A stretch of 64,000 nt of DNA from an uncultured Ectothiorhodospiraceae bacterium. GTDB taxonomy: Bacteria; Pseudomonadota; Gammaproteobacteria; S012-40. The translations under genes and the position numbers were made by a program. The stretch is taken from positions 6,088 through 70,087 of the forward strand of contig CALZJE010000003.1 in NCBI GenBank assembly GCA_945787715.1. Reading direction: 5' to 3'. Shown piece by piece: positions 1 to 64,000 of this stretch. How positions within the stretch are numbered: the stretch's first letter is position 1; every line of letters begins with the position of its first letter. The notes beneath the pieces were generated by a model that had not been told where the DNA came from, ran no database searches, and saw nothing but the letters and a program-made list of their open reading frames with translations.

Positions 1-338
1 AAATTAACGTTGATAAAAATCTCATTAAACAATGTTTAATTCGTACATCTATACTTTCCAATGAAAAATACCGCGGTATCAAATTGGAAATTAATAGCGG
101 CTATTTAAGAGCTTCTGCAAACAATCCTGAGCAAGAAGAGGCAGAAGACGAAATCGAAATAGACTTTGATGGCGAAAAAGTAGAGATTGGATTTAACGTT
201 AACTATCTACTAGATGCCATTACAGCTATCGATTCTGAAATTGTCCAGCTAAATGTCACCGACTCAAACGGTAGTACCTTAATTAAAGCCGATGACAGCG
301 ACGATTGCTTGTATGTAGTTATGCCCATGCGCTTATAA
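1..338 (+). CDS. dnaN: DNA polymerase III beta sliding clamp, C-terminal part (5' end lies outside the window)
   Basis: Frame 3 is open from the window edge (..ILSNEKYRGIKLEINSGYLRASANNPEQEEAEDEIEIDF..LYVVMPMRL*). This is a typical clamp domain III tail, and recF and gyrB follow directly. Confidence 0.9.
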   Translation, partial: INVDKNLIKQCLIRTSILSNEKYRGIKLEINSGYLRASANNPEQEEAEDEIEIDFDGEKVEIGFNVNYLLDAITAIDSEIVQLNVTDSNGSTLIKADDSDDCLYVVMPMRL

Positions 339-356
339 CCTAGCGCATCATTGCCT

Positions 357-3852
<3,496 letters not shown>

Positions 3853-3863
3853 TCTTCAAATGT

Positions 3864-3893
3864 GGCGCTTCTAATGAGACTGTTAGAAGCGCC
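3864..3893. terminator. Hairpin between convergent gyrB and the 3901-4374 gene
   Basis: Perfect 11-bp inverted repeat GGCGCTTCTAA-N8-TTAGAAGCGCC, located 12 nt after the gyrB stop. Confidence 0.65.
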
Positions 3894-3900
3894 ATATTAT

Positions 3901-4374
3901 CTATAGTGTAGTCGGTTTAACGCTTTTTAATTTTCCCAGCAATTCTTTTAGCATCTTTTTTTCAATCTCTAAATCTTCCATTCTTTTGGATATCTCAACA
4001 ATACTAAGTTGCTGCTTTTGCTCATAATTTGATGTAGTGTCTTGATACCAATCAAGACTAAAATCATTGATGAGTTTCTCCTGGACAGCAGGATAATTTT
4101 TAATTTCTTGCGACCAAAATTCTACATCAGTGTTAATAATATCTAACACTGAAACTTTCAATAAATCCCAGTTACCAGCAGGATCTGAAAACTCATTGGC
4201 TAAGTTAGAAAATTCCCGTTGCCTTATCACTTGCGGCGTTGTTTTATCTTTTATTACTTCCACATATCTCTTAATTTCGAAAATCGAGTTATTAAGATTA
4301 ATAATTGCCTGATCAACAGCATAGGTATTTAATGATAGGCCAGCTAACAAAACTGTAAAAATTATTTTGTTCAT
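3901..4374 (-). CDS. Hypothetical secreted/periplasmic protein
   Basis: ORF 3901..4464. The internal start MNKIIFTVLLAGLSLNTYA|VDQ gives a clean Sec signal peptide, and the longer start would run through the fbp terminator hairpin. I recognised no family motif. Confidence 0.5.
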   Translation of the reverse strand: MNKIIFTVLLAGLSLNTYAVDQAIINLNNSIFEIKRYVEVIKDKTTPQVIRQREFSNLANEFSDPAGNWDLLKVSVLDIINTDVEFWSQEIKNYPAVQEKLINDFSLDWYQDTTSNYEQKQQLSIVEISKRMEDLEIEKKMLKELLGKLKSVKPTTL

Positions 4375-4390
4375 ATATATTTCCAACATA

Positions 4391-4422
4391 AAAAAACCCG
4401 GATAAAGTATATCCGGGTTTTT
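4391..4422 (-). terminator. Rho-independent terminator after fbp
   Basis: On the minus strand: AAAAACCCGGAT-ATACTTT-ATCCGGGTTTTTTT, starting about 20 nt after the fbp stop. Confidence 0.75.
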
Positions 4423-4441
4423 AGACTTAAGCTGTTTAAGA

Positions 4442-5446
4442 TTACTCTTTATGGTATGAAACAACTCTTTCTACTTCGTTCTTAGACCCAAGTATTACAG
4501 GCACTCGTTGGTGGATAGCATTCGGCTCGATATCCATAATTCTTTCTCTACCTGTAGAACTCACTCCACCAGCTTGCTCTACGATAAAAGACATTGGGTT
4601 AGCTTCATACATCAAACGCAGTTTACCCGCCTTGGCTGGATCTTTTGTATCGAATGGATACATGAATATCCCACCACGAGTTAAAATTCTGTAAACTTCA
4701 CCAACCATAGATGCAACCCAACGCATGTTGAAGTTCTTGTCACGCGCTCCTGTAACACCATCAATACACTCTTGAACATAACGTTGAACTGGCGCTTCCC
4801 AAAAACGTTGGTTAGACATGTTAACCGCAAACTCAGCTGTGTCTTCAGGGATTGTGATATCCTTGTGAGTAAGTTTGAACTCACCCGTTCCTGGATCAAG
4901 CGTGAAACCTTGCACACCGTTTCCAGTCGTCAAAATCATTAATGTAGATGGTCCGTATAGAGTGAAACCAGCACAAACTTGTTTGTTACCATCTAGCAAG
5001 TAGTCATTTAACTTTGGATCTGTAACGCCTTCCGGGCATTTAACAATTGAAAATATAGAGCCAACAGTAATGTTCACATCGATATTTGATGATCCATCTA
5101 GTGGATCAAAATACATTAGGTATGGGCCTCGAGGATACTCAGCAGGAATGCTATAAACATCTTCTTCTTCTTCCGATGCCATTCCAGCTAGGTTTCCACT
5201 TCCTTCTGTACAACGGATAAACATCTCGTTAGACATAATGTCTAATTTCTTTTGAGTTTCACCTTGTACGTTTTCACTTTCCGCTGAACCTAGAACGCCA
5301 TAAAGCGCTCCATGGTTTATTGCATCGTGTATTTCTTTACATGCTGAAGCAACATCATCAAGTAAATCAATAAGATGTGCATCAACTGCCTCACCAGCGC
5401 GTTGCGCGTTTACAAGGTGTCTTTTTAGCGTAATGGCGTTTTCCAT
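4442..5446 (-). CDS. fbp: Fructose-1,6-bisphosphatase, class 1
   Basis: 334 aa. N-terminus TLKRHLV.., motifs [11 protein letters not shown] and [21 protein letters not shown] are typical class I FBPase. Confidence 0.93.
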
Positions 5447-5535
5447 TGTATTTCCTTAATTTTTAACAAAAGTCTTTTTTCTGCGGCGAATGATAGCAAA
5501 CTAATGCTCTAATTTCATTGTGTATGAATTGATAA

Positions 5536-6246
5536 TTAGAGAGTTGTTATTTTAGCCATCTCTTCTTCAATTTGGAATTCAACCAAATCATTTAGCTCGG
5601 TGGTAGTTTTTCCTATTGGATCAATCGCAGGAAGGATGGAAATGGTAATCGTACCAGGCTTCTTTAACATACTATGTTTTGGCCAAAACTCCCCAGCATT
5701 ATGCGCTACTGGTACAACTAATTGTCCAGTACTTACCGCGAGCCTCGCACCACCAGCTTTATACTTACCTCTTTTACCGGGAGTAATACGTGTTCCTTCT
5801 GGAAATAACACAACCCATCTTCCGTTTTTTAATCGGTTATCACCTTGTTCTATAATCTGCTCCATCGCCTTTTTCTTTGCTGATCTATCGATGGCAATAG
5901 GTTCTAACATTGCTAGTCCCCAGCCGAAAAAAGGAACACGTAATAACGCTTTTTTTAATACCCAGATCTGTTGTGGAAAAATAACTTGTAAAGCAAAAGT
6001 TTCCCATGTCGATTGATGTTTGCATAAGATGATGGATGCTTTAGCTGGAATATTTTCTTTTCCCTTTACTTTAAAGTCTAAATTACACACCTTTTTTAAA
6101 CACCAGATATTAAACCGTGCCCATTGTCGAATAAATGCATATCTCTTTTCGTAGGGAAGTGGAAAGGTCAATAACGAAGGAATTGAATACAATATAGCCG
6201 TTGTTACCATTATAAAAAAATATATATACGATTTTAATTTTTGCAT
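5536..6246 (-). CDS. plsC: 1-acyl-sn-glycerol-3-phosphate (lysophospholipid) acyltransferase
   Basis: N-terminal transmembrane segment, acyltransferase block I CKHQSTWETF (an HX4-type motif) and block III FPEGTR. Confidence 0.8.
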   Translation of the reverse strand: MQKLKSYIYFFIMVTTAILYSIPSLLTFPLPYEKRYAFIRQWARFNIWCLKKVCNLDFKVKGKENIPAKASIILCKHQSTWETFALQVIFPQQIWVLKKALLRVPFFGWGLAMLEPIAIDRSAKKKAMEQIIEQGDNRLKNGRWVVLFPEGTRITPGKRGKYKAGGARLAVSTGQLVVPVAHNAGEFWPKHSMLKKPGTITISILPAIDPIGKTTTELNDLVEFQIEEEMAKITTL

Positions 6247-6355
6247 TCTAAGTTCTAAATTGAAATTGAAGGGAGCAGCTATTATGCAAAGATAATAACT
6301 AAATTCAACCTTGTTGATTATTCACGAGAATAGTATTTTCCAATACAAAATGTAT

Positions 6356-6907
6356 TTAGCCGACACTACAGACATATTCTACCGCGTCCAATAGATTATT
6401 CTTGATTGGGATATTATGTGCTTTGAGCTCTGTTGCCTTTTCCGCGAGTGTCTTCTTGCCTTTCCCTGTCAGAACTAATATTGGTTTCACTGAGACTTTA
6501 ATTCCTGCTTCCAAATCTCTGTATGAATCACCAATGGTGTAAACACCACACAGTGATGTTTGATAATATTCTGCCATTTTAGTAAACAGACCAGAATTTG
6601 GTTTTCTACAACTACAATTATCATCTGGTCCATGGGGACAATAAATTATTGCGCTAATTTTCCCGCCTTGTTCGGCGCATAGCTGCCTGAGTTTATTATG
6701 CATTTCATTGAGTGTCTGATGACTATAATAACCGCGAGATATGCCTGATTGATTCGTCGCTACGATGATTTTAAAACCGTGTGATGTTAATCTTGCAATA
6801 GCTTCAATAGAACCTTCTTCAGGCTGCCACTCGTCTACTGTTTTTATGTAGTTATCTGAATCTAAATTTATTACGCCATCCCTATCTAATACGATTAACT
6901 TTTCCAA
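6356..6907 (-). CDS. gmhB: D-glycero-D-manno-heptose 1,7-bisphosphate phosphatase (HAD-IIIA)
   Basis: LDRDGVIN HAD motif I, VATNQSGI motif II, a Cys-rich zinc loop CPHGPDDNCSCRKP, and GDSYRD motif IV. Confidence 0.85.
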   Translation of the reverse strand: MEKLIVLDRDGVINLDSDNYIKTVDEWQPEEGSIEAIARLTSHGFKIIVATNQSGISRGYYSHQTLNEMHNKLRQLCAEQGGKISAIIYCPHGPDDNCSCRKPNSGLFTKMAEYYQTSLCGVYTIGDSYRDLEAGIKVSVKPILVLTGKGKKTLAEKATELKAHNIPIKNNLLDAVEYVCSVG

Positions 6908-8035
6908 CGTTTCTTTTTCCTAGTCTCGTCACTAATAAAATAATAAATAAATACAGGGACCGTTCACCAAATTTCAGCGAACTTTTTTCAGTTACGCTTC
7001 TAATGTCATTTTTCGTTGAATCTTTGAGTGTTGTGAGATACATCCCTGAGAGATTGTTCCAAATATGCTTTATTACATATATTTTTCCAAATTCATCCAG
7101 AGATATAGATGTTGGATGAATGGGAGGAAATCGATTATCAGTGCCGCCTTCATCTGAAAGAAATATTTTACGCAACCCACTACTAGTTTCCTGAGTTGTA
7201 TCTGACGCATTTAATACAGCAATGTAGCCGTTCTCTATCTCTGAAGTGGTTTCTTCATTCACGATATAGCTTAAGCTAACAAGTAATTCATTCTTTTCTT
7301 GGTGATATAAAATATCGCTAGGTGCAGAATCATTTGGAAATTGATGATTTCCAATTTTAACGAGTGCTGCACTTTCTGGAGTTTCATAATTATCCACTTC
7401 TAATAAAACTAACTCAGAGGCAGCCTTGCCCCGATTTACCACAAAGAGTTTGTTTTCATCAGCTAAATAAACACCCGTTGCAGTCTCTTTCCCCAAACCC
7501 AGACTAATGCTTGCGACTTCAATATTTGTTGGAGATTCTAAACTGACGAGTGAAATACCATCAACTCCATTATCATTTGTACCTATGACAAAAAGATATT
7601 GTTCATCTTCGGAGAGTACAAGACTGGTGCCACAAGGACGCTAACACCTCTATCATGAGTAACAAATAATTTGCTTTCATCATTTGTAAAAACCATACCT
7701 CTCGCAAAACTACCTGGAATTTCTGGTGAGCCAATTAGTGAATTATTTGAGGTATCGATGATATTCAGGTAGGATTTTTCATCCCCATCCTCTTCCAGTT
7801 CTGTGGTAACAAAAACGGTATCGCCAGTTTTGTTGATTAACACATCTCTTGGATTACCAAACAATTCAATCGATTCAACATAGACACTATAACTTGCATT
7901 GACTACATGTAACTGACCATGTTTGTTATCATCACCGACATGGTCTGGTACATAGGCAAAAACGTCTGCTTTTGTATAAGGGGTTAAAATGATCAAGCCG
8001 ATAAATAATAAAAAGATTTGTGAGTGTTTTGTCAT
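6882..8035 (-). pseudogene. Frameshifted secreted beta-propeller (YVTN/lactonase-like repeat) protein
   Basis: ORF 7583..8035 has a signal peptide (MTKHSQIFLLFIGLIILTPYTKA) and ends ..LFVTHDRGVSVLVAPVLYSPKMNNIFLS*. The +1 frame is open from 7640 and reads ..GTSLVLSEDEQYLFVIGTNDNGVDGISLV.., continuing into ORF 6882..7496. Blade-like units of the type 'x-D-x-x-LFV-x-N/H' occur on both sides of the break. A single indel near 7620-7645 would join the two ORFs. Confidence 0.55.
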
Positions 8036-8150
8036 AAAATTACACTAATGATTTAATTTGGGAGATATTATTTTTATCTCGGCTTCTGAGACGTAAATAT
8101 TATCTTTTTTAAAAGCGGTATATACGAATTTATAAAATAGAATTCGTCAG

Positions 8151-8594
8151 TTATCGATGAATCACATATTTACCAGAAAAACTTACGGCAATTTGGTTTT
8201 CATTTTTAATTTCGACATCCAATAATATGCGTGATCTCCCTCTTTTTTGAAAAGTTGAGATAAATTTTTCGACCACTTCCTTAGATGGCATTTTGCACTT
8301 ACCGATTATATCTGACTGTATTGCCATACTATAATCTATTTCACTATGCTGAATGACCACATGTGCTTTTATATTCTTTCTTAATAAAATCCCATATACC
8401 ATAGCCCAACCTGTGAGCACGGACACATTGTATAAACTACCACCAAATGCAGTCTTCTTATGATTTATATTGGGAGCTAATGGAGCTTTTACAACTATCT
8501 CATCATCGTTAAAACTCTCGATGCTTATCCCCATCTGGGTACTGAGTGGAATTTCAGTATGAATTATTTCTTCGATTATTTTATGTAATTGCAT
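8151..8594 (-). CDS. Hotdog-fold thioesterase, YiiD C-terminal-domain like
   Basis: 147 aa. IPLSTQMGISIESFNDDEIVVKAPLAPNINHKKTAFGGSLYNVSVLTGW resembles the yiiD_Cterm putative thioesterase family. Assigned from memory of the family pattern only. Confidence 0.55.
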   Translation of the reverse strand: MQLHKIIEEIIHTEIPLSTQMGISIESFNDDEIVVKAPLAPNINHKKTAFGGSLYNVSVLTGWAMVYGILLRKNIKAHVVIQHSEIDYSMAIQSDIIGKCKMPSKEVVEKFISTFQKRGRSRILLDVEIKNENQIAVSFSGKYVIHR

Positions 8595-8608
8595 TTTTAG
8601 GCTTATGT

Positions 8609-8905
8609 TTAACTATTGGATATTTCACGAAGCTCTTCTGTTTGCATTGGCTGTACAAAGTAATAACCTCGATAATAATGACAACTATATTCTTTTAAGA
8701 ATTCATGTTGTTCGAAAGTTTCAAAACCCTCAGCAACCACGCTCAAACCCAAGTGATGAGATATTTAAATGATAGTATCAACAATCACTTAACCTTTTCC
8801 AAAATCATCTGTCACAATTAAGACTTGAGGATATAGCTGAACGATGAACTAATTTTTCTTTAATGCATTTCGTAACTGATTTTGTAAACCCTGTTCAAGA
8901 AACCT
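8609..8905 (-). pseudogene. Degraded EAL-domain (c-di-GMP phosphodiesterase) remnant
   Basis: A single minus-strand frame reads RFLEQGLQNQLRNALKKN*FIVQLYPQVLIVTDDFGKG*VIVDTII*ISHHLGLSVVAEGFETFEQHEFLKEYSCHYYRGYYFVQPMQTEELREISNS*. EAL landmarks are present (LxxxLRxAL..YQP-like, DDFGxG, IVxxII.LAHxLGLxVVAEGVE, QGY-like), but the domain is compressed to about 100 codons and carries 3 in-frame stops. Confidence 0.6.
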
Positions 8906-9092
8906 TTAATGTCACAATATTTTGTGGAGATAAAAAAATTATTATATAAATGGTTAATGTTTTGACAGAATTACTTAAAAAAGATCCATACTCTTTTCAG
9001 TAGTTGCGTGACAATTCAGAAATACTTACAAAATACCGAAACTATTTCTGACCACATTAAATTCAATATTGAATAATAACTAATCAAATATT

Positions 9093-9860
9093 ATGCTAAA
9101 AACTCGAACAATTGTAATGATACTTTCTTTTTTTATGTCTGAAGCTAACGCCATAGTTAATATGGATAACCTCCATTTAAACTCAAATAAGGGAGGAATT
9201 TCAGGGAATTTCAATCTAAATTCATCTGGTGCATATGGGAATAGTGAACAATTTCTTATTGAAAGTGGAGCTGATTTCTATGCCAAACAATCTCAGTCAC
9301 TTCAATATTTAACACTAAACTATAGCTACGGTGAAAGTTTCTCCAAAGAAAATCAAAACAAATCCTATGTTCATCTTCGTCATATCAACAATGTAGACAG
9401 CAGCTCAACTTGGGAAATATTTACCCAAATTGAACAAAACAAATTTGCTCGATTAAACTTTAGAGGTTTAGTTGGTGGAGGCTATCGATGGAGTTTTTTA
9501 AAACATTCTAAACATAGCTCATCAATCATCGGTGTTGGTGCTTACTTTAGTGAGGAATATTTAACCCACTCTAGTGACATTAGTGAAGAAAGAAGCCTGC
9601 AATTGTTTCGAGGTAACTTCTATTGGATTTTTCGCACTAACATCTTAGAGAACATTACATTATTTAACACCACATACTATCAACCTGATCTCGAAAACCC
9701 TGATGATTACCGAGTTTTGGAAATAGCCGGGATCAAAATACCTTTATCAAAAAATTTGAGATTGAATTTATATGGGGAAGGAACTTTCGATAGCAAACCA
9801 CCAGCTAATGTAAAAAAAGGTGATTTGTCATATAAGACTGGAATTGAGTATAAGTTCTAA
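9093..9860 (+). CDS. Outer-membrane beta-barrel protein, DUF481/YdiY-like
   Basis: Signal peptide MLKTRTIVMILSFFMSEANA, alternating beta-strand pattern, C-terminal ..DLSYKTGIEYKF ending in Phe. The overall pattern matches DUF481. Confidence 0.65.
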   Translation: MLKTRTIVMILSFFMSEANAIVNMDNLHLNSNKGGISGNFNLNSSGAYGNSEQFLIESGADFYAKQSQSLQYLTLNYSYGESFSKENQNKSYVHLRHINNVDSSSTWEIFTQIEQNKFARLNFRGLVGGGYRWSFLKHSKHSSSIIGVGAYFSEEYLTHSSDISEERSLQLFRGNFYWIFRTNILENITLFNTTYYQPDLENPDDYRVLEIAGIKIPLSKNLRLNLYGEGTFDSKPPANVKKGDLSYKTGIEYKF

Positions 9861-9909
9861 AACTTAGAGACATATGCTAATACAAATGTCTCATCTACAT
9901 AGTGAAATC

Positions 9910-11973
9910 CTAAGATAACTTGGATATATCAGCAATTCGAGAAAATTGTTGATAGAGTTTTGAAAGCATCGCCAAACGATTATTTCTCACAGCTTTGTTA
10001 TCCGTCATTACCATCACGTGATCAAAAAAATCATCTATTGATTCTTTAAGTTGAGACAACAACTTCAGCGCTTGATCATAATCTTGCTTTTCAACGAGTG
10101 AATTTACATCAGACTCTAGCTCAGTTAATCGAGAATAGAGAATATTTTCTTGTTCTCCTTCAAAAAGATCAACATTAACATCTGAAGGCAACTCTTCTTT
10201 ATTTTTACGCAATATATTACTAATTCTTTTATTCGCTGCGGCTAACGCTTCTGATTCTGGTGATTTTTCAAACAACGCTACCGAATTCATGCGCGCATCA
10301 AAGTTTGCAGGTATTGTTGGCCGTGCTGCTAAAACTGCTTCGAATACTTGTGGTCGATACCCTTGCTCGTGATAGTAACCTTTCAAGCGATCCATCATAA
10401 ACTCATAAACTACGCCAACAACTTCATTATTCTTCAACGAATATTGTTTCGCTACGATTGTTAGAAGCTTATCAAGATCAAGTAGCAATGACTTTTCAAT
10501 CATTATTCGCAATATTCCCAATGTCGCCCGTCTTAATGCAAATGGATCTTTATCACCAGTGGGGATTAGGCCAATAGAAAAAATTCCAACAAGCGTATCT
10601 AATTTATCCGCCAGAGAGACAATTTGCCCAACTTTTGATGGTGGCAAACTATCACCAGCAAAGCGAGGCATGTAGTGCTCTAAAATAGCTTCCGCAACCT
10701 CTGCATCTTCTTTATCGTGAAGTGCGTAATAGCGGCCCATTATTCCCTGTAATTCCGGGAATTCACCAACCATTTCTGTCATCAAATCACACTTTGAAAG
10801 TTCTGCAGCACGCACAACGTGTTTTTTATCGACGCCAAGCTGCTTAGCAATTGCTTCAGCAAGCCCCATCACCCGAGTCGTTTTGTCGTATAGCGTTCCT
10901 AATTTGTTCTGGAAAACAACTGTCTTTAATTTTTGTAATTCAGTATTGAGCGGTGTTTTTCTATCCGTATTCCAGAAAAAATCTGCATCACTTAACCGAG
11001 GATGAATAACTCGTTCATTACCCTGTTTAACGGTATCAGGATTTTTACTGTCAATATTTGAAACAGTGATAAAACACGGCAGCAATTCATCATCTTTAAT
11101 CACATGAAAATATTTTTGATGACTTTTCATCGCTGAAACCAAAGCTTCCGAAGGAATTTCTAAAAATTTCTCATCAAAATTTCCTAAAATTGCTTTTGGC
11201 CATTCCACAAGCCCTGTGACTTCATTGAGTAATGCTTCATCAATAACCGCTAAACCATTTACTTTGAGAGCAGCTTGTTCTACTTGCGCTTTAATGGCTG
11301 CTTTTCGTTTTTCAAAATTGGCTAGCACGTGACCATTAAGTTCCAACAACGATTCATAATCTGATGGATTCGGTAATTCGATCGGTTCAGGATAGTGGAA
11401 TCGATGTCCTTTGGTTGTTCTTCCCGCTTTTAATCCGAGTACTGAACAATCGACCACGTCGCTACCGAGCAACATCACTAACCAATGAACTGGTCTTACG
11501 AATTGAGTCTGGCTGTCTCCCCAACGCATGCGCTTTGGTATAGGCAATTTAGCCAGAGCTTCTTCCACCATTGACGGAAGAAGTTCTCTTGTCTCTTCAC
11601 CTTTCACAGTGCTTCTGAAAACTAGCCAGGCCCCTTTATCGGTATCTGCTTTTTCCAATTCGTCTACTGAAACGCCACATGAGCGAGCAAATCCTACTGC
11701 AGCAGGTGTAGGGCAACCGTCCTCTTTAAACGCAGCACTCACTGCAGGGCCTCTTCGTTCAACTTCTTTGTTTTCTTGTTTTAACAAAATAGAAGATATT
11801 TTCACCGCCAATCGCCTTGGGGATGCAAAATTTTCTACTTCACCAAAAGTAACACCAGCCTTTTCCAGACTTTCAACGAGATTGTCAGAAAATGTTTTTG
11901 ATAACTTCTCTAATGCTTTTGGTGGAAGTTCTTCGGTCCCCAATTCAACAAGAAAATCTGCTGTATTTGACAT
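9910..11973 (-). CDS. glyS: Glycine--tRNA ligase beta subunit
   Basis: 687 aa. N-terminus DFLVELGTEELPPKAL and SPRRLAV. The start overlaps the glyQ stop (TAATG). Confidence 0.95.
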   Translation of the reverse strand: MSNTADFLVELGTEELPPKALEKLSKTFSDNLVESLEKAGVTFGEVENFASPRRLAVKISSILLKQENKEVERRGPAVSAAFKEDGCPTPAAVGFARSCGVSVDELEKADTDKGAWLVFRSTVKGEETRELLPSMVEEALAKLPIPKRMRWGDSQTQFVRPVHWLVMLLGSDVVDCSVLGLKAGRTTKGHRFHYPEPIELPNPSDYESLLELNGHVLANFEKRKAAIKAQVEQAALKVNGLAVIDEALLNEVTGLVEWPKAILGNFDEKFLEIPSEALVSAMKSHQKYFHVIKDDELLPCFITVSNIDSKNPDTVKQGNERVIHPRLSDADFFWNTDRKTPLNTELQKLKTVVFQNKLGTLYDKTTRVMGLAEAIAKQLGVDKKHVVRAAELSKCDLMTEMVGEFPELQGIMGRYYALHDKEDAEVAEAILEHYMPRFAGDSLPPSKVGQIVSLADKLDTLVGIFSIGLIPTGDKDPFALRRATLGILRIMIEKSLLLDLDKLLTIVAKQYSLKNNEVVGVVYEFMMDRLKGYYHEQGYRPQVFEAVLAARPTIPANFDARMNSVALFEKSPESEALAAANKRISNILRKNKEELPSDVNVDLFEGEQENILYSRLTELESDVNSLVEKQDYDQALKLLSQLKESIDDFFDHVMVMTDNKAVRNNRLAMLSKLYQQFSRIADISKLS

Positions 11974-12902
11974 TATTTAGCCTCCCCAATGTTTTTATTG
12001 AGCATAGGGAAACCCAAATTTTCTCGACAATCGTAATAAGAGTGAGCAACTGCTTTAGACAAATTTCTTACACGACCAATAAATCTTGCACGTTCTGTCA
12101 CCGATATCGCGTGACGTGCATCTAGCAAATTAAAGGTGTGTGATGCCTTTAAAACCATTTCGTAGGCAGGTAACGGCAAATTCAATTCAATGAGTCGATT
12201 ACCTTCTTTTTCATAAAAATCAAATAGTGTAAATAACGTATCTACAGGGGCATGTTCAAAATTGTAGGTAGACATCTCAACTTCGTTTTGATGAAAAACA
12301 TCGCCATAAGTGACTTTACCTTGTGGACCATTTGCCCAGGTTAGATCATACACACTAGAGACCCCTTGTATGTACATTGCGAGTCTTTCTAGACCATAGG
12401 TAATTTCACCGGTTACCGGTTTGCAATCTAAGCCGCCCACTTGTTGAAAATAGGTAAATTGCGTGACTTCCATGCCATTCAACCAAACTTCCCAACCTAA
12501 CCCCCAGGCACCAAGAGTTGGAGATTCCCAGTCATCTTCTACAAATCGAATGTCATGTTCTAGGGTGTCAAAACCAAGCATTTTCAATGAATCTAGATAC
12601 AATTCTTGAATATTATCGGGAGATGGCTTCAATATTACCTGAAATTGGTAGTAATGTTGTAAGCGATTTGGGTTTTCCCCATAACGCCCATCAGTTGGTC
12701 TTCGCGACGGCTGAACATATGCTGCATTCCATGGTTCAGGGCCAATTGAACGTAAAAAAGTCGCAGGATGAAACGTACCTGCGCCTACCTCTATGTCAAG
12801 TGGCTGAATAATCACACAGCCTTGATCTGCCCAATAGTGCTGTAGAGCAAGAATTAGCCCCTGAAAGGTTGAAATATCAACATTAGCATCCGAAATTTGC
12901 AT
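11973..12902 (-). CDS. glyQ: Glycine--tRNA ligase alpha subunit
   Basis: 309 aa. [39 protein letters not shown] is highly conserved GlyQ sequence. Confidence 0.96.
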
Positions 12903-13128
12903 ATTGTTAGTGTGTTTCGCGAAAAAAGCGTAAGTATACCGATGCCACCCTGCAAAAACTATCTTTGCTGCCTATATCTCACAGGATATTTCATGAAAGT
13001 TATAACAGAGAACTAAAAAGCAGCATTTGCTTAAATCTCCTTTTAATCAAAATGGATAATCAGATCGTAAAGTATGTGTTTATTTGAGCCGATTAACTAA
13101 ACAGACCATTTAAAGAGAATATATCAAT

Positions 13129-13701
13129 ATGTCTCAAATCATTATCGATTCAAGTAGTACAGAACAATGGCAAAAGTTGGTTCATGAAGCAGAATCTTTA
13201 TGTGAATTTCAATTAGACGAAGAGTTAGAAAGCTATTTGGTATTTTTATTAATGCGCTTTTTAGGTCGTTCGGACTTTACTTCTCGAATAATGGCGATGG
13301 ATTATCTTCATAGCCTAATCCAAACCGGTCAATTACAACAGGAAAGCTTAAGAGATGTGGGGGATCACTGTTTACTGTTTTCTGGTCTATTCCCAAAAAT
13401 AGCAGAGAGACGAAGTGTGAAAATTAGCTACTACGTTGGGATTGGCAAAAGTGCGTATAGCCACTTGGCTGATACCTGCAAAGAAAGTTTAGGAACTTTT
13501 TACCGCCAGTTAGCTGATGCTTTTGTGCAACTAATGGATATTCTTCAAGTAATTGGCAATATGCGAAACAACGCAGAAGTTCTTTCGCCATTAGAAGCAC
13601 TAGAATTATGGGGAGATACTCAAAGTAAACAAGCACTTAGATCCATCCGAAGCTTTTCAAAGGGAACACCAATAATTCATTCGCAATCCACAAAGCATTA
13701 A
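13129..13701 (+). CDS. Hypothetical protein
   Basis: 190-aa ORF with coding-like composition and no overlap with other genes. I recognised no motif. Confidence 0.45.
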   Translation: MSQIIIDSSSTEQWQKLVHEAESLCEFQLDEELESYLVFLLMRFLGRSDFTSRIMAMDYLHSLIQTGQLQQESLRDVGDHCLLFSGLFPKIAERRSVKISYYVGIGKSAYSHLADTCKESLGTFYRQLADAFVQLMDILQVIGNMRNNAEVLSPLEALELWGDTQSKQALRSIRSFSKGTPIIHSQSTKH

Positions 13702-13822
13702 ATAATATTTTCGGCATAAATAATGTATTTATTACAGTAAGCAGCTTTAGCTATCTTTAGTTTCGTGATTTGATAATTAACCCAGCCGAATTAAATTCGA
13801 AGTCTTTCTTTTCTTTTCCCAC

Positions 13823-14082
13823 AGTTATCCACTTCCTCTAATAAATAATATATCTATATATAAAAACTTATTGTTATTATTGGTTCAATCATTTTTGTGG
13901 TTAAGTTTCGATTTAGTTATATTTTTCATCATCTTACTGAGAGTTTTTTGTATTAACAAATTGTATAAATATACTTAACTAAGCTGTGGGTAACTTGTTC
14001 ACAAAAAGCGTTATTTTCCGTTCCGATTTTCTATTAACAAGTTATCAACAGTCTATTCCAATTTTATACACGTGTTTTTAAG
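13823..14082. repeat. DnaA-box module copy A
   Basis: Aligns along its length with 14462-14724. Examples: ATATATCTATATATAAAAAcTT.. against ..aTT.., and TAAGCTGTGGgTAACTTGTTcACAAA against TAAGCTGTGGaTAACTTGTTtACAAA. Both copies end in ..TTATACACG.GT..TTTAAG. Confidence 0.7.
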
Positions 14083-14461
14083 AATAAATGGCGATCTACG
14101 AGTATTTACCGTTACTAGGTTAGTTAAATACCAGTATTTTTTATGGATATGATTATTACTCGATTCAAACGCAGTGCTTTATTGCAGAAATGCTTTTAAA
14201 ATGACTGATAATTATTAACCACTCTTTTCACATTTACTCTCCAAAATAAAACATTTCTATTATTAGGGGAATAAGAGTTGAATTTAGTGATAATATTTCT
14301 TATAAGAATTTTTTGGCTTTTTACAGATCTTCAAAAACTTTCTACCGGCATAAAATTTGAATCTAATTTATTAAACATATTAACCCCTTTATGTTTTTGG
14401 CTGCTGGTTTGAGACTTCCCCTTAAAACTCAGATCAGCAGCTTTCCTTTATTATTTTTCTT

Positions 14462-14724
14462 TAGTTATTAACATCTCTATATATAAATATATATCTATAT
14501 ATAAAAATTTGTTGTTGTTATTGAGTCTAAAATATTTGTGGGTAACTTCTATTATCTTATTATTATTCAATATGTTATTTATCAGTATAAGGCTCAACAA
14601 GTTGTATGGATATACTCATCTAAGCTGTGGATAACTTGTTTACAAATATGGTCTTTTTTACATAGAAAATTTTATCAACAGCTTATACACAAGCTACACA
14701 AGTGTTATACACGCGTTCTTTAAG
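14462..14724. repeat. DnaA-box module copy B
   Basis: Direct repeat of copy A at an offset of about 641 bp. It carries the only perfect DnaA box in the region. Confidence 0.7.
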
Positions 14725-14857
14725 TCAACTTTTGATATTTTTTAACCATTTCCCTCCACTTTTTCAGCTACAATATGCAGTATTTTTTGTAATCCTCCAC
14801 CTGTTGTTATTCTAGGATCGGCTCCTTGGAGTATCTGGAGGTTATGTTTTAATTTTT

Positions 14858-15916
14858 ATGAGAGTTTTTATGAGTAAACAGCGAAAAGCCGTTGCATTAA
14901 TTTCTGGTGGATTGGATTCTTTATTAGCTGCAAAGGTATTGCTTGAGCAGGGTGTTCACGTAGAAGGAATAAATTTTTACACAGGTTTTTGTGTTGAAGG
15001 ACATACCCATGCAATACGTAAAAAAGGCAAAGATAAAGTAAAACGAAATAATGCATTGTGGTCTGCAGAACAATTAGGCATTAAATTGCATATTGTCGAT
15101 GTCATAGAAGAATACAAAGATGTTTTGATTAATCCCAAACATGGTTATGGTGCAAATATGAACCCCTGTCTGGATTGCAAAGGCTTCATGGTTCGTAAAG
15201 CAATGGAGTGGATCAAAGAAAACAATTTTGATTTTATTGTTACCGGTGAGGTTATTGGCCAGCGGCCTATGTCTCAGCGTAAAGATACTATGCCAATCAT
15301 TGCAAGAGAATCCGGAGCAAATGATCTGCTTTTAAGACCACTATGCGCCAAATATTTACCAGAAACCAAGCCGGAAAGAGAAGGTTGGGTGGATCGTGAA
15401 AAGCTCTATGATTTCAGCGGCCGTTCACGTAAACCACAAATGGCTCTAGCGGAAAAATTTGGTTTTTCCGAATATGCCCAACCCGCCGGTGGATGCTGTT
15501 TTCTAACAGATAAATCTTACTCTGATCGACTTGTCGATTTATGGAAAGCGCGTGATGATGATCGTAATTATGAAATGGATGACATCATGTTGTTGAAAGT
15601 GGGGCGGCATATACGTCCTAAACCACACTTCAAAATGATTATTGGTCGTGAAGATGGTGAAAACAAATTTATGTCTGGTTACAAAAAACAGTTTGCTCAT
15701 ATGTATGCGACTAGTTGTGTTGGTCCCCTGGTGTTAATTGATGGTCCAGCAACAGAAGAAGATTTGGCATTGGCTGCACAAATTACGGCCAGATTTAGCA
15801 AAGGAAGAACTGAGCCATCAGTAACTGTAGAAGTGACAGATGCTCATGGAGTTTCTAAACTCTTAAATGTTGCACCTCTCAAAGAACACGAAATACTTGC
15901 AGAGTGGCAAGTGTGA
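14858..15916 (+). CDS. PP-loop ATP pyrophosphatase, ThiI/MnmA-like sulfurtransferase family
   Basis: The N-terminal KAVALISGGLDSLLAA is an SGGxDS PP-loop, and conserved Cys residues (NPCLDCK, GGCCF) are present. It is translationally coupled to a TusA-like gene. The start may be ATG 14870. Confidence 0.65.
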   Translation: MRVFMSKQRKAVALISGGLDSLLAAKVLLEQGVHVEGINFYTGFCVEGHTHAIRKKGKDKVKRNNALWSAEQLGIKLHIVDVIEEYKDVLINPKHGYGANMNPCLDCKGFMVRKAMEWIKENNFDFIVTGEVIGQRPMSQRKDTMPIIARESGANDLLLRPLCAKYLPETKPEREGWVDREKLYDFSGRSRKPQMALAEKFGFSEYAQPAGGCCFLTDKSYSDRLVDLWKARDDDRNYEMDDIMLLKVGRHIRPKPHFKMIIGREDGENKFMSGYKKQFAHMYATSCVGPLVLIDGPATEEDLALAAQITARFSKGRTEPSVTVEVTDAHGVSKLLNVAPLKEHEILAEWQV

Positions 15917-16143
15917 GTGTTTATAAATTGGATGCTAGACGTTTACTCTGTCCGATGCCGGTAATTCGTACTCAGAATAAAATAAAAACACTTAAAGCGG
16001 GAGACACACTGGAAGTAATTTGTACTGATCCAGGCGTACTTCAAGATATCCCTGCTTGGTGTAGAATTAATGGACATAAGTTTCTGAGTCACGAAACAGT
16101 TGATGAAGAAATTATTTTAAAAATAGAGGTGGGCGAAGATTGA
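15904..16143 (+). CDS. TusA/SirA-family sulfur carrier protein
   Basis: 79 aa. LDARRLLCPMPVIRTQNKIKTLKAGDTLEVICTDPG has the CPxP active-site motif. Uses a GTG start and overlaps the upstream gene by 13 nt. Confidence 0.75.
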   Translation: MASVSVYKLDARRLLCPMPVIRTQNKIKTLKAGDTLEVICTDPGVLQDIPAWCRINGHKFLSHETVDEEIILKIEVGED

Positions 16144-17303
16144 GCGATCAATCGGAGCAATCTGAATCCGCAGTCAGATACCAGCAAGTAAAAAAAGTCA
16201 CCTTAATTGGTGCTCTCGTTAATGCATTCCTAGCCGCATCTAAAATTATCCTGGGTTACATTGGTCAATCACAAGCTCTAGTTGCTGATGGAGTTCATTC
16301 CTTAGCGGATCTAGTTAGCGATATTATTGTGGTATATGCAGCGAAACATGGATCCCGCCAAGCAGACGAAGACCATCCGTACGGTCACGGTCGTATAGAA
16401 ACGGTTGTAGAAGTTTTATTAGGTTTTTTGCTTATTGCTGTAGCACTTGGTATTACGATCGATGCAGTATCAAGAATTAATACGCCCGATCTACTTCTTT
16501 CGCCGACTTGGTTTGCATTAGTAGCAGCATTGATTTCGATTTTTGCGAATGAAGTGCTGTTTCAATATACATTTACAGTTGGTAAGAAAGTAAAATCCAA
16601 CTTACTCATTGCCAACGCCTGGCATCATCGAACAGACGCAATCTCTTCAGTAATTGCACTTATTGGGATTGCAGGTGCGATGCTTGGTTTTCCTTTATTG
16701 GATGCGGTAGCGGCGATTGGTGTTAGCCTTCTTATTTCAAAAGTTGGCTGGGATATTTCTTATCGTGCATTTAAAGAGCTTATTGATACTGCACTTGAAG
16801 CAGAAAAAGTTGAAAAAATAAAAGCATTAATTTTATCGGTAGATGGCGTTAAAGCTGTCCATTCTTTACGGACACGAAGCATGGGCACCTATGCTCTTGT
16901 GGATGTCCACATTTTAGTGGTAAATTCACGTATTAGTGTCTCAGAGGGACATCAGATTAGCGAAAGCGTAATGTACAGGTTACTTAAGGGGATTGATGAG
17001 GTATCCGACGTAACCGTCCATATTGATCCGGAAGATGATGAAACTTGTGCACCATGCAGATATTTGCCATTACGTAAAGATTTTCAAATTTATCTGAACT
17101 CTGTATTCGAGAACAATAGTTACTATGATCGAGTGACAAAATCTACACTGCATTATTTGAATGGAAAAATTATTGTTGAGTTGGTTTTACCGGTTTCAAT
17201 ACTAGATGAAAATATCACCGCCAGTGATATTTTTTCTTCGTTCAAAGATTTCGAAGATCCAAAAAGCTACATCGCAGAAATTAATATTCTCTTTGGATTG
17301 TGA
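16140..17303 (+). CDS. Cation diffusion facilitator (CDF) family metal efflux transporter
   Basis: Six transmembrane segments with HSLADLVSD (TM2) and WHHRTDAISS (TM5) metal-site motifs, plus a C-terminal cytoplasmic domain. Overlaps the TusA-like gene by 4 nt. Confidence 0.85.
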   Translation: MSDQSEQSESAVRYQQVKKVTLIGALVNAFLAASKIILGYIGQSQALVADGVHSLADLVSDIIVVYAAKHGSRQADEDHPYGHGRIETVVEVLLGFLLIAVALGITIDAVSRINTPDLLLSPTWFALVAALISIFANEVLFQYTFTVGKKVKSNLLIANAWHHRTDAISSVIALIGIAGAMLGFPLLDAVAAIGVSLLISKVGWDISYRAFKELIDTALEAEKVEKIKALILSVDGVKAVHSLRTRSMGTYALVDVHILVVNSRISVSEGHQISESVMYRLLKGIDEVSDVTVHIDPEDDETCAPCRYLPLRKDFQIYLNSVFENNSYYDRVTKSTLHYLNGKIIVELVLPVSILDENITASDIFSSFKDFEDPKSYIAEINILFGL

Positions 17304-17422
17304 TCTATATTGGTGCTAATTGGTTTCTGCATGTGTTTTTTTAGTGCGCTTATTAATATTTACTATAATTTATAAACGGATTTTGTTAATTAAGCTATTG
17401 TTATAAATAAGTAATTGTGTAT

Positions 17423-17438
17423 TGGCATATGTAATGCT
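17423..17438 (+). promoter_or_regulatory. Sigma-54 (-24/-12) promoter of glnA
   Basis: TGGCAT-ATGTA-ATGCT with GG and GC exactly 12 nt apart, about 59 nt upstream of the glnA ATG. Confidence 0.7.
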
Positions 17439-17496
17439 TAAATAAACAAAATTAAAATTTTAAAGTGTCTCCAATTTTATTTTAAAGGGTGAGAAA

Positions 17497-18903
17497 ATGC
17501 CGTCTAACGTTTTAAAGATGATGAAAGAATTTGAAGTGAAGTTTGTTGATTTTCGCTTCTCAGATACTCGCGGTAAACAAATGCATTTAACAGTTCCAAG
17601 TACAGCTGTTGATGAAGATTCATTAAAAGAAGGGATGATGTTTGATGGTTCTTCAATCAATGGTTGGAAGGGCATCAATGAGTCAGACATGATTTTGATG
17701 CCAGATCCAAGTACTGCGACAATGGATCCTTTCACTGAAGATTCAACGTTAAACATCGTATGTGATGTTGTTGAGCCAGCCACTATGTCTGGTTATGAGC
17801 GTGATCCTCGTTCTGTTGCTAAACGTGCAGAAGAATTTTTGAAATCTACAGGTATTGCAGATACCGCTTTCTTCGGTCCTGAAAATGAGTTTTTTGTGCT
17901 TGATGACGTTCGTTGGGGTGCTGATATGTCAGGCTCTTTTTGTAAAATAGATTCAGAAGAAGCAGAGTGGAACTCAGAAAAAGTTTATGCCGACGGTAAC
18001 ATGGGCCATCGTCCAGGTACTAAAGGCGGTTACTTCCCAGTACCACCAGTCGATTCTTTGTATGACTTGCGCTGTGCTATGACTACTGCGCTTCAGGAAA
18101 TGGGGCAAGAAGTTGAAGTGCATCATCATGAAGTAGCAACAGCTGGTCAATGTGAGATTGGTGTTAAATTCAACACATTAGTTTCAAAAGCTGACGAAGT
18201 TCAAGATCTAAAATATGTAATTCATAATGTATCGCATGTATATGGCAAGACAGCGACTTTTATGCCTAAGCCGATGGTTGGCGATAATGGTAATGGTATG
18301 CATGTTCACATGTCTCTTGCAAAAAATGGCGAGAATCTTTTTTCTGGTGATGAGTACGGTGGTCTATCTGAAACTGCACTTTTCTACATTGGTGGAATTA
18401 TTAAACATGCGCGTGCAATCAATGCTTTCGCAAATGCTTCGACAAATAGCTACAAACGTTTGGTCCCAGGATTTGAAGCACCAGTTATGCTAGCTTACTC
18501 TGCACGTAATCGTTCTGCTTCTATTCGTATTCCTTATGTCACAAACCCTAAAGGGCGTCGTATCGAAGTACGATTTCCCGATTCAACAGCAAACCCCTAT
18601 TTAGCGTTTGCTTGTATGTTGATGGCTGGTCTTGATGGAATTAAGAACAAAATCCATCCTGGTGATGCAATGGATAAAGATCTATACGATCTTCCACCAG
18701 AAGAAGAGAAAGAGATCCCACAAGTATGTTTTTCTTTCGATCAAGCATTAGAAGCACTAGATAAAGATCGTGAATTTTTAACTGCTGGTGGTGTATTTAC
18801 TGACGACATGATCGATGCTTATATTGATTTGAAAATGGAAGAAGTAACACGTTTACGCATGACAACTCACCCAGTTGAGTTTGATATGTACTATAGCTGT
18901 TAA
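17497..18903 (+). CDS. glnA: Glutamine synthetase type I
   Basis: 468 aa. [15 protein letters not shown], the [19 protein letters not shown] motif, the adenylylation-loop region NLYDLPPEE and ASIRIP. Confidence 0.97.
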
Positions 18904-18923
18904 TTTATTCTTTATTTTGTTTG

Positions 18924-18953
18924 AAAAACGCCCCTTTACGGGGCGTTTTTTTT
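18924..18953 (+). terminator. Rho-independent terminator after glnA
   Basis: AAAAACGCCCC-TTTAC-GGGGCGTTTTTTTT. Confidence 0.85.
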
Positions 18954-19043
18954 GCTGCTGAATTCTTTGATATTGCGTAGAATTATTGAGTAATAATTTC
19001 ATCAACTATTGAATCATTTAGTGACTTTATTGAGGTCAGCACA

Positions 19044-19595
19044 TTGCGAATAACTTTTCTAATACTGTTTTTCTTTTCAGCAAAACTCTCTGCTGCGGTC
19101 TACCAATACCAGGACGAAAATGGAAAGATAGTATTCACAGATAAAGAAGTACCTGGTAGCGTAGAGCGCAAAGTTCAATCACCACCTATAATTAAATTTC
19201 GCAAAGAAGAACAGGTTAAAAAAGAAATAGCGCCAACAGATAATAGTTTTACTGATATTACTGTTACAGAAAATAAAAACAAACCTAAGCCGTATACAAA
19301 ATTTAAAATTAGAAAACCGGTTGATGATGACAATTTTCGCGATAACTTAGGAAACGTACATCTGCAATTAGATATTTCACCTGGGATTCAAACTCAACAT
19401 GGTCATAAGCTCAAGGTTGAGTTTGATGGAAAAATGTTAACGGGTAGTTGGACCAGTTCAACTATCTCTTTTTTTAATGTGAATCGGGGTACTCATACAA
19501 TCCGTGCTTTCATTGTAGATAAAGCTGGTAAAAAAATTAAATCAACAAATACCAACACATTTCATCTACAACGGTTTTCGAAACTATTTCGTTAA
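19044..19595 (+). CDS. DUF4124-domain secreted protein
   Basis: Signal peptide MRITFLILFFFSAKLSA followed by VYQYQDENGKIVFTDK, which is DUF4124-like. Uses a TTG start. Confidence 0.6.
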   Translation: MRITFLILFFFSAKLSAAVYQYQDENGKIVFTDKEVPGSVERKVQSPPIIKFRKEEQVKKEIAPTDNSFTDITVTENKNKPKPYTKFKIRKPVDDDNFRDNLGNVHLQLDISPGIQTQHGHKLKVEFDGKMLTGSWTSSTISFFNVNRGTHTIRAFIVDKAGKKIKSTNTNTFHLQRFSKLFR

Positions 19596-19646
19596 TCCAC
19601 TTTCACGCGCTTCATCTGCACAATCTTTTTGTATGATTCTTATTCG

Positions 19647-19663
19647 CGCACTATAATGGTGCG
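19647..19663. promoter_or_regulatory. NtrC-type binding-site candidate upstream of ntrB
   Basis: CGCACTA-TAA-TGGTGCG compared with the enteric NtrC consensus TGCACCA-N3-TGGTGCA. Confidence 0.5.
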
Positions 19664-19758
19664 TTGTTAAAATGCGGAATTCGTATATCCCATCTCTGTG
19701 CTTGATATTTTGAATATTGCGATTGTTAACACACTGTTTTTATTCGTGATTATTTAAA

Positions 19759-20886
19759 ATGGTCGATGCGTCTTTTATTGGTTTAACTATTGCAGAGAAG
19801 TTAAATATGGTGCCGAACGAAAAGTGTAATAATTCAATATCAAAAGATTTGCTATACGCAAATATGTCTACAGCGTTGTTGCTGTTAGATGCAAATATGA
19901 AAGTTGTTGAAGCGAATCAAGCGACTGAAAATTTGCTCAATACCAGTGCAAGGCGAATTAAAGGTCTAGATGTTCATCAATTATTTGCAGGATCAGAAGC
20001 CTTTTTAAGTGCGCTCAAGCAAAGTAAGAATAATAAATTCAATGTCACTAAAAGCGAATTAGATCTACTCGTTCCTCATCTGTTACGTGTCATCAAAGTT
20101 GATTGTATTTTTTCACCAATCATCGAAAACGAACAAATTTTGATTGAGATGACGCAAATAGATGAAAAATTACGCGCGGCCAAAGAAGAGCATATTATTG
20201 AGCAGCAGGATGTTTTAAAAATATTGGTGAGAGGTTTTGCTCATGAGGTAAAAAATCCTCTCGGCGGAATTAGAGGCGCCGCACAATTACTTGAACGTGA
20301 GTTACCCTTCGATGATTTGAAAGAATATACCGACGTTATTATTGGTGAAACTGATCGCTTGCAAAAGTTGGTTGATGACATGCTGGGTCCAAATCGACCG
20401 ATGTCTAAAGAACCTGTCAATATACACAAGGTAATCGAACGAGTTCGTCAACTTGTTTTAGCTGAATCGGATGGAAAGTTGATATTCCGTCGCGATTATG
20501 ACCCAAGCTTACCGGAGATTTTTGCAGATTCAGATCAACTCATTCAATCCGTTTTGAATATAGTTCGTAACGCTAAGCAAGCAATGAATGGTGAAGGCGA
20601 AATTGTTGTTCGAACACGTTCAAGACACCATGTAATGATTGGACAAAGACATCATCGCTTGGTTGTTGGTGTAGAAATTATTGATAACGGGCCAGGGATT
20701 GCGCCTGATCTTTTAGACAAAATATTTTATCCAATGATTACCGGTCGTGCTGAAGGTACTGGGCTAGGTTTATCAATAGCCCAGACATTGATTGGCCAAC
20801 ACGGCGGTATTATTGAATGTAATAGCAAGCCTGGAGAAACAAACTTTACGTTGTTGATTCCAATTAATGCTAAGGAAACGGTGTAA
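19759..20886 (+). CDS. ntrB: Nitrogen regulation sensor histidine kinase NtrB
   Basis: N-terminal PAS domain, H-box FAHEVKNPLGGIRGAAQLL, N/G boxes IVRNAKQA and DNGPGI..GTGLGLSI. Directly precedes ntrC. Confidence 0.9.
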   Translation: MVDASFIGLTIAEKLNMVPNEKCNNSISKDLLYANMSTALLLLDANMKVVEANQATENLLNTSARRIKGLDVHQLFAGSEAFLSALKQSKNNKFNVTKSELDLLVPHLLRVIKVDCIFSPIIENEQILIEMTQIDEKLRAAKEEHIIEQQDVLKILVRGFAHEVKNPLGGIRGAAQLLERELPFDDLKEYTDVIIGETDRLQKLVDDMLGPNRPMSKEPVNIHKVIERVRQLVLAESDGKLIFRRDYDPSLPEIFADSDQLIQSVLNIVRNAKQAMNGEGEIVVRTRSRHHVMIGQRHHRLVVGVEIIDNGPGIAPDLLDKIFYPMITGRAEGTGLGLSIAQTLIGQHGGIIECNSKPGETNFTLLIPINAKETV

Positions 20887-20891
20887 ATATA

Positions 20892-22307
20892 ATGGCAAAA
20901 AAAGAACATATTTGGGTCATTGATGACGACAAATCAATTCGCTGGGTGTTAGAGCGTGCTTTAAGCAAAGCGGATATGGATGTTGATTGCTTTGAAAGCG
21001 CTTCAGGTATTCTCGATAAACTATCAAAAGGATTACCGGATGCGATAGTTTCGGATATTCGCATGCCAGGACAAGATGGTTTGGCGCTTCTTTCAGACAT
21101 TAATAAAGCTTATCCTGATCTCCCAGTAATCATTATGACGGCTCACTCCGATCTGGACAGTGCGGTATCGTCCTATGAAGGCGGTGCATTTGAATATTTG
21201 CCTAAACCCTTTGATGTTGACGATGCAGTTGATCTGGTAAGACGAGCAGTGGATCATAGTAGAAGTGCTACTACTAACGTCAGTGAACAAACTGAAGCTA
21301 CACAAACAGAAATTATTGGCGAAGCAGCAGCGATGCAGGAAGTGTTTCGAGCGATTGGGAGATTATCTCGTTCGAATATCACCGTTATGATAAATGGTGA
21401 ATCTGGGACGGGTAAGGAGCTTGTTGCGAGTGCACTTCATCGCCATAGTCCAAGAGCGTCTAATCCTTTTATCGCACTAAATACCGCTGCTATTCCAAAA
21501 GATTTATTGGAATCAGAACTATTTGGTCACGAAAGAGGTGCTTTTACTGGCGCGCAAACAACACGACGTGGCCGTTTTGAACAGGCTGATGGCGGAACAT
21601 TGTTTCTTGATGAAATTGGTGATATGCCCGCCGATTTACAAACTCGGCTTTTGCGGGTTTTAGCATCTGGAGAATTCTATCGGGTTGGTGGTCATGATCC
21701 CGTTAAAGTCAATGTTAGAATTATTGCAGCCACACACCAAGACCTGGAAGAGCGAGTAGGTAAAGGAAAATTCAGGGAAGACCTATTTCATCGTTTAAAT
21801 GTTATACGTATACATTTACCCGCCTTACGTGAAAGGCAAGAAGATATTCCACTATTGTTAAACTATTTTCTCGTTCGAGCAGCGAAGGAATTAAGTGTTG
21901 ATGTAAAAAGATTAAGGCCTGAAACTGCAAAGTTTTTGAGTCAGTTACAGTGGCCAGGTAATGTAAGACAGTTAGAAAATGTGTGCCGCTGGTTAACTGT
22001 GATGGCCCCAGGTCCTGAAATTCATGTAGAAGATCTTCCGGCGGAATTAAGAGAAGATGTGGTTAAAGCAAGCAGCAATTCTGATTGGGAAGGCGCTTTA
22101 AAGCTTTGGGCAAAAAGCAAGCTCTTGGCAGATGATCAAGGTATTATGGAGAATGCGACTCCCAGGTTCGAAAAAATATTGATAGAAGTTGCTTTAGCGC
22201 ATACCGCTGGGCGAAAACAGGAAGCTGCTAAATTGCTCGGAATTGGTAGAAATACACTGACGAGAAAGTTGAAAGAACTCAAAATAATTAGTGACGATGC
22301 AGCGTAA
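20892..22307 (+). CDS. ntrC: Nitrogen regulation response regulator NtrC (sigma-54 activator)
   Basis: Receiver domain (VIDDD..SDIRMPG..LPKP), AAA+ domain [14 protein letters not shown] loop, C-terminal Fis-type HTH. Confidence 0.93.
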
Positions 22308-22631
22308 CACTAGCTCCTGGCTATCTCCACTAACCGGTGAACTTGTACAGCAATCAAACCAATTCCTTGCACTCCAATCTCATACTCAACGGATCTTTTA
22401 AGATTTATCTTATCGGTTCCATTCCCGTATTAAACTTAGAAAAAAGTAGATTCATGAAATATACTCTGAGGGCTGTAACCCAACCCTTGTTTCGCCTAGC
22501 GATATGAAAAGCAATACTTTGTGTTTTTTTGATAGCCAGCTGCCTTTTCTAGGATAAGCCTAGAAAAATCAGTTGATCCGTGATTTAGCGCACAACCACT
22601 TGATTCACTTGGCAATATGAAAAGTATTTGA

Positions 22632-22648
22632 ATCACCAACCTGGTGAT
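22632..22648. promoter_or_regulatory. Perfect palindrome; enhancer (UAS) candidate
   Basis: ATCACCA-ACC-TGGTGAT, i.e. 7-3-7 with the same architecture as NtrC sites, located about 200 bp upstream of the sigma-54 promoter at 22837. Confidence 0.4.
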
Positions 22649-22736
22649 CATAAATATTTTCATTACGCCAATCAAACCGCACACTTGCATGCTAATTTCG
22701 CATCCAACAGATCTTTCTAGGTTAAACGTTTTTAGC

Positions 22737-22752
22737 GCGAAGTTTCCTTCGC
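22737..22752. promoter_or_regulatory. Second palindrome; enhancer (UAS) candidate
   Basis: GCGAAG-TTTC-CTTCGC, about 90 bp upstream of the -24 element. Related TTCGC motifs are at about 22707 (TTCGCATCC) and about 22790 (CTTCGCTTCGAA). Confidence 0.35.
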
Positions 22753-22836
22753 ATCAATTTACTTCATTATTCAAAAATACGAATCAATCTTCGCTTCGAA
22801 AACATTTAAGTCATTGTTTTATATATGTATTAATCT

Positions 22837-22852
22837 TGGCATTCATTCTGCT
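22837..22852 (+). promoter_or_regulatory. Sigma-54 (-24/-12) promoter of the five-gene cassette
   Basis: TGGCAT-TCATT-CTGCT with GG (22838-39) and GC (22850-51) 12 nt apart. It lies 56 nt upstream of ATG 22908, which has the SD AAAGGAG. Confidence 0.7.
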
Positions 22853-22907
22853 CCTATGCAAGAGATTAGTTTGATGTGATATTCAACCACGAATAAAGGA
22901 GAACAAC

Positions 22908-23627
22908 ATGCATGATTTAGATCAGACCCAACTCGATTATAGCCGTGCAGAGTTTGATGATGACGAGTTTGAGTTAGAAGGGGAGTTCGAAAATGATATG
23001 GCTGTGTCAGGTGCTGATGAATATGAGGATGAGGATGAGTTTGAAAGTGAATATGAGTTCGAATCCAACTTTGATGGAAACAGTCCTTTTAGTGAAGCAG
23101 AGGAAATGGAGCTTGCTGCGGAATTAATGGAAATTGCAGACGATGGGGAATTGGAATATTTTCTAGGTAGGCTGATTAAACGCGGCGCTCGACGGGTTGG
23201 TCGTAGGCTACGTAAACGTGTAGGTACACGGTTGAGAAAGGGGTTAAAAAGACTTGCTAAACGCGGTTTGAGATTCGCAGGTGGAGCTGTTGGTGGTGCG
23301 TTAGGTGGTCCTGTTGGAGCCGTGGTAGGACGAGCTGCGGGTCGTGGATTGGGAAAAGTGTTTGGACTTGAATTAGAAGGTATGAGTCTGGAAGACCAAG
23401 AGTTTGAAGCAGCGCGTCAATTTGTTCGGCTTGCAGGTGATGCTACCTCTACTGCAACAGCAATTCCCTCTTCTGTTAATGAAGAAGTTGTTGCTCACAA
23501 GGCGCTGAAAAGATCAGTGGTAAAATTTGCACCGGGACTCGCAGGTAAAACCAGACGCTCTGTTCGTGGAGAAAAATCTGGACGCTGGGTTCGTAAAGGT
23601 TCTAGCATCATTCTAATGGGTGTTTGA
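22908..23627 (+). CDS. Tripartite acidic / poly-cationic / glycine-zipper protein (candidate pro-toxin or pro-peptide)
   Basis: 239 aa. Residues 1-85 contain 35 D/E and one Arg (DEYEDEDEFESEYEFES). Residues 88-122 contain 18 R/K and no acidic residue (RLIKRGARRVGRRLRKRVGTRLRKGLKRLAKRGLR). Residues 123-153 contain 12 Gly (AGGAVGGALGGPVGAVVGRAAGRGLGKVFG). The tail is basic (..GRWVRKGSSIILMGV). Strong SD; first gene after the sigma-54 promoter. Confidence 0.7.
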   Translation: MHDLDQTQLDYSRAEFDDDEFELEGEFENDMAVSGADEYEDEDEFESEYEFESNFDGNSPFSEAEEMELAAELMEIADDGELEYFLGRLIKRGARRVGRRLRKRVGTRLRKGLKRLAKRGLRFAGGAVGGALGGPVGAVVGRAAGRGLGKVFGLELEGMSLEDQEFEAARQFVRLAGDATSTATAIPSSVNEEVVAHKALKRSVVKFAPGLAGKTRRSVRGEKSGRWVRKGSSIILMGV

Positions 23628-24946
23628 GTCCCATGACTACCCCGCTGGTACGACAAGTTCTGAGCAATGAGACTCAAGCACTGATGGCTCGTCTCAGAGG
23701 AATTAAGCCGTTTTCCTTACATGTGCCGATGGTTGCTGCCGCTGCTTTGCAAACTTCAGCTCAACAATTGATAGAGCAGCATATGCACAGGGTATTGTCG
23801 TCAGTCGCTCAGATGCTCGGAACATATGAAGACTGGTTAAATAGTGAGGCGGGGCGTCGAACCAAAGATGCCACTGCACAGCGACATCTAACACTGGTGA
23901 GATTGCGTTTCCATGCAGCATTGACGCAGTTTGATCTTTTTTCAGATGTACTTACTCAGCGTAGTGAACATGAGTTTGGTGTCTGGCTCGCTGGACTTGA
24001 TGCACTAGCAGTGGATGCATTAAAAATAGAAGGAAAATACTTCGAACTGCCAGGTGTCGCGTGTTATCTAGATCGAGGAATAGGTGCTGCTATTCGACGG
24101 GTACGTACACGCTTACCTGGCGGGCGTGAAAATCCTGTTGCTATAATTCGAGTTCCTCGTGAGCGGATGATTGGCTCAGGCATCGCTTCATCGTTGGTTC
24201 ATGAAGTCGGGCATCAGGGTGCTGCGTTGCTAAACCTTGTGGAATCATTACGAAAGGAATTGCAGAGAAAAATTCATTCTGACGGATCGCCGTGGCGTTT
24301 ATGGCAACAATGGATATCAGAAATCATTGCTGACTTTTGGTCTGTAGCGCAGATCGGTGTGGGTTCTACTTTGGGTTTAATGGGTGTTGTTAGCTTACCG
24401 CGTGCATTTGTATTTAGAATTAGTGAAGAGGATCCTCATCCTTCACCGTGGATACGAGTCATGTTGAGTGCATCGATTGGCCAAGCCCTTTATCCGGATT
24501 CTCAATGGCGTCGTCTTCGTGAAGTTTGGATGCGTCTTTATCCGCGCACAGGTATCGATCCGGAAAAGGAACAACTGTTTCAAGGTTTGGAAGCTACGAT
24601 ACAGGAGTTTGTTGAGTTATTAACTCAACATCGGCCACGAACACTAGAAGGGATATCATTGTTAGAAATTTTCCCTGTTTCAGATAGACAACCAGATCGG
24701 TTAAGAAACTTATATGGTCAATGGTCAGGGAGGTTTAACGCTTGGCGCACCTCGTCCCCGGCGTTAGCGTTTGCCGTTATCGGACAAGCACGCGCTGATG
24801 ATCGACTAAGTGTATCAGATGAATCGAATCTTATTAATAGACTATTAAACCATTGGGCATTCAATCGAAATGATTTAAATAATCAATGCGGATGTAGACC
24901 TAAGGCGAATGCATATTCAACTGCAGTTATATCTACTGCGTTATAA
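23624..24946 (+). CDS. Orphan HExxH (gluzincin-like) putative metallopeptidase
   Basis: 440 aa. SSLVHEVGHQG (H193-H197, nt 24200-24214) with a candidate third ligand E233 in WISEIIADFW. The TTG 23624 / ATG 23633 start overlaps or abuts the upstream stop, which suggests translational coupling. Confidence 0.55.
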   Translation: MSPMTTPLVRQVLSNETQALMARLRGIKPFSLHVPMVAAAALQTSAQQLIEQHMHRVLSSVAQMLGTYEDWLNSEAGRRTKDATAQRHLTLVRLRFHAALTQFDLFSDVLTQRSEHEFGVWLAGLDALAVDALKIEGKYFELPGVACYLDRGIGAAIRRVRTRLPGGRENPVAIIRVPRERMIGSGIASSLVHEVGHQGAALLNLVESLRKELQRKIHSDGSPWRLWQQWISEIIADFWSVAQIGVGSTLGLMGVVSLPRAFVFRISEEDPHPSPWIRVMLSASIGQALYPDSQWRRLREVWMRLYPRTGIDPEKEQLFQGLEATIQEFVELLTQHRPRTLEGISLLEIFPVSDRQPDRLRNLYGQWSGRFNAWRTSSPALAFAVIGQARADDRLSVSDESNLINRLLNHWAFNRNDLNNQCGCRPKANAYSTAVISTAL

Positions 24947-24957
24947 GGAGTCTTGTA

Positions 24958-26826
24958 ATGAAACAAATAGATAATATATCGATTATACAATCTCACCATG
25001 CCGTAGTGCCGGACGGTGCAGTTTCTCTACGCTTATCAGAGAACTATGTAGATGTAACAAAGTACACATATATTTGGCGTACTCCTGAATCGTTGGGTGA
25101 GTTTAATTATATTGATCAACCCAATGTTATATGGACCGCTCCATTAAAAGCAGCAGGTGTGGTAGAAATAAGCGTAGAGATTATGCCTAAAAGCGGACAG
25201 AGTGGAGGTAAGAAACGCAATACACGTGCTTCATCGGAAAATTCCACGGCTGAATCTACACATCTCGAAAATATAGAGACAATAATCATCTCAACTACGG
25301 TGGAAGTTACGCCAAATGCTTTGCCTTTAGATGTAGTTGGTGCGATTGGAGAAGGTGTTAAGGCTATCAAAGAGGGTCTACCCGGTCAGGAAATACGTTT
25401 GGAGCGACAATTTCCTGCGCTTACGCCTCAAAAATCATTGTGGGCTATTATTCGCGACCGTACCAATGCAATTTCATTTAACAATTACAAAGCATTTATC
25501 GACTCGATTATGTGTGGCGGTGATACCTATCACAGCAAACAGATTCCCCATGAAGTTAAAGAATATGTCAATTTTGATCCGAGTAAATTGCACTACCGAG
25601 GTACCGAGTCGTATGAGGTTTTACGAAAAGCGACAGAAGCATTTCTGATGCATGAAATTGGTGCTTTACCCACTCCCGTAAATGAATCTGAAAAATTTCC
25701 CTTAGCAGACCCTGCTGAACAAAAACGGCGTTTACCACAACTCGCGGGTTCAAATGACGAAGAAGTTCAAATGGAAATGGAAAGTAATCGAACTGAATAT
25801 TTAAAAACATTGGAAGACGAAAGTCGGACCTTTCCTTATTTTAAACTTATCCGCGATCGTTTAAGTGAGATACCCCTTAAACCTCCTGGCTCATCAGGAG
25901 AAGGATGTTATGGATTATTGCGTTCGCGAATTTCACCACCAATTTTACTAGAATTAATCTGGTCTTATTGGCACGAAGAAGGAGGTTTGGTGCAAACAAT
26001 GAAAGCCATTAATATGCGCTTTCAGAACCGTTTATATAATCCACGTAAAAATGGGAGCGATCCGTTGGCTAATCTTAACTTGGATCCGTTACGTCCTATG
26101 AGCAATATTATTTGGGGATATATTCAAAATGAGCACGAGCATTTAACGTTATCAAGACGCGCTTATGAATACGATCATCATTATGGATTCAGTATCGCCG
26201 GAAAGGCAGTACCCAAACTCAACTCTGCCGATAGCCGTACTAAATTTTTAGAGGCGTTTCACAGTCTTCTTCATCGTGCCTCGGTGTTTTACAAAGAGCA
26301 ATCTGATACAACTAAAGTACCCGATGGTTATCCGTTGCTAAATGGATTGAAGGAATGTCATTTGTTGCTGGCTGAAGGTGCACATAACCAATTTGGTGAT
26401 TTACCCTGGACAGCGCGTATTGAAATGCTCATCGAGCAATGGATGTTAGCGCGGCCAGAAACACGGAATTTTTTGAACCGACGAGTGATGGTGCCTTACT
26501 CAGAAGAGTGGATGCCAGCGGTTGATCAAATGAAAGACTTGCAAGGTTGGTCAGGTGGTACCGTGCGTCATTTTCGAGATCTAGGAACGTTCGGTGAACA
26601 AATCTTGTTGTCAGTACGTTATGGAGATTGGAGTGAAAATTTTAATGAAGATGAAGCCAAAATCTGGGCTCAGTATTGGCGACAGGAGATTCAAGGTTAT
26701 ATCAATGCGTATCGTTCAGTAACGAGTGTAGACTTGGGATCGGATGCAGATCTGGCAAATGCTACGCTATCTCGTCAACGATCGACTGCACCTGCCGAGT
26801 TATTGAAACAGCAAGGTACTCGTTGA
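24958..26826 (+). CDS. Large hypothetical protein, no recognisable domain
   Basis: 622-aa uninterrupted ORF with SD AAGGAG 7 nt upstream. An N-terminal ~75-aa beta-rich module and a Ser/Gly/Lys linker are followed by a Trp/His-rich helical body (LLELIWSYWHEEGGLVQTMKAINMRFQN). Confidence 0.6.
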   Translation: MKQIDNISIIQSHHAVVPDGAVSLRLSENYVDVTKYTYIWRTPESLGEFNYIDQPNVIWTAPLKAAGVVEISVEIMPKSGQSGGKKRNTRASSENSTAESTHLENIETIIISTTVEVTPNALPLDVVGAIGEGVKAIKEGLPGQEIRLERQFPALTPQKSLWAIIRDRTNAISFNNYKAFIDSIMCGGDTYHSKQIPHEVKEYVNFDPSKLHYRGTESYEVLRKATEAFLMHEIGALPTPVNESEKFPLADPAEQKRRLPQLAGSNDEEVQMEMESNRTEYLKTLEDESRTFPYFKLIRDRLSEIPLKPPGSSGEGCYGLLRSRISPPILLELIWSYWHEEGGLVQTMKAINMRFQNRLYNPRKNGSDPLANLNLDPLRPMSNIIWGYIQNEHEHLTLSRRAYEYDHHYGFSIAGKAVPKLNSADSRTKFLEAFHSLLHRASVFYKEQSDTTKVPDGYPLLNGLKECHLLLAEGAHNQFGDLPWTARIEMLIEQWMLARPETRNFLNRRVMVPYSEEWMPAVDQMKDLQGWSGGTVRHFRDLGTFGEQILLSVRYGDWSENFNEDEAKIWAQYWRQEIQGYINAYRSVTSVDLGSDADLANATLSRQRSTAPAELLKQQGTR

Positions 26827-26863
26827 TGCCCATGTTTCACCTCAACTCTTACTACTAGGAGGG

Positions 26864-27694
26864 ATGATAATGTTTGAAGATGGAGATTACGATGATTTAC
26901 GTGAGGAAAAGTTTCTGAACTGGCCAGAAAGGAACAGACCTCCACGCCTAAAAAGTCGGATTGCTGCCCTACATCGTTCTTATTCGCCTGATCCAGTAGG
27001 TCGGGTTCAGCGTAATAACTCAATACGATCAAAAGATGATATGGTGGAATTTAATTTTTCAGGTTTAGAAGTAGACGGATTTATTTCACGAGAGGTAGAA
27101 GATGAACAGTTTCTAAATTATTTATGGCCATTCTCATCAGATCCCAATATTGTGGATCGCACAGCTTATTCACCTAAGTCTAAGCGAAAGAAAATTCGAG
27201 ATATTGATACAGTTTATGCACTGGTTTTACATCAAGCAGGCTTTAGTCGTGGAAATGATCCTAAAAAATATAATAATGTGACTTCTCATTTTGTCATTAT
27301 GCCAAACGGAACTATTCTTCAACTCCACCCTTTGACTGCCTATTTATATTCTTCCAATGGGTTTAATCGGGGTAGTGTAGCTGTTGAATTTATCGGTAAT
27401 TTTCCTAGCGAGCGTGGCAGATGCTGGAAACCTGAAAAGTATGGTTGTAATCAGGTTTCAAACGATCAAATTGAGGCAGGTCGACAATTAATTAGATATT
27501 TAAGGAAAAAAATAGGGCTGACTCACGTGTTGGCGCACCGTCAATCGAGTGGTTCGAGAGGCAATGATCCGGGGCCAGACCTTTGGCACCAAGTTGGGCA
27601 ATGGGGTGTAAATAAGCTAGGGCTAAATGATGGGGGGCATGGTTTTAAAATTCAGTCGGGTAAGGCAATTCCTGATTCATGGCGTAAAACTTAG
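26864..27694 (+). CDS. N-acetylmuramoyl-L-alanine amidase, amidase_2 (AmpD/PGRP/T7-lysozyme) fold, no signal peptide
   Basis: YALVLHQAGFS (first His ligand), GSVAVEFIGNF, and LAHRQSSGSRGNDPGPDLW (His, then Asp 10 residues later, followed by DPGP). About 110 aa of unassigned N-terminal extension precede the domain. The likely start is ATG 26870, downstream of AGGAGG. Confidence 0.8.
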   Translation: MIMFEDGDYDDLREEKFLNWPERNRPPRLKSRIAALHRSYSPDPVGRVQRNNSIRSKDDMVEFNFSGLEVDGFISREVEDEQFLNYLWPFSSDPNIVDRTAYSPKSKRKKIRDIDTVYALVLHQAGFSRGNDPKKYNNVTSHFVIMPNGTILQLHPLTAYLYSSNGFNRGSVAVEFIGNFPSERGRCWKPEKYGCNQVSNDQIEAGRQLIRYLRKKIGLTHVLAHRQSSGSRGNDPGPDLWHQVGQWGVNKLGLNDGGHGFKIQSGKAIPDSWRKT

Positions 27695-27730
27695 ATCGAA
27701 AAACCATTAAATATAATCATTGAAGGAAAA

Positions 27731-28645
27731 TTGGTGAGAGATATGAGGTCTTATGAAGAACTAAGTAGAGTTTCCCATGAAAATGGCAAAGATAAAGAGT
27801 TTTATTATAAGTCGAAGGTTAGACCGGTTTCTAATTCTATGGGTGATTTTAGTCAACAGGAAATTGTTGACGATTTTGACGATAGAAAAAGACTTGGCAG
27901 TATCAAAGATACACCTTATAGGTGGATATGCATGCTGGATTTGCACACAAAAAGTGGATTATTTGGTGGGACTGGAGTACTCATTTCCCCCAGACACATT
28001 CTTACGGCTGGGCATAACCTAGATGGTTGTAATAAAGTAGTAGTGGTGCCTGGAATTAATGGTCGCTTCAAGCCATTTGGAAGTTACGAATCTACAACGA
28101 TGATTGCCCACGATAAATGGAAAAAACATAGAGACGATAATTTTGATATTGGCATGATAAAACTTTCCAAACCGGTTGGGAATCAAAGGTTTAATTCAAT
28201 AAAGGGAAATGTTCTGGGTCATTGGGGACATTCTGCTTTCGGAATGGGTACGAGAATTATACCATTTGTGCAGAGCAATCAATTAAACAAAAAAGCAAAT
28301 ATTGCTGGTTATCCAAGTGATAAAGGATTTACGCAGCTTTGGTGGGATGCGGGTAAAATTGTCAATACCGCGCCTGCCAAAGCATCAGGAGCAATCTATT
28401 ACACTATGGATACATGTGGTGCTCAAAGTGGAAGTCCAGTTTGGTTAAGAAGTAAAAGTTCAGGAGCAAGATTTTTAATTGCTATACATAGTGGTCCATG
28501 TTTATTAGATGGCTCAGATTGCAAAGAATTATCTGGAAAGCTTTGTCCCGGTAGTAGTTTACGTAAACCACACTCTTCTAATATGGGGGTATTTTTAACA
28601 GCGGGACTAATTAAGACGATTAGAAGTTGGATTCGCTCTATGTAA
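27731..28645 (+). CDS. S1B (V8-like, COG3591-type) trypsin-fold serine endopeptidase, no signal peptide
   Basis: Catalytic triad contexts ILTAGHNL (His), NFDIGMIKL (Asp) and DTCGAQSGSPVW (Ser, GxSGSPV as in V8/SspA). The likely start is ATG 27746. Confidence 0.8.
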   Translation: MVRDMRSYEELSRVSHENGKDKEFYYKSKVRPVSNSMGDFSQQEIVDDFDDRKRLGSIKDTPYRWICMLDLHTKSGLFGGTGVLISPRHILTAGHNLDGCNKVVVVPGINGRFKPFGSYESTTMIAHDKWKKHRDDNFDIGMIKLSKPVGNQRFNSIKGNVLGHWGHSAFGMGTRIIPFVQSNQLNKKANIAGYPSDKGFTQLWWDAGKIVNTAPAKASGAIYYTMDTCGAQSGSPVWLRSKSSGARFLIAIHSGPCLLDGSDCKELSGKLCPGSSLRKPHSSNMGVFLTAGLIKTIRSWIRSM

Positions 28646-28735
28646 TCGCTATTAGAAATAATACCAAACAAATTTGTTCAACGTTATAAGTATTAAAGGT
28701 TTCGATAACTAACAAGTAAGTGTATTAATGACAGT

Positions 28736-30085
28736 TTATGAATGATTTTCTTGTTGCTTGCGCAACTGTAGCGCTCGCGGCGTAATTTTTAATTGCTTTG
28801 CAATCTTCGCGGTAGAGCCATTATGTTCAGCCATAGCAACATCGATAGCAACATCGGCGGCAGCACTACTAATTTCTTTTAAGCCCACGCCCAGTGAGAG
28901 TGCTTTACGAACAGCGGCTTCAAGATCTCCACGGCGCCAGTCACTCGTTTCTCTTGTGATGTTTTGAAATTCATCGTGGGGTATATCACCGATCGTATAT
29001 TGGCCGTCGCAAACATGACGGCCTCGCATGCGTAAGCAAAGCTGTCGAAGATCACGAATATTACCAGGATAAGCACGATTAATGAGATGGTGCTGTACGG
29101 CTGAGTCGAGTTCTGGATTTATATCATTTTGATGACGGAGGAAATGTTTAGCTAACGATAGAATGTCTTCCTTACGTTGTGAAAGTGATGGCAGCGTAAC
29201 GGTCCAATCTGCGAGACGGTAATAAAGATCACGGCGAAAACGCCCTGCTTCAATTTCTTCTAATAAATTTCGATTTGTAGCGCAGACTAGTCTGAAATCG
29301 GTGTCATGCCATGTGTTGCCACCGACTCGTTTGTAACGTTTTTCTTGAAAAACGCGTAGCAGTTGCACTTGAAGATCCAATGGCAACTCGCCGACTTCGT
29401 CTAGAAATAAGACACCACCGTCGGCCCGCGAAAATGCTCCTTCACGTTGACTACCTGCTCCGGTAAAAGCACCGCGCTCGTGACCAAAAAATTCACTGCC
29501 AGATAGGCTTGGGACAATGGTGGCACAATCTACTATGCTAAGTTCCTGCTGACTACGCAGAGGATCTACGGAATGAATAACTTTTGCAGCGAGTTCTTTT
29601 CCTGTTCCCGTTTCACCGTTAATTAAAACTGCATAATCACTAAATCTCGCGGCTTCAACAATTTGCCTTAAGGCCATTAGCCAAGGTATGCTGTGGCCAA
29701 TGACGATATCTTGTATTTCTGGGGAATTAGTGATTTTATTTACTCTCTCCCAACGACGAAGACGTACTGCAATATGGTCAGCTGTTTTACCTTCGTTGTC
29801 CCATAAGACGACGTCACTCGCGCCAGCTTCAATCAAACGATATACATCGTTACTATTTAGGTAGTCTGGGTTTGTGGTTACTGCGATAACGCGCTGTTGG
29901 GTTCTACAAGAGAATTTAGAAATACAGCTATATACATTGTCATCGGCATGATCGAATACGATAATCGCGGCTTTCGCATTATCTTTTGTATCGTCAATAC
30001 AAAAAATCACGCCTCGATTAATGAGGATTTGATGGATCGAATCGCGATTCACTACACCCAAGCAATTTAGGACTGTCCGTGTCAT
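28736..30085 (-). CDS. Sigma-54-dependent transcriptional activator (bEBP) with atypical receiver-like N-domain
   Basis: AAA+ domain with GETGTGKE, an intact GAFTGA loop ([13 protein letters not shown]), Walker B LFLDEVGEL, and a C-terminal HTH (STAKIAKQLKITPRALQLR). The N-terminal ~120 aa are receiver-like, but VLWD replaces the K-P motif. Convergent with the cassette. Confidence 0.9.
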   Translation of the reverse strand: MTRTVLNCLGVVNRDSIHQILINRGVIFCIDDTKDNAKAAIIVFDHADDNVYSCISKFSCRTQQRVIAVTTNPDYLNSNDVYRLIEAGASDVVLWDNEGKTADHIAVRLRRWERVNKITNSPEIQDIVIGHSIPWLMALRQIVEAARFSDYAVLINGETGTGKELAAKVIHSVDPLRSQQELSIVDCATIVPSLSGSEFFGHERGAFTGAGSQREGAFSRADGGVLFLDEVGELPLDLQVQLLRVFQEKRYKRVGGNTWHDTDFRLVCATNRNLLEEIEAGRFRRDLYYRLADWTVTLPSLSQRKEDILSLAKHFLRHQNDINPELDSAVQHHLINRAYPGNIRDLRQLCLRMRGRHVCDGQYTIGDIPHDEFQNITRETSDWRRGDLEAAVRKALSLGVGLKEISSAAADVAIDVAMAEHNGSTAKIAKQLKITPRALQLRKQQENHS

Positions 30086-30631
30086 TTGCCACCTCTGGAT
30101 TCACACTGATTTTTTTGGGTATTACATTACCCATCTTATGTTTATTAGCTACCAGGTAATTACACAGAACCCACAAACCATGTAAATCTAGGGTGGTTAT
30201 TTCATTATGAAATTTGTTGAAGAAAGTCAATCAATCATTGAAATATTATTTATCATGGTAGAAAAAAGGTAAAACTTATAACTGTTTTTTTAAATATTGA
30301 TCAGCAATTCGTTACGATATGAAGTAATGTAGTGAAAATTACCAAAACTTAAAAACTGTGCAGTAGTTAGTACTAAACCATTGTTTTCTTAAAACTTACT
30401 TAAGACTATTTAAAGTGAGTTAATCAGAATGTCAGTAGTCGGATAATCCAATCTTCAAGTGTATTATTTCTCTTGCTGTATCCGGCAATTTAAACAACAA
30501 AATGTAGGCCAACACCGATATACATTGAAAGATATTAGATTCACCGCTTAGTTTCGTTTGATATTGGACAAGGCTATTATTTTTAAATTCTCATAATTAC
30601 GATATGATATTCATTTTTATGAATGTGAATT

Positions 30632-31096
30632 ATGTTTATCGTCGCTCTATACGAACCAGAAATCCCACCCAATACAGGAAATATTATTCGGCTTTGTTCA
30701 AATATCGGAGCTGAACTCCACTTGATAAAACCGCTGGGTTTTGATCTGGATGATAAAAAATTACGTCGAGCTGGATTGGACTATAGTGAGTGGGTGGATG
30801 TTAAAATCCACGAAAACTACGATACTTTTCTTGAGTCATTAGGCTCATCACGGATATTTGCATGTTCAACTCACGGTACTAAACGTTATACTGATATGAG
30901 CTATCGAGATGGGGATGTTTTTTTATTTGGGCCAGAGACTCGAGGTTTACCGAAAGAATTACGGTTGGATTTTCCACCAGATCAAGTGATAAAACTCCCT
31001 ATGGTGCCGAATAATCGAAGCCTGAATTTATCTAATGCAACTTCAATTATTTTATATGAAGCGTGGCGGCAGTTAGACTTTATAGGAGCAGAGTAA
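30632..31096 (+). CDS. trmL: tRNA (cytidine/uridine-2'-O-)-methyltransferase TrmL (SpoU family)
   Basis: 154 aa. ALYEPEIPPNTGNIIRLCSNIGAELHLIKPLGF and LFGPETRGLP. Confidence 0.88.
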   Translation: MFIVALYEPEIPPNTGNIIRLCSNIGAELHLIKPLGFDLDDKKLRRAGLDYSEWVDVKIHENYDTFLESLGSSRIFACSTHGTKRYTDMSYRDGDVFLFGPETRGLPKELRLDFPPDQVIKLPMVPNNRSLNLSNATSIILYEAWRQLDFIGAE

Positions 31097-31101
31097 AATG
31101 G

Positions 31102-32304
31102 CTATTCAGCTTCGATAATTGAAGCGGTTTCGTCACCAGTTTTAAAGTTGAAATTATACTCTGTACTATTTTTGCCTGACTTATCTGTTACAACCAAAGA
31201 GAACTTATGCTCACCTGCGGTTAGAGGAGCTTTCACGCCCTGGCTTTGTAGTGTGGTAAATTCCTTGGTTACCCTTTCGAATAGATTCAAAATTTCTTCA
31301 GTTTGAGGGTTTTGAAAATAAAGACCTTTCCCAGCTTCTGCAATTGCAGTTAAGCTTTGATCATCAATTTTTTCGCCAAGCCCAATAACATGCACAGTAA
31401 GATTATCAATATTACTTATTTTATTGAGGATCGTTGTCAGTGAAGTTTCTATTCGACCTGACATTAGGTATTCCGCTCCACTCGATGTAACAAAAGGATT
31501 GGGGTTTTGATCGGTGAAAGAACTGTTATCAAATTGACTATAATTGTCTGCGCCATCGGAAAAAACAAGCATCACATTTTGATGATTATTTTCTGTATCT
31601 TCTTCACTGGTTTGACTATTAATCAATTCATCCAATGTGTAATCGATAGCTGCATAAAGTTTTGTATACGTTCCATCAACTGGGCTGGGAATAGTTGTGA
31701 TATCCAGCGGTGACCAGTTTCTATTTTCATTATTCACTGCATAATAAATATATGAGTCGAACCAACTGGATTGAAAAGTGAAATCGCCGGTGCGGTTTTT
31801 CCAGAGTTCTTGGCCGGTTTGTACGCTTTTTTGAGCCGCTTGTAACATTAGCTCAAAAGATTGATTAACTTTCATTGAGTAGCTTGTGTCGAGAACCAGA
31901 TTATAATGAACATTGTACGCGAGTTCTCGTGCACTACTGCTCAAATGGTACTCGACATCAAAGTCTTCATCATCGATTTTTAGCTCTACATCGATTTGAT
32001 CAGGTGTGAGTGGGAGATTATTGTCAGTTCTCGGAATGAATTGCAGAACTATATTAGTAGTACCATGATCTCTGTCGTAGCTTATTGTTGGTTTAGTTAC
32101 CAAATCTATTTTAACATTGCCCGAATAGTTACCTTGATTTTCAGTTTCTGAATCTTTGGGTTCCGTTTCTAACTCATTTTGATCTTTATTCTTTTTTTGT
32201 TTATCAATCTCATTGAGATTACCACCACCACAGGAAATAAGTGCGAACGTAAAAAGCATTACTATTACTAAATCATGGCATTTTACTAGCGTTGTTTTTT
32301 GCAT
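31102..32304 (-). CDS. von Willebrand factor A-domain lipoprotein
   Basis: Lipobox FALISC|GGG. MIDAS-like LVLDTSYSM, then MLVFSDGADN and VHVIGLG. Confidence 0.65.
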   Translation of the reverse strand: MQKTTLVKCHDLVIVMLFTFALISCGGGNLNEIDKQKKNKDQNELETEPKDSETENQGNYSGNVKIDLVTKPTISYDRDHGTTNIVLQFIPRTDNNLPLTPDQIDVELKIDDEDFDVEYHLSSSARELAYNVHYNLVLDTSYSMKVNQSFELMLQAAQKSVQTGQELWKNRTGDFTFQSSWFDSYIYYAVNNENRNWSPLDITTIPSPVDGTYTKLYAAIDYTLDELINSQTSEEDTENNHQNVMLVFSDGADNYSQFDNSSFTDQNPNPFVTSSGAEYLMSGRIETSLTTILNKISNIDNLTVHVIGLGEKIDDQSLTAIAEAGKGLYFQNPQTEEILNLFERVTKEFTTLQSQGVKAPLTAGEHKFSLVVTDKSGKNSTEYNFNFKTGDETASIIEAE

Positions 32305-32427
32305 GCTAACCTCAAAGAGTTTCTTTAATAAAAAATAGATTTATTTTGGGCCTATTAAAACAAAGACTATCCATTTAGACAAAAGTTTATCTTTTAAATG
32401 GGAATATATTCGAGGCGAAATGGGTTA

Positions 32428-33447
32428 TTAAATTTCAGCGCGAATTTCACGATTCAATAAATCATGACCAGCCTGTTTTGCAGATTTATTTTGATAAAGG
32501 ACTTCGTATACTTGCTCGACAATGGGCATTTGAATCCCCATTTTATTCGATAGCAGGTATACTTTTTCAGCAGTTTCCACACCCTCTGCTACTTGTCCCA
32601 ACTCATCGAGTATTTGTGATATCGATTTGCCTTGTGCTAAACCTAAGCCTACACGACGATTTCTTGATTGATTGTCTGTACAAGTAAGTACTAAATCACC
32701 CAGCCCAGCAAGACCCATAAACGTTTCTTGATGGGCCCCAAGAGCGACACCTAGGCGAGAGATTTCTGCCAATCCTCGCGTAATAACAGCAGTGCGAGTA
32801 TTTGCGCCGAAGCCTAAGCCGTCTGCTATACCTGCTGCGATTGCAATAACATTTTTTACAGCACCGCCTATTTCAACGCCAATCACATCAGAACTTGTAT
32901 ATGCACGAAAATGATCGTTGGTTAACCATTTCGCATATTTTAATGCAAACGCCTCATCCTCTGAGGCAACAGTTACAGCTGTTGGCAATTCATGTGCAAC
33001 TTCTTTGGCAAAGGTTGGCCCAGATATGATGCAAAGTTTAAGATCATCACCCAGTACTTCATGTACAACTTCGTGTAGAAGCTTTAAGCTTTCTGGCTCC
33101 AATCCTTTGGTCGCAATTGCAATTCCCATGTGGGGCTTATAATAGGGTTTTATTTGTTCAAGACTATTTCTAAAACCTTTTGAAGGTACAGCCATTAGAA
33201 TGGAATTTACGCTTTCTAAGGCTTTTTCAAGATTTGCTTCAGGCTGTAACATTAATGGAAAAACAATATCGGGCAGATAAGTTTCGTTTCTACGATCATC
33301 TGCCATTTTTGAGACTCGGTCAGAGTTTCTTCCCCAAAGGAAAGTTTTGTGACCATTACTAGCAAGAAGCACAGCTAAAGCTGTGCCCCAAGATCCTGCA
33401 CCTAAAACAGCGACTGAATTATTTTGCATATAGCTCGGAGATTTCAT
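32428..33447 (-). CDS. gpsA: NAD(P)H-dependent glycerol-3-phosphate dehydrogenase
   Basis: VAVLGAGSWGTALA Rossmann motif, GAVKNVIAIAAG and SRNRRVG. Confidence 0.95.
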   Translation of the reverse strand: MKSPSYMQNNSVAVLGAGSWGTALAVLLASNGHKTFLWGRNSDRVSKMADDRRNETYLPDIVFPLMLQPEANLEKALESVNSILMAVPSKGFRNSLEQIKPYYKPHMGIAIATKGLEPESLKLLHEVVHEVLGDDLKLCIISGPTFAKEVAHELPTAVTVASEDEAFALKYAKWLTNDHFRAYTSSDVIGVEIGGAVKNVIAIAAGIADGLGFGANTRTAVITRGLAEISRLGVALGAHQETFMGLAGLGDLVLTCTDNQSRNRRVGLGLAQGKSISQILDELGQVAEGVETAEKVYLLSNKMGIQMPIVEQVYEVLYQNKSAKQAGHDLLNREIRAEI

Positions 33448-33464
33448 GAATTATCCGAGTTTTA

Positions 33465-33950
33465 TTAATGTGTGGTTTCAGGTGCTGCTTGTTGCTTTTG
33501 AGCTTGCTGCATATGCTGTTGATATAATGCATCAAAATTAACAGGCGCCAAAAGCATTTGTGGGAATCCACCCTTAACAACCAAGTCAGAAATAGCTTCG
33601 CGTGCGTAAGGGAAAAGAATATTTGGACAGTAGGAACCCGCCATCATACCCATTTCCTGGTCTACGTAACCCTTGATAGTAAAAATACCGGCTTGTTTAA
33701 CTTCACAAAGATAGGCAGTTTCTTCACCTATTTTTGCGGTTACAGTAATGGTTAATACAACTTCATGAACACCTTCGCTGAGGGTAATAGCGTTATTACC
33801 TAACTGTAAGCCAATTTCTGGTTCCCATTTTTTTTGGAAAATTGCAGGAGTGGTTGGTGCTTCGAAAGAAACATCTTTCAGGTAGATCTTTTGGATTGCA
33901 AACTCTCTTTCGTTTGCTGGATTTGCATTTGTAGTGTTCTCGTCACTCAT
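33465..33950 (-). CDS. secB: Protein-export chaperone SecB
   Basis: 161 aa. [16 protein letters not shown].. and [23 protein letters not shown]. Confidence 0.93.
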
Positions 33951-33963
33951 AATATTACCTTTG

Positions 33964-34407
33964 TTATAGTGTATTTAATTTGTTATTAATCCATTGTAAG
34001 AGCTGCGGTAATTGCATTGCACCGGAGATTCGATCAATTTCTTTACCCTGCCGGTATAGGACAAGTGTGGGAATGCTACGAATATTAAATTGTGCACCCA
34101 AAGTTTGTTCTACTTCTGTATTAACTTTACCAATACGTATTCCAGGTTCCATTGATTTAGCTGCTTCTTCCAAAACAGGCCCCATCATTTTACAGGGACC
34201 GCACCAAGGCGCCCAAAAATCCACAAGTATAGGCAGTTCGCTCTTAACAACATGCGCAGAAAAAGATGATTGTGTGAGATTAACAGGTTTTTTTTCAAAA
34301 AGTGTAGATTTGCAACTGCCACACTTGCCGTCATCTGAGAGTTTTGATACTGGCAGGCGATTCAATTTATCACAGTGCGGGCAGGCAATAATTATAGACT
34401 GATTCAT
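33964..34407 (-). CDS. trxC: Thioredoxin 2 (zinc-finger N-terminal extension)
   Basis: CPHC..CGSC zinc finger followed by the WAPWCGPCK active site. Confidence 0.88.
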
Positions 34408-34883
34408 TCTTTTTCGGTTTGTTTTGCAATGAGTTTTTCAGATTTTTTGTTGCGTTTAGTTTCTTTGCTGATAGGTAGGTTGGCATTTATCCAACCATTG
34501 ATTCCACCGTCAATATTGTACATTGATGTGAAGCCGTGTTTTTTAAGAATAGTTCCTGCTTGTTTAGAACGCATCCCTGTTTGACAATAAAGAATAATAT
34601 TTTGACTCTTATAATCTGTCAGTTCTTTTATTCGATTTGCCACTGCCCCCAAAGGTATATGGAGCGAATCCATGATATGCCCTTCTTTAAATTCTTTTTC
34701 GAGGCGAACATCTAGTACGACGGTATTTTCATCATTCATTAAGCGAACAGCTTCTTGCGGTTTGATTGTTTTAACACCAGTAAGAATTGGTTCCAAGAAT
34801 GAGCGACCTAGTAATATTACAATGAATACGAAAGCCGCCGAGAAAATCCACTCTTCAAACAAAAAGTCTATAAATTGTTCCAT
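34404..34883 (-). CDS. Membrane-anchored rhodanese-domain protein (YibN-like)
   Basis: N-terminal transmembrane segment, rhodanese domain with the active-site loop YCQTGMRS. Occupies the upstream position in a yibN-(g/t)rx-secB-gpsA arrangement. Confidence 0.8.
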   Translation of the reverse strand: MEQFIDFLFEEWIFSAAFVFIVILLGRSFLEPILTGVKTIKPQEAVRLMNDENTVVLDVRLEKEFKEGHIMDSLHIPLGAVANRIKELTDYKSQNIILYCQTGMRSKQAGTILKKHGFTSMYNIDGGINGWINANLPISKETKRNKKSEKLIAKQTEKE

Positions 34884-35088
34884 GATAATCCATCAGTTTA
34901 AAATAAGATAAGTATCGATTCAGGATGACTTCCTGGTCGAAATAGGCCCGCTATTCTACCTGTTGTATGTTCTAAATGCGATGGGAGAAAGATTTTGAAT
35001 AGATTTGATTAACCATAGAAACTCGATAGATGACAAATATGTTCTGGTTTATCATTATTCAAAATGATAAAATGCCGCCGTTTGTGAT

Positions 35089-35418
35089 TTATTGGTTGGC
35101 TTTAATGTGGTCACTACAAAAGACGTCGCGCATCATATCGATTAATCGTAATGTTCGAGCGTCTTCAATTTTGTAATAGACACGATTAGCATCTTTACGG
35201 GAAGAGAGAATGGCTTTATCCCGCAAAATTGCGAGATGTTGCGAGATGTTACTTTGAGAAGTACCTACGAGTTCAACAATATCTTGGACACTAACTTCAT
35301 TTGAACCCAACATGCAGAGAATTTTTAATCGAAGAGGGTGAGCCATCGCTTTCATTGATAACGCAGCACGTTCAATATCTTCATCACGAGTGATTAGCAT
35401 ATTTTTGGCAGTTTCCAT
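35089..35418 (-). CDS. ArsR/SmtB-family transcriptional regulator
   Basis: AHPLRLKILCML..VSVQDIVELVGTSQSNISQHLAILRDKAIL..RVYYKI is a winged HTH. Confidence 0.8.
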   Translation of the reverse strand: METAKNMLITRDEDIERAALSMKAMAHPLRLKILCMLGSNEVSVQDIVELVGTSQSNISQHLAILRDKAILSSRKDANRVYYKIEDARTLRLIDMMRDVFCSDHIKANQ

Positions 35419-35675
35419 GATTTTAGTATTCCCGTTTTGTGTTATTAATTGCGATTAATCTCCGGCCACCTTTAGAGAATCGACAGTAGATTTAGCTTCT
35501 CAATTAAATTCGATAAGCAATTTTTGAATGATCTACGACTTTGTTATGGCAAAGATTATACAATAATACGCTTTTGGAAAAGAGTGAATAATTGGGATTT
35601 CCCTTATTAAATGGAGATTTTTTTAATCTTTTTATAAGTCGTACAGTTTTTAAACTAATTTGATGTAGAGAGTAT

Positions 35676-37229
35676 ATGAGTATAAAACATCGCCCGGTTG
35701 CTCTAATTATTTTGGATGGTTGGGGTTATAGTGAAGAACCAGAAAATAACGCAATCTATTCTGCAAAAACACCCAATTGGGATCAGTTATGGGAGCGTTA
35801 TCCACATACATTGATTCGTGCTTCAGAGTCTGCTGTTGGCTTGCCCGCTGATCAAATGGGGAATTCCGAAGTAGGTCATCTCAATCTTGGTGCTGGTCGT
35901 GTTGTTTACCAGGAAATTTCGCGTATTGCGCATGCTATCAAGTCTGGTTCATTTTTCTCCAATGGTGTATTGACCGCCAGTGTGGATCAAGCAATTGAAA
36001 ATGATAAAGCTATACATATTATGGGCCTGTTGTCCGATGGTGGCGTACACAGCCATGACAAACATATCCATTCGATGGTTGAACTTGCCGTTAAACGCGG
36101 TGCAAAGAAAATATATCTCCATATTTTTTTAGACGGTCGTGATACTGCCCCTAAAAGTTCAGAAATCTACATAAAAAGCTTAGAAAACAAGTTAACAGAA
36201 CTTGGTGCTGGCAAACTGGTTTCAATGATAGGCCGTTATTTTGCTATGGATAGAGACCATCGCTGGCCAAGAATTAAAAAAGCTTATGATCTAATTGCTC
36301 ATGGCATGGGTAAACATTCAGCGACAACTGCATTAGAAGGATTGCAAGCTGCCTATGAGCGAGGTGAATCGGATGAGTTTGTTCAAGCAACATCCATTCA
36401 TGCTGAAGGTGAATCCGCCGTCAGCATTGAAGATGGAGATTCAGTTATCTTCATGAATTTCAGATCTGATCGTGCGCGTCAAATTACACGTCCTTTTATC
36501 GAAGCAGATTTTGATAAATTTGATGTTGGTGATGCGCCTAAATTGGGCTCTTACGTGAGCCTAACAGAATACAATTCCGAATTTGACGTGAGAGTCGCGT
36601 TTCCACCTGAACGTTTACGTAAAGTATTTGGTGCCTATATTTCAGATTTGGGTCTACGCCAGTTAAGAATTGCAGAAACTGAAAAATACGCGCATGTAAC
36701 CTTCTTTTTAAATGGTGGAATTGAGACACCGTACCCAGGTGAAGAGCGAATACTTGTTCAATCACCAGATGTTGCGACTTATGATTTGCAGCCTGAAATG
36801 AATGCTCCTCTATTGACAGAAAAGTTAATAGAAGCTGTTAACAGTAAGAAATTTGATACTATTATTTGCAACTATGCAAATCCTGACATGGTCGGCCATA
36901 CGGGTAATTTTGAAGCAACTGTTAAAGCCATTGAAGCACTTGATGTTTGTATTGGTGAAGTTGTAGAAGCCATAAAAGCGGTAGGCGGAGAAGTATTAAT
37001 CACAGCAGATCATGGTAATGCAGAGCAGATGTTGGATAAAACGACGGGCCAAAGACACACGGCCCATACGCTTAATCCTGTACCGTTCTTATACATCGGT
37101 CGTAATGCAAAATTAGCGAATTCCGGCGCTTTGTCAGATGTAACACCAACAATGCTGTATTTGATGGGGCTTGATAAGCCACAGGAAATGGGTGGTCAGT
37201 CATTGGTGGAGTTGATAGATACTCATTAA
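35676..37229 (+). CDS. gpmI: 2,3-bisphosphoglycerate-independent phosphoglycerate mutase
   Basis: PVALIILDGWG, MGNSEVGHLNLGAGR and ITADHGNAE. Confidence 0.95.
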   Translation: MSIKHRPVALIILDGWGYSEEPENNAIYSAKTPNWDQLWERYPHTLIRASESAVGLPADQMGNSEVGHLNLGAGRVVYQEISRIAHAIKSGSFFSNGVLTASVDQAIENDKAIHIMGLLSDGGVHSHDKHIHSMVELAVKRGAKKIYLHIFLDGRDTAPKSSEIYIKSLENKLTELGAGKLVSMIGRYFAMDRDHRWPRIKKAYDLIAHGMGKHSATTALEGLQAAYERGESDEFVQATSIHAEGESAVSIEDGDSVIFMNFRSDRARQITRPFIEADFDKFDVGDAPKLGSYVSLTEYNSEFDVRVAFPPERLRKVFGAYISDLGLRQLRIAETEKYAHVTFFLNGGIETPYPGEERILVQSPDVATYDLQPEMNAPLLTEKLIEAVNSKKFDTIICNYANPDMVGHTGNFEATVKAIEALDVCIGEVVEAIKAVGGEVLITADHGNAEQMLDKTTGQRHTAHTLNPVPFLYIGRNAKLANSGALSDVTPTMLYLMGLDKPQEMGGQSLVELIDTH

Positions 37230-37293
37230 TTTTTTCAGTTTTGCCGGAATGTTTGATTAGCAATCATTCCGGTGTTCTTCTAAAGGAAAACAG

Positions 37294-38475
37294 ATGAATC
37301 ATAGGAAAAGCGTTTTTTATGTTTCATTTTTTCTATTAATAACTTTTCTTCTCTATCTATCTCCCGCACCCGCCGCTAAAGAGACTTCTCCACAGGATAA
37401 AATTAATTTACTTAAGTTAGAAATTAAAAATATTAAAGCTGAACTTGATAAGCAGCAACATACTAAATCCAAAACGAATAAAGAGCTTAACCACTTTGAT
37501 ATCGAAATTGCTGAACTTAGTCGCCAATTACGCTTAATTAGGCAAGAAAGTATAGATATCGATATAGATTTAAAAAAGCTTGTCGAGAAAAAGAACAGTC
37601 TTACAACTAGTATATTTGCTAATAAGGCATCTCTCGCTCAAATTGCGCGCACTTTTTATATGCTTGGTGAGCAAAATTATTTAAAAACATGGGTCAACAA
37701 CGAAGATGTTGGAAGACTTTCACGCACAAAAGTCTACTTTGAATATTTACATAATGCTTATCAGCGAAAATATAGCCAACTTGACTCTGAGTTAAAGCAG
37801 AAAAAAAGTTTGTTATCTCAATTAGAAAAGAAACAAAAACATCAAACGGATTTGTTGGCACAAGTTACCGATCAAAAAGACAAATTGAGCACTAAACAAA
37901 CGCTCAAAAAGGATTATCTAAAAAAGTTAGATAAACAAATTAAAGCAAAACAAAGAAATATTTCACTTCTCAAAAAAGATCAAAAAGGGCTGGAAAAACT
38001 AGCGAAGGCAATTCTTAACCGAAAAAAAGAGGCCAAAAAGCGCGCTACATCCGGCATGGCTTTCGCAAATAATAAAGCAACACTTCGCTGGCCTGTTTTA
38101 GGCAAAGTTACCAACAAATTTGGAAGCTCCCGACTGGGTGGAAAATTGAAATGGCAGGGTGTATTAATAACAACAAAATTTGGTGCCGAGGTCAGAGCTG
38201 TAGAAAAAGGCCAAGTTGTTTTTGCAGATTGGTTAAGTGGTTACGGTTATGTTTTGATACTTGAACACAGTGGTGGTTATATGAGCTTATATGGCCATAA
38301 TCGACAACTTCTTAAAGAGGTTGGAGAGTCCGTCAGTAAGGATGAATTGCTTGCCGAAGCAGGAAGTAGTGGACGAGGCGGTGATCCGGCACTATATTTT
38401 GAAATAAGGCATGAGGGAAAGCCGGTAAACCCAGTGAAATGGATGATTTCCAAAAATGCTCGCCAATCTGGATAA
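37294..38475 (+). CDS. envC: Murein hydrolase activator EnvC-like (coiled coil + LytM/M23 domain)
   Basis: Signal/transmembrane segment, a long K/Q-rich coiled coil, and a C-terminal LytM domain (GYGYVLILEHSGGYMSLYGHN..LYFEIRHEGKPVNP). Follows gpmI, as in the enteric arrangement. Confidence 0.8.
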   Translation: MNHRKSVFYVSFFLLITFLLYLSPAPAAKETSPQDKINLLKLEIKNIKAELDKQQHTKSKTNKELNHFDIEIAELSRQLRLIRQESIDIDIDLKKLVEKKNSLTTSIFANKASLAQIARTFYMLGEQNYLKTWVNNEDVGRLSRTKVYFEYLHNAYQRKYSQLDSELKQKKSLLSQLEKKQKHQTDLLAQVTDQKDKLSTKQTLKKDYLKKLDKQIKAKQRNISLLKKDQKGLEKLAKAILNRKKEAKKRATSGMAFANNKATLRWPVLGKVTNKFGSSRLGGKLKWQGVLITTKFGAEVRAVEKGQVVFADWLSGYGYVLILEHSGGYMSLYGHNRQLLKEVGESVSKDELLAEAGSSGRGGDPALYFEIRHEGKPVNPVKWMISKNARQSG

Positions 38476-38749
38476 AATTCATGAAATATCCGGGTTAAAA
38501 TTGATATAAGATTGAAAGTCATACGATTATTATCTCACCCTAAATTTTATTATGATTTAATAGTGATACTAATTTTGATAGAGTTGGTCGGTTAAGAATT
38601 CTCAGCTGCAAAACTAATAAAGTGTTTTGCGATTGCCGAAATTTATTATGGAACTACCGATTAGTTAATTGAGACATGCCGCATCAGAAGTTTCCTGATA
38701 TACGTGATATTTATTACAGAGAATCCGGCCTTGAGTCGGGGAGCAAAGA

Positions 38750-40048
38750 ATGAAACCAACATTACGAAATTTTTCTATTCTGAGTATCGGCCTAGTACTT
38801 GGTGTGAGCCTGGCCATTACTCAAGGTGTAATCGCTGAGAGTAATTCCAAATCTGAATTAACGCTGCCGGTTGATGAATTAAGAGCATTTACTGAAGTTT
38901 TTGCAAAGATCAAAAATGACTATGTAGAACAGGTTGACGATAAAACACTATTGGAAAATGCTATACGAGGCATGCTATCTGGTTTAGATCCTCACTCCAG
39001 TTATCTGGACCCTGAAGGTTATAAAGAGCTGCAAGTGGGAACCACGGGTCGATTTGGTGGCCTAGGTATTGAGGTAGGAATGGAAGATGGTTTTGTAAAA
39101 GTTATCTCTCCTATTGATGACACGCCGGCTAAACGGGCAGGAATACAAGCAGGTGATCTTATTGTTCGATTGGATGATACGCCGGTAAAAGGTCTCACAT
39201 TAAGCGAAGCAGTTAAAATTATGCGCGGAGAGCCTGATTCAGAAATTGTACTAACCGTTGTTCGCGAAGGTGAAGATAGGCCACTAAAGATTACCATCAA
39301 GCGAGACATTATTCGTGTTAAATCTGTAAAAAGTAGAACACTCGATGAGGGTTATGGTTACATTCGCATTACCAGCTTTCAATCTAAGACAGGTGAAAGT
39401 CTGTTAGAAGAACTTGAAAATCTTAAAGATGAAAATAAAAACGGATTAAAAGGGTTAGTACTTGATTTGAGGAATAATCCTGGTGGTGTACTAAGCGCTG
39501 CTGTGGATGTGTCGGATGCATTTTTAACCAAGGGTTTGATTGTTTATACTGAAGGAAGAGATCAAGATTCTCGTCTGAAATTTAGTGCGACCCCAAATGA
39601 TGCTATCGACAACTCTCCTATCGTAGTATTGGTTAATGGTGGATCAGCTTCAGCATCAGAAATTGTTGCAGGTGCTCTACAAGATCATAAACGAGCAATC
39701 ATCATGGGGGAAAAAACATTTGGCAAAGGCTCTGTGCAAACAATTTTACCCATGAATAGCAATGCCGCATTAAAGCTAACTACCGCTCGTTACTACACGC
39801 CACTGGGTCGATCTATCCAAGCGGAGGGAATTGTTCCTCATATCGAACTTGAACCATTAAGGGTTTCAAAGGTGGATTCTGGCTTTAAGCGAATTAAAGA
39901 GGCTGATTTAACAGGTCATTTAGAAAACGGTAAGGGTGAAGGTGAAAGTAAGGATAAAAAAGAAGACTCATCTGATATAGCGGATAAAGATTATCAACTT
40001 TATGAAGCGTTAAACACGCTGAAAGCGATTAATATATCCCGTCTTTAA
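38750..40048 (+). CDS. ctpA: Carboxy-terminal processing protease (S41A)
   Basis: Signal peptide, PDZ domain (GGLGIEV..AGIQAGDLIV), LDLRNNPGG, and the catalytic GGSASASEI..GKGSVQ. Confidence 0.9.
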   Translation: MKPTLRNFSILSIGLVLGVSLAITQGVIAESNSKSELTLPVDELRAFTEVFAKIKNDYVEQVDDKTLLENAIRGMLSGLDPHSSYLDPEGYKELQVGTTGRFGGLGIEVGMEDGFVKVISPIDDTPAKRAGIQAGDLIVRLDDTPVKGLTLSEAVKIMRGEPDSEIVLTVVREGEDRPLKITIKRDIIRVKSVKSRTLDEGYGYIRITSFQSKTGESLLEELENLKDENKNGLKGLVLDLRNNPGGVLSAAVDVSDAFLTKGLIVYTEGRDQDSRLKFSATPNDAIDNSPIVVLVNGGSASASEIVAGALQDHKRAIIMGEKTFGKGSVQTILPMNSNAALKLTTARYYTPLGRSIQAEGIVPHIELEPLRVSKVDSGFKRIKEADLTGHLENGKGEGESKDKKEDSSDIADKDYQLYEALNTLKAINISRL

Positions 40049-40060
40049 GTTTGAATCATT

Positions 40061-40092
40061 AAAAAAAGCGCCATAAGGGCGCTTTTTTTTTA
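40061..40092. terminator. Bidirectional Rho-independent terminator
   Basis: AAAAAAAGCGCC-ATAAG-GGCGCTTTTTTTTT between convergent ctpA and the 40121-40696 gene. Confidence 0.8.
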
Positions 40093-40120
40093 CCTCAAAA
40101 CTTGGTGTTTAATGTAAGTT

Positions 40121-40696
40121 TTAATCGTTAAGAAATGATATGGAGCCGCCATACATAAAAAAGTCATCTAAACCATCTGAGAGGAAATAATTTCGTACAA
40201 ATACACCCAGACGAACCTTTTTATTAATAGCGAAGTTGGAGCCAAACTCAGGAAAAATACCAACATATCCGTTATCGTCTGAATTATTTGTACAATACAT
40301 ACACTCGATAATCTCGCTGTAAAGCCCACCTACTCCCCAAAAAAAAGACAATCTACCGGGTAGACGTATGCCGCTGGAGATCTCTAGACTTGAACTGAGA
40401 TACCGTGGATTTGAAAGTAAACTTAAACTAATACCAATTTTTCCATACATAGGGACATCATCGAAAGTCGATTCTTTGATAGCGTAAGCGCCAGCATGTG
40501 CATGTTCTGTGCGGCTCAAACTTTTACTATTAACAGCTTTCAGGGTATTGAAAGTTACTGAGCCATCAAGACTGACATATAACCTTTGGGTGTCAGGCTT
40601 GTTAGTATTTTCATCGGTAAGATCTAAAGAAATATCCTCAGCATAAGAAGAGTTAACAAATAGCGACAGGAAAAGTGCGTATGCAATATTTTTCAT
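40121..40696 (-). CDS. Hypothetical secreted protein (possible small beta-barrel OMP)
   Basis: Signal peptide MKNIAYALFLSLFVNSSYA|ED and an alternating-residue pattern. No family recognised. Confidence 0.45.
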   Translation of the reverse strand: MKNIAYALFLSLFVNSSYAEDISLDLTDENTNKPDTQRLYVSLDGSVTFNTLKAVNSKSLSRTEHAHAGAYAIKESTFDDVPMYGKIGISLSLLSNPRYLSSSLEISSGIRLPGRLSFFWGVGGLYSEIIECMYCTNNSDDNGYVGIFPEFGSNFAINKKVRLGVFVRNYFLSDGLDDFFMYGGSISFLND

Positions 40697-40931
40697 ATTT
40701 TAATATGTCGGCTGATGATCGAATTCATATACTAAAAGAATAACTATTCTAAATTTAAAATTCATTTGTTTGTTTCTGTTAAGTATATGCTTTTATGAAT
40801 GTTATGAGCATTGATTTTTAAAGTAACGCTAGATATAGTCCTAACACTGGTTTATGTTACCGCCCATTATACGTGTTTTTATTGACTGATCATCCATTGA
40901 TCACCTGCCGGACGGCTTTCTAAAACGATTT

Positions 40932-41792
40932 ATGCCTATTTTTAGCTTGTTGAAAAGATCAGTAACCCAGGAGTGGATACGGAATATCATGCCCATTCCT
41001 AAACTAATATGGCTTTTATCGCTATTATGTTTTCTGGTTGCTGCTCCATTATCTGCAAATGATGATTTGCCATATGTTGCAATAGTCGTCGATGATATTG
41101 GTGATAATTATCCTCGTGGACTAAGAGCGGTCAAACTTCCGGGTCATGTTACTTATTCCATTCTTCCACATACACCATATGGCAAAAATTTAGCTGATCG
41201 AATAAATCGTTCTGGTCGAGAAGTTATGCTTCATATGCCGATGCAGCCGTTGGGTGACGAGAACATGGGCCCCGGTGGATTGCTCAACACAATGCCAAAA
41301 ACGCTATTTATTAAAACGGTTAGAAATAACATCGCTGCAATTCCCTATATCGCAGGCATCAACAATCATATGGGCAGTTTGTTAACTCAACAATCGATTC
41401 AGATGAATTGGTTAATGCATGAGCTGAATGATAATAACGATTTCTATTTTGTTGATAGTTATACTCACGCTGGCAGTGTCGCTTTCCGAACCGCACAGAG
41501 GTTTAATGTACCAAGTACGACACGCGATATTTTTCTGGATCATGTTATTGACGCTGGTGAAATAGAAAAGCAATTCTTACGCCTCATAAAAAGAGCCCGA
41601 ATTTTTGGAAGTGCTCTCGGTATTGCTCACCCCCATATGGAAACTTTGCTTGCTCTGGAATACTGGATTCCACAATTAGCGGCTGAAGGTATTGAATTAG
41701 TACCGGTCAGCCAATATATAGAGTTGAAAAATCAAAGGAGTCCAACATGGCAAGCGTCCTTATCCCCCTCGCGCAAGGCTGCGAAGAACTAG
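40932..41792 (+). CDS. Divergent polysaccharide deacetylase family protein (YibQ-like)
   Basis: VAIVVDDIGDN, ILPHTPY, MLHMPMQP and NNHMGS. The start may be Met20 (40989). Confidence 0.8.
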   Translation: MPIFSLLKRSVTQEWIRNIMPIPKLIWLLSLLCFLVAAPLSANDDLPYVAIVVDDIGDNYPRGLRAVKLPGHVTYSILPHTPYGKNLADRINRSGREVMLHMPMQPLGDENMGPGGLLNTMPKTLFIKTVRNNIAAIPYIAGINNHMGSLLTQQSIQMNWLMHELNDNNDFYFVDSYTHAGSVAFRTAQRFNVPSTTRDIFLDHVIDAGEIEKQFLRLIKRARIFGSALGIAHPHMETLLALEYWIPQLAAEGIELVPVSQYIELKNQRSPTWQASLSPSRKAAKN

Positions 41793-42301
41793 AAGCCATC
41801 ACAATTGTTGATTTATTGCGTAGAGCGGGTATCGAAGTTGTTGCAGCTGGATTAACTCATGAGCCGATTAAGGCGAGTCGCGGTACCACCCTAATTGCAG
41901 ATTCTCTATTAAGTGATGTAATCGATCGTGACTATGATATGGTCGTGCTACCCGGTGGTTTGCCAGGTGCAGATCATTTAAACGGCAATAGGCAATTGCA
42001 TCAGTTGTTACAAAAAATGAATTCAAACGGAAAATGGTTAGCGGCAATTTGTGCAGCACCAAAAGTTTTTGCGAAAGCTGGTTTGCTTAAAGGTAAAAAA
42101 GCGACAAGTTTTCCCGGTTCATTGGATGGATACGATCTTTCAGAGATAGATTATCGGGAAGAAGCTATTGTGATTGATGGGAATTTGGTCACATCGCGTG
42201 GCCCTGGTACAGCAATGGATTTTGCTTTAACGTTAATTGAACTGCTGGAAGGCAAAGAAACAAGAGATGCAGTAGAAAAGCCATTACAACGCCCAACTTA
42301 G
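41747..42301 (+). CDS. DJ-1/PfpI family protein (YajL-like)
   Basis: VLIPLAQGCEELEAITIVDLLRRAG, VLPGGLPGA, and the nucleophile elbow AAICAAP. Confidence 0.85.
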   Translation: MASVLIPLAQGCEELEAITIVDLLRRAGIEVVAAGLTHEPIKASRGTTLIADSLLSDVIDRDYDMVVLPGGLPGADHLNGNRQLHQLLQKMNSNGKWLAAICAAPKVFAKAGLLKGKKATSFPGSLDGYDLSEIDYREEAIVIDGNLVTSRGPGTAMDFALTLIELLEGKETRDAVEKPLQRPT

Positions 42302-42309
42302 AATCGCTA

Positions 42310-42353
42310 GGAGCTTGTCCGAGTATGCGTTCTATTCTCGGACAAGCTCCTTT
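42310..42353 (+). terminator. Strong hairpin terminator
   Basis: Perfect 14-bp stem GGAGCTTGTCCGAG-N13-CTCGGACAAGCTCC followed by TTTGG. Confidence 0.75.
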
Positions 42354-42436
42354 GGAACTGTGCTGATATTAATCAGTCTACGTAGTCATTCTACGACATT
42401 ATCTATTAAACACTATATTTTGGAAGATACATCTAC

Positions 42437-43408
42437 ATGAGTTCTGCATTTGAAAGCATCAAATCTTATTTAAACTATCTTGATCAGCAAATTATTGGTC
42501 AAACTACTTTAACTAAACGCCTATTTATTGCACTACTTGCTGATGGTCATTTGTTAGTGGAAGGTGCACCAGGATTGGCTAAAACCACAGCAATCAAAGC
42601 ACTTTCAGATGGTTTGGAAGGAGACTTTCATCGAGTTCAGTTCACACCAGATTTATTACCAGGCGATTTAACCGGCACAGAAATCTACCGCCCACAAGAT
42701 GGATCGTTCGTTTTCCAACAAGGTCCGTTGTTTCATAATCTCTTATTAGCAGATGAGATCAATCGCGCTCCTGCAAAAGTGCAATCAGCTTTATTAGAGG
42801 CAATGGGTGAACATCAAATTACAGTGGGCAGAACAACTTATAAACTGCCTGAACTATTTTTGGTAATGGCAACGCAAAATCCCATCGAACAGGAAGGTAC
42901 ATATCCATTACCTGAAGCACAATTAGATCGCTTTTTACTTCACGTCAATATTACTTATCCTAGTATAGAATCTGAAAAGAAAATTCTACAATTGGTGAGA
43001 AACCAGGCTTTATCAAAACCAGTAACAGCAGTAGAAAAGCCTGAAGAAGTAACCCAAGCTATGCTGTTTGAAGCCCGCGAAGCGACTTTGAATTTACATA
43101 TGTCAGATGCGATCGAAGAATATATTGTGCAACTTATCGCAGCTACACGTAATCCATCGGTATACGGCGATGATTTGGCGAACTGGGTGATGTATGGTGC
43201 CAGTCCTCGTGGGACTATTGCATTGGATCGCTGTTCCCGTGCAGTTGCATGGTTAGCGGGTCGTGATTATGTTTCACCGGAAGATGTGCAGGAAATTATC
43301 GGTGATGTATTGCGTCATCGTATCTTGATGTCATTCGAGGCAGAAGCTGAAGGAATCACTTCAGATAAGTTTATTGAAGAGTTGGTTAATCGCGTTCCTG
43401 TTCCATAA
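42437..43408 (+). CDS. moxR: MoxR-family AAA+ ATPase
   Basis: GHLLVEGAPGLAKT, LLADEINRAPAKVQSALLEAM, and ATQNPIEQEGTYPLPEAQLDRF. Confidence 0.92.
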   Translation: MSSAFESIKSYLNYLDQQIIGQTTLTKRLFIALLADGHLLVEGAPGLAKTTAIKALSDGLEGDFHRVQFTPDLLPGDLTGTEIYRPQDGSFVFQQGPLFHNLLLADEINRAPAKVQSALLEAMGEHQITVGRTTYKLPELFLVMATQNPIEQEGTYPLPEAQLDRFLLHVNITYPSIESEKKILQLVRNQALSKPVTAVEKPEEVTQAMLFEAREATLNLHMSDAIEEYIVQLIAATRNPSVYGDDLANWVMYGASPRGTIALDRCSRAVAWLAGRDYVSPEDVQEIIGDVLRHRILMSFEAEAEGITSDKFIEELVNRVPVP

Positions 43409-44359
43409 ATGGAAAATATCAATCTAAACGAAGTTCCCGATAACGTACTAGTATCTTTAAATAGTTTACTGGCGTTACGATATAGCAGTGGAAAAACTTT
43501 TCACAAAACCTATAAAAAGTCAGGCGCACTAATGTCTGGTAATTTTTCGTCGCCATTCAGAGGTCGTGGTATCGATTTTTCTGAAGTCCGTTTATATCAA
43601 CCGGGCGATGATATTCGCAATATGGATTGGCGCGTCACTGCACGCACCGGCAAACCTCATACAAAATTATTTACTGAAGAACGTGAACGCCCGGTTTTGT
43701 TTGTCTTCGACAGTGGTTCGAGCATGCAGTTTGGAACCAAAGTCGCATTTAAAACCGTGACTGCGGCAAATACCATTGCAATACTGGCTTGGTCGGCAAT
43801 ATCACATGGTGATCGTGTCGGAGGATTGCTATTTGACGGTGAAAATCATGAAGAAGTAAAACCAGCAGGTGGTAAACGCGGCATCTTGAAATTTTTAAAA
43901 AAACTGGTGGATTGGAACAAACAAAGTTTTATTAATCGATCAGAAACCCAGGCGACAAATTTTCATGACGTCGTCGCGCGTTTAAGAAGAACAGCAAAAC
44001 CCGGTAGTCTGGTTTATATCGTGAGTGACTTTATAAACCTTGATAGAAACTCACAGCTCCACTTAGGGCAGATAGCTCAACATTGTGATATTGTTTTAAT
44101 ACAAATTTTCGATGTTATTGAAAAAAATCCACCACCACCGGGAAGTTACATGATCACCGATGGTAAAACATTTGAAAATTTGGCGATGGATAGTGGTGAT
44201 ATGCAAAAGGCATTTCAAAATGAATTTACACATCGGCAAGAAAATATCCAAAAATTTTGTACTAGACACGGCATCCACTATCTATCCTTAAGCAATGCGG
44301 ACAATGTACAACAAGTTGTCCGTGATGAACTGACACACAAAATTCTCAAGACGTTATAA
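43409..44359 (+). CDS. DUF58-domain protein (MoxR partner)
   Basis: FRGRGIDFSEVRLYQPGDDIRNMDWRVTART. Its start abuts the moxR stop. Confidence 0.85.
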   Translation: MENINLNEVPDNVLVSLNSLLALRYSSGKTFHKTYKKSGALMSGNFSSPFRGRGIDFSEVRLYQPGDDIRNMDWRVTARTGKPHTKLFTEERERPVLFVFDSGSSMQFGTKVAFKTVTAANTIAILAWSAISHGDRVGGLLFDGENHEEVKPAGGKRGILKFLKKLVDWNKQSFINRSETQATNFHDVVARLRRTAKPGSLVYIVSDFINLDRNSQLHLGQIAQHCDIVLIQIFDVIEKNPPPPGSYMITDGKTFENLAMDSGDMQKAFQNEFTHRQENIQKFCTRHGIHYLSLSNADNVQQVVRDELTHKILKTL

Positions 44360-44361
44360 AC

Positions 44362-44835
44362 ATGGATCAACTTCAAGAAGCACTAAAAGACTTGAGAGAT
44401 ATACATCAACCAGATCCGGTTTCAATCTGGCCACTGGCTCCCGGTTGGTGGATATTAATCGTTCTAGTGCCGGTGTTGATTTTCTTAATTCGTTATTTAA
44501 TGAAACGAAAAAGTACACCTAATTACAAAAAACTCGCATTAGAAGAACTGCAAAATATTATCGCCGATTTCGAAATTCAGCGAAACAGTCACAAAACAAT
44601 TGGTGAGATTTCGCTTTTTATACGCAAAGCACTAGTTGCAAAAAAGGGTAATGAACAAATAGCAGGCTTAATTGGTGATGACTGGCTGGATTATCTCGAT
44701 AAGATCAGTGGCACAGAACTATTTTCAAAAGGTGGTGCATCAATTATTGCAACATCGCCTTATCGTAAACAGCATGAAGATCACGATTTGCAAGATCTTT
44801 TTTCGGCAACAAAAAGTTTGGTTAAAAAACTATAA
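44362..44835 (+). CDS. DUF4381-like single-pass membrane protein
   Basis: LRDIHQPDPVSIWPLAPGWWILIV.. followed by a transmembrane segment. Its position in the bat operon fits the family. Confidence 0.6.
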   Translation: MDQLQEALKDLRDIHQPDPVSIWPLAPGWWILIVLVPVLIFLIRYLMKRKSTPNYKKLALEELQNIIADFEIQRNSHKTIGEISLFIRKALVAKKGNEQIAGLIGDDWLDYLDKISGTELFSKGGASIIATSPYRKQHEDHDLQDLFSATKSLVKKL

Positions 44836-45839
44836 TGTTTCAATTTGAATGGATCGAAATGTTTCTTTTTTTACCATTACCGTGGCTTGTTACACTGTTA
44901 TTGCCTGGTGATGAGTCAAAAACATCTGCATTGAAAGTGCCTTACTTTAAACAGTGGCATAAAATTCAACAGAGTGTACGTTCAGTTTATCACGGCAAAC
45001 GCAAATCAAGTGTGCTGTTATATTTAGCGTGGGCATTGTTTATCACCGCTGCAGCAAAACCCATGTGGATTGGTGATCCAGTCAGTTTACCTTTGACTGG
45101 GCGTGATCTAATGATGGCTATTGATCTTTCTGGCAGCATGGAAAACCCCGATTTTCTACTCAATGGAGAAAAGGTTGATCGATTAACAGTTGTAAAAAAC
45201 GTCGCAGGCGATTTTATTGCCCGTCGTCAAGGTGATCGCATTGGGTTGATTTTGTTTGGTCGTCGTGCCTATGTGCAAACTCCGCTGACCTTTGATTTAA
45301 AAACTGTTGAATACATGCTGAAAGAAGCTGAGATCGGTTTGGCTGGAAAAGAGACAGCGATTGGGGATGGAATAGGCTTGGCGGTTAAACGACTGCGTGA
45401 CAAACCGGAACAGAGTCGAGTTTTAATTCTCCTCACAGATGGGGCTAATACTGCAGGTGAGATAGAACCACTAAAAGCGGCAGAATTGGCAAAAGAATTA
45501 GGATTAAAGATTTATACGATTGGTGTCGGTGCAGACTCCATGGAAGTCCAAACTTTTTTCGGTCGAAGTCGAGTAAATCCATCTGCTGATCTGGATGAAG
45601 GAACATTAACGAAAATTGCCGCCGAAACCGGTGGTGCCTATTTTCGCGCCAAAGATACAAAGGGGCTGGAAGACATCTACAAAAAGTTGGATGAACTGGA
45701 ACCAGCAATACAAGAAGCTGAAACATTACGACCTCAAAAATCGTTATTCTTTTGGCCTTTGTTAGCAGGTTTGTTAATCGCTTTCATTTACAGCGTTATA
45801 AACACAAAAATTATTTCGTTAAAGGGTGGTAGAGCGTGA
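44835..45839 (+). CDS. batA: VWA-domain membrane protein BatA
   Basis: MMAIDLSGSM (MIDAS), LLTDGANT, and flanking transmembrane segments. Confidence 0.85.
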   Translation: MFQFEWIEMFLFLPLPWLVTLLLPGDESKTSALKVPYFKQWHKIQQSVRSVYHGKRKSSVLLYLAWALFITAAAKPMWIGDPVSLPLTGRDLMMAIDLSGSMENPDFLLNGEKVDRLTVVKNVAGDFIARRQGDRIGLILFGRRAYVQTPLTFDLKTVEYMLKEAEIGLAGKETAIGDGIGLAVKRLRDKPEQSRVLILLTDGANTAGEIEPLKAAELAKELGLKIYTIGVGADSMEVQTFFGRSRVNPSADLDEGTLTKIAAETGGAYFRAKDTKGLEDIYKKLDELEPAIQEAETLRPQKSLFFWPLLAGLLIAFIYSVINTKIISLKGGRA

Positions 45840-47659
45840 TGGAACAAATTCACTTTATGCGTCCCTATTTTTTCCTTTTATTTGTGGTGCTGGTTTTTCT
45901 TTTGTGGCGTTTATACAAGGCGTCGAAGAAAAACAGCGCCTGGTCAGATGTATGTGATCAGCAGTTGATTTCTTATCTATTAGTACAAACGGGGAAGAAA
46001 CGCAGCTACATTCCACTATTTTTACTTGCCGTTGTTGGTGTCTTAACTGTGATTGCTATGGCAGGTCCTGCCTGGGAAAAATTACCACAAGCCGTTTATA
46101 AAGATGAATCTGCACGTGTTTTTGTGTTGGATATGTCGCGCTCCATGGATTCCACGGATATTATCCCTAGCCGCGCTGACCGGGCAAAACTAAAATTGAT
46201 CGATCTACTCAAAGCTAATAAAGAAGGACAGTCAGCACTGGTTGTTTTTGCAGGCCAAGCACATATTGTTTCACCTCTAACAGATGATAGTAAAACTATC
46301 TCAAACATGGTGCCGAGTTTATCGACGGATATTTTACCAGTGCAAGGTAGTCGAGCTGATTTGGCCATCAAAAAAGCGGCATTACTCCTACAACAATCCA
46401 ACAGTGCTACCGGCGATATCATTATGATTACAGATGGTGTCAATCTTGGAAAATCATTAACTCTTGCTGAAAAAGCAGCAGCACGTGGTTATCGATTATC
46501 AATCATCGGTATTGGTACTGAGCAAGGTGCACCTGTTCCCGTTGCATCTGGTGGCTTTTTGAAAGATAACAATGGTGCCATTGTTTTACCTAAACTTGAT
46601 CGAAGTGAATTAAAAGAGTTGGCACTCGCCGGATCAGGGCGTTATCTCGATTTTGCTGTGGATGATAAAGATGTCAGACAGTTGATCACTTCAGCAAATG
46701 ATCGTGAATTAAATAACGAGAATCCTTTCACCCGTGATGTGGATCTCTGGCAAGACGAAGGACATTGGTTTCTGCTCGCTGCACTCCCATTTGCTGCATT
46801 AGGATTTCGTAGGGGATGGTTGGGTTCGGTTATCCTGGTATCGTTTATGTTACCTTCGAATGAAGTTTATGCCTTTGAATGGAAGGATCTTTGGCAAAAC
46901 AAAAATCAACAAGCAGCAGAACAACTACAACAGGGCAATGCTGATAAAGCGGCAACGTTATTTAAAGAAGAGAACTGGAAAGGTACGGCGTACTATCGTA
47001 ATGGTGATTTTGAAAAAGCGGCTGAGTATTTTTCTGAAACGGATTCGCCAGATGGAAAATACAACTACGCTAATGCATTAGCCAGGCAAGGCAAGCTACA
47101 AGAAGCGATGGATCTCTATGATGAAGTGTTGAAAGATAATCCCGAACATGAAGATGCAAAATTTAATAAAGAACTGGTCAGCAAGTTAAAACAAGAGCAG
47201 CAATCTGATCAAAAATCGGAGAGCGATGAGAATCAGGATGGTGAAAAGCAGGACGGTGAAAAAAACGACCAGCAAGATCAGTCACAATCTGATGAGTCAC
47301 AAGAGTCCGATCAACAGCAACAAAATCAATCTTCCGAATCTCAAGATGGAAAGGAAGGTGAGCAAGACCAGCAACAAATGAACGAACAAAAAGAATCTGA
47401 ACAACAACAATCAGAAGAGCAAAAAGCAGCTCAACAGCAACAAGACGAACAAGAGCAAGACAGCCAGCAAGAAGAACAAGTGCAAAAGCAGGAAAGTGAA
47501 GATAAGAGTGCCGAAGATGCTGAACGCAAGGAGATTCGACAAGCTACAGAACAGTGGTTAAGGCGAATACCCGATGATCCTGGTGGCTTGCTACGTGAGA
47601 AATTTCGCCGGGAAAATTTGCGTCAACGAGGTAGAGAAAATACGGAGGACGAGTGGTGA
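45836..47659 (+). CDS. batB: VWA + TPR protein BatB (BatB/BatC-like fusion) with acidic low-complexity tail
   Basis: VFVLDMSRSM, MITDGVN, TPR repeats (YYRNGDFEKAAEYF, ALARQGKLQEAMDLYDEVL), then a Q/E/D/S-rich tail. Confidence 0.8.
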   Translation: MMEQIHFMRPYFFLLFVVLVFLLWRLYKASKKNSAWSDVCDQQLISYLLVQTGKKRSYIPLFLLAVVGVLTVIAMAGPAWEKLPQAVYKDESARVFVLDMSRSMDSTDIIPSRADRAKLKLIDLLKANKEGQSALVVFAGQAHIVSPLTDDSKTISNMVPSLSTDILPVQGSRADLAIKKAALLLQQSNSATGDIIMITDGVNLGKSLTLAEKAAARGYRLSIIGIGTEQGAPVPVASGGFLKDNNGAIVLPKLDRSELKELALAGSGRYLDFAVDDKDVRQLITSANDRELNNENPFTRDVDLWQDEGHWFLLAALPFAALGFRRGWLGSVILVSFMLPSNEVYAFEWKDLWQNKNQQAAEQLQQGNADKAATLFKEENWKGTAYYRNGDFEKAAEYFSETDSPDGKYNYANALARQGKLQEAMDLYDEVLKDNPEHEDAKFNKELVSKLKQEQQSDQKSESDENQDGEKQDGEKNDQQDQSQSDESQESDQQQQNQSSESQDGKEGEQDQQQMNEQKESEQQQSEEQKAAQQQQDEQEQDSQQEEQVQKQESEDKSAEDAERKEIRQATEQWLRRIPDDPGGLLREKFRRENLRQRGRENTEDEW

Positions 47660-49443
47660 GTAAGCGAGATAGAACAGTTGAACCATGGAAAGTGACACAA
47701 CCCAATGTTTCCCAGTTTAATCGCCTGGTCATCCTATTTTTATGTTTATTTTTTGCGTTTGATGTTAGCGCGAAAGTAAAAACGATGGTTGATCGAACCA
47801 CCATAGAATTTGGCGAAACCTTTCAATTAACCGTCGAAACCGACGGTGATGAACCTGAGTTGGATGTGCTTGAAAACCAATTCAACGTATTGGGAACTTC
47901 CGTGAATACTAGTGTGAGCATTATTAATGGTTCCTTGGAAAGTGTTAAAAAATGGATCGTGACACTGTCACCAATCCAAATAGGAAGCTTTGTCATTCCC
48001 GGCATTCGAGCAGGTAATAGCAAATCGGCACCTATACAAGTGGAAGTGATCCAACCAGTGATTCAAAAATCGGGAGAAGGACGGGATATTTTTCTCGAAG
48101 CTAAGGTAGACACCCCTAAAGCCTATGTGCAATCACAAGTTGTTTACACTGTGCGTTTATATCGAGCCGTTGAAATTCGTGAAGCATCACTGACTGAACC
48201 GGATTTGAATGACGTGGTACTGGAGCGTTTTGGTGAAGACATAACGTTTCAAACGCGTCGTAATGGTCGGCTTTATCATGTCACGGAGCGCAAGTTTGCT
48301 ATCTTTCCACAAAAGAGTGGAACATTGAATATACCGCCTGTGATATTCCAAGGTCAGATTCCCGATACCCGTTCGGGCCAACAACGTCAAACTAACGATC
48401 CATTCAATCGGTTTTTTCAAACCCAGCGCATGAAACGAATTCGAATTCAAAGTGAAGCTGTGGATTTAGACGTTAAACCGGAACCAGCAGCAACCAGTGC
48501 CAAGCATTGGTTGCCTGCTAAAGCATTTGAAATAACAGAAGCCTGGTCACCAGACCCACCAGTATTTAAAGTGGGTGAACCGATCACGCGAACACTGCGT
48601 ATGGAAGCGACAGGCCTGACTGGCGCTCAGTTGCCTGAACTAAAACTGTTTAACTCAAACGGCATAAAACAGTACAACGATCAGCCCGTGGTTGAAACAA
48701 AGTGGATTAATGCTTCATTGCATGGAATTCGTGTTGAAAAGTTTGCCATTGTACCAACGGAGAGTGGCAAATTAGTGCTTCCTGAAATTCGTCTCTACTG
48801 GTGGGATACAGAATTTGAGCGTGAAAAATCAATCTCAATTCCACCAAAAGTGATTAATGTTGCGGTAGCAGATAATGTAGCTCCTGCACCCCAAATACAA
48901 CAGTCAGCAGCTACCATTTCGGAAGAATCAGTTAGCAACATGGCTGATACAGCGAAAGACGTGGTTAAAATAGTTGTTGATGCAGGTAGGTGGCCACTCA
49001 TTGCATTGGTGTTAGGCCTGGGTTGGTTGGCCACGATTATCGCAATAGTGATTTTATGGCGACGGCAGAAAACCTTGGAGCCAGGCGTAGCTAGCACTAA
49101 CTCTTCTGTTGTTGATCAAGCTTCCATTGCACAAGCTAAAAGCCAATTAAAAACTGCGTGTAACGCAAACGATGCGGCGGCAGCTAATCAAGCGCTACTT
49201 ACCTGGGCCTCTGCAATGTGGCCAGAAGACCCACCGAGAAGTTTGTCCGTCATTGCTAAAAAAATGCACGATTCGACGTTAAGCCAACAGTTTAGGGAGT
49301 TAAACCATCGACTTTATTCAAAAGAAGAGAGAGCATGGGATGGTAATGCGTTTTGGAATGACATCTCTGTAAGGTTAAAAAAAACTCGGGAAACGAAAAA
49401 TAAAAAGGTAGAATCGTTACCAGATCTGTATCCACAATATTAA
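47653..49443 (+). CDS. batD: BatD (oxygen-tolerance) family protein
   Basis: N-terminal signal, repeated beta-sandwich-like modules, one C-terminal transmembrane segment (WPLIALVLGLGWLATIIAIVILW). Last large gene of the bat operon. Confidence 0.8.
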   Translation: MVSKRDRTVEPWKVTQPNVSQFNRLVILFLCLFFAFDVSAKVKTMVDRTTIEFGETFQLTVETDGDEPELDVLENQFNVLGTSVNTSVSIINGSLESVKKWIVTLSPIQIGSFVIPGIRAGNSKSAPIQVEVIQPVIQKSGEGRDIFLEAKVDTPKAYVQSQVVYTVRLYRAVEIREASLTEPDLNDVVLERFGEDITFQTRRNGRLYHVTERKFAIFPQKSGTLNIPPVIFQGQIPDTRSGQQRQTNDPFNRFFQTQRMKRIRIQSEAVDLDVKPEPAATSAKHWLPAKAFEITEAWSPDPPVFKVGEPITRTLRMEATGLTGAQLPELKLFNSNGIKQYNDQPVVETKWINASLHGIRVEKFAIVPTESGKLVLPEIRLYWWDTEFEREKSISIPPKVINVAVADNVAPAPQIQQSAATISEESVSNMADTAKDVVKIVVDAGRWPLIALVLGLGWLATIIAIVILWRRQKTLEPGVASTNSSVVDQASIAQAKSQLKTACNANDAAAANQALLTWASAMWPEDPPRSLSVIAKKMHDSTLSQQFRELNHRLYSKEERAWDGNAFWNDISVRLKKTRETKNKKVESLPDLYPQY

Positions 49444-49452
49444 AGGTTTCCA

Positions 49453-50043
49453 ATGGCTGGCAAACAAAAATCTAAAAGAAATTTAAAAAAAGAGGTTGTT
49501 CGTCTTTTTGAGCGATCATTTGATCTACAAAAACTGGATTACAAAAAACGCAGTATGTCATTAAAGCCAAAATCCATGTTGGTGGGTTTAGGTGTGGCAG
49601 CTGGTCTATATATCATTGGATTTGCATTGGCAAATTACGCAATGAGTAACAATGTTATTCCCTTGGAAGCCTTTGCAAAGCTGGTCTGGATAATGATGAT
49701 TCCAACAACTATCGTGGGAGCTCTAGCTTGGCAGATTGCAAAAAACCGAATGGAGTATCCTATTCGTCAGGATGTGCGTGAATATATGCACGGCCTGGAA
49801 CAGACAGGTGGATTATTGTGGAAATTCTCTCCGCTGATGGATATTATTGGTATAGACGATATGACCACCAAACGCGCACTAGCCCAATCCAAAGAGGACA
49901 AGTGGGAAGAAATAGAAATTGAAGACTACACCGATGCCGTATTTGCCCTGAACAAAGCGTTAGAGGGAACGGAAAACAAACAGTTTTCAACAGTCGTTGC
50001 AGAAGCCGTGTTAGAAAATTTCGGTAAGCTAGAAGCCAATTAG
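49453..50043 (+). CDS. Hypothetical two-TM membrane protein
   Basis: 196 aa with two hydrophobic helices (LVGLGVAAGLYIIGFALANYA and LVWIMMIPTTIVGALAW). Begins 10 nt after batD. Confidence 0.45.
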   Translation: MAGKQKSKRNLKKEVVRLFERSFDLQKLDYKKRSMSLKPKSMLVGLGVAAGLYIIGFALANYAMSNNVIPLEAFAKLVWIMMIPTTIVGALAWQIAKNRMEYPIRQDVREYMHGLEQTGGLLWKFSPLMDIIGIDDMTTKRALAQSKEDKWEEIEIEDYTDAVFALNKALEGTENKQFSTVVAEAVLENFGKLEAN

Positions 50044-50053
50044 GCATCTTCAG

Positions 50054-50761
50054 TTGAAAAAAGGAACAGACTATCAGGTGAGAGTAAGTGCGCGCGCTAA
50101 ACGCATGCGTATTAAAATCTCACCTGTTGGTAGTATAGAGGTTGTTATTCCAAAGCGAATATCATCCTTAGAAGTTGATCACTTTGTGCAAAGTAATATT
50201 GACTGGATCAACAACACCCAACAAAAACTCTCCGCACTTCGAGAAACAACACCTGAACTTGATTATTCCCCTCCCGATACCATTAACTTTGTGGCTGTCG
50301 ACAAAATATTCACCGTTCACTATAAATCCAATACCGACGAAAAATCTATCGTCGAAGATGGCCGACGACTAGCTATCAATGCATCTAATGATGATGAACG
50401 TCGAGATATTCTGAAATTTTGGCTTCGACAAAAAGCCAAACAAATACTCACACCCTGGATAAGCGAAGTCGCTCAACAACACGGATTTCAATTCAACCGA
50501 GTTACCATCAAAGCACAAAAAACTCGTTGGGGTAGTTGTTCCGCGATAAAGAATATTAATCTGAATAGAAATCTTCTTTTTGTTCCACCTGAGCTCGTTC
50601 ATTATTTGTTTGTTCATGAGTTAAGTCATTTGATTCATCTAAATCATTCGGCGGAGTTTTGGGATTTGGTTTCAACGTTTGAGCCTGGTTATAAACAACT
50701 AGATATGGCGCTAAATCGGGCGACACGGGATGTACCGTTGTGGGCTATGGATTTAAATTAA
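50054..50761 (+). CDS. YgjP-like (DUF45, M48-superfamily) metal-dependent hydrolase
   Basis: RWGSCS and VHELSHLIHLNHSAEFW (HExxH). Uses a TTG start. Confidence 0.8.
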   Translation: MKKGTDYQVRVSARAKRMRIKISPVGSIEVVIPKRISSLEVDHFVQSNIDWINNTQQKLSALRETTPELDYSPPDTINFVAVDKIFTVHYKSNTDEKSIVEDGRRLAINASNDDERRDILKFWLRQKAKQILTPWISEVAQQHGFQFNRVTIKAQKTRWGSCSAIKNINLNRNLLFVPPELVHYLFVHELSHLIHLNHSAEFWDLVSTFEPGYKQLDMALNRATRDVPLWAMDLN

Positions 50762-50830
50762 CAAGCTTAGTCAAAAGATATTTCTTTTAAGGGTACTGAT
50801 CCCTTTTATACATATTAAAGAAAATAATCA

Positions 50831-51280
50831 ATGCAAAAATTAATACGTAGAAAGATATTTCTAATACTACTATTTGCATGCCTGCCTATAAATTCTGCGG
50901 ATTTCGTTCTCCCTATTGAGTTAACTTGTAAAATATTCTTTTCAAATTATGCTGGTGTGAAACAGGCGGAAATTACAAGAATAGTTGTTTTGAAACATCT
51001 AAAGCATAATGCGAATGGCAGGGAAATGATTTCTCAAACCGATGATTTTGAGTTTTGGGTTATGTTGCACAGTGCTCAAACGCTTGATGGAAAACGATTT
51101 GTGAATAATTTTCAAGTTGCTATAAAAGAAAAAAAGACCGGTTTATTCGCACACGCGATGAGTGATTCCAGTCATTCATTTGACGTTAAACCAAAATCTG
51201 CAAGAATTAGTTTCGTGGAATATCATCCGGAATCTTTTATTGAAAGCGGTGAGTTATTTTTTAAGTGTGACTCTTTTTGA
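50831..51280 (+). CDS. Hypothetical secreted protein
   Basis: 149 aa with signal-like MQKLIRRKIFLILLFACLPINSA. No family recognised. Confidence 0.4.
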   Translation: MQKLIRRKIFLILLFACLPINSADFVLPIELTCKIFFSNYAGVKQAEITRIVVLKHLKHNANGREMISQTDDFEFWVMLHSAQTLDGKRFVNNFQVAIKEKKTGLFAHAMSDSSHSFDVKPKSARISFVEYHPESFIESGELFFKCDSF

Positions 51281-51443
51281 AGCTATTTCGCGGCTGAAGG
51301 GGCAATCATTAGGATGAAAGAAACAGGTATATAGCACAACCCTATTTTCACTCCTCCTCATTCTTAGTTCAGATGGTAAAAATTCGTTGGAGGTCTGTGT
51401 GCATTAGCTATCGAAGTCAAAAAGCTAGCAAATTATCTTGAAT

Positions 51444-51587
51444 AAAGGGGTCGGTACCGAATGGCACTAACTTAAGCCCTTTCATCATTTATCAGTTTTT
51501 CAGAAATGCTATGTATAAAGGGTTTAAGTCACTGAACAAACTATGACAAATGCCCTTAAGGGAGTGGCATTCGGTACTGACCCCTTT
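51444..51587. repeat. 144-bp inverted-repeat element (MITE-like or structured RNA)
   Basis: The arms AAAGGGGTCGGTACCGAATGGCACT (51444-68) and AGTGGCATTCGGTACTGACCCCTTT (51563-87) pair at 23 of 25 positions, one of the two exceptions being G.U-compatible on the + strand. A nested hairpin pairs ACTTAAGCCCTTT (51470-82) with AAAGGGTTTAAGT (51517-29). The palindrome CCCTTAAGGG lies at 51553-62. Confidence 0.5.
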
Positions 51588-51714
51588 CCCGCTACTTGTT
51601 AGATGAAATAAATAAGCGGATATATTAATTTTTCTATTTATACTGTGCTTATAAAAGCGATTAAATTTATAGGTTGGCGCATATCAAAAGCAGTATGCGC
51701 CAGATATTGATTGT

Positions 51715-53040
51715 TTACAGTGTGGCACACAGTTGTGGGTCAAACGGTGGTTCACAATCTGTGCAGCTTAGACTGTTCCATCTCTTTTTCTTGCCATTAC
51801 GGGTTAGGTTGTCGACCCAGTTTGTAAATCGTACGCCCTCTGCACTGTTCTCAGTGTAATAAAAGTTCTTAGTGAATGCATCGGTCAACACCGTATGGTC
51901 CATACCTTTACCGATGTAGTATCGATAATTTGATGCAGATGCTGTGAGCGAGAAGGATTTTTCCATACGCGCGTTCCATTCACAAAATGTCTTGTTCGAA
52001 ATATTCTTCCAAAAACTGGGATTGTCTGGATTGTTCATAATGTTAAGAAACTGCACCTGGACCGAATCCCATGCAGTGGAATATTGCGCAATACGAACTT
52101 TGTAGTTATTAGCAATGCTGGTCATTATTGTTCTGTTAAATGTTAGCGCGTTAAAATTACCGAATTGCTCAAAGCCTGTTACCCAAATTGGAAATGTATT
52201 TTCTGTCCCCCAATTGCTACCCGTCGAAAATATAGAATCAATAAAATCCTGAGTCAATACCCAGGCAGAACCATCAGAAATCAACGCGTGTTTTGCTTTA
52301 GGAAAAGCTCTTTCCAGATAGGGGAAGTTTAGAGTAGCACCGTAGCTGCCAGCGCTGGTGCCAGCGACAAGTAAGTGTTTTAGAGATGACTTTTTCCTAC
52401 GTGATGAGAATTTTTTCTTTGCCCAATCACGAACCGCTAAAAAATTATCAAATCCTCGATGTTGAACCATTACAGGTGCCCCTGGAATGCCCGATATTAG
52501 ACCAAGCTGATCTTGATAAATTGTATTTTTACTTCCAATGTGAATATCGCCTGTACAGTTAGGGATGAAAATCATACTCCAATTGCGGTAGGGATTTTCA
52601 CGGCGAGTTGAATCCAATATGCCGCCAGCATTTGGTGAATTGTCAGTTAATAGGTTTGGATTATAAATTGGATTATCCACATTACTCAGAGAAGTTAAGC
52701 AAGTGTGATCATTCCAACAGGCGCCGCCGCCATTAAAAAAGACTAGCAATTTATCCTTTTTACCTTGTTTGAAAAAAAAGTGGTAAGCATGCTCTTCATT
52801 CAGTGGTTGAGAGGGATCTGCTGAGTCATATCCAAATGCACAACCGGGAGAAATATCTTTTTTGTTGCCATCATCATCGATTATTTGCATATGAGCAGGC
52901 ACGTCAATTTGTTGCCAATTAGTGTTTTTTTGTGGCTTATGTTTATATTTATTTTCCTTTGATGCTATTGCAGGAGTACTCAGTAGTATTGATGCGCATA
53001 TCACTGCACTTAATAGGGTGAATCGCCGATAAAAATTCAT
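51715..53040 (-). CDS. Secreted esterase, pectin-acetylesterase/Notum-like family
   Basis: Signal peptide (..LLSTPAIA|SK), LLVFFNGGGACWNDHTC and LLVAGTSAGSYGA (GxSxG), which resemble PAE-family blocks. Assigned from memory. Confidence 0.55.
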   Translation of the reverse strand: MNFYRRFTLLSAVICASILLSTPAIASKENKYKHKPQKNTNWQQIDVPAHMQIIDDDGNKKDISPGCAFGYDSADPSQPLNEEHAYHFFFKQGKKDKLLVFFNGGGACWNDHTCLTSLSNVDNPIYNPNLLTDNSPNAGGILDSTRRENPYRNWSMIFIPNCTGDIHIGSKNTIYQDQLGLISGIPGAPVMVQHRGFDNFLAVRDWAKKKFSSRRKKSSLKHLLVAGTSAGSYGATLNFPYLERAFPKAKHALISDGSAWVLTQDFIDSIFSTGSNWGTENTFPIWVTGFEQFGNFNALTFNRTIMTSIANNYKVRIAQYSTAWDSVQVQFLNIMNNPDNPSFWKNISNKTFCEWNARMEKSFSLTASASNYRYYIGKGMDHTVLTDAFTKNFYYTENSAEGVRFTNWVDNLTRNGKKKRWNSLSCTDCEPPFDPQLCATL

Positions 53041-53632
53041 TTTAAGTCCTTTTTAGTTTTGCAACTTCCGTATATAACATAATTGTTGATCGCAGCTTTC
53101 TTGCGGATTGTTATATTTTGTTAAAACTTGAAAGCATAGATCTGCACAGTGAATATACCAGATTAAACTAATATTGAACGCCCATTATAATTAAAAGAAA
53201 TTGTTGATAACTATTCAGGCGCCGTTTTTTGTACGTTTTGATTCCAGTTGAGAAAAATGAATATATTTGTGACGGATGATTATATTGGTATTGTTTAAAA
53301 CTGAGTTGCTTTTTTCTACAACTTTCCACAGCATCTACGGAGCTTAATCTAGAGTTGGTGCTTGGCATAAATTGATGATTACATGATGCCGGCTACATTA
53401 GAGGTAATAAAACTGTATCTAAAGGAATTGGACTCAAAGTGAACAGAGCATTAGATATAGTTATTGTTACTAAGTTGAGCATGTTCTAATTGGAAATAAT
53501 GTTTATAGGGAGAAATACAATCAAATATGTGCTAGATATTTTGTTGATTATTAGTTTATCAACTATAGTTATATGCGGGGTTACACTCAACATATGTAAG
53601 CCGCAAACATAGAAGTACCGAAGCTTTTTTAT

Positions 53633-54799
53633 GTGATTAAAAATAGGTATTGGAAAAATTTGTTAAGCTTGAGAAACATGACTATGTTGACTGAAAAATT
53701 ACAAACAAATATAAATTTAACACTAGCCGTATTAATAATCTTGTTTTATGGCGGTGTTGTCGCCGCGCAGCCCTTTAAATTAAATACCATAGCCGAAGGT
53801 TTAGAGCATCCATGGGGAATGGCATTTTTACCTAATGGTGATATGTTGGTGACTGAACGACCTGGCCGTTTACGTTTAATTCGCGATGGTAAGTTGATAA
53901 GGCAAGCGATTGTTGGGTTGCCAAGAATTGAGGCGAATGGCCAAGGTGGTTTGCTTGATGTCGTGTTACATCCAGACTATTTGAAAAATGGTTGGATTTA
54001 TTTTTCCTATGCTGAACCTGGTTCGGGGGGGGTTGGTACTGCGGTGAGCCGTGCACGTTTGAAAGGCCTGCAATTATTGGATGTGGAAAAAATATTTAGC
54101 ATGAATATTAAAAGTGGTGGAGGTCGGCATTTTGGTTCTCGTCTATTGTTCGATCAAAAGAGATATCTTTATATAACTGTCGGTGAACGAGGTGATAAAG
54201 AAAGAGCCCAATTGTTGAATGATCATGCAGGTTCAGTGATACGTCTATACGATGATGGTCGAATTCCAAAGGACAATCCATTTGTTAAACGAGCGGATGT
54301 TAAAGCTGAAATTTATTCCTATGGTCATCGTAATCCACAGGGCATGAGTCTGCATCCACAAACTGGCGATGTGTGGATACATGAACATGGTCCTCAAGGT
54401 GGGGATGAACTAAATCGTATACAATCGGGAAATAATTATGGCTGGCCAGTGATTACTTATGGTGTGAATTATTTTTTTGGTACAAAAATAGGCGAGGGAA
54501 CACATAAAGCTGGCATGGAGCAGCCACTCTATTATTGGGTGCCATCTATCGCACCTTCTGGTATGGCTTTTTATACCGGTGATAAATTTCCCAGATGGAA
54601 AAATAACTTGTTCATCGGTTCATTGAAGTTTCAGTTATTGGTGCGACTAGAGCTACTAGGTGAAAAAGTAGTGAAAGAAGAGCGTCTATTGGAAGGTAAG
54701 CTGGGGCGTATTCGAGATGTACGAACAGGTCCTGATGGTCATCTCTATTTGCTCACCGACGAAAAAAATGGCATGGTCGTTCGCTTGGAGCCATTGTAA
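53633..54799 (+). CDS. PQQ-dependent soluble sugar (aldose) dehydrogenase, YliI-like
   Basis: LEHPWGMAFLPNGDMLVTERPGRLRLI, GLLDVVLHPDY, YSYGHRNPQG and NYGWP. The start is probably an internal Met near 53678-53684. Confidence 0.88.
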   Translation: MIKNRYWKNLLSLRNMTMLTEKLQTNINLTLAVLIILFYGGVVAAQPFKLNTIAEGLEHPWGMAFLPNGDMLVTERPGRLRLIRDGKLIRQAIVGLPRIEANGQGGLLDVVLHPDYLKNGWIYFSYAEPGSGGVGTAVSRARLKGLQLLDVEKIFSMNIKSGGGRHFGSRLLFDQKRYLYITVGERGDKERAQLLNDHAGSVIRLYDDGRIPKDNPFVKRADVKAEIYSYGHRNPQGMSLHPQTGDVWIHEHGPQGGDELNRIQSGNNYGWPVITYGVNYFFGTKIGEGTHKAGMEQPLYYWVPSIAPSGMAFYTGDKFPRWKNNLFIGSLKFQLLVRLELLGEKVVKEERLLEGKLGRIRDVRTGPDGHLYLLTDEKNGMVVRLEPL

Positions 54800-55048
54800 G
54801 ATATTTTTTTTCCATTCTCATAATTTTTCTTTCGCTTATTATATTTTTAATTGAAGAAAACCCAAATTTGGTTTGAATTTGGGGGATAAGATTTTCTAAT
54901 TTTTTTTGACTTCATGCAGAAAGACAAAAGACTTTGTAAGTATCAGGTTCGCATTGAGCGAATTATTTAATGTATTGAAGATAACTTTAACAAAAGAACT
55001 TCGCTTAAGGAAGTTGCTGAAGCCTTAATTTTTGGAGGGTGAAATCGT

Positions 55049-55729
55049 GTGATGAAAAAACTGTTAATTATAATTAATTTGTTGATACTCTCAGCCTGTT
55101 CATCGGAACCCTATGTTATTAAACCTATTGAAAGGGATAGTTCACCTAAGCACTCGGCAATATTCGTCGTTAGCCATGACTGGCATACTGGATTTGTCAT
55201 TCCCGCTGAGGATATCCAATTATATATTCCTGAGTTGCGAGAAAGGTATGGAGATACACCCTATATTGAGTTTGGTTGGGGAGATAAAGGTTTTTATCAA
55301 GCAAAAGAAATAACCGCGGGATTGGTACTAAGAGCAGTATTTTGGCCAACAGAATCAGTTATTCATTCAGTAGCTGTGCCTGAAAAAGTTGAAAGATATT
55401 TTAAAAATAGTCTAGTCGAGAAAATATGCCTTAATAGTAGTAGCTTCACTTCACTATTGCATTTTATTTCTAATAGCTTTTATAAAAAAGAAAAAAATAG
55501 AGTGTTGGAGCTTGAAACTGGGATATATGGGAATAGCCAATTTTATAAGGGAACTGGTGATTATTATCTAATGAATACCTGCAATAAATGGACAGCCAAA
55601 GGCTTAAGTAGTGCGGGGTTTGACATATCACCGACACTCAATCTAACAGCTAGCAGTGTTATGAATTTTATCGTGTTGCATAATCAAAAACAAAAAAATA
55701 CATTGAGTAATGGGATTGTGTCTTGCTAA
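55049..55729 (+). CDS. Lipoprotein, DUF2459/TIGR02117-like
   Basis: Lipobox LILSAC|SS. VVSHDWHTGFVIP and YIEFGWGDKGFY resemble the TIGR02117 family. Assigned from memory. Confidence 0.5.
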   Translation: MMKKLLIIINLLILSACSSEPYVIKPIERDSSPKHSAIFVVSHDWHTGFVIPAEDIQLYIPELRERYGDTPYIEFGWGDKGFYQAKEITAGLVLRAVFWPTESVIHSVAVPEKVERYFKNSLVEKICLNSSSFTSLLHFISNSFYKKEKNRVLELETGIYGNSQFYKGTGDYYLMNTCNKWTAKGLSSAGFDISPTLNLTASSVMNFIVLHNQKQKNTLSNGIVSC

Positions 55730-55774
55730 TCAAATGCTTATTCTAGGGTTATCGTGTAGTATTTTTTGGAATAA

Positions 55775-57217
55775 TTAGTGAGAAAAAACCAACGGTAGAA
55801 ATTTAAGAATGAAAAACGTTATTAGTACACTTCCAACTATATTCAATAAAAATCCTGTTTTTGCCATCTGCTGTATAGTTACATAACGACTACTGTATAC
55901 AATTGCATTTGGGGGTGTTGCTACAGGTAACATAAATGCAAATGATGCGGAGATCGCAACAGTAGCCATGAGGTACATAGGTGGCAATTGCATGACTTCT
56001 GATAATGCAATCATTACCGGTATTAGTATGCTTGCAGTTGCGGTGTTGGATGTAATTTCAGTGAGAAAGATAATTAAGAGCGACAAAGCGAATATAATAA
56101 TTAAAATATTCACACCTTCAAGGAAATTTAGCTGACTTCCAATCCAGATTGTTAAACCTGATTCGCTAAAACCTGAAGCGAGTGCAAATCCACCACCAAA
56201 TAGAATCAAAATATCCCACGGCAGTTTTTTTGTTGTTTCCCAATCCATTAGCCGTGTTGAGCCATTCTTGGCGGGAATCATAAATAAAAGTATTGCACCA
56301 ATGATGGCGATTGTGGAGTCTTTAATCTGCCTAAAAATTTCAATGTCGATTAAACCACGGGCGATCCACCCAACAGCAACCAGAAAAAATACGATAAGTA
56401 CTTTTTTCTCTTCAGTGGTTAATTGCCCTAGCTTAGCAAGTTCATCTTTGATCAGAGTTTTATCAAAGGTATTTAATGATGAGTGTTCTTTCTTTTGTTG
56501 ATAGCTTAGGTAGATCCAAACAATAGCGAGAAAGATACATGAAAGAGGAAGTGCAAAGGTTAGCCAATCAAAAAAGCTGATGCTTGTATCGAGTTGTTGC
56601 TCCAGAATGCCTGCTAAGATAGCATTTGGTGGAGTACCAATTAATGTCGCAACGCCACCAATTGATGCTGAATAAGCAACGCCTAACATTAGTGTCATGC
56701 CAAAAATAGATTCTCTTGAGTCGTCAATTTTTTTGATAACAGCAATTGCAATGGGTATCATCATAAGTGTTGTGGCCGTGTTTGATATCCACATTGACAA
56801 ACACGCAGTGGCTAACATAAACCCCAGAAGTATTTTTTTATGACTACTACCCACAATAAGAATAGTTTGAAGCGCAATACGTTTGTGTAGATTCCAACGC
56901 TCGATACAGAGCGCGATAATAAATCCGCCGAGAAAAAGAAAGATAATGTGATTTGAATACGCACTAGTGACATTATTAACATTCATCACATCAAGCGTTG
57001 GAAATAAGGCAATGGGTAGTAAAGCAGTGATGGGGATAGGTATAGCTTCAGTAATCCACCAAGTAGCCATAAGTGCAGCAATTGCGCTAACACTTAAAGC
57101 TGCAGGATTCATTGAATGCTGAAGTGGAAGGAATAGAATTAGCAGAAATAGCAAGAGTCCGCCAAAAAAACCCAGGTTTTGTCGCGATAGGATAATCTGT
57201 GGAAAGTGTTTGCCCAT
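55775..57217 (-). CDS. SLC13/DASS-family sodium-coupled anion (sulfate/dicarboxylate) symporter
   Basis: 480 aa, polytopic, with the repeated hairpin motifs SNTATTLMMIPI and SNTATASILIPV. Confidence 0.85.
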   Translation of the reverse strand: MGKHFPQIILSRQNLGFFGGLLLFLLILFLPLQHSMNPAALSVSAIAALMATWWITEAIPIPITALLPIALFPTLDVMNVNNVTSAYSNHIIFLFLGGFIIALCIERWNLHKRIALQTILIVGSSHKKILLGFMLATACLSMWISNTATTLMMIPIAIAVIKKIDDSRESIFGMTLMLGVAYSASIGGVATLIGTPPNAILAGILEQQLDTSISFFDWLTFALPLSCIFLAIVWIYLSYQQKKEHSSLNTFDKTLIKDELAKLGQLTTEEKKVLIVFFLVAVGWIARGLIDIEIFRQIKDSTIAIIGAILLFMIPAKNGSTRLMDWETTKKLPWDILILFGGGFALASGFSESGLTIWIGSQLNFLEGVNILIIIFALSLLIIFLTEITSNTATASILIPVMIALSEVMQLPPMYLMATVAISASFAFMLPVATPPNAIVYSSRYVTIQQMAKTGFLLNIVGSVLITFFILKFLPLVFSH

Positions 57218-57280
57218 CGCTATCTCTTTTCAATTGCTAACTCAAAACTCGCGTCGTTATTGAGTGTCATAATGTAAATA

Positions 57281-57631
57281 TTATTCAAATGCTAAGTAAA
57301 CTTTATCTTCTTCAATGCTGACACCATAAGTTTTTAGATCTTTTTGACTTCTGATGAAGTTTAGTGCCTGTATGCCTGGTGGAAAGTTTGCCCACAACTC
57401 GGCTTTACCAGTTTTAATATCAAATTCAGCGCGATGGAATTTACATTGAATACGGCAATTATCAATTATTTGTCCTTTTTCAAGAGGTGCGGATAAATGA
57501 GGGCATTTTGATTGTGTTGCAAAAAAACCATCGTCTAAATGAAATAGAATAATTTTTTCATTGTTGACGATAAAAGACTTCATTTCACCAGCTGCTAACG
57601 CTGTGGTATCGCACACATACTCTTTACTCAT
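57281..57631 (-). CDS. Rieske [2Fe-2S] domain protein
   Basis: CPHLSAPL..(18 aa)..CKFHRAEF is a CxH...CxxH motif. Confidence 0.8.
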   Translation of the reverse strand: MSKEYVCDTTALAAGEMKSFIVNNEKIILFHLDDGFFATQSKCPHLSAPLEKGQIIDNCRIQCKFHRAEFDIKTGKAELWANFPPGIQALNFIRSQKDLKTYGVSIEEDKVYLAFE

Positions 57632-57663
57632 TTCCGCTTCCTCTTAATTTTTCTAGGTTTAGG

Positions 57664-60591
57664 CTATATATAGTCATTCAACTCGGTCGGATAGTCATGT
57701 TTTAGTGCTGCAATCGCTTTTTCTCGACGCTCTTTTAAAACGGACAGACGTTCATTTGATACTGGTCCGGTACAAAGCCAATTTGCTTCTGTTTCCAGAA
57801 ATTCTTCCCAGGTGCCCTTCTCTTCATGATTTTGAAGTTTTTTTGATAAACGCTGTGCTTGAATCTTTAAACGATCTTCGGCGCTATCCTGTGGTGTTTC
57901 AATATCAGCCAATACTTCTAACTGGGTTGTGGTCATTTTTAAGTTTTCGTAATTTTGTTCAAGAATATCTGTACTATTATTTAACAACAGTTGGTTCAAC
58001 TGATTTATTCGATGTTCGAGCTTCTTCTGCCAGTCGGATTCGCTTATTTGCTCCGCTTGACTTAATTTAGCAATAATTGCGTCCACTTCTTCTTTCGCTT
58101 TATTTTGTTCAATAGCCAGTTCAGCAGTTTCACATAACATAGCAGATTCTTTAAGTGCTTTTAGTATTGAAAGTTTTTCTAACTTGCCGACGGATTCCAG
58201 CTTTCGTTCAAAAATATCTATGGCATCATTGACGCGTTTTTTGAGCTCTTTTTCCTTGTCCTTCACATTAGTAGATATGGATTGAAATTCTGCTTTAAGT
58301 TTTTGGAAAGAGGATTTTACTTCATCAATTTCTTCAACTGATTTTTGTGCCAACTGTTCAATCTGCTGACAAAGCATCTCTTTGTTGTTTATTGTTTCTG
58401 CTGCTTGTTGTTCTTTTTTCTCTTGCTCTTCATGACGCCGCGTAAAAACTTTATCACAAGCCTGTTTGAAAATTGTCCAAAGTTCGCGTTCTTTTTTAGG
58501 TTCGATTCGACCAGCATTTTTCCACGAAGTTTGTAATTCCTTCGCTTTTGAAATTGCCGTTCTTAAGTCTTCTATAGAAGTGAGTTCATTTGCGGCGTTA
58601 ATTAAGTCTTGCTTGGCATCGAAGTTTCGAGCCCACTCTTCTTTGAGTTTATCTCGCAAAGTGTTGTACGCAGTGTAAAATCGCTTGTTGAGCTCTTTTC
58701 TTTTTTCGTGATCGGTTTGTCCGAGTGATTGCCACTCACCTTTTGCTTGCCGGTGAAGTTGTTCAACTTTTTTCCAATCAATAGTTTCCCAATTAGTAAT
58801 CTTGATGAATTGTTCAAAATTTTCAAGAAACTCAACACGGCTCTGATAATTTTTCTCTCGAATTTCGGACTCTTTTTCAAAATATGCTTTGCAGGGTTCA
58901 TAGGCCTTATCACAGACTTCTTGAAATTTTTCCCACAATTCTTGAGATGTCTCCTTTTCCGAGGCACCGAGATTTTTCCACTCTTTTCTAGATTGGCTAA
59001 CAATAAATGCGATCTCTTTTGGATCATCATTGCTGTCGATCAGTGTTTCAACTTTAGCGATTAATGCTTCCTTCTGAGGGGTATTTGCCCAACTTTTCCA
59101 GTTGTTTAACTCATCAATTTTTGCCGATGCAATCGATAGATGGTTTTTATATTTTTGAAGACCTTTGACATTTAGCTTTTCGAGCTTTTTTAAAACTCCT
59201 TGCACATTTCTCTTGATACTAATGGCATCTTTAAGAATGCCCTGTTCCAAGGCTTCATTCAGTTTAGGAAGTTTATCTTTAACTTCGTCAATGAGCTTAC
59301 TGATGCTTTGCTCTTTTTCTTCAAGTTTGTTGATGGCTTTATTGATTTTATTACTGATTCTATTTTTTGCATTAAGCGCATCGGTGGATAAGTGACCGAT
59401 GCTCAGTGTCGTGAGTTGTTTTTGAGAATTTTGAATGTTGCTTTCAGTGATTCTTGCGATACTACTTAATGCACGATCGACATTTTTTTCGAGTGTAATT
59501 AGTTCGCTTAGCTGTGATTTTTCACTTTCAGCAGTTTTGATGATTGTTTTGATGGATCTAGAAATATCATTGAACTGCGTAGTAAGTTCAGTCTCCAGCT
59601 CAGAGGGGAGTTGTTGAATTGAGTGCCAGAGTCTTTCTTTCTCGCGGATAATTTCTTTGTGAGAATTTATCTCTTCATCGTTAAAATTGGGATTTTCTCC
59701 AAATGAGGCAAGTAAACTACTTAACTCAGAAATGATATTTTGTTTTTCTTTTTTTATTGGTAAAAGTGCTGCTTCTTGCTTGAGCTGCTCCTCATATCGT
59801 TTAAGGTAATTTTGATAATTTTTGTTAAATTGATTTTTGGCATCTTCAAAACGGTTGAGCAATTCAAGTGTTTGGCCTTCTGAAAGCTCTTGCCACTGAC
59901 TAGATAGATTATCAAATTGAATTTTATCTCTTTCCCAAAGCCCTTTTGTTCCCAATGCTTCCATTTTTGAACAAAGCGTTTTTTGGTCATTTAAGCGTTT
60001 TATCGGCAGCTCTTCTTGCCTAGTAATCTCATCAAGCTTCTCTTTTGCGATACGGCTAACAACTTTATCTTTGGTTTTTGTGGCTTTAAAAATCCTTTCT
60101 AATGTTGATTTTTGTGTTATTTGGCTAATCGCCGTTTTGCGTATTTCCGCATCGTTATCATTTATGGCAAGATTGCCCAGCAATGACTCCCGATTCACTT
60201 TTTTAATAGCGGTTAAACGCAATGCTGGTGTGACGCCTTTTTGAGCGATATATTCCACAACTTTAAGATTATCCAGCTGGGAGACTTTTTCCTGCCGTTG
60301 TTCATTGTTGAGGCTGCCCTCAGCTTCCCCCGATAACATTTGGCATAATATCTTATTGCCCAATTCATTAATCTTATTGTCGCTATCAGCTAGTGCGATT
60401 TTGTTGACAGCTGCCAAGTCGATTAAGCGCTTTAATGCGAGTAATCGTAATTCAGGAGAAGGATCATGAGTTGCAATCTGCATGAATACGTCTTGATGTG
60501 ATTCTTTATCCAGGTGTATCAACGCTTGTTTGCGGATTTCAGGATCACTATTTTTCCATTTTGGCTTGAATAGGTTTTGAAATAATTTCAT
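57664..60591 (-). CDS. DUF349-repeat protein (large, helical)
   Basis: 975 aa. N-terminal HEAT-like repeats, then repeated W(K/Q)xxG...ELWxxFxxxCDxxF units (ELWEKFQEVCDKAY, ELWTIFKQACDKVF). Confidence 0.75.
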   Translation of the reverse strand: MKLFQNLFKPKWKNSDPEIRKQALIHLDKESHQDVFMQIATHDPSPELRLLALKRLIDLAAVNKIALADSDNKINELGNKILCQMLSGEAEGSLNNEQRQEKVSQLDNLKVVEYIAQKGVTPALRLTAIKKVNRESLLGNLAINDNDAEIRKTAISQITQKSTLERIFKATKTKDKVVSRIAKEKLDEITRQEELPIKRLNDQKTLCSKMEALGTKGLWERDKIQFDNLSSQWQELSEGQTLELLNRFEDAKNQFNKNYQNYLKRYEEQLKQEAALLPIKKEKQNIISELSSLLASFGENPNFNDEEINSHKEIIREKERLWHSIQQLPSELETELTTQFNDISRSIKTIIKTAESEKSQLSELITLEKNVDRALSSIARITESNIQNSQKQLTTLSIGHLSTDALNAKNRISNKINKAINKLEEKEQSISKLIDEVKDKLPKLNEALEQGILKDAISIKRNVQGVLKKLEKLNVKGLQKYKNHLSIASAKIDELNNWKSWANTPQKEALIAKVETLIDSNDDPKEIAFIVSQSRKEWKNLGASEKETSQELWEKFQEVCDKAYEPCKAYFEKESEIREKNYQSRVEFLENFEQFIKITNWETIDWKKVEQLHRQAKGEWQSLGQTDHEKRKELNKRFYTAYNTLRDKLKEEWARNFDAKQDLINAANELTSIEDLRTAISKAKELQTSWKNAGRIEPKKERELWTIFKQACDKVFTRRHEEQEKKEQQAAETINNKEMLCQQIEQLAQKSVEEIDEVKSSFQKLKAEFQSISTNVKDKEKELKKRVNDAIDIFERKLESVGKLEKLSILKALKESAMLCETAELAIEQNKAKEEVDAIIAKLSQAEQISESDWQKKLEHRINQLNQLLLNNSTDILEQNYENLKMTTTQLEVLADIETPQDSAEDRLKIQAQRLSKKLQNHEEKGTWEEFLETEANWLCTGPVSNERLSVLKERREKAIAALKHDYPTELNDYI

Positions 60592-60957
60592 TATGATGTC
60601 GCTTAGGTTTGAGGTTGATTATATAGTAAGCAGAACTTTACTCTGATTTACTAAGCCGATACTAAGAAGCCACATAACAGTGGTAGAGTTTTGATGGTGG
60701 TCTTCTGCATCTGATGCGTGCTAAATGTGAGTTGTAGATAATCCATAGATTCATTCCATTGACTCAAGGCTTATGACACACAGTGTTAGTTTGCATGCAC
60801 AAATCCCCATCATCAACTTAATATTATCGGATGACTAATATATAAGTCATAACTCTTGTTTAACCTATTAATCTTTTACAATATTTCCATAACTAAAACA
60901 ATCGCCTGATGCCGTTGTGGACAAAATACATGCATATTGTAAAGTTTATGAAATAAA

Positions 60958-60975
60958 TGTCATAGATTTGTAACA
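60958..60975 (+). promoter_or_regulatory. Pho box upstream of phoB
   Basis: TGTCATA-GATT-TGTAACA: two 7-bp half sites 11 bp apart, about 50 bp upstream of phoB. Confidence 0.55.
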
Positions 60976-61025
60976 ATAGATCGTTTTAATAACAGCAAAT
61001 TTCCATAATGATTTATGAGTGTGTC

Positions 61026-61715
61026 ATGTCTCTAAAAATATTACTTGTTGAAGATGAAGCGGCAATACGTCAAATGCTGGTTTTCGCGCTACAACAACAG
61101 GGTTTCGAAGTTTTGGAAGCGGGAAATACTCAAATCGCTTTTGAGCTATTAGCCAGTAATGATATTGATTTGTTAATTCTTGACTGGATGTTACCGGGTA
61201 TTAGCGGTGTTGAACTCTGTCGTCGATTGAAAAAAGATACTAGTTCGAAACATATTCCTATCATTATGTTGACTGCGCGTGCTGAAGAAGATGATAAAAT
61301 TCAGGGATTAAATGCCGGCGCTGATGACTATTTAACCAAGCCATTTTCGCCAAGAGAACTTATTGCGCGTATCAATGCGGTTCTACGTCGAGTAAGCTCT
61401 AAGAAGACTGAGGATAGTATTATGGAATTCGGTGGTTTGCAGTTAAATGAAAAAAGTTACCGAGTAACAAGTAATCGCGAACCTCTTCAAATTGGGCCGA
61501 CTGAGTTTAAATTGTTGCATTTTTTTATGTCTAACCCAGATAGAGTCTTTACCCGGGCGCAGCTTTTGGATAATGTGTGGGGCAATGAAGTGTATGTCGA
61601 AGAGAGAACCGTTGATGTGCATATTCGTCGGCTCCGAAAAGCGTTAGAGCAGGGGCATCATGATCATATGATTCAAACCGTACGTGGTGCAGGTTACCGC
61701 TTTTCATTGAACTAA
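61026..61715 (+). CDS. phoB: Phosphate regulon response regulator PhoB
   Basis: KILLVEDEAAIRQML, LDWMLPGISG, LTKPFSPREL, and an OmpR-type winged helix (VDVHIRRLRKAL..TVRGAGYRF). The start is taken at ATG 61026. Confidence 0.93.
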   Translation: MSLKILLVEDEAAIRQMLVFALQQQGFEVLEAGNTQIAFELLASNDIDLLILDWMLPGISGVELCRRLKKDTSSKHIPIIMLTARAEEDDKIQGLNAGADDYLTKPFSPRELIARINAVLRRVSSKKTEDSIMEFGGLQLNEKSYRVTSNREPLQIGPTEFKLLHFFMSNPDRVFTRAQLLDNVWGNEVYVEERTVDVHIRRLRKALEQGHHDHMIQTVRGAGYRFSLN

Positions 61716-61751
61716 CATTCGGCAAAGTCCAGGCCACTAAATAAATCTATT

Positions 61752-63080
61752 ATGTATTTTTCAGAATATTGGCGATTATTTTTATTAGTATTCTCTGCCG
61801 GGATTGTCGGTTTGGTAATTGATCAATTGCTATTTGGGATACTTATAGGCGTCTCGATCTATTTAGTGCGCCATCTCAAGTATATCCGAAAACTCCATAA
61901 GTGGCTGAGCAATACCAAAAGTAGTCAAGAGCCACCTGAAGGTTCTGGAATCTGGTTCGGTATTTTCAGTAAGATCTACGCGTTACAAAAACGAAATAAA
62001 AGCCAAAAAATAAAACTAGCATCTGCATTAACCCGATTTCAGGAAGCAGCATCTGCAATGCCCGATGCTATGGTCATCTTGACTCAAGAAGGAAAAATCG
62101 AGTGGTTTAACCAGGCCGCAAAATTCTTGCTGGGGCTCAAATCACCGCAAGATATTGATCAACATATCATCAATTTGATCCGATTCCCGGCATTTAAAAA
62201 ATATTTAGATGATCAGCAAAGGGATGAAGAAGGACTGGAGATTATTTCACCTTACAATGAGAGATTAATTCTTCAGCTTCGTATGGTGCCTTATGGTCGC
62301 GGAAAGGCACTTTTGGTGGCAAGAGATGTGACGAGAGTTAGCCAACTTGAGCAGGTTCGTCGTCATTTTGTGGCAAATATTTCACATGAGTTACGCACGC
62401 CATTAACTGTATTAACGGGTTATATGGAAACACTGCTTGCCAATGATGAAAGTAATCAGAATGATTGGCATCAACCTGTTCAACAGATGTATTCTCAAAC
62501 AAATCGCATGCAAGGAATCGTTAAAGATCTACTCTTGTTAACGCGTCTTGAAAACTATAATCAAGAAGTTGAAGGAACGACAGTTAATGTCACTGAATTA
62601 ATTGAAATGTTGTTGGAAGAGGCCAGAATGCTTGGTCATAACAAGAAGCAAGCGCTAACTGCAGATTATGACACCAGCTTAAAGTTAAAAGGTAAACGGG
62701 AAGATCTGCAGAGTGCATTTTCAAATTTGGTGAGTAATGCGGTCAGATACACGCCTGAAAACGGCAAAATTCACATAAAATGGTTTCAGGATGAAGCAGG
62801 TGCTCACTTTGTGGTTGAGGATTCAGGAATGGGTGTGTCTAAGATGGATATTCCTCGACTGACTGAACGCTTTTTCCGTGTAGATGAAGCTCGATCGCGT
62901 GAGACAGGTGGCACTGGGCTCGGCCTAGCAATCGTTAAGCATGTGTTAAATAGCCATAATGGCAATCTCTCGATTAAAAGTTCTTTAGGTAAAGGTAGTG
63001 CTTTCTCCTGTAACTTTCCATTAGATAGAATCGTGTCTGAAAATGCAGTCGTTCCGCTAGAAAGTAATAAATCGGCTTAG
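61752..63080 (+). CDS. phoR: Phosphate regulon sensor histidine kinase PhoR
   Basis: N-terminal transmembrane hairpin, PAS domain, H-box FVANISHELRTPLTVL, and GTGLGLAIVKHV. Confidence 0.9.
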   Translation: MYFSEYWRLFLLVFSAGIVGLVIDQLLFGILIGVSIYLVRHLKYIRKLHKWLSNTKSSQEPPEGSGIWFGIFSKIYALQKRNKSQKIKLASALTRFQEAASAMPDAMVILTQEGKIEWFNQAAKFLLGLKSPQDIDQHIINLIRFPAFKKYLDDQQRDEEGLEIISPYNERLILQLRMVPYGRGKALLVARDVTRVSQLEQVRRHFVANISHELRTPLTVLTGYMETLLANDESNQNDWHQPVQQMYSQTNRMQGIVKDLLLLTRLENYNQEVEGTTVNVTELIEMLLEEARMLGHNKKQALTADYDTSLKLKGKREDLQSAFSNLVSNAVRYTPENGKIHIKWFQDEAGAHFVVEDSGMGVSKMDIPRLTERFFRVDEARSRETGGTGLGLAIVKHVLNSHNGNLSIKSSLGKGSAFSCNFPLDRIVSENAVVPLESNKSA

Positions 63081-63185
63081 GAGTCCTGTCACACTCCTAG
63101 CCCGTCGCTTTAAAATTACTGCTTTGTTGCACTTTTTCTCATTATTTCACCATTTAATTTACTGATTTCATTGGCTGTAATAATA

Positions 63186-63226
63186 CTGTCATATTTATGT
63201 AATAAAACTGTCAGCAAATGGATTCA
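63186..63226 (+). promoter_or_regulatory. Tandem Pho boxes upstream of pstS
   Basis: CTGTCATATTT-ATGTAATAAAA-CTGTCAGCAAA-TGGATTC, with TGTnA half sites in 11-bp phase at 63187, 63198 and 63209. Confidence 0.6.
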
Positions 63227-63297
63227 TACTTCCCCAAAATTTAAACAGTCGTTTTCTAATTAATGACTGAGACGGTTTCACATTTAGGAGTGTTTTA

Positions 63298-64000
63298 ATG
63301 AAAACGAGAATTACATCTATACTATCGGCGATGGTGATTGGGCTATCTGCCAGTAATGTTATGGCAAGTAAAGTTGATCCAGACTTACACGTTTATGAAA
63401 AAGTGAGTGGTGTTTCTGGTAACCTTTCAAGTGTAGGTTCAGATACGTTGGCAAATTTAATGACTTTATGGGCTGAAGCGTTTAAAACTGCTTACCCCAA
63501 TGTAAATATCCAAATCCAGGCAGCTGGTTCTTCTACTGCTCCTCCTGCGTTAACGGAGGGTACTGCGAACTTCGGCCCCATGAGCCGCCAAATGAAGAGT
63601 AAAGAGATCGAAGCATTTGAGAAGAAATATGGTTACAAACCTACAAAAATTCCAGTCGCGATTGATGCGTTGGCGGTATACGTTCATAAAGATAATCCGA
63701 TTAAAGAGCTAACTATTCCACAAGTTGATGCGATATTTTCTTCAACAAGAAAATGTAACTACGACGAAGACTTGACCACTTGGGGTGATCTTGGACAAAC
63801 AGGTGCGTGGAAAACTCGCAGCATCCAACTATTTGGTCGTAACTCGGTTTCTGGTACTTACGGTTATTTCAAGAAGAAAGGGCTGTGTAAAGGCGATTTC
63901 AAAAACAATGTAAATGAGCAGCCTGGTTCTGCTTCTGTTGTTCAATCTGTTTCGACGTCACTAAATGGTATTGGGTATTCAGGCATCGGCTATAAAACAT
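63298..64000 (+). CDS. pstS: Phosphate ABC transporter substrate-binding protein PstS (3' end outside the window)
   Basis: My own translation: [23 protein letters not shown]|[54 protein letters not shown].. SD AGGAG is present. The frame stays open to the window end. Confidence 0.88.

What the first reader, a model, noticed from the sequence alone, without database searches (positions are those of the whole stretch)
28736..30085. Cassette-linked bEBP with a receiver-like domain but no partner kinase
The central AAA+ domain and GAFTGA loop are canonical, so this protein should activate a sigma-54 promoter. The only sigma-54 promoter nearby is the one at 22837. The N-terminal ~120 aa align loosely with a receiver domain (FCIDDTKD.., IIVFDHADD, VIAVTT, LIEAGASDVVLWD). 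The invariant Lys of the K-P motif appears to be replaced: VLWD here against LPKP in the NtrC encoded at 20892. No histidine kinase is encoded in the insert. This points to a non-phosphorelay input, such as a protein partner, a small molecule or an envelope or phage cue.
Basis: partly seen in the sequence, partly recalled or inferred. Interest (0 to 1): 0.5.

Follow-up and report, generated by a model that had tools for sequence, protein, structure and literature searches.

The report
Orphan sigma-54 activator with pseudo-receiver domain
This gene encodes a sigma-54 transcription activator whose sensor domain looks like a two-component receiver but has lost the phosphorylation residues, and it travels across many bacterial phyla with an uncharacterised operon of cell-wall-cutting enzymes that it almost certainly switches on.

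Summary
Window 28736-30085 (minus strand) encodes a 449-aa bEBP with a canonical AAA+ core, a GAFTGA loop and a Fis-type HTH. Its N-terminal 125 aa match no Pfam model. They fold confidently (pLDDT 93.7) as a CheY-like domain, closest to atypical receivers (CpaE/TadZ) and to bEBP receivers.

The protein belongs to a large family. Across 166 distinct N-domains, Trp replaces the receiver Lys in 91% (Lys 0%), the acceptor Asp is kept in only 41%, and there is no acidic Mg2+ pocket.

Among loci with at least 9.5 kb of sequence downstream, 47 of 53 carry this bEBP beside a conserved operon: an acidic/basic Gly-rich protein, an HExxH protein, a ~600-aa unknown protein, and leaderless peptidoglycan-binding or hydrolysing enzymes. 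No kinase is present.

The operon has a conserved sigma-54 promoter preceded by two GCGAA-N6-TTCGC palindromes 41-42 bp apart. In the window these lie at 22737, 22779 and 22837.

A sister genome lacks exactly window 22311-30592, so regulator and target form one 8.3-kb indel.

The input signal and the cassette's function remain unknown. This is a new variant of a known regulator kind, attached to an apparently undescribed system.

The parts
28736..30085 (-). bEBP gene (449 aa): pseudo-receiver, sigma-54 AAA+ domain, Fis-type HTH
   Evidence: ORF list and translation. Pfam Sigma54_activat E 3e-56. Family alignment A1 shows ~50% identity over ~96% of the length.
29711..30085 (-). N-terminal pseudo-receiver domain (residues 1-125)
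29198..29677 (-). AAA+ sigma-54 interaction domain (residues 137-296) with Walker A (157-164), GAFTGA (205-210) and Walker B (226-230)
28763..28846 (-). C-terminal Fis-type helix-turn-helix (residues 414-441)
   Evidence: Pfam HTH_8 E 0.009, below the cut-off. The motif G(N/S)..RAA..L.(V/I)T.RALQ.RR is conserved across the family.
22837..22852 (+). Sigma-54 (-24/-12) promoter TGGCATtcattCTGCT, 71 nt upstream of the first cassette ATG
   Evidence: The position is conserved in related loci.
22737..22752 (+). Distal enhancer palindrome GCGAAGTTTCCTTCGC (-100 from the promoter TGG)
   Evidence: It is the only exact GCGAA-N6-TTCGC in the 64-kb window.
22779..22794 (+). Proximal enhancer palindrome ACGAATCAATCTTCGC (-58), 42 bp from the distal one
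22908..23627 (+). P1 (239 aa): very acidic N-terminus (net -33 over 90 aa), then a basic stretch (+20) and a Gly-rich segment. It has no Pfam match. Its core domain recurs fused to accessory enzymes in other loci.
23624..24946 (+). P2 (440 aa): new family with an invariant HExGH motif. Relatives occur in 482 species-representative genomes.
24958..26826 (+). P3 (622 aa): conserved protein of unknown family
26864..27694 (+). P4 (276 aa): Amidase_2 (PGRP/endolysin-type N-acetylmuramoyl-L-alanine amidase) with no signal peptide
   Evidence: Pfam E 4e-12. PHROG endolysin E 7e-12. Hydropathy.
27731..28645 (+). P5 (304 aa): trypsin-like serine protease with no signal peptide
22311..30592 (.). 8,282-bp indel relative to a sister genome. 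It holds the enhancer, the promoter, P1-P5 and the bEBP, and nothing else.
   Evidence: Sister contig L087 has ntrC, 309 nt, then the SpoU methylase gene. blastn sets the boundaries. There are no terminal repeats and no integrase. GC is 0.40-0.48 inside against 0.35-0.39 in the flanks.

Best explanation
The gene encodes the dedicated activator of the convergent five-gene operon at 22908-28645.

How it most likely works. Dimers bind through the C-terminal HTH to the two GCGAA-N6-TTCGC palindromes at 22737 and 22779. The sites are 42 bp apart, so they lie on the same face of the DNA. The protein then assembles into an AAA+ ring. Using its GAFTGA loops and ATP hydrolysis, the ring opens the sigma-54 closed complex at 22837.

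The N-terminal domain is a CheY-fold pseudo-receiver that cannot work as a phospho-switch. The conserved residues (W82, G88-A89-S-D91, W95, R108, R111, W112, D116) lie on the alpha4, beta5 and alpha5 elements. In NtrC1 and DctD, that face holds the ATPase in an inactive dimer. The most likely role of the N-domain is therefore a phosphorylation-independent gate on ring assembly. The gate would be opened by a protein partner or a small ligand rather than by a kinase.

Regulator, enhancer, promoter and target genes move together as one horizontally transferred module. The targets are leaderless peptidoglycan hydrolases, proteases and a charged Gly-rich protein. These products are potentially lethal, and the tight off-state of a sigma-54 promoter would suit their control.

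Shown here: the domain architecture, the fold, the loss of receiver residues, the linkage, the conserved promoter and enhancer, and the indel.

Inferred: binding of this bEBP to the palindromes, gating by the N-domain, and the nature of the signal and of the output.
For: - Canonical AAA+ domain and GAFTGA loop.
- The full-length model best matches REC-AAA+ bEBPs, including the phosphorylation-independent FleQ and VpsR.
- Census of 166 distinct N-domains: W 91% and K 0% at the Lys position, D 41% at the acceptor position, no acidic pair, Thr/Ser not conserved.
- The N-domain profile finds only 578 clusters among 1.84 billion representatives. The match is always at the N-terminus, and no canonical REC is retrieved.
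- Linkage to the cassette.
- Sigma-54 promoters concentrate upstream of P1: 57 of 70 plus-strand hits in 1.39 Mb, against 21 on the whole minus strand.
- 46 of 56 exact palindromes, and 117 of 233 with at most one mismatch, lie in the 330 nt upstream of the promoters. That interval is 1.8% of the sequence. 48 of 75 promoters carry a pair 41-42 bp apart.
- No palindrome or sigma-54 promoter lies upstream of the bEBP genes, apart from one divergent case among 51.
- No kinase is found among 130 accessory proteins.
- The 8.3-kb indel holds exactly this module.
Against: - No experiment links this protein to the palindromes or to the promoter.
- In this window the promoter has two mismatches to the consensus and is not significant on its own.
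- The window protein does retain D45 and T70/T71, so phosphorylation by a non-cognate kinase or by acetyl phosphate is not strictly excluded for this member.
- Sequence similarity to REC domains is marginal (hhalign probability 10%; no REC hit in a PDB profile search). Homology to receivers therefore rests on fold and colinearity.
- The placement of the conserved residues on the alpha4-beta5-alpha5 face is read from secondary-structure positions, not from inspected coordinates.
- Six of 53 loci with long flanks show no bEBP within 10 kb.
Confidence: 0.72

Rival explanations
1. The N-domain is a working, if divergent, phospho-receiver served by a kinase encoded elsewhere, for example the adjacent NtrB, or by acetyl phosphate.
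For: The window protein keeps an Asp at the end of beta3 (D45) and Thr at the end of beta4 (T70/T71). ntrB lies 8 kb away.
Against: - The Lys is Trp in 91% of family members and never Lys. The acceptor Asp is present in only 41%, and there is no acidic Mg2+-binding pair after beta1.
- The Pfam Response_reg model does not match.
- The module occurs in many phyla without any linked kinase.
- It is a recent insertion next to ntrBC, not an ancestral neighbour of it.
Confidence: 0.06
2. The N-domain is only a constitutive dimerisation or scaffold domain, and the bEBP is intrinsically active. Control comes from an anti-activator that binds the AAA+ domain, as PspA does for PspF, HrpV for HrpS and FleN for FleQ. 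That anti-activator could be one of the cassette proteins. Alternatively, control comes from the level of the bEBP itself.
For: - The aromatic-for-Lys substitution and the hydrophobic 'active site' suggest a locked conformation.
- The closest folds, CpaE/TadZ, use their atypical receiver as a structural or dimerisation module.
- Three conserved core proteins of unknown function are always co-encoded.
- The FleQ-FleN complex is among the best full-length structural matches.
Against: - No cassette protein resembles a known anti-activator: P1-P3 have no Pfam, NCBIfam or PADLOC match to PspA, FleN or HrpV.
- The strong conservation of alpha5 residues that lead into the AAA+ domain fits a regulatory linker at least as well.
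Confidence: 0.2
3. The pseudo-receiver, or the junction between the receiver and the AAA+ domain, is a small-molecule sensor. The ligand could be a nucleotide second messenger such as c-di-GMP, as in FleQ and VpsR, or a cell-wall fragment (muropeptide) that reports envelope damage.
For: - VpsR and FleQ, both c-di-GMP-binding bEBPs with non-phosphorylated REC-like domains, are the best multi-domain structural matches.
- Conserved Arg and Trp residues (R108, R111, W112, W82, W95) are of the type that stack on nucleotides.
- The regulated genes all concern peptidoglycan.
Against: No ligand-binding motif was tested or found. The FleQ Pfam domain does not match. The idea rests on analogy only.
Confidence: 0.15
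4. The N-domain is a CARF-like domain and the protein is an RtcR-type regulator.
For: RtcR is the best NCBIfam model and RtcR_PspF2 the best PADLOC model.
Against: - Both matches cover only the AAA+/HTH part: residues 122-440 against profile positions 164-472. The RtcR score is 260.8 against a cut-off of 650.
- No rtcA or rtcB is nearby.
Confidence: 0.02

Closest known systems
FleQ (Pseudomonas) / FlrA and VpsR (Vibrio): bEBPs with a REC-like N-domain that act without phosphorylation
   Same: The three-domain order is the same: REC-like domain, sigma-54 AAA+ domain, HTH. The receiver-like domain is not used as a phospho-switch, and there is no cognate kinase. They are the best multi-domain structural matches (8p53 TMq 0.54, 7v2b TMq 0.58).
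   Different: The Pfam FleQ domain does not match. The N-domain here is a separate sequence family, with an invariant-like GASDV..W motif and an R..RW motif on alpha5. c-di-GMP binding and a FleN-like partner are not shown. The targets are peptidoglycan enzymes, not flagella or biofilm genes.
NtrC1 / DctD / NtrC4 / NtrX: receiver-gated bEBPs
   Different: They have the full D-D-D-T-K phosphorylation set and a partner kinase. This family has lost the pocket, the Thr and the Lys and has no kinase.
CpaE/TadZ N-terminal atypical receiver domain
   Different: Those domains are attached to a ParA/MinD-type ATPase for pilus-assembly localisation, not to a sigma-54 activator. Sequence identity is only 16-18%.
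RtcR and PspF: bEBPs that each control a single stress operon
   Same: The AAA+ domain is closest to these by profile score. The logic is also shared: one regulator and one adjacent sigma-54 operon, with control that does not involve a phosphorelay.
   Different: RtcR has a CARF domain and PspF has no N-domain. The target operons (rtcBA, pspABCDE) are unrelated to this cassette.
Phage holin-endolysin cassettes / type 10 secretion (holin plus peptidoglycan hydrolase). This comparison concerns the regulated cassette, not the regulator.
   Same: The cassette encodes leaderless Amidase_2, PG_binding_1, VanY and CHAP enzymes, as endolysin cassettes do.
   Different: No protein has holin-type transmembrane helices. 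P1-P3 have no phage relatives. The cassette is not found on viral contigs.

Membership tests
Bacterial enhancer-binding protein (sigma-54 activator) | AAA+ Sigma54_activat domain with Walker A and Walker B | tested here: met
   PF00158 E 3e-56 at residues 137-296. GETGTGKE at 157-164 and LFLDE at 226-230.
Bacterial enhancer-binding protein (sigma-54 activator) | GAFTGA L1 loop for contact with sigma-54 | tested here: met
   GAFTGA at residues 205-210. G205, A206, T208 and A210 are invariant and F207 and G209 are >=90% conserved in 25 family members.
Bacterial enhancer-binding protein (sigma-54 activator) | C-terminal DNA-binding HTH | tested here: inconclusive
   HTH_8 scores 16.2 bits, E 0.009, below the cut-off of 22. 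The helix-turn-helix motif is conserved family-wide.
Bacterial enhancer-binding protein (sigma-54 activator) | Cognate -24/-12 promoter with upstream activator sequences | tested here: met
   By comparative genomics only: a promoter upstream of P1 in 55 of 84 loci at <=1 mismatch, and paired palindromes at 48 of the 75 promoters found at <=2 mismatches. The window sites are at 22737, 22779 and 22837.
Bacterial enhancer-binding protein (sigma-54 activator) | ATP-dependent open-complex formation with sigma-54 holoenzyme | not testable with these tools
   Requires in vitro transcription or reporter assays.
Response-regulator receiver domain (REC, PF00072) | CheY-like (beta-alpha)5 fold | tested here: met
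Response-regulator receiver domain (REC, PF00072) | Match to the REC sequence profile | tested here: not met
   No Response_reg hit at E <= 1. A PDB profile search finds no REC. hhalign probability is 10%.
Response-regulator receiver domain (REC, PF00072) | Acidic Mg2+-binding pair after beta1 | tested here: not met
   The window reads C8-L9-G10-V11-V12-N13. The family has G 46% at position 10 and no conserved acidic residue.
Response-regulator receiver domain (REC, PF00072) | Phospho-acceptor Asp at the end of beta3 | tested here: inconclusive
   D45 is present in the window protein. Across 166 family members the position reads D 41%, S 24%, E 9%.
Response-regulator receiver domain (REC, PF00072) | Conserved Thr/Ser at the end of beta4 | tested here: inconclusive
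   T70/T71 are present in the window. In the family, position 70 reads A 48%, P 17%, T 8%, S 6%.
Response-regulator receiver domain (REC, PF00072) | Invariant Lys after beta5 (K-P motif) | tested here: not met
   W95 in the window. Family: W 91%, K 0%.
Response-regulator receiver domain (REC, PF00072) | Cognate histidine kinase | tested here: not met
   No kinase in the 8.3-kb insert. None among 130 accessory proteins of related cassettes. None in three 21-kb contexts.
FleQ/FlrA-type bEBP | N-terminal FleQ domain (PF06490) | tested here: not met
   No hit in the Pfam scan at E <= 1.
FleQ/FlrA-type bEBP | c-di-GMP binding and a FleN-type partner | not tested
   No motif analysis or binding data. 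No FleN-like (ParA/MinD) gene is in the cassette.
RtcR | CARF N-domain and a score above the NF038308 cut-off | tested here: not met

The most novel reading that the evidence does not exclude
The bEBP, its two-palindrome enhancer and the P1-P2-P3 core together make up a previously undescribed, horizontally mobile system found in many bacterial phyla. The system keeps a set of leaderless, pro-peptide-bearing peptidoglycan hydrolases and a cationic Gly-rich membrane-active protein silent behind a sigma-54 promoter. A kinase-independent cue sensed by the pseudo-receiver releases them. That cue could be envelope damage, phage infection or a second messenger. The outcome would be programmed autolysis, abortive infection, or lysis-mediated release of cell-wall-degrading weapons.
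Probability: 0.3. Interest if true: 0.8.

Novelty: new variant of a known kind. Interest (0 to 1): 0.6.

Why it matters
bEBPs whose receiver-like domain works without phosphorylation are known (FleQ, VpsR). The regulator is therefore a variant of a known kind, not a new principle.

What is new is that it defines a distinct, easily recognised family: the GASDV..W motif, no Pfam model, and 578 clusters among 1.84 billion representatives. The family has an unusually clean and fully conserved regulatory circuit. One orphan activator pairs with one enhancer of two GCGAA-N6-TTCGC sites 41-42 bp apart, one sigma-54 promoter and one operon.

The operon encodes three protein families with no annotation and no solved relatives. 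It also encodes endolysin-like enzymes that lack export signals. It is present in at least 482 species representatives, including nitrifiers, methanotrophs, anammox bacteria, polyphosphate accumulators, acidobacteria, Chloroflexi and rhizobia.

The circuit offers a direct experimental handle on an unknown system. Expressing an N-domain-deleted activator should switch the operon on and reveal what it does.

Tried and rejected
- A word-indexed homology search with the N-domain alone found nothing. The full-length query was needed.
- A profile search of PDB sequences with the N-domain returned only de novo designed Rossmann 2x2 proteins and no REC. Sequence alone cannot place the domain.
- RtcR/CARF identity was rejected.
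- Canonical receiver was rejected on residue conservation.
- A loose sigma-54 regular expression gave too much background, 513 hits. I replaced it with a <=1-mismatch scan.
- Autoregulation of the bEBP through the same enhancer was rejected: 1 of 51 upstream regions has a site, and that is the divergent case.
- Phage origin of the cassette: no relative on IMG/VR contigs, and no PHROG match for P1-P3.
- Known defence system: PADLOC gives only marginal LmuA, protease and E1-E2 hits for two of the other proteins tested and nothing for P1-P3.
- Mobile-element signatures at the indel ends: none.
- Rfam families in 22000-31000: none.
- PDB relatives of P2 and P3: none. Pfam on 66 P3 homologues found only an N-terminal CarboxypepD_reg in 9.
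- Six literature searches found no description of this cassette or bEBP family.
- The source organism could not be named. Exact look-ups returned unnamed NCBI and JGI records.
- Annotated plasmid hits had no feature tables.
Full report
**1. The observation**

The ORF at 28736..30085 is on the minus strand and encodes 449 aa.
- Pfam finds a strong Sigma54_activat domain (residues 137-296, E 3e-56), an AAA lid, and a weak Fis-type HTH (414-441, E 0.009).
- Walker A (157-164), GAFTGA (205-210) and Walker B (226-230) are intact.
- The N-terminal ~125 residues match no Pfam family at E <= 1. In particular they do not match Response_reg.
- The NCBIfam and PADLOC matches to RtcR, NorR, NifA and NtrC cover only the AAA+/HTH part and fall far below their cut-offs.
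The neighbouring NtrC has a normal receiver with the K-P motif.

**2. What the N-domain is**

The protein is not an oddity. A full-length search found a large family of 450-470-aa proteins about 50% identical over about 96% of the length, N-domain included. None carries a Response_reg annotation.

The full-length model best matches REC-AAA+ activators. The best multi-domain superpositions are on VpsR and FleQ.

Sequence. Similarity to receivers is marginal: no REC in a PDB profile search and hhalign probability 10%. The hhalign alignment is colinear, however. It places D45 on the acceptor Asp, T70/T71 on the Thr, and W95 on the Lys.

Residue census over 166 distinct family N-domains:

| Receiver position | This family |
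|---|---|
| Lys after beta5 | W 91%, K 0% |
| Acceptor Asp (end of beta3) | D 41%, S 24%, E 9% |
| Thr (end of beta4), position 70 | A 48%, P 17%, T 8%, S 6% |
| Acidic pair after beta1 | none |

The conserved residues are instead W5, G40, F44, R65, W82, G88-A89-S-D91-V, W95, R108, R111, W112 and D116. Most of these lie on the alpha4, beta5 and alpha5 elements.

A profile of the domain finds only 578 clusters (E <= 0.001) among 1.84 billion representative proteins. The match is always at the N-terminus, and no canonical receiver is retrieved.

The domain is therefore a distinct pseudo-receiver family. It is receiver-like in fold but lacks the phosphorylation chemistry.

**3. What the protein is linked to**

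Three genomic contexts reached from bEBP homologues show the same picture. The bEBP is convergent with an operon that encodes:
- a ~220-300-aa protein;
- a ~440-aa protein;
- a ~520-655-aa protein;
- a variable set of Aminotran_1_2-like, trypsin, VanY, Amidase_2 + PG_binding_1, M20 and Amidohydro_2 genes.

The window has a short version: P1 (239 aa), P2 (440 aa, invariant HExGH), P3 (622 aa), an Amidase_2 protein and a trypsin-like protease.

I then searched species-representative genomes with the P2 alignment. This gave 482 relatives, of which 80 loci were fetched. They come from Nitrosomonas, Nitrosospira, Methylococcales, Competibacteraceae, Accumulibacter, Nitrospira, anammox planctomycetes, Acidobacteriota, Chloroflexi, Burkholderiales, rhizobia and others.
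- P1-P2-P3 are colinear in nearly all of these loci, wherever the contig extends far enough.
- Of the 53 loci with at least 9.5 kb downstream of P2, 47 contain a bEBP with this N-domain, nearly always on the opposite strand. A 48th has it cut by the end of the locus.

Census of 130 accessory proteins lying between P3 and the bEBP:

| Pfam family | Members |
|---|---|
| PG_binding_1 | 30 |
| Amidohydro_2 | 25 |
| Aminotran_1_2 | 22 |
| PG_binding_3 | 11 |
| Peptidase_M20 | 7 |
| Amidase_2 | 7 |
| OmpA | 4 |
| Trypsin | 4 |
| VanY | 3 |
| DUF2272 | 2 |
| CHAP, 3D, papain-like (Peptidase_C1) | 1 each |
| Complete rpoN | 1 |
| Histidine kinase | 0 |

**4. The promoter and enhancer**

In the window the -24/-12 element TGGCATtcattCTGCT (22837-22852) lies 71 nt upstream of the P1 start. 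Taken alone it is unremarkable: 21 two-mismatch sites in the window against 32.5 expected.

Across the 84 loci it is not unremarkable. A scan allowing at most one mismatch to TGGCAC-N5-TTGCW finds 70 plus-strand sites in 1.39 Mb. Of these, 57 lie in the interval upstream of the P1 copies. The whole minus strand has 21.

Upstream of these promoters the palindrome GCGAA-N6-TTCGC is the dominant inverted repeat.
- 46 of the 56 exact copies, and 117 of the 233 copies with at most one mismatch, fall within 330 nt upstream of the promoters. That interval is 1.8% of the sequence.
- 69 of 75 promoters have at least one copy.
- 48 of 75 have two copies, spaced 41-42 bp start to start.

The window has GCGAAGTTTCCTTCGC at 22737-22752 and ACGAATCAATCTTCGC at 22779-22794. 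These are at -100 and -58 from the promoter, one of the most common arrangements.

The upstream regions of the bEBP genes have neither element (1 of 51, the single divergent case). The regulator is therefore not autoregulated through this enhancer.

A conserved family-specific activator next to a conserved family-specific enhancer and sigma-54 promoter is strong comparative evidence that the one acts on the other. The UAS position agrees with the 80-150 bp range described for bEBPs (PMC13207237).

**5. The cassette is an insertion**

A metagenomic contig carries an NtrC at least 90% identical to the window's. Its gene order is glnA, DUF4124, ntrB, ntrC, 309 nt, SpoU methylase, a 383-aa protein, gpsA, secB.

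blastn aligns it to window 14338-22310 (89.6% identity) and to 30593-32127. Window 22311-30592 (8,282 bp) has no counterpart.

That segment holds exactly the enhancer, the promoter, P1-P5 and the bEBP.
- Its GC content is higher than that of the flanks.
- It has no terminal repeats, no integrase and no kinase.
- The cassette is not found on viral contigs. In the plasmid collection it is found only on megaplasmids or chromids.

**6. How it most likely works**

Shown: a canonical sigma-54 ATPase with an HTH; a pseudo-receiver; obligate linkage to one operon; a conserved two-site enhancer and -24/-12 promoter; co-transfer as one module.

Inferred:
- Dimers bind the two palindromes, which are four helical turns apart, and assemble into the active ring.
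- The N-domain gates this assembly through its conserved alpha4-beta5-alpha5 surface and its long alpha5. This would work as in NtrC1 and DctD (established knowledge of those proteins), but without phosphorylation.
- The gate would be opened by a protein or a ligand.

The signal is unknown. The rivals are:
- a constitutive scaffold domain with control by an anti-activator (PspA/FleN/HrpV logic);
- a small-molecule sensor, with c-di-GMP (as in FleQ and VpsR) or muropeptides as candidates;
- a residual phospho-receiver, which is unlikely.

**7. What it controls**

None of P1-P5 has a signal peptide or a clear transmembrane helix. The same holds for the accessory enzymes of other loci. Many of those begin with an acidic-aromatic leader such as MNQEFSFETIPFE...ERGRR or F(T/A)FEAEPFE.

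P1 has a 90-residue N-terminus of net charge -33, then a +20 basic stretch, then a Gly-rich segment. Its core domain recurs in one or two free copies. It also recurs fused to larger accessory proteins.

P4 matches phage endolysin families.

Leaderless peptidoglycan-binding hydrolases are the signature of enzymes that reach the wall only after the membrane is breached. A sigma-54 promoter gives a very tight off-state. I therefore consider a tightly gated autolysis, abortive-infection or lytic-release module the most attractive reading of the cassette. This is inference only. P1-P3 have no Pfam, NCBIfam, PHROG, PADLOC or PDB relatives, and I could not model them. A cytoplasmic muropeptide-processing role, like that of AmpD, is not excluded.

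**8. Comparison with known systems, and novelty**

The regulator works like FleQ and VpsR (REC-like domain without phosphorylation) and resembles NtrC1 and DctD in layout. It fails the membership tests for canonical REC, the FleQ domain and RtcR. It is a new variant of a known kind of regulator.

Six full-text searches found no description of the family or of the cassette. The library does not cover subscription journals, so prior description cannot be excluded.

**9. Verdict**

Interest is moderate to good. The pseudo-receiver itself is not surprising. It does, however, mark a widespread and very regularly built sigma-54 circuit that controls an uncharacterised peptidoglycan-directed system, and it gives a simple genetic handle to open that system up.

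Noticed in passing
window 22311-30592: This 8,282-bp segment is absent from a sister contig (L087, about 88% nucleotide identity), which joins ntrC to the SpoU methylase gene by 309 nt. The insert has no integrase, no terminal repeats and no tRNA target.
   Followed up: yes
window 17423-17438: A second sigma-54 promoter-like site, TGGCATATGTAATGCT, lies about 59 nt upstream of glnA (17497). It is presumably the NtrC-dependent glnAp2. So 22837 is not the only sigma-54 promoter in the neighbourhood.
   Followed up: no
window 22908-23627 (P1); e.g. L011:14630-17011, L054:14474-16177, L015:5599-7254: The P1 core domain (residues ~58-238) occurs as one or two free or tandem copies at the start of the operon. 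It also occurs fused to the middle or C-terminus of larger accessory proteins in other loci, as if it were a carrier or assembly module.
   Followed up: partly
accessory genes of L001-L073 (alignment A5); window 26864-28645: The peptidoglycan-binding and hydrolysing proteins of these cassettes have no signal peptides. Many start with a shared acidic-aromatic leader (MNQEFSFETIPFE..., F[TA]FEAEPFE) followed by an Arg-rich stretch. This could be a pro-peptide or a targeting signal, perhaps cleaved by the HExGH protein or the trypsin-like protease.
   Followed up: partly
L041:18581-20029 (Chloroflexi, Candidatus Leptofilum proximum): One cassette carries its own complete rpoN (Sigma54_AID, CBD and DBD domains) immediately upstream of the bEBP gene.
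   Followed up: no
window 23624-24946 (P2) and 24958-26826 (P3): These are two well-conserved protein families (about 50% and 40% identity across phyla) with no Pfam, NCBIfam, PHROG, PADLOC or PDB relative. P2 has an invariant HExGH motif. P3 has a ~470-aa conserved C-terminal region and, in 9 of 66 homologues, an N-terminal CarboxypepD_reg domain.
   Followed up: partly
window 22486-22511 / 22599-22624 and 22609-22671: Upstream of the enhancer, the insert has a 26-nt direct repeat (81% identical, 113 nt apart) and a 30-nt imperfect palindrome. Their role is unknown, and they are not part of the conserved GCGAA-N6-TTCGC pattern.
   Followed up: no
window 22908-28645 compared with L001-L084: The window cassette is a minimal version. 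It lacks the ~370-aa Aminotran_1_2-like gene and the ~280-aa Amidohydro_2 gene that close most cassettes, so these two are not essential partners of the bEBP.
   Followed up: partly
window 30071-30073 (codon 5 of the bEBP): The window protein and its 72%-identical relative P0001 lack the otherwise 87%-conserved Trp at position 5 of the N-domain (Val and Ala respectively). They have Cys in place of the common Phe at position 8. This marks a divergent low-GC subgroup of the family.
   Followed up: no
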